Assembly: GCA_016748015.1 (NCBI GenBank)
Contig: JAAOMT010000226.1
Span: forward strand, 1,299,381-1,326,465
DNA: 27,085 nucleotides
Direction of reading: 5' to 3'
DNA from: Geosiphon pyriformis uo1
Taxonomy: Eukaryota > Fungi > Glomeromycota
The notes beneath the pieces are model-generated. The model did not search any database, was not told the DNA's origin, and saw only the letters and a list, made by a program, of their open reading frames with translations. This document shows positions 1-27,085 of this stretch, one piece after another. The position numbers and the translations under genes are program-made. The first letter of the stretch is position 1. Each line of letters starts with the position of its first letter.

Positions 1-2027
1 TTTTTTTGTGCGAGCGAATCAGCAAATCTCACTTGCAAAGGTAAGCTGGCTCCTGGGAGTTGATATCCGTTGAATTTTTGGATTATTGCAAGGGCCGAAT
101 CACGGTCCTCCATTCTAAAATATAGAGACACGAGAAAATACTAATTTAATCTTAAATTTTGCAATACAAACTCGTTTTTGATATTAAATTTCATGCAGTA
201 AAACTAGAAACTATCTGGTAGCGAATGTCCGTCATCGAGGTTTCTTATATGCGCATAAGGATGATTGGACATTTACATTGTCGATTGTAATTAGTGAATT
301 TATAATAAATACCTTGCAAACCCAACTCCGCGACTTGTGCCATTCGAATCTCTAAGAATTCGATTAGACACAACTTTGTATGGTTTAAACAATTCTTCCA
401 ATTGCTATAGAAAATTTAAGGTCAAACAACGAGATTAATAACCGATGGGGATCAAGAGATTTTTTGGTGAAATTAAGATAATACCTGTTCATTCATTTCT
501 AATGGGAGATTAGAAAGATATATATTGGTTGAAGCCATATCCTGCAAATTCTTCAATCGAGTACTGAAGGATTCCTGTAGTTGAGCCCAAGATATCATAG
601 GATTAATATAGGGAACAAGGCAAAGAAAATAATGCAACCAAAAGATGAATTTTCACAAACATGCGTTTTACACTCACATAACCGACCTTGGCGAAGGATA
701 CTTGCAAACCCAAATGTGTTAATTGTTCAATGGCATGTTTAGCTTGATCCTCACTTTCGTACATCACGAAGCCATAGCCTTTGCAATCCCCTTGCTTTTG
801 ATCTATAATAGCCTTTGAAGAAGTAATTGCGCCATAACTGTATATTGTTTAAGTCGAAAATCAAGTAATGATTATTAAAAGTGTTTAATAGCTTTCCCAG
901 GAATTGGAAGAATATTCTCTTTCACAGATGTTCATGAATTTGTTGATATTCATTATGATAAATTGATATATCGTTACGTAAAAATATTCTTGAAGAAAAT
1001 GAATTAAATTTTCAGCACAATTCATTTTAGCTGTCACATCAGCGTGAAAATATGGGAAGTCAATTCCTTATCTTCTGCTCCATGGATTTTAGTAGTACAT
1101 TAAAAGCCTTCCCTTTATTTCTTTTTATACTCACATAGAGCACATAGCGTGCAATGTTTCGTCTGTAGTGGTAGGTGGGAGTCCCCGAATATATATATTT
1201 GTAGTTTTGGTAGGATTATGATAATTAGGCGGATTGCCAGCTTGCTGTGATCCAGAATTTCTTCGACCATATGTATATTGAGGTGAACGACTACCGCTGA
1301 TCCCACGACTACTATGAAGCGGACCGACTTTAGGAGAGGGAACACCAGGGCCAGGTAAATATTGAGGTGGAGGAGAGTTAGGTGCGGAGGAAGAAGTGTG
1401 AGATAATGTGGGAGACAGGGTGTGCAGAGCATGTATACTGTAAGGCGATTGAGGAGAATATAAGTAGGGTAGCATTTGGGGTGAATGTATGAGGCCAGTT
1501 GGTCCAACTTGTGGTGAAGTCGGATAATAAGCGATTGTTGGACTAGTTGCAGTAAAGTAAGGGCTCAGAGGCTGAGGGGGAAGGGATGGAGAGGAGGCTT
1601 GGGCGTTAAGTGGAGGTGTTCCAGGATAGCCAGCACCATAATCTCCTGGATAGTATTGTGAATACTGAGGGTGCATCCCGTATTGACCATAGGCGGTGTA
1701 ATTTGGATCGTTTGGATCATAGCTTACTGCCATTGTTGCCTGATATGCTTCGACAGCGGTTTGTTCTACATAAGCTGGTGTACCTCCGCCATTAGTATAA
1801 TAAAAGTTTGGGATCGGGGATAAAGGTAAGGGAGACGCGCTGGTATTGTTGGGGTTAGGAGTGTAATCTATAGGACCAGCTGTTTTAACATGTTCTTTTT
1901 CTTTAAGTTTATCAGGAGAGTGATTGTCCTTTTGTTCATTTCCAGATGAAACCACCATTACAGATGTTTCATTTTTTTTTATTTGGGAGTCAACTATTTC
2001 GACAGGGATATCTTTCACTGTAGTCAT
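1..2027 (-). CDS. Two-RRM RNA-binding protein, Spo5/RBMS(MSSP)-like; exons 2027-1135, 837-678, 574-485, 404-313, 114-<1 (3' partial); possible extra 5' micro-exon 2168-2148
   Basis: GT..AG introns join in phase to give [174 protein letters not shown]. This has the RNP2/RNP1 motifs of two RRMs and closely matches the S. pombe Spo5 RRM region as I recall it. The N-terminus is P/S/Y-rich and low-complexity. First in-frame ATG is 2027 (the ORF track start at 2048 is TTG). Confidence 0.9.
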
Positions 2028-2844
2028 TTCAAAAGTCTTAAAATTCAAAACATTAGCAAGACAAGAACGGTGTTCTTTATTTTATTTCCGTTGAACTGAC
2101 TGTTTGTTTAGTGTATGGTTTAGGGTTTTGGCTGTTTGATGACATACGTAACTTGTGATACGAGTCATGTTTCAAAGGTTTAGTGTAGCTCTTATTATAT
2201 TTTCGTCACTTCGGTGTCACTCTGTAGAAGTTGTGATAAATTCGGCTTTTGAAAAACTTATTACCTATAATTAGATTTTTTTTTTTTTAAGTCTTCCCGA
2301 AATAAGTTATACATTTGAACAACACCCGTGTTGAAAATTATAAATTGGCTAATCTTTGAGTTTCTTTGCTTCTTTGCTGGGCTATAATCTTGCATAATTA
2401 AAAATTTTTAAGCGGAAGACGCCATCGAGATAGAAAACTTTTTCCGAAAGCTCTTTATGCAAAAATCCAAAATTGTTAGGCGACGAGCGGAAACGCCAGA
2501 GTAATGAAAATTAATTTTTTGTAACTCACCATTCAAGAAAGGAAATTTATAAGTTAATTAAAAACTTCATTATTAGCTTTAGGCATTGTTTAATTAAGTA
2601 AGGTTTGCACATAAGTATTTTCAATCTCACCATCCGAAATTCATGTCTCACAGATCAAAGTATTGATAAAAAACAAACAATAAAAAGGTAAGTCTTGCAT
2701 CATTCGTGCAACCAAATAATTTTACTTGTGGGAAAAAATAAAAATGAATTTGGACGAATGGCATTGAGTTTTTGCCATTAGTTTACTACTTACAGATAAT
2801 AAAATTTTTGTTGATTTTGCATAGTGTTATCATTTGTTTTCAGT

Positions 2845-2845
<1 letters not shown>

Positions 2846-2890
<45 letters not shown>
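2846..2890 (+). repeat. (AAT)14 microsatellite at the junction of the gene's upstream region and the AT-rich island
   Basis: Perfect AAT run 2848-2889. Confidence 0.95.
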
Positions 2891-3099
2891 TAAATTTTGT
2901 TTTTTTACAAATTTCAACATCTTAAATTCTTATTTATTATTTTACAACATTAAAATTAACATTAATAAAAACCTAATATTAAAACTTTAAATTTTAAAAT
3001 TATATTTTTATTATTATTATTTTATTATGTTTTAATAAAATATAGTCTAATTATTAATTATAACATAAAATTCAAAATTTTTACAATTTACATATTTTT

Positions 3100-4626
3100 T
3101 ATATGTAATTAGTTACTTAAATTGGTTTAAATTAAATCTACAAAAGCAAACTTATTTAATACAGTTATCTTTTTACATAATTATAACCAAATTATTATTA
3201 TTATTAAGAATTAATTTAGCTAATTATATAGTAGTTTTATTTTATATGATTTGGTGCTATTATTGATTATTTTATATTATTATATATTAATTATATTTTT
3301 TTTATGATTAAACCAGTTTTTTAACTTAAATAACAATATAATTTTAAAAACAATAATAATAATTAATTTATAAGTTTTAATTTAAATTTAAAATACAAAT
3401 ATTTCCAAAATTTTGGCAAGTTTTTTATTATAATTTAATTATTTATTTAAATTGAATTAACTTTTAAAAATATAAAAATACAATAAAATAATTAAAAAAA
3501 AAATTTAAAACTTTTTTATAATTTGTTATATATTTTAATTATTGTTTTTTCTAATTTATATAAACAATTTTTTTATAATAATTTTTTTATATAAATAATA
3601 ATTTTTTTGTTAAAATTTTTTAATAATAAATAAAAAATAAACTTAAAATTTTTAATAAAATGTTGTTTTAATTTTTTAATCTTAATTGTTTTTTTTAAGT
3701 AATAGTTAATTTTAAATTATATAATAAAAAAAATTAGTTTTTGCTTTAAATGTTTTTAAATTTTTATAAAAATATTAATATAAAGTTTTTTTAAAAAAAA
3801 TTATCTATTTGACCAAGCTTTAAGTAATAGTTTTGATTTTAAAATGGTTTTTTTATGGTTATATAGTAATAATTAATTTGAATAATTAAGTTGTTTTAAA
3901 TATTTATATTGTAAAAATGAATTTGATAGTACTTAACTTTTATAATTATTATTAGATTAAGCATTATTATATTAAAAATATTATTTATAAAAAAAGTTTA
4001 AAGATTATTTAATTAAAAGTTAAAAGTATTCAGATTTATTTAAAAATAAGTGTGTTAATAATTTGGCAGATAAAATAATATTATCTGGTTTTGTATTATT
4101 AATTAAAATTAATAAACATTTTATTATAGTAAATAATAAAATAGTATTTAATAATATCTAATATATTTAAAATTATAAATTAAACTTATTAAAAAGTTGG
4201 TTCTAATACTTAAATTATAAAAAAATAATTGTTTAATAAAATAAAATAAAATAAATTTTTATTAATATAATATTTTAACTTATATATAACTGTTGGTTTT
4301 ATAAATAAATTTTTAATAAATTTGTATATTTACATAAAAACTATATATAAAAAGCTTTTAATAATTATTTATAAAAAATTGTAATTTAAATCTTATTTTA
4401 TTATTATATATATATATTATAAAAAAATTAAGTTTTTAAATCATGTATTTTTATGTATTATTAATTTTAATACTTACAAAAATTTGCTTAATTTACAGAC
4501 TACTATGTAAAAAAAAAATTAATCAATATTAATATATTGTTTTTTTTAATTTTAATATTTTTTTTCTGTTAATATAGTTAATAATATATTATATATAATA
4601 TTATAGTTCAAGAATTTAATAAAAAA
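3100..4626 (+). mobile_element. Hypermutated remnant of a LINE ORF2 3' part (RNase H, Cys-rich C-terminus, probable tail)
   Basis: 3810-4500 reads TKL*VIVLILK..VLNIYIVKMNLIVLNFYNYY*IKHYYIKNIIYKKSLKII*LKVKS..*KVGSNT..I*YFNLYITVGFINK..IKTIYKKLLIIIYKKL..YIYYKKIKFLNHVFLC. This is collinear with AELQVIVLALK..PNFCNQYWVEHHYIVNVIYNKNLKVSWHKVKD..WHPDLHMAANFTSK..MKTLHHWLPVAIQKHL..CLYCSNVETSNHVFSC of the 8.4-9.9 kb copy. The 5' limit is approximate. Confidence 0.8.
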
Positions 4627-4890
4627 TTATAAATTATTCAATCATATAATATAATTATAATTTTAAAAAAATAATAATTAATATAATAACAAATATTATT
4701 TTATAATAATAGTAAATACTAAGTTGAAATATCAAAAAAAGAGTATTATAATATGTTTTTTCATAAAATTACAAACATATATATATATATAATAGTTTTA
4801 ATATTAAGAAAAATTATTTTTTTAACTTTTAATTTTTCATTTTAATTATTTTTTAACTTTTATTTTTAATAAATATTTAAAGAAATTTTT

Positions 4891-5337
4891 AAATTAAAAA
4901 AATAAGAAATAATATTAAAAACTAAATTATTATAATCAACAATATTAAAAAACTTATTTATATTATTTATTAAATAAAAATATTATTTATAGTTAAATTT
5001 CTTAAATAAATAATCTCTAATTAAGATTATTTATATTATTATTATTTATTAATAAAAACTTATTATAAAATTAAAAAAGCACTAAAAACTATTAATATTT
5101 TATGTTTTTAAATTAAAAAAACACTTTAAGCAATTGCAAAATTAGTTTTAAAAAAGATCTCAAAACAATAAATAGATTTTAATTTAGTTTTTAGAAAAAA
5201 ATATATAATTATATAATTAAAAATTAAAAAATAATTTATATTATAATATTAAAAAAAAGTTTTTAATATAAAATTAGCATTATTATGCAAATAAAATTAA
5301 AAAAATAAGAAATAATATTAAAAACTAAATTATTATA
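4891..5337 (+). repeat. Exact 44-bp direct repeat (4891-4934 and 5294-5337)
   Basis: aaattaaaaaaataagaaataatattaaaaactaaattattata occurs twice, 403 bp apart. Confidence 0.85.
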
Positions 5338-6399
5338 TTAACAATTAATATATTAAAAAAACTACTATATAATAATAGTTTTATATAAAAACTTGGTTTT
5401 TAAAAAATAATTATAAAAAACCAAGTTTTTTTTAATAATAATAAATTAACTATTTTTAAAGTAGTTATTTATTATCATATTAATATTTAGTTAATAAAAA
5501 ATAATTACAAAATATTATTAGAAAAATATAACTTATTAATAAATAATAATTATGAAAAAAAAAATATGTTTTATTAAATAAAATTATATATTTATTTAAT
5601 ATTAATAAAACTTTAAAAGTTTTTTTGGTATTTATGTTTTATGTTTATTTTATGCTAATATTATCAGTTAAAAATTTAATAAACTAAATTAAATTAAACT
5701 TTAAATATTATTCAATTTGGTTTAAATTATAACCAAATTTTTAAAATAAATTCAATTTGAGTTTAAAATTAAATCTTTTTAACAAGTTTAAATTCAGTTT
5801 AAATCTGGTTTAAAGTTTACAAACTTGTTTAAGTATGATAATTAATATATAAAACTATATATATAACAATTTTATTTTTTAATTTACCAAAATAAAAATA
5901 TTGTATAATATTATTAAAGATTTAAAATCTAAAATAACAAAATTTAATAATCTAAATAGTCCAAATATTAATTTTTTTAGTAAATATAGTTTTTAAAATA
6001 AAATATAAAACTATTTTAATAAGTTTAAATAAACAAAAAAAAAGCTAAATATATAGTTTCAAAATATATATATAAATTATTTTTTTATAAAACTATAAAT
6101 ATTATTAAATTTTTATAATACTATTTAAAAATTTTTTATTAAATAGTATTTAAATTATTATTTTTATTAAAAATTTAATATTTAAGCATATTAAACTCAA
6201 TTTTTTTATCTTATATATATGATTCATAATTACTTAAAAATTTAAAAATTATTTGTTATTTTTAAACATGTTTTTTTATAAATAAAAATATAATTGTTGA
6301 TATAAATTTTGTTTGAAATTTAGCCAAAATTTTTGTTTAAGTTTGATTTAATTTAATAATTTGATTAAACTTAGATTAAATTAAATCAAATATTAAAAC

Positions 6400-6583
6400 T
6401 TTATTGTCAATAATATATTTGTTTCTATAATTTTATAGTATTATCTTAATTAATTTAAGTAATTAATTATATATAGAAAAAACATAAACTATATTTAGTT
6501 TAAATATTTGTTGTTATATTATACTATATAGTAATTAGGTTTTACTTATTAAATATTAATAATAAATAAATAGATAAATAAAT
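6400..6583 (+). mobile_element. Hypermutated LINE 3' end (ORF2 stop, 3' UTR, A-rich tail)
   Basis: 6436-6555 aligns with the 3' UTR of the full-length copy (12157-12035 reverse complement), differing mostly by C->T and G->A. Confidence 0.85.
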
Positions 6584-8421
6584 TTTTTTGATATTTTTAA
6601 TAATTATTATTTTGTTTATTAATAAAATGCTTTATTTTTATAAATTTTATATTTTATAGAAAACATTAAATATTTATATATAATTTATTTAAATAATATA
6701 ATATAATTTTAGTGTTTAATTATAAAATATTAATTGAAAATTTTGTTAATTTTAAAGATTTTTAATATATATAAAAATTTTTGATAGTTTTTTTAAGTAA
6801 TTTATTTATAAAAAGTTTTTTTTATAAAAAACAAAAATATTAAAATTTTTAAAATATTAATATTTATAATTATAATAATATTTATTATTTTTTAATTGTA
6901 TTATATAAGCTGTTTTTAATTGTAATTAATCTAATTATAATATTTAAATATAATCAATAAAATTTAGTATTGTTTTTTTAAATTTTTAATAAGCTAATAA
7001 TTTTTAATAAAATTAATTTTAAAATATATTTCTTTTTTATTAAATTATTATAATATCAAATTATTTGTTATAATAGTTAAATTACTAAATTGTTTTTTAC
7101 TATTTTTAATTATGTTTAAATTAATTACAAATTTTTAAAAAAATAAAAAATTTAATATTTTTTAATTATTATGATTAAAAGTAATTAATTTAAGTTATTA
7201 AAATTTCAAAAATATTTATGTTAATTATATTAAAACATAAATAAAAAAAAATAAGTAATTTTAATAGAATTTTAATTTATATATATTAAAATTTTAATAA
7301 TATTTTTTTTAAATCAAAATTACTTATATATATATATATTTTTAGTTTTATAAAATAATTTTAAAAATGTTAATATTTTCTTAATTGTAAATATTTTAAT
7401 ATTTAAAAAAAATTAATCTTATAATAAATTTTATTAATAAAAGTTTAATCAATTTAGATTTCAAAAAAACCAATTTAATATTTATTATAACAATAGTAGT
7501 TTTTATATATAATTTTGTACTAATATTATAATTTATAAAAATTTTGAAATTAATTACAAATTTTATTGATATTTTAAAAATATATATAAAAATATTTTAT
7601 AATTTAAAGCTAAATAATTTAAATCTTAATATTTAAAACAATATTAACAATTAAAAATTTTTTATTAATTTATAATTTCTTTTTTAAAGTATTAATTTTA
7701 ATAATAATAATATCTAAATTTTTATAAAAACCAATTTAATAATAACATATTTTAATTATTAAACAGAATTAAAAGATTAAAAATAAAACAAATATAATTA
7801 TATATTTAAAAACCAGTTTAATAAACTTAAAAACAATATAATTAAATAAAAATTTATTAATTTGGTTTTAAAATAAAAAAAACTAATATTATTTTTCTTA
7901 ATAAAAATTAACCAATAAACCAAAATAATATTTAAAAAAAAATTTTTATAATTAGAAATAAATATACTGTACTGTTATTAGCCAAAAAATTTTAATTTTA
8001 ATTTTTTATTATTGTTTTACAAATTTAATTTAACATTAAAAATTTTGTTAAAAATATTATAAAAAACAACAACAAAAACAAAATTAAATATAAAAAACTT
8101 AACAATTTTAAAAATAAAAAAGTAATTTAACAAGTTTAATTTATATAACAATATTTAAAAAAGTTTAAATATAAACTTTATACAAAAAAAATTAATATTG
8201 TATTTAATAATTAATTTTAAACCAAAAAAACTAAAAAACAATTTTAATATAAACAAATTTAATTTTTATGGTTTTATTAAATATTAAAATAAAAACTTAC
8301 TAAAAAACTTTTATTAATTTACATATATTTTTTAAATATTATTAAAAAAAAAATTTTTAGTTTTTATCTAATTTAAATTAATTATTTAAAATTATATATA
8401 AAAACTATTAAGATGTTAAAA

Positions 8422-9755
8422 TTGTTTCTGTCTGTGATCATCTCTCACAAATTGGTGCTAATAGTTTGTTAGTGTATATAAATGGGTCTCTTAATGGTCT
8501 GGACACAGCTGGTTATAGAGCTGGTGCTGCTGCTTTTTTCAAGGACATTGATTTGAATTTAAGTATTAGTGTATTGAGTTTGATATTATCTACTTTGGCA
8601 GAGTTGCAGGTTATTGTACTGGCTCTGAAGTGTATCCCTTCAATGAGCTCTGTTAAATTGTTTTTAGATAGCCAATCTGCTCTGGATGTCTATAGATCAG
8701 AATTGGGTCTGACATATCCCAACTTTTGTAATCAGTATTGGGTAGAGCATCATTATATTGTCAATGTTATTTACAATAAGAATCTGAAGGTCAGCTGGCA
8801 TAAAGTTAAAGATTATTCTGGTGTTTTAGGGAATGAGCACGCTAACATAATTGCTGGTGACACTTTTCTTTCTAGTTGGCATCTTCCTTCTTGCTTGGGT
8901 CAATGCTTTATAATGGCTGATAGTGGTGTTGTTTCAAGCAATTTCAGATATTTTGTTCATAATATTTATTATTTGGTTTGTTGTACACACTGAAAGGTTG
9001 GTTTTGGTTCCAGGTTTTTGGCAGACAGTTTGCTTTCTGAAGTTGATTGGCTCCATTTATCTTTGGTTTGGCACCCTGACTTGCATATGGCTGCCAATTT
9101 TACCAGCAAACTCTTGGCTAATGCATGTACTTATTTCATGAAAACTCTACACCACTGGCTGCCAGTTGCCATTCAGAAGCATCTTTATAATAGACTCTAT
9201 TCAAGTGTTTTGTGCTTATATTGTAGTAATGTGGAGACATCAAATCATGTGTTCTCTTGTAAGATTGATGATTCTACTTAATGTCAGTTATTGGAATCTC
9301 ATGTGAACTTCTGGAAGGCAACTTCTAGTCTTTCTCATTCTTCTTCAGGTGTATTACAACTGTTATCATTCTGTGTTTCTGACTCCTCTTTGTCCATGGC
9401 TCTTTATAAGGGTTTTGTTTTTGGTGGTTGGTTTCGCAAAGCAGTTACTGTCTTTCAAAATCCCAAAGTTGCTTGTTTGGAAATTGTCAAATTTGTGCAC
9501 TCTCTTAGTCTTGCTTTTAGGAGTGATGTCTGGTCAGTTTGTGCTAAACATTGTGCTTATATGGAGAAAAAAGGATTAATTCCTCTTGATGGCTTGGTTC
9601 TCATCTTGGTTTCTGGTTTGGCCTTAAGATTGTCAGTTATGATGGTCAAATTGCTTGATATTGCCAATGCTTTTGGTGTTTATTTTGGCTTTCACAAATT
9701 TTGTTTGTTTTTTTCAGGCATAAGTAACTTAGTTTCAGTTCACATAGCTGTATAG
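8422..9755 (+). pseudogene. LINE ORF2 C-terminal part (RNase H plus Cys/His domain), with premature stops
   Basis: ORFs 8466-8993, 9018-9281 and 9291-9755 share one frame, separated by in-frame TGA/TAA. Confidence 0.88.
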
Positions 9756-9887
9756 TGTTGTTTTGATCAGTCTAAATAACTGGTCATATATGGAAAATAC
9801 ATGATTCATGCCTAGTATAGATTATTTCTTTGATGTATAGCACTAGGTAGTGTTTGGACCTTACTTGTAAAGCTAATAAAAAAAAAA
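8422..9887 (+). mobile_element. 5'-truncated LINE (RNase H to poly(A)) with a 12-bp TSD AA(G/A)ATGTTAAAA at 8410-8421 / 9884-9895
   Basis: RNase H (VYINGS..LAELQ..FLDSQ..WHKVKDYSGVLGNEHAN), C-terminal CLYC..NHVFSC, stop at 9755, ~120-nt 3' UTR, AATAAA running into an A-tail, and a flanking duplication. Confidence 0.92.
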
Positions 9888-10140
9888 TGTTAAAAAAACA
9901 AAATTTTTTAACATTACAAAAAAATTTAAATATAAACTTGAAAAAATATTTACTTATTTATTGTTTAACTTTTTTTGTTATTTAAGTAATTAAAAAAAAC
10001 AACAAAAAAAACAGTTAATTTTTTTATAATTAAAAACTTTAAAACTCTTTAAAATAAAACTTAAATAATTTTAAAAATTCAAAATAATTATATTAAATCT
10101 ATTTTTATATGTTGTTTTAATAAAATTTTAAAAAACTCTC

Positions 10141-11760
10141 TTATTTTATTTTTATTTTTATTTTTTATAAGTAAAATTCAATTACTATTTAGTATATAAA
10201 ACCAGACTAAATAACTTAGACTAAATATAACTTATGTATTTACTACATATAACTAGTCATTTAAATCAGATAAAACAATACTATACACTTATATAAATAT
10301 TAACAGTATTACTTAACTCATAAAAAAAAGAATACAACATATACCTGCCAAAACTAACAGCAAAAAATTTAATATATCAAACAAACAGATCATTTATCTA
10401 ACAAATATCTTATAAAATTACAAAATAATCCAGATATTATACTACTATCATCAATCAAACCAGCTTTTTTTATATTTATTTATGTTTAAATCTTACAAAC
10501 TAAATCTTTAAATAATGCTTCTTTATCAAATGTTTTACCAATTTAATTACTGCTATAATAGTTTTTTTTTTGAATATCACAATAGTCTCTTTATACTAAT
10601 TTCTTAACACAAAGTCTTTGCAAATCACAGTATACAATCTTATGTCTAATAAACACTTGGAAATAGTCTTTAGAATAATAATAATAAAATTATAAACACT
10701 TACCAAAGAGACCTAAACAGCTAAAGCTCCTATCAAAATTTTTTCACAAATATTAGCATTATTAACACAAGTAAAAATATAATCTGAAATTTAATCTTAT
10801 TACAAAATAAACACAAAATTCCAGAATACAATTTGTCATATAATTTTTTCTTAACCATTATTAACAGCTGTTTATGCATGATTTTCATTAAATAAATACA
10901 CAAATTGGCCAATTCTTTGTTAGTAAACTCAGACAGCATATGTGAATTAGGATACTAAATCTGTATAATAAACACTTAGTTTATTTTTTTAATTAAAGTA
11001 CAAAAGACTACATTATAATCAGAACTAGCTTTCTAATAAGCATAACTAATAAACTTATAAATATTATAAACAAAATAACAAATACAACTGTGTTTTTAGC
11101 CACTACATAATATTTACTTATATCAATAAATAATAAAAAGAAAAAAACAACAGCCACTTTTGCCATCAAGTCAGTTTTAATATTGCCTAAAACATCTAAA
11201 TGATTCTTGACTTTTACTTACTCAACTAAGAAATCTTTATTTTTTATTAAATTAACAATATGTCTTTTTTTTAATTAGCACTAATTGTAAAAATTAAGTG
11301 TAGTAATTTCAGTCTTAAAAATACAAACATTAATAGCAGTTTAATTGTCTAAATACATAATAACTATACAAGAAAAAGAAACACATTCTAAAAACAAAGT
11401 AACAGCCTATAATTTAGTTATTGTAGAAGACAAAAGCCTATAAACAATAGCATTAATGCCTATATTTATAGCTGGAAAATATGTTATAGTCTTATAAGTA
11501 ATTTTAGCTAAACTCATATTTTTTAAAGACTTATCCATGTATATATTAATAGCTTCTAACTAAATCTTAAACAAATTTTTATATACTTCTAAAAACTTAC
11601 TAAAATTTAGAATGTTTGTATTAAAAAAATCATTAACTTCAACAAAACTTGTTTTTAAAGTATTTTTATTATGCAAAAATTATAAAGTTAAAACAAACTA
11701 ATAAAACACAAAATCCCTAAGATCTATTTTATTTAAAACTACAAAAATTGTTTTAAACTA
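10141..11760 (-). mobile_element. Older 5'-truncated LINE copy, heavily C->T/G->A mutated (~20-25% GC), tail-to-tail with the 8.4-9.9 kb copy
   Basis: Minus strand reads VYMDKSL..LLSSTITKL*AVTLFLECV..YLDN*TAIN..*VKVKNHLDVLGNIKTD (RNase H) and ILCLFCNKI. Stop at 10283-10281, followed by the family 3' UTR and a (TAAAAA)n tail. Confidence 0.88.
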
Positions 11761-12154
11761 ATAAAAAATTGACTTATTATAATATTATGTTTGATTTTTT
11801 TATTGTTTTTATTATTGTTATTTAATAAATATATTTTAATTATTATTTATTATAATACAATTATAAAAAAATTTAAAATAAATATAGTTTATATTTTTTA
11901 TATATAATTAATATATTAAAATCAGTTTTTTTTATAAATAATAAAGCTTTAATTTTTTTGTTGGTTTTATAATATTGATATTTAATATTACAGATAATTA
12001 AAAAAAATATTGGTTTTTTTTTTTTTTTATTATGCTTTTAATGAGTGAAGCCCAACCACTATCTAGTACATAGAACCAAACTAAGAGGCTCAAACTAAAT
12101 GCAGCTCACACATTTTCTACATGTGACTAGCCACTCAGGCCAGACAAGGCAATA

Positions 12155-15100
12155 CTACACACTAATACTAACACACAGACTACTATCCAAACCAGAGAAA
12201 AAAAAACAAGACCTGCGATGGCCAAAACTAACAACAAAAGAGTCAGCAACACTGAGCATTCTTACTACCTTATCAGATAACAAAGAACCCAAGTAGTAAG
12301 ACAAACCTGAAAACAAACTATTATCTCCAACCAAACCAGCTTTCTCTATTCTCACCCTAAATGCCGACCTCACCAATTAGGCCTTAGAGCGATGCAGTTC
12401 AACTAAACACTCAACAAAGCCAACCACAGCACCAACAGTCTCCTTTCTATCATTAAAAATTCCCACAGCTTCAGCATACCATTCCCTTAGCACAAACCCT
12501 TTACACAAGACTGAATACAATTCAACATTCACAGAACACCAACCAAGAGATCGCAAAACAACAAAAGGCAACAAGCCATAAAGACTGACTATGAAAAGCC
12601 AATCTGTGGATGCTGCAGCCAAAACTTCCTCATGAATCTCCACATCATGAGAACATATGAAAACATGATTTGGTAACTCCACCTTACAACACAGTAAGCA
12701 AAGCACATTAGAGTAAGACCTATCATATAACTATTTTCTAACCATCACAGGAAGCTGTCGATGTACAGTCTTTATCAGGTACGTGTGAAGACAGGAAGAC
12801 CTCTGACTAGTAAAACCAGCAAGTATATGCAAATCAGGATGCCATACTCTAGTGGTAGCACCCCAATCTACAGCCTTAATTAGCACCTCAGGAAGCACAT
12901 CATGGCTAGATCTCACTTTCTATTGTGCACGACAAATAGATCTATACAAATCCCAAACAAAATGACGAGCATTGCCAGACACTGATGTGTTCTCAGCTAC
13001 CAAAAATTGCTCCCAGATACTGACAGGCAAAGACAGATGAGAAAAAGCAGTGTCACCAGTAGCAGCTTCAGCCTTAACATTGCCAAGAATCCCAGAATGT
13101 CCCTTAACCTTAATCCATCATACAGAAAAATTCTTCTCATAAATTAAATTAAAAATCTGGCATCTTTCCAACCAACAAGAGGAGCAAAAATCAGGCGCAA
13201 ACAATAACATCTCAGAAACACACACATTAATAGCTGCCTGGCTGTCAGTATGCACGACCACTATACAAGAAGATAGAACACACTCCAAAGACAAAGCAAT
13301 GGCTTGCAGTTTGGCCATAGTAGAAGACAGCAGATCATGAACCCTAACACTAATACTCAAATCAATAGTAAGAAAATAAGCAGCCACACTACCAGCAACA
13401 TTAGCATGACCAAAATTTTTTAATGAGCCATCTGTAAAGACCTCAAACAAGTCAGACCAGATCTCATGCAGCCCACCAAGAATCACAGAAAAATTCTTGG
13501 AATCCAGAACATTCAAACCAGAAACACAAGTAGACTCCGCAAAACTGGCCAATGAGATGCCAGCATCACAAAAAAAATCAGACACAACCCTAAACCAGTG
13601 AGAAACAAGACCCCTTGAATCCAATCTCTTTCAGGATCTAAAAGTCATCTAATTTATAATGTATCCCTTTCTATTAAACAATCTATCACCAAAAGCCACA
13701 CCAAAATGCATTAATGAATGAACAGAATTGAAGTGCAGAGAACTCCCCAGAATAGAAGACACAGGAAAACTACCAGGACTGCAAAATGCATTGGGCAAGC
13801 CATTTGACAAAAACAACTCATTGCACAAAAGAATCTTAACCACACCAGCCAGAAAATTGTTCACAGGACTAACACGCAACTTAACAGAAAACTGCAAAGG
13901 ATTCAAAGGAGACTACCCCAGAACCTGCAAATCGAGACATCTGTGCTCAAACAATTGGCCAAGCACTCTGGAAGAATTGGAAAATGAAATCAAGACAGCC
14001 AACTTCCCTTCAGACTGCACCTGCTCAAAAGACTTCAGACTATATAAAGATGGATGACATAGAGTCTTACTAGGGAAGTCACAAAATAAACCAGCCTTAG
14101 ACTTAAGCCTCTTCTTCAATATTACATTCTATTTGCAGCAAATATTTGACAAAACAAAACTGAACTGAGTGTGATAGCTGACAATAGACTACAAGACAGC
14201 TGACATCAAATACAAAAACTGTTTATCAATAATAGCTTTCCTGAAAACCACATAGCAAAGAAATGAACATCAAAATGAGCCTTGGCCATGCTCAGCTTTA
14301 AAAGTCTCTTAGTAAACAAAAAAATTCCCAGATAACAATGAGCTTCACCCTTTTTGGCTATCAAAATAAGCAGACCACTAACACTCAAAGAAGCAACTCT
14401 AACATCCAAATTAATTGGAATGGCCATGGTTTTCTTATTGTTAATGGAAATGTTATTGACAACAAAAAACTCACTTGCAATGTCCAAAATATTCTGAGTA
14501 GCAGCTTGACAGTTCCCAACTCAAATTGTATCATCAATGAAAGCACCAGCCACAAAATAAGAAAACAACCCACCATTGCTCTCAATCCAACCTGATTTCG
14601 AAACAAACTTAGAACATATCCAGTACCCAAAAAACTGTTTATGTCTCTTGACTTCACATAGAAGTAGATCGTAAAAAATCCTCCACAAAAGTGGTGAGAA
14701 GATTTTACCTTGATCTAAACCATCGCAAACACAATATCTATCAGAGAAACCAAAATCAGTCATCACCTTGTTGAATTTACTCTTGTGTATATTACCAAAA
14801 AATTTGATGAACTTGTTACACATCTTAATTCTCTGTAAGCTAGCCCTCAAATGATGTCACCCAACAGAATCATATGCTTTTTGCATGTCTTGCAGGACCA
14901 GCCAAAGTTCCCTATTCTTCTCGAGAGCGTTCTTTACAACTGTCCCAATAGCAAACACCAGAGACTGTGTGGATGTGCCATTCAATACCAAAAAATTGTT
15001 ACCATAGAGAACACTAAACTTACTATACATGAATAAAATCTGATTAGACAAAACCTTAGAAAGAATCTTCTTGGCAGTTTCGATTAGAGTAATAGAATGT

Positions 15101-16845
15101 GTGTTTGTAAGAACACCATCCCAATTATATGGCTTAAGAATCATTAACACCCAGGCCTTTTGCCAAAAAACAAGCACCCTGCCAGCAGACAAGCAAGCAT
15201 TCAGCAAAGTCAACAGACAACTCAAAGCCACCTTACCACCATGCTTCCACAGTTCATTAGGAATACCAGACAGACCAGCAGCTTTGCCATTAGGCAGACC
15301 ACCCACCACCAAAAGCAACTCCTCTATACCAATCTCTTTCATGACACCAGAAAAAGTCTTGTCTTTTACATAATCCAATGGCATGTACTGGTGGACCCAG
15401 CAATCAGGCAACAATAGAGGTATAGTGTACACTCTTGTCCACCCCACCATAATTTCATCCACCTTAGATTTCATCTCCTTGGGCTCCAAAACCAAGTTAA
15501 CATCAACCACCAAATGGTCAAGGACCACCTTGCAAAAAGGCCAGTCCAAAACACTTCTGATTATGCTATCTTTATTAGAAGCAAAACTCTCTATGCACTT
15601 GTCTATAGCATTCCAAATAGACACCTCTTCAGCCAATCTTGACTCAAACATTTTTGATTTCCTATACTCTTTGCAAACTAATGACAAGTGTTTAAAAAGA
15701 ACCACACTATTCCTACCCAAGATAACCAAGTCAGAAAAAACGCAAGCTTTGGCTTCATCCAAAGTGAACCATTTTCTTACAAAACAATCAACTCCAAGCA
15801 TGTCACCAGAACAAATCTTACTAACAATCTTGGCAATAAGCAATTCAAGCCCAAAGAACTTTGAAGAATGCCTATTTCTAGAGCACTAAAATTTACTAAA
15901 CCAATGTTTCGAAAAAACCTCATCAGCTGAATCAACTATTTCTCTTTTCAAAATTGCCCATATAGTATCCAAATCACCACCAGCTTTGGCATCAGAGAAG
16001 AGGTCTCTGACCAACTGAAGCCTAGCTGAAACACAATCCTTAAACTTAGTCCACTTGGCAACATCCGTATCTTTAATCCTGAACTTTCAACAATCTTTGT
16101 TAGCCTGCTTGCACAAACTATTCAACTGAACATCCAAGAGCCTACTCAAACCAACCAACACCATAACAGCACTGTAATCTATATCAAAAAATTCAGAAAC
16201 AAACCCAATACAATGCTTAGCAACAGCAAAAGACAGATTTTCACCAACTAAAATGTAATCAATAGTCTTTTCAACTTCCCTCAAATTGCACCATATAGGC
16301 ACCCCAGCCAAATGATGGCCAGTAAAAAAATTAATCAGACTCAAACCCAAGCAAAACCTGTAACTTGTGCTCCTCCCAGACCCGTTTTTATTGAAATTTC
16401 CACCCAATATAATGAAAGTGCTGGTATTAACAGTCTTGGCAATGATAGAATTAACCTCAGATGCCTGACCAAAATGAACACCAAAAGAAGCACCAGCATA
16501 CAAACTGAGCACAGTCACTGAGAGCTTGTCTTTAAACAATAGTCACACAAAAACAATCCGACCAGGAATCTCATCAATCTTAGAAACATGGTGAGCCAAA
16601 GAATTATTCATGATCACAGCAACACTGGCACCAAAATAACCAACATCCAAACCAGAAGTAAAAATCTGAACTCCATCAAACTTATTCTTGATCCATGGTC
16701 CAGCAGAAAACCTCAACTTTGTTTCAGTAACAAAAGAAACCATATTCCCAGAACTTACATGCCAACAAACAATGTCTGTTTGCTTAGCAGGAACATTGAT
16801 ACCTCAAACATTGCACATTGCAAATTTCCAAACCAAATTGCTCAT
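12155..16845 (-). pseudogene. LINE ORF2: APE endonuclease, reverse transcriptase, RNase H, Cys/His C-terminus; many nonsense mutations
   Basis: MSNLVWKFAMCNV*GIN..VTETKL..LGGNFN..KTIDYIL (APE); GKAAGLSGIPNELWK..LQDMQKAYDSVG..GLDQGKIFSPLLW..AFIDDT..YLGI (RT); VFTDGS..HTDSQ..*IKVKGHSGILGN (RNase H); CLLCCKVELPNHVFIC. Confidence 0.93.
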
Positions 16846-18788
16846 TGGGATGGAAAATGAACAGAAGAGTCCGAATTAGAACACAAGAGATCCAATCTCA
16901 CCAGAACTGAACTGATAGAAGTCTCCAAAGCAGACATCTTAGATTCTAAACCACCTACTTTAGAGGTAAGAACCTTTGAGCTGCTAGAACTAAGAACAAT
17001 AGCAGATTCATTAGCACCAGAAAAAGAAGGAACAAACAAAGTCAATCCACTATTTAGAGCCATATCTGAATTCTCAACCAAACCTACATATGCAAAAACA
17101 GCTGGAGGAGAAATACAAGAAAGAGGCACCAATGGCACCAATTTAACAAAGCTCAGTTTTTTCATAATACTGGAAATCTGATTGGCTAAGAGCTCTAAAA
17201 AGTGTTCCAAAGATGCCAAACAATCACCCAAATCAGAGATATCAAGAGACCCAGAGACCATTAAAAGAGGTTTTACACCCAGAATTAAACCAACACCAGA
17301 AGTGACTGAAGAAGCCACACAAGAGGAAGAGTTGCCAGTGATCTGGGCCCATGTTTTACCACCAAAGGAAACTGAATGGGTAATGAGAGCATGCTTCTTC
17401 CTATATATATTAGCCAGACAAACCCAATCTTGAGAGGTAATCACATGCTTGCCATGACCACCAGAATTCTCACCCACAGAACAGACACCAGAAACATGAC
17501 CAAACTGTTTACATGTCACACAACAGGCCAGAAAAAGACCAGCCCAATGCAAACCCACACCCTTGAAGATCAGAGCCGAACCAATAGCAGCCAATTTGGA
17601 TGCTTCATTAACAAAACAAATGACAGCACACCTATCACAAACATACATAACCAGATTATGGCTAATAACACAGATCTTCTCACCATATGAATCCAACAGA
17701 CCAGAAAGATCATGAACAGTAGTGCCAACTGGAAGAGTATAAAGCAATGCCTGATGCTGATCTCTGGATACCCACGCTTGTTTATCACTGATTGTCTTTG
17801 CCATACAAACAGAATCTTTTTCCACAAGCACAGACTATCTAGCTACAACCAAATCAGCCATCTCAGATGATTCATATTCCACCAGGGCCTTTTGCCAAAG
17901 ACCAACAAGCTGCAACTTAACAGAAATAATCTTACCAAACTTGGAAAACACTGCCTCAATCGCTGATCTGAGAAGATCCACTAAGATCTCCCTGACAATT
18001 ACTTCCCGATCTGAACAACTGTTTACCTTCCTGATATTATCATTAACAAGAATCTTTTCATTAATTGCCATTTCCTTAACCTTTTTTAAACTCAACTCTG
18101 AAGTAAAAAACAATTTTATTATGCCTGGAAATTTTGAGAAAGTTGACACCTCCCCAAAACCATCAATCTGATAAAAAATTTTTTTTATTGCCATCAACTT
18201 ATTAACATTTGTTTTGCCAGTAACAGCTGACACTTCAATATCCAATGTGAATGATTTTGTTGAATTAAAACTCCGTTTTATCATGGCACGTAATTTGAGC
18301 AGCAGCAACTGATTGGACTCACCACTCACACGAAAAGGAAGTTCCAACACACCATCATCATCACTCATATGTTTAAACACAGACTGCTTTGGCAGGTTGT
18401 CTAGTGCACATGTTCGTGTGCAAGTCCTCTTTGGTGTTGCTTCATCTATGTCATCATTCTCACCTGATCCAGCATAACAGGCTTCTTCGGCTACTGTGGT
18501 CTCCACATACTCAGCATCCGAAAGATCACTCACACTGCTAGAAACACTACCAACCTCACTTCCCCAGAACACCACAGACTTGGCACCAGTACCTCCAACA
18601 TTCTCCAGGCTCAGAGAGCCAGCAGACAAGTTGACCACATTACTGGCTGCAAACTTTTTCAGCTTCTTGAATAATGGACCACGAGAATAAATACTATCTA
18701 TACAAGCTTTCTTCTTACCACCAGACTGAATTCTCAACCTAGCTGAACCAGCACCAGAACCACTGGCAGAAGAGTCTTCCAGTTTTAT
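16842..18788 (-). pseudogene. LINE ORF1 (RRM-like region, CCHC knuckle, C-terminal coiled coil), one in-frame stop near 17835
   Basis: VFSKFGKIISVKLQLVGLWQKALVEYES (RRM-like); CVTCKQFGHVSGVC (CX2CX4HX4C); KVGGLESKMSALETSISSVLVRLDLL. The start is inferred as ATG GAA mutated to ATA AAA at 18788; an alternative ATG lies at 18887. Confidence 0.85.
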
Positions 18789-18934
18789 AACAACAAATAA
18801 AGGCGTAGGAAGAAAAATAACTACAAAAACAAAGGGTAAAAGGTAAAAAAAAAAGCTATTTCTGTGACAAACTTTCTTTGCTCCCATTGTAGTCAGAGGA
18901 TTGACGAGAGAAAAAAGTTTTTTAATATTGGTTT

Positions 18935-21900
18935 ATAAATTAATATTTTTATATTGTTAATTAATCTAAAAGTTTTAAATAATTTAAAAGTTTTAATAAG
19001 TTAAATTTTTTATATAATGAACAAAAATTTATTAATAATAATTAACAATATTTAATATTTAACCTTTTTAATATAATAACTAATTTATTTTAGTATTTGT
19101 TTTTTTTAATAAGTAATTTAATAAATTAATTTTATATTTATTAAACAATATAATTTAATACTTTTTTTAATTAATTAATAATACAAAATATTATATATAT
19201 AAAAAAGAAATAATAAATAAAAATTAATATTTTATTAATAATTATAATTAAAAGTTATTGTTTTAATATTGTTAAAAATATTTAAATTAATATTAATATT
19301 TATTAATAATAAATAAATTTCAATAAAATAAATAGTAATTATAGAATTTAAATATTAAATAATCTAAATAATAATTTTATTTAAAAAAACATTTATTTTA
19401 AGTATTAAATTTCTAACTATTAAAGTTATTTAATAAATTAAATTGTATTTAATTGTATTTTTTTGTTTTTAATAATAATATTATATATATAAATTTTTCG
19501 AATTTTTAATAATTTTTACACTTTTTTTAAAATTTTTAAAATTTTTAAAATTCTTTATATTATATGATTTAATAATTTTTTACTATATTATTGACTAATT
19601 TTATGTTATATTAACTGTTATTTAATTTTCAAATTATTTTATAAATAATATTATGTTTTTTTTTAATATTAAATTTTAATAAAATTTACTTTTTTAAATA
19701 AACTTAATAATTTTTTTTTATAAAGTTAAAAATTTTTATTTTCAGTTTTTTAAATTGCAAATTGGTTATTTTTTCTAGTTAATTTATTTTAATATTTTTA
19801 TAACTGAATATAATGGTATTATATTATATTTTTAAAACATTAAGTATAATTGATATATGATTTTTAAGTAGATAATTAACTGCTTTTTTTAATAAAATAT
19901 TTTATTTATTGTATTATTGTTTTGTCAAATACTCTTTTGAATTTTGTTAATATATAAAATTTAAATATTTAGTTATTGTTTTAAGTAATAATAACAATAT
20001 ATTATTAGAAATTGTTTTTTTTTTTAATTTTTTTAATTGTTTTTTATTAATTTTTTAATTTAAATTATTATTAGTAAGTTTTTAAAAGTTTTTTTTACTT
20101 TTAACAATTTTTTACATAATTATTAGATTATATTATTTGTTTTTTTTTAAGTATTTTTATAACAATTTTTTTGGCTATTAATTATTATTTTTATGTCTAA
20201 TTTTTTATTTTTTAATATTTAAAACAGTTATTAAGCATTTAAATAAATATTGTTTGTAATTTTTATTTTTATTGATTATTTTATTATATTTTAATAATAT
20301 TTATATACTTTTTTAATTTTATAATATATTAGTTTTACTAATAATAATTGGTTCTAAATCTTATAAAATTTTATCTAATTTTATTAATATTTTTTATATT
20401 TTTAATTATAATATATATAATGTTTTAATATAATATAGTTTTAGTTAATTATTATGTATTGCTTTAATTAATTATAATTTATATGTTTTATTTCTAAGTA
20501 TTTCTTTAATATAAATTTTCTATTTTTATTTTGGTATGATATAATAATACTTTGTTAATTTTAATTTTAATTGGTTTATTTAGTAATTAATTATTATGTT
20601 TTTTTTATGTTTTAATATTGTTAACTGTTTATTTTTTTTTGTTTTAATGTTTTTATTAAGTTAAATTTTTGTTTTAATAGTGTTTTTTTATAACTTTAGT
20701 TATTAATTTAATTAAATATATTATTTTTATTTTAACTAATAATATTGTTATTTTATTATATATTAATTAAATCAATTTTAATTTAATTAAATAATTGTTT
20801 TATTTTAATTGGTTTTAGTAGTTTATTTAATCTTATTTCTTTTTTTTTGCCAAATATTACAATTTTGTATTTATTAGATTATATTTAAATATTTAGTTAA
20901 TTAATAATATAATTTTTTGGTTTTTTTAATTATTACTTTGCAATTAAAATATTTTGTTGTTAAGTTTAAATATATATTGAACAAAATTGTTTTTTTTGTT
21001 TTATTATTATTTTCAATAAATTGTTTAACTCTTATTAATTTTTTTAATATAATATATTTTAATAAATAAAATAGTATCTAAATTAATATATTTTATTTTG
21101 TTTATTTTAAGACAATTTTTTTAAATTACTAAATATTAATATAATATAATTATTAATAAATTTACTTATTTATTTTGTGTTTTTGTAATATATAATTAGT
21201 GTTTTTTATTCTTATTTTATTTATAATAAGTTATTAATATTTTTGTTTTTGTTTTTTTTTATAATAAAATTTATATTTAAATAACAAAAATACTGTTTTT
21301 TATTTAATATTTTTATTATTTACCAATTTTTTTTGTAATAATATTAAACTTTTGTAATTAATATAAATATTAAATTATTTTTTAAAATATTTATTTTATT
21401 TTATAATTGTTTAATAAATTGTTAAATATTCTAATACTAAAATTTTATAGTTTTATTTAGCTAAACTTAAGTTTTTGTTAACATATATTATTAAAATGCT
21501 CTTATTTATCTGGTTTTTATTGTAATATTATTATTTTTAATACTGTTTTAAATATATTAATTACAATTATGAACAATTTATTATAGTCAGATTAAAACTA
21601 AAGCTTTAATTAGCTTTTGTTTTAACTTTTTAAAAGCTTTTTGTGTATATTTATTTATTTATAATTGGTATTTTTGTTTACAATTAATAAAACAGCTAAG
21701 TAATTATTAAAAAGTTTAGATAAATTGTTAATAATATTCAGTTAGTTTCAGAAATTTTTTTAGTTCTATTAAATTTTTAAATTTTATAAAATTTTTTATT
21801 TTTTTGAATTAGTTTTAATATTATTTTTTCTATAATATATTTTAAAAACTTAAATTTTGTTTTTTTAAAAGAATATTTGTTGGTATTAAGTTTTAATTTA

Positions 21901-22570
21901 ACTTTTTAAAACTGTTTAAATATTTATTGTACATATACTTAATAAAAAAAAGTTATAAAACACTTAATAATATTATTATTTTGTGTTTTATAAATAATAA
22001 AAATATTTATAAAAATTTATTTATAATTATATTAGCTATTTATAAATAACAAAAATGTATTAAAATAATAATTATTAATTAAAACAAAGATATAATTAAC
22101 AATATTTAATTCATGTTTTTTTATTAACTTAAACTTTTTTGAAATTTTTTTTTAATAAACATAAATATTTAAAAATCTAAAATTTAATATTAAAATTTGA
22201 ATGATTTAAAACCATTTTAATTTACTTTTTAAATAACCAATACAATTATCCAATTTGAATCTAATAAAGTATTTATAAGATTATTTACAAAAACAACTCA
22301 AAAAATAAAATTTATATTTCAAAATTTATTTCTTATATTACAAGAAAAATAACAAGTAATTTCATATAAATTTAATTAATAGTGTATTTAAACATATTAA
22401 AAAATGTATTAAAAAAAAGAATAAATTAATTAGTTATTAAGTATTAAATAAAATAAAAAGTTAAAAAAACAATAAAATATTTTATGATTTTTTTCTGTAA
22501 AGTATAGTAAAAATATTTATTAAAATCTTTTAAAACATGTTAATATTATTAAATAATTAATTATTAATTA
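18935..22570. other. Extreme AT-rich block (~9% GC), at least partly hypermutated TE remnants
   Basis: Hand count 20041-20640: 54 G+C in 600 nt, no CpG. Contains the Gypsy pol remnant. Confidence 0.85.
20390..21930 (-). mobile_element. Hypermutated remnant of a Ty3/Gypsy pol (RT C-terminus, RNase H, integrase HHCC and C-terminal region)
   Basis: LKLNTNKYSFKKTKFKFLKYII (cf. LKLN..KC.FG..E..FLGH.I); KNLIELKKFLKLTEYY*QF at 21778-21722 (cf. ELRGFLGLTGYYR.F); YVNKNLSLAK*NYKILVLEYLTIY*TI (cf. YASRSL..AE.NY...LE.LAI.WA); FNIYINYKSL (cf. YTDHKSL); TTKYFN..LYY*L..NCNIWQ (integrase Zn finger); KPIKIKQLFN*IKIDL (cf. PF.RIGIDL). Order is RT-RH-IN. Confidence 0.88.
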
Positions 22571-22685
22571 TTGAAAAATTGCCAGTATTACCTGAGTAGA
22601 AAAACCAAAAAGCTATGAGAAAATGTAACAAAAAAACATGACAAGAAAAACACAGTATAACTCGAGGTAATATAGAATAAACACA

Positions 22686-22745
22686 AGCAATAGCTAGTAA
22701 TAATAAGCAATAGCTAGCAATAATGAGCAATAGCTAGCAATAGTA
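22686..22745 (+). repeat. 3 x 20-bp tandem repeat (AGCAATAGCTAGCAATAATR) in the LTR
   Basis: agcaatagctagtaataata / agcaatagctagcaataatg / agcaatagctagcaatagta. Confidence 0.92.
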
Positions 22746-23072
22746 AAACAATTGAAAACAATCCTATAAAACCAAAAGAATGTATAAAAGCAAGTAGTTG
22801 TAGAAGTTGAAAAGACAGTTAGTTAGCAATCAATTTTACTTGGTATTATACTTATCATATATCCATAGTCCAAAATACAATAAATATCAAAACCAAAAAA
22901 AAAAGAAATCTAATTTACCAATTTATGTTCTCCAATATTACAGATTTCAATTAAAAAAATCAAAATCAGTATTTTTTACCTTTGTTTCAGAACAGATGTC
23001 ATTAGCATAAACACCTCAAACTGTAACAATTTGGACCAATCACTCTTGATCACAGTGATTGATGGGAACTAA

Positions 23073-23153
23073 TTCTTTTTCTTTCTTTTCTTTTTCTTTT
23101 CTTTTTCTTTTCTTTTCTTTTTCTTTTTTTATTTTTCTTTTCTTTCTTCTTTT
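23073..23153 (+). repeat. Polypyrimidine (TTTTC)n-like tract in the LTR
   Basis: About 80 nt almost entirely T/C. Confidence 0.9.
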
Positions 23154-23540
23154 GTTTGGAGTGGCAACATAAGAAAATCAACTGTCTTGGAATAGATTTT
23201 ATGATAGCCTGGTAAAAAAAGGAAGCTCCTCCTAAGTTTTGGATATTAACATTATCTTAGTAGCTTACTAGAAGGGCGAAAAGACAACACTGGACCCTAA
23301 TGACTGTGCTTATTAGCACAAAAAAGAAAGCCCACATTTGCGAAAAACATTGCAATTGACAAAAAACAAACTCTGTGCCTTATAACCAAAAAACTCAATG
23401 GGTAAATTTACATCCAAAAATAGATTTTTAGAGACTGATAACACTGATACAGTGGAAAAAGCAGACAATCTTGAAAGATAACCCTAAAAATAAAGCACCA
23501 AACATTATCATCATACTCTATCCAATTTATTTGTAACATT

Positions 23541-23557
23541 TGGTGCTTTTTGTGAGG
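23541..23557 (+). promoter_or_regulatory. Primer-binding site TGGTGCTTTTTGTGAGG
   Basis: Lies right after the LTR end. The pattern TGGTGC....GTGAGG resembles the complement of elongator Met or Ile(UAU) tRNA 3' ends; the tRNA identity is not established. Confidence 0.75.
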
Positions 23558-23559
23558 TT

Positions 23560-26500
23560 ATAAATTCACAGAAACAGAGCACCTCAGAGATACACAAAAG
23601 TGACAACTATTAGAACAATAGGAAAGGACCACTCCTTATACGGAAGAGCACTATTTCAATACTTTCGAAAAGATCTAAGAATACCAGCAGAAACCATCAT
23701 CACAGAAAGTGATTTTTGCAACTATATCAACACAAAAATCAACTGCTTGTTAGGCTGCACAACTAATATAGGAAAACTTGGAGAACAAATCTATTAAAGC
23801 TTACTAGGGTACTCAACAACTACTACTACTTGAACAATTACTGAAACTCTATGCATAGTCAATATAGACATTAAACACTATGTGACACAATGGTTCCCTT
23901 AAGTACAACAACCAATAGAATCTGATCTGGAGAAATACAAGTACAAATTCAATAATTCTACAACTGCCCAAGACAAGTCCATGGTCAACAAAAAACCAAG
24001 ATTCCTCTTCTCAACAATCTTTTCATATCATCAGACATTCCAAAGTAGAATTGTATTTAACCCATCTCTGGAAACCCAGTCGGAAACACCACAAACTCCT
24101 AGAAATTCACACTCTTGGGGTCAACACAGTTGGACCAAATCACTAAGAGAATACAGATCACTGTTTGGAAATCTTATCCCAACAGCCAGTCAAACAGAAA
24201 GAAACATGTCAACTCGGGAACAACTACCAGCATAAAACCCAACAGAATCAGCATCTTTTTTGATAGAAGAAACAGCTATTTTACAACCTATTGGTTTAAG
24301 CAACAAAGAAAAACAACCAGTATTAGCACCCAGAAAACACTTAAATATGCAGACACCAATTCCCTTAAATGCAACCAGTAACATTCTACCCATCAACCAG
24401 ATTATGACTTACCAAGATATTGCTAAGTTAGAAAAATTCTCAGGGGAAAAAAACAATGCATATTTGTGAATTGTGGAAGCTGAAAAAGCAATCACCACTA
24501 ACAACTAAGATGATGATAGAGTTATTCAAGCACTGCCATTCTTTCTAACTAGAACTGTAAACTCGTGGTATCAAAGCCTTGCAAAAAAACCAACCAACTT
24601 TAACACCTTTAAGCTTGCCTTTCTATAATACTTTTGCAACCCCAATACTTTAATTCAATTGCAGAATCAATTCAGCATAATTAAACAAAAAGATTATGAA
24701 GCAGTAACTACTTATCTTGAATAATTCAATCAAATTTTTTATCAAATATTAGCTATCAAAAAGGACTACTATATCACAGTACAAGTTCTTAATCAATTCA
24801 TTAAAGAATTGTAGAGCAGTATTCTAAGATCTATAAGATCTCGTCATCTGACCAATTTACAAGACGCCATTGTTCTCACTTGTAATTTTGAGTTTGCAGA
24901 ACAAGAAGCAAATCATATCCAAGCTGTTAATTTGGCCATTAATAGAACCTCTAACATTGACACAAAGATAATCCAATTAAGTGAAAAATTAACTCAGAAG
25001 ATTAAGAAATTCTTAGCCAGAACTGTAGGAACTTACCAACTATTACAATGGAAAGAAAATAACAACAACAGCAGATACTTACAGCAACAGAACCATTAGC
25101 AACAACAACAACCTTAGAGATCTGATCCCCACAACTGTTACTACTGCCAGAAACCTGGACATATTGCCTGTAACTGCAGAAAGAAAATAATGAACCAAAA
25201 TCAAGAAACCAATACCAGCAACCAAGATATTAGCAAAACTTGGTATCCCAATATTTCATCTTTTAAAATCAACCACTCCAGTATGCACAACAAGTCCCAT
25301 ATACTCAATCATCACCCCAGAATTATTATTAACTACTACTAATAATACAAGCAATCCTTCACTATCAAACTTCTCCTTTTAGCCAGTCCAGACCTTGAGC
25401 CATAGACTATAATCAGGGATGAAGAAATTCCAACAACAATTAGGCACAAACCAACAGTAGACTGTCCTGACCAATCTTTTGCAGTCCTGCCCAATTTTGA
25501 CTAGTACCAACTGGATACCCGAATCAAGCTTCCTATCTTGGTCTTATGAAAGACCAGAATTTTGATAAATCTACATCTATGGAAGAGAGGAATGTAAAAC
25601 AAATCTCCCAATCTTCTAAACAAACAAAAAGCAATATTTCACCAGCCACTATTATTGAGGACACCACCCTAGCCACCATATTTTTTTTTGACATTAATAA
25701 TTTGAACACCCATAGTCTTTTTAGTGGAGCAGCCATCAATCAGGATAAACTAATAATGACCCTATATACCAATGCCAAAGTTGGAAAAATAGACATTAAA
25801 TTAATTCTGAATAGTAGATCAGCCAGTAACATAAAGCAGCTCATGGACCAATTAAGTTACCAAGTAGACCATACTGCTACTGCTCGGATTATTACAACAG
25901 ATAGAAACACAAAAACTCCAATAGAAGAAATTGACAACTTCTTCTTCAAAATTAATGGAATCTAAATCCCTACCAAAGTACTTGTTATGGAAGCTACTTA
26001 ATATCAAGCTCTGGTAGAAAATAATTGGTTGTTGAAAGCCAATGCTACTCTCAACTGGAATACCCAAAAACTTCAACTCATGTTTAACAGACAGTATGCC
26101 TGAGTTCTAGCTACATGCAGATACTTTAAAACTCAACATATTAAGGAACCCCTTATTAAATTTAAAGACACATCACTACCACTGACCATCAAGATCTATC
26201 AGGTTTTATGGGCAGATGATTATCAAACTAAACTATCTCCACTACCAATCTGGGAAGAAAAAAGAAAAGGCAGAGCCAAAGAAAAATCCCAATTGTCATC
26301 ACTAAGATATGTAACCTCAAACCAAAGAAATCTATTTTACCAACCTTTAAGACTAATATATGTCAATTGTGGAAAGAAGCTATCCATTATGGGTGCATGT
26401 ATTAGAGACAACAAAGAATGGCTCACCACTACCAAATACTACTGCAGACCTTGTTTACTGGAAAGATTTGGATAACCAAAACGATAAAGCAAGTGGGACA

Positions 26501-27085
26501 ACATGCCGTGCTTTGCATGTGGCAAGATTCTGCCCAATAAAAGACTTTGGAATGATATGCCTGGCAGAGGAAAAACATGTGATGAAACTTGTCAGTACAC
26601 CATATTAATCAACAATTGGGTACAAAAAGGAATCCCTATTAAGAATGCTTAGAAACAAGCACTCAATAAGCTGGACAGTTATCCACACAATGATCATGAA
26701 ATCTGAAGAATGACAAGTGCCAAAGCCAAAGATGCCATGTCCAAAAAAATACGAGAAATCAAGGACAACCCTTGAACACCCGAATATAATGGATCTGACT
26801 ATTTTATGGATGATTTTATCATAGATGACTCTGATGTATTTTAGAACTGATATTAAGAATTGGCCCCAATCCAAAAAGAGAAAAAACAGTGGTTAGTTGA
26901 TCTAAATACCAAACTATGCAATTACTGCTTAATTCCTTGCCACTTTTAATACTGTAACAAGTGTGATCTCATGTTCAATTTATCTCCCAGAATCCTATAT
27001 CTAATCACCAAATTACTTGAGCCTGAGGAAGAAGAGAAATTACTTGCCAGGAACATGTTATTTCAAAAGCTGAATCAGACTACCA
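23560..27085 (+). pseudogene. gag-pol polyprotein remnant (gag, zinc knuckle, aspartic protease, Cys-rich region)
   Basis: IAKLEKFSGEKNNAYL*IVEAEKAI..ALPFFLTRTVNSWYQSL (gag); CYYCQKPGHIACNC at 25136-25177; IKLILNSRSASNI (DSG motif mutated to NSR) near 25800. Many stops, few frameshifts. Confidence 0.87.

Follow-up and report, generated by a model that had tools for sequence, protein, structure and literature searches.

Transposon relics at about 9% GC in Geosiphon pyriformis as the probable end state of a RIP-like C-to-T decay acting in place

RIP, the best-described system of this kind, is known from Neurospora crassa and other Pezizomycotina, where RID and DIM-2 are involved, and includes the RIP-made AT isochores of Leptosphaeria maculans. 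Its outcome is a one-way C:G to T:A change confined to transposons, cumulative to saturation, with stops arising from Q, W and R codons, bimodal GC content, and AT-rich blocks standing beside normal genes. The favored context is CpA in Neurospora and CpA or CpG in other ascomycetes. RID has been reported from Ascomycota alone (review PMC13297926), and RIP signatures have been reported as absent from Gigaspora and Mucoromycotina. Pucciniomycotina (Microbotryum, Puccinia, Melampsora) provide a RIP-like case of transposon hypermutation outside Ascomycota; T is favored on the 5' side, no responsible enzyme is known, and the full TpCpG trinucleotide alone is elevated (Horns et al. 2012, PMC3318451). 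Decay of methylated CpG is a further system, represented by vertebrates and by Rhizophagus irregularis, a relative of Geosiphon in which the reported methylation is CG (Dallaire et al.). Mammalian APOBEC3 enzymes inactivate retroelements by C-to-U deamination with a TpC/CpC preference on the 5' side; they act on single-stranded minus-strand cDNA and leave sense-strand G>A at insertion. DddA-type deaminases, which are bacterial toxin domains, take duplex DNA as substrate and prefer 5'-TC.

We analyzed a stretch of 27,085 nucleotides from Geosiphon pyriformis, a fungus related to the mycorrhizal fungi (contig JAAOMT010000226.1, hereafter the window), for which an earlier note, made from the letters alone, had proposed RIP-like erasure of transposons. 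In 500-bp windows, GC was found to be 6–12% at 3001-8500 and 19001-22500. There are four AT-rich blocks, at 2832-8421, 9896-10248, 11573-12005 and 18935-22563, with sharp edges and GC of 8.7–9.3%, close to the ~9% given in the earlier note; the stretches with GC < 18% within them run over 2832-8402, 9911-10248, 11573-11991 and 18943-22563. The first block (8.7% GC), in which several hypermutated transposon relics form a mosaic, contains no CpG and has observed/expected ratios of 0.53 for TpC and 2.3 for GpC; across the blocks these ratios are 0.5 and about 2, and the fourth block has 9.3% GC. Of the 31-mers from 7000-12500, 93% were present in an independent contig set (the run is probably the source sample). 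The bimodal GC that the earlier note had proposed looking for was also observed, with modes at 8–11% and 34–38% in a genome sample of ~280 kb picked by transposon homology. Their sequence matches identify the blocks as remnants of LINEs, Gypsy elements and a 760-bp repeat.

Judged by composition, the single-copy DNA adjoining the blocks is unaffected at this one locus, which may be under selection. A genome search with 1-2831 returned only the self-match. This region holds a host gene on the minus strand (33-2027, exons mapped by tblastn) for the RRM protein G9A89_012680, matching the NCBI Geosiphon protein at 100%, with 34–44% GC and CpG observed/expected of 0.63–0.89. Upstream of the gene, unique sequence at 2028-2831 abuts the first AT-rich block and retains 31% GC, with CpG at 1.07 and TpC at 0.92 of expectation. 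The claim that the host gene and its upstream region keep CpG and normal GC thus held for 33-2831 (CpG 0.63–1.07, 31–44% GC), and as a compositional control at one locus, 1-2831 lacks the erosion seen in the blocks. The claim did not hold for 12017-18923; this segment was rejected as a host gene and is a degenerate full-length LINE.

To compare eroded with GC-normal copies, sequences were aligned in a reduced alphabet, with G read as A and C read as T; this makes transitions invisible and scores purine/pyrimidine identity, with 50% expected by chance. A plus-strand relic of the 3' part of a LINE ORF2 (RNase H region) lies at 3753-4620 and resumes at 5381-5666 and 6401-6590; from 3753 it is colinear with an uninterrupted AT-rich copy (L006, 1604-2894). 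Its 3800-4465 portion has 81% purine/pyrimidine identity to the GC-normal LINE at 8585-9269 (z=52 against shuffles), which bears out the LINE ORF2 that had been read at 3810-4500. The interruption, at 4621-5380, is a copy of the ~760-bp repeat, which has many genomic matches. Beyond it, 5381-5666 matches L006 2410-2729 at 84%, and the 3' UTR of the same LINE copy, at 6401-6590, matches LINE 3' ends at 85–94% (6421-6590 at 87%, z=15), so that the 3' UTR placed by the earlier note at 6436-6555 was recovered as well. A minus-strand relic at 6576-7251 has a GC-normal counterpart at 22975-23634, from which it differs by 70 C>T, 82 G>A, 2 T>C and 15 A>G. Two further minus-strand LINE relics were found at 11791-11925 (3' UTR; 88% purine/pyrimidine identity to 12010-12143) and 10130-11753. 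The latter, a LINE 3' relic, is intermediate, with 22% GC at its center, 11% at both ends and TpC at 0.75 of expectation; compared with the GC-normal LINE at 12017-18923, it shows 135 C>T and 230 G>A, with 59 C and 131 G kept.

A Gypsy pol relic spanning RT to RNase H occupies 20763-21944 on the minus strand. Against GC-normal pol copies it has ~80% identity at aligned sites with 19–20% transversions (z=30), or 75–77% by BLAST with gaps. The Gypsy pol had previously been placed at 20390-21930; the match was upheld from 20763, not from 20390. Relative to a GC-normal copy (L038), the relic carries 136 C>T, 153 G>A, 27 T>C and 15 A>G, while it differs from an AT-rich copy (in L004) by 5.2% transversions. 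The peptide LKKFLKLTEYY*, on which the earlier note had drawn, maps within this relic at 21731-21754 on the minus strand. A codon-by-codon comparison confirmed the kinds of change it had described (V>I, E>K, D>N, G>K/N/D, and Q/W/R to stop). Its statement that codon register survives is true in part, as a span of 390 bp contains at least two shifts of register.

The direction of change was then considered against age. The AT-rich LINE relic differs from the LINE at 8422-9886 by 80 C>T and 94 G>A, and by only 5 T>C and 11 A>G, or 174 forward against 16 reverse transitions. C>T and G>A therefore occur together on one strand in both the LINE (80 and 94) and the Gypsy relic (136 and 153), as had been claimed. 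Were the AT-rich blocks merely old, having decayed by ordinary neutral AT bias, transversions should have risen too, yet the AT-rich copies show 15% against GC-normal ones, while two GC-normal LINEs differ from each other by 20%. AT-rich copies do differ mutually by 5–10% transversions, less than the 15–20% separating them from the GC-normal copies compared, which points to older subfamilies. The strongly one-way change, its recurrence in very young copies, the sharp block edges, and the adjoining single-copy non-coding DNA at 31% GC with full CpG all speak against this explanation, which is largely refuted and retains scarcely any probability.

Two GC-normal elements are nested in this AT-rich DNA. 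LINEa (8422-9886, plus strand, 36% GC) is a 5'-truncated LINE with an RNase H domain and a poly(A) tail, flanked by a 9-bp target-site duplication, ATGTTAAAA, at 8413-8421 and 9887-9895; its family numbers at least 40 genomic copies. LINEb (12017-18923, minus strand, 39% GC) is full-length and degenerate, with its ORFs in pieces, an RNase H match, a weak RVT_1 match and a poly(T), and lies between copies of an 11-bp duplication, AATATTGGTTT, at 12006-12016 and 18924-18934; its CpG observed/expected is 0.16. Both segments thus have the marks of LINEs: RT/RNase H remnants, poly(A), target-site duplications, 5' truncation and many copies. The intact duplications show that the DNA was AT-rich before LINEa and LINEb landed in it, and before the LINEb insertion the fourth block and 11573-12005 were one contiguous stretch. 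These younger insertions within old blocks bear just the moderate load of their family: LINEa carries 71 C>T/G>A changes, where the family averages 65, and differs from its nearest copy by 3 transversions and 218 transitions. Saturation, together with contiguity across nested relics, suggests that the decay acted in situ.

Young copies carry the same C>T/G>A spectrum, which indicates that the process acts on them as well. In a Gypsy subfamily of 16 copies with 0.4% transversion divergence and ~94% of C/G kept, 1198 of 1376 derived changes were C>T or G>A (87%), alongside 96 reverse transitions and 82 transversions. The C:G to T:A dominance in repeats that characterizes RIP is thus seen both here and in the AT-rich LINE (174 against 16). 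In the LINEa subfamily, transversions amount to 1.8% and transitions to 16.7%. Copy pairs with 4–5 transversions in 3.3 kb differ by 183–243 transitions, and among the youngest pairs transitions outnumber transversions by up to 45:1. The per-site rate depends on the 5' neighbor of the cytosine, at 0.085 after T, 0.060 after C, and 0.036 after either A or G in Gypsy (chi-square p=5e-32), and 0.197 after T against 0.11–0.13 for the others in the LINE. CpG is the fastest context (0.16–0.25 per site-copy), giving the order CpG > TpC > CpC > RpC. A simulation with these young-copy rates reproduced the surviving trinucleotides of the AT-rich blocks (r=0.98), with an equilibrium near 7% GC. The 760-bp family points the same way: all copies retrieved have 8–12% GC, and cytosine is retained at 0.35 after a purine and 0.23 after a pyrimidine (p=2e-5). 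Remaining C/G occur in 238 of 744 columns, scattered independently per copy and fixed in none, which implies an ancestor of at least 32% GC and independent loss of C in each copy.

Only 46 of the 1198 young Gypsy changes fall at CpG, and the 96% outside it uphold the view that mutation goes well beyond CpG decay. This figure also bears on a passive account, in which dense 5-methylation, non-CpG sites included, is followed by poorly repaired spontaneous deamination of 5mC with no dedicated mutator. As in CpG-methylation decay elsewhere, CpG is nearly gone from Geosiphon transposons (observed/expected 0.04–0.16) and kept by the host gene; it is the fastest context, an intact DNMT1 is present, and the changes are single-site, unclustered and on both strands, as slow chemistry would give. 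However, loss at methylated CpG cannot by itself lower GC from 38% to 9%, the methylation reported in the related R. irregularis is at CG, DNMT1-type methylation does not predict a dependence on the 5' neighbor, and the 45:1 ratio of the youngest pairs fits poorly. We consider the passive account unlikely, with a modest chance of being right. The Pucciniomycotina pattern, which shares the 5' T preference, differs from that of Geosiphon in its restriction to TpCpG, as the Geosiphon changes are mostly non-CpG and drive transposons to ~9% GC.

Canonical RIP would require a RID/Masc1-type enzyme that mutates duplicated sequence by homology, during a cryptic sexual phase. Several observations fit it. 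Load is similar across a family at any location, as in LINEa; where transversions are zero, the load of transitions still has a large intercept; and the C>T load is overdispersed among copies and shows no correlation with their other changes, the overdispersion and the intercept being consistent with episodes. Intermediate GC classes were scarcer than a steady clock predicts in the ~280 kb transposon-homology sample and, given the overdispersed load, both steady and episodic kinetics are possible. In contrast, neither CpA nor any other 3'-neighbor preference was found in the 16 Gypsy copies (3' rates: A 0.048, T 0.056, C 0.070), the preference being on the 5' side (T 0.085, purines 0.036), and no strand-coordinated runs of changes were detected (Stouffer z 0.8). 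The 16 Gypsy copies, although nearly identical, are only lightly mutated. The source organism also belongs to Glomeromycotina, where RID is not known, and not to Pezizomycotina, and its context is TpC/CpC with CpG, not the CpA of Neurospora. We therefore give canonical RIP a small probability; the decay is RIP-like in outcome and probably not RID-type RIP.

In its preference for TpC/CpC the decay recalls the signatures of APOBEC3 and of UV alike, which raises APOBEC-style editing of cDNA or RNA at transposition, or UV lesions at dipyrimidines where chromatin is poorly repaired. Geosiphon lives on the lit soil surface, which would also favor UV. Yet each copy has about as many C>T as G>A changes on its sense strand (584 and 614 across the Gypsy subfamily), with no strand runs, whereas APOBEC3 leaves sense-strand G>A; Geosiphon copies are hit on both strands, in place and cumulatively, and saturated relics that are nested and truncated require repeated hits in place. 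No CC>TT tandem excess was observed (observed/expected 1.2–1.3), contrary to UV. Together, editing and UV appear very improbable.

The enzyme candidates named in the earlier note were recovered in part. C371:419691-423692 encodes an intact DNMT1 with RFD, two BAH and one methyltransferase domain, and methyltransferase-only DNMT matches lacking RFD and BAH, of unassigned class and compatible with canonical RIP, occur at C657:788280-789372, C657:820713-821336, C646:684535-685894 and C692:422414. The APOBEC_N model had no match in the genome, which is weak evidence against APOBEC-style editing, as the model gave only matches below its cut-off in two control genomes. Searches for DddA-like (PF14428), NAD1 and OTT_1508 domains gave no genome match either; these three blanks, obtained without a positive control, do not imply absence. 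Five CDA-fold matches were found, unclassified, in a number consistent with housekeeping deaminases. No candidate for the mutating enzyme emerged from these searches, and the blanks are weak evidence against an AID/APOBEC-fold enzyme. DddA-type activity would be expected to give a strand-balanced, unclustered pattern like that of Geosiphon and serves as a working analogy.

We consider it probable that the AT-rich blocks are the end state of in-situ C-to-T decay restricted to integrated transposon copies. The data show that cytosines on both strands of an integrated, double-stranded copy are converted singly, site by site, fastest at CpG, then after T, then after C, and slowest after a purine. 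Each copy gains its own mutation pattern, and load accumulates until ~7–9% GC is left, mainly ApC-W and GpC. This RIP-like erosion has a sequence preference of its own and occurs in a group from which RIP has been reported to be absent. The agent may be an enzyme with cytosine deaminase or methyltransferase-type activity, with methylation, heterochromatin or small RNA guiding it to transposon chromatin; between a deaminase that reads the 5' neighbor and a DNMT, the former seems somewhat more likely. More tentatively, Geosiphon, and perhaps other Glomeromycotina, may possess a RID-independent defense enzyme that prefers a 5' T/C and deaminates transposon DNA while it is double-stranded and chromatin-marked, a convergent and mechanistically new counterpart of RIP. 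Should such deamination prove episodic, the eroded transposons could also serve as a molecular archive of cryptic sex for the Geosiphon lineage.

In 500-bp windows, GC content falls to 6-12% at 3001-8500 and 19001-22500, and segmentation delimits AT-rich blocks at 2832-8402 (8.7% GC), 9911-10248, 11573-11991, and 18943-22563 (9.3% GC). A perfect (TAA)n microsatellite at 2848-2890 sits exactly where the unique promoter region meets the first block. Because a purine/pyrimidine string is untouched by a process that makes only transitions, alignments were made with G collapsed to A and C to T. Under this alphabet, 3800-4465 matched a GC-normal LINE at 8585-9269 with 81% identity (50% by chance; z = 52 against shuffles), and 6421-6590 matched the LINE 3′ end with 87% identity (z = 15). 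On the minus strand, 20763-21944 matched GC-normal Gypsy pol copies at ~80% of aligned sites (19-20% transversions; z = 30), or 75-77% by BLAST with gaps included. LINE ORF2, LINE 3′ UTR, and Gypsy pol, which the earlier note had read out of these blocks, were thus all recovered, the Gypsy match starting at 20763, and the peptide it quoted, LKKFLKLTEYY*, was confirmed at 21731-21754 (minus strand). Its codon reading held in part: the LINE relic carries V>I, E>K, D>N, and G>K/N/D replacements and Q/W/R>stop changes, but the register shifts at least twice within a 390-bp stretch. An AT-rich copy elsewhere in the genome (L006) is uninterrupted and colinear with the LINE relic of the first block (3753-4620, 5381-5666, and 6401-6590), which is split by two later insertions, AT-rich themselves, whose target-site duplications (sought at ~4620/5381 and 5666/6401) were unreadable in low-complexity AT sequence. 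Another LINE relic, at 10130-11753 (minus strand), belongs to a rare intermediate class with 22% GC at its centre; it is eroded unevenly, each end standing at 11%. In Logan contigs from one run, probably of the source sample, 93% of the 31-mers of 7000-12500 were present.

Differences between relics and GC-normal copies were counted by direction. The AT-rich LINE relic departs from LINEa, a 5′-truncated, GC-normal LINE at 8422-9886 (plus strand), by 80 C>T and 94 G>A changes, with 5 T>C, 11 A>G, and 15% transversions. The AT-rich Gypsy relic gave 136 C>T, 153 G>A, 27 T>C, and 15 A>G against a copy elsewhere in the genome (L038; 19.6% transversions), and the relic at 6576-7251 gave 70, 82, 2, and 15, respectively, against its GC-normal twin at 22975-23634 (21.1% transversions). 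The LINE and Gypsy counts bear out the claim that C>T and G>A occur on one strand. Simple old age was one alternative, but LINEa and a second GC-normal LINE, LINEb, are further apart in transversions (20%) than LINEa and the AT relic are, with symmetric transitions (97 C>T, 112 G>A, 97 T>C, 78 A>G). This makes the AT state directional, something that extra age with a normal spectrum does not explain.

LINEb (12017-18923, minus strand) is a full-length degenerate element that matches RVT_1 weakly and has an RNase H domain, a poly(A) tail, and an exact 11-bp target-site duplication, AATATTGGTTT, at 12006 and 18924, and on these features a host-gene reading of 12017-18923 was rejected. LINEa has its own duplication, ATGTTAAAA, at 8413 and 9887. 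From these duplications, both elements entered DNA that was already AT-rich. The right flank, 22564-27085, has 32-35% GC and a CpG obs/exp of just 0.12-0.14, and a Pfam search of its ORFs returned no matches; it is probably another repeat, unclassified. It holds the GC-normal twin at 22975-23634 and a CT-rich low-complexity tract at ~23067-23140.

In 16 GC-normal Gypsy copies, transitions reached 6.2% and transversions 0.40%. Polarised by column majority, the changes comprised 1198 C>T/G>A, 96 reverse transitions, and 82 transversions; 46 of the 1198 fell at CpG, spread over 15 CpG sites. The LINEa subfamily (30 copies) showed 16.7% transitions and 1.8% transversions, and 218 transitions and 3 transversions separate LINEa from its nearest copy. 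Regressing transitions on transversions left intercepts of 6.6% (Gypsy) and 14% (LINE), and C>T load was overdispersed and uncorrelated with other changes. Counts of private mutations alone are uninformative in the LINE family because most of its C sites have changed in several copies. Windows of intermediate GC were scarce. Across the window and 29 loci elsewhere (L042-L070), those of 20-27% GC were much rarer than expected if decay were steady and exponential and insertion times evenly spread, which hints at insertion bursts or a switch-like acceleration. Among 150 RT_RNaseH matches to Gypsy copies across the genome, in-frame stops were mostly TGA, as expected from TGG>TGA and CGA>TGA.

The Gypsy rate per C site-copy depended on the 5′ neighbour, at 0.085 after T, 0.060 after C, and 0.036 after either A or G (p = 5e-32), and was 0.16-0.25 at CpG. 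By 3′ neighbour it was 0.048 before A, 0.056 before T, and 0.070 before C, so CpA is not preferred. The LINE family gave 0.197 after T versus 0.11-0.13 after other bases. Pyrimidines at -2 and +2 likewise increased the rate. Nine copies of the 760-bp repeat inserted at 4621-5380 retain residual C/G in 238 of 744 columns, none of it fixed in all nine; ancestral GC content was therefore 32% or more, and C was lost independently in each copy. Retention in this family was 0.35 after a purine versus 0.23 after a pyrimidine (p = 2e-5). Three other routes to C>T change were weighed: cDNA editing, single-strand patches, and UV. Inside each copy, C>T and G>A are in balance, no strand-coordinated runs or clusters were found in the copies, and tandem CC>TT, the UV signature, was no more frequent than independent hits would give, which together argue against all three.

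The AT blocks probably represent the end state of the same process acting in the young copies. Their obs/exp ratios are 0.51-0.53 for TpC, 1.3-1.4 for ApC, 1.8-2.3 for GpC, and ~0 for CpG, with 57% of surviving C in an A-C-W context. When LINEb was decayed in simulation using the rates from young Gypsy copies, the trinucleotide profile of survivors correlated with that of the AT blocks at r = 0.98, compared with r = 0.67 for the starting composition. The simulated decay plateaued near 7% GC, with a transversion load of about the order seen between AT-rich copies. Only ACC and CCA survived above prediction. In 2832-8402 and 18943-22563 these two (ACCA/TGGT) stood at 0.050 and 0.057, versus 0.006 and 0.010 predicted, or five to eight times more, which suggests an additional protected motif.

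Host DNA next to the blocks served as the control. The ORF at 1131-2048 (minus strand) is 100% identical to G9A89_012680 of Geosiphon pyriformis (NCBI protein), an RRM protein whose gene spans 33-2027 (minus strand); contigs encoding this protein, searched for gene models, gave no match. Geosiphon belongs to the Glomeromycotina, order Archaeosporales, and therefore lies outside Pezizomycotina, so the window does not come from a species of that group with ordinary RIP. Positions 1-2831 are single copy in the genome and keep 31-44% GC, a CpG obs/exp of 0.63-1.07, and a TpC obs/exp of 0.92-1.10 up to the AT-block edge, in agreement with the earlier note as regards composition at this one locus. 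In GC-normal transposons, CpG obs/exp is just 0.04-0.16. The sampled DNA came to ~280 kb, a portion of the whole genome, and the bimodality proposed as a check was present, with two GC modes among 200-bp segments of the window as well as of 29 unrelated LINE loci. LINEa lies inside an AT block, yet its load (71 changes) is close to its family mean (65), so load tracks the family or its age, not the neighbourhood. The window is the terminal 27 kb of contig C657 (1299381-1326465), and the assembly may break in repeat-rich DNA here.

The proposed search for enzymes turned up methyltransferases. C371:419691-423692 encodes an intact DNMT1 comprising an RFD, a pair of BAH domains, and a methyltransferase domain. 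Two DNMT1-like loci (G000:C702:1325162-1327926 and G000:C666:678738-681548, G000 being this genome) have an RFD and a methyltransferase domain, BAH being either present or missing, and are interrupted by several in-frame stops (TGA, TAG, and TAA), unlike the intact C371 copy. These loci may be duplicated host genes struck by the same C>T process; if so, they would bear on the question of homology as a trigger. Four methyltransferase-only hits are unclassified (C657:788280-789372, C657:820713-821336, C646:684535-685894, and C692:422414). Among deaminases, CDA-fold (dCMP_cyt_deam_1) matches numbered just five, and genome searches for the OTT_1508, DddA-like, APOBEC_N, and NAD1 families returned no matches, which is weak evidence.

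RID is listed for Ascomycota alone (2026 review, PMC13297926), RIP signatures went undetected in Gigaspora margarita and Mucoromycotina (Dallaire et al.), and the hypermutation of Pucciniomycotina is specific to TpCpG (PMC3318451). In the literature searched, neither RIP nor RIP-like mutation was reported for Geosiphon or any other AM fungus. Published accounts portray AM fungi and their relatives, whose genomes are transposon-rich, as devoid of RIP and dependent on CpG methylation and small RNAs (Dallaire et al.; PMC13297926). If true, a transposon-restricted, mostly non-CpG mutator that takes DNA to ~9% GC would be a third control layer in these fungi, and would account for the assembly's bimodal GC distribution and its "featureless" AT deserts. 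Repeat annotation and transposon dating in the Geosiphon genome would then be badly biased, with ordinary searches missing most old transposons and transitions inflating divergence-based ages. The 5′-neighbour signature offers a concrete handle on the enzyme and lets continuous action be tested against action linked to rare sexual events.
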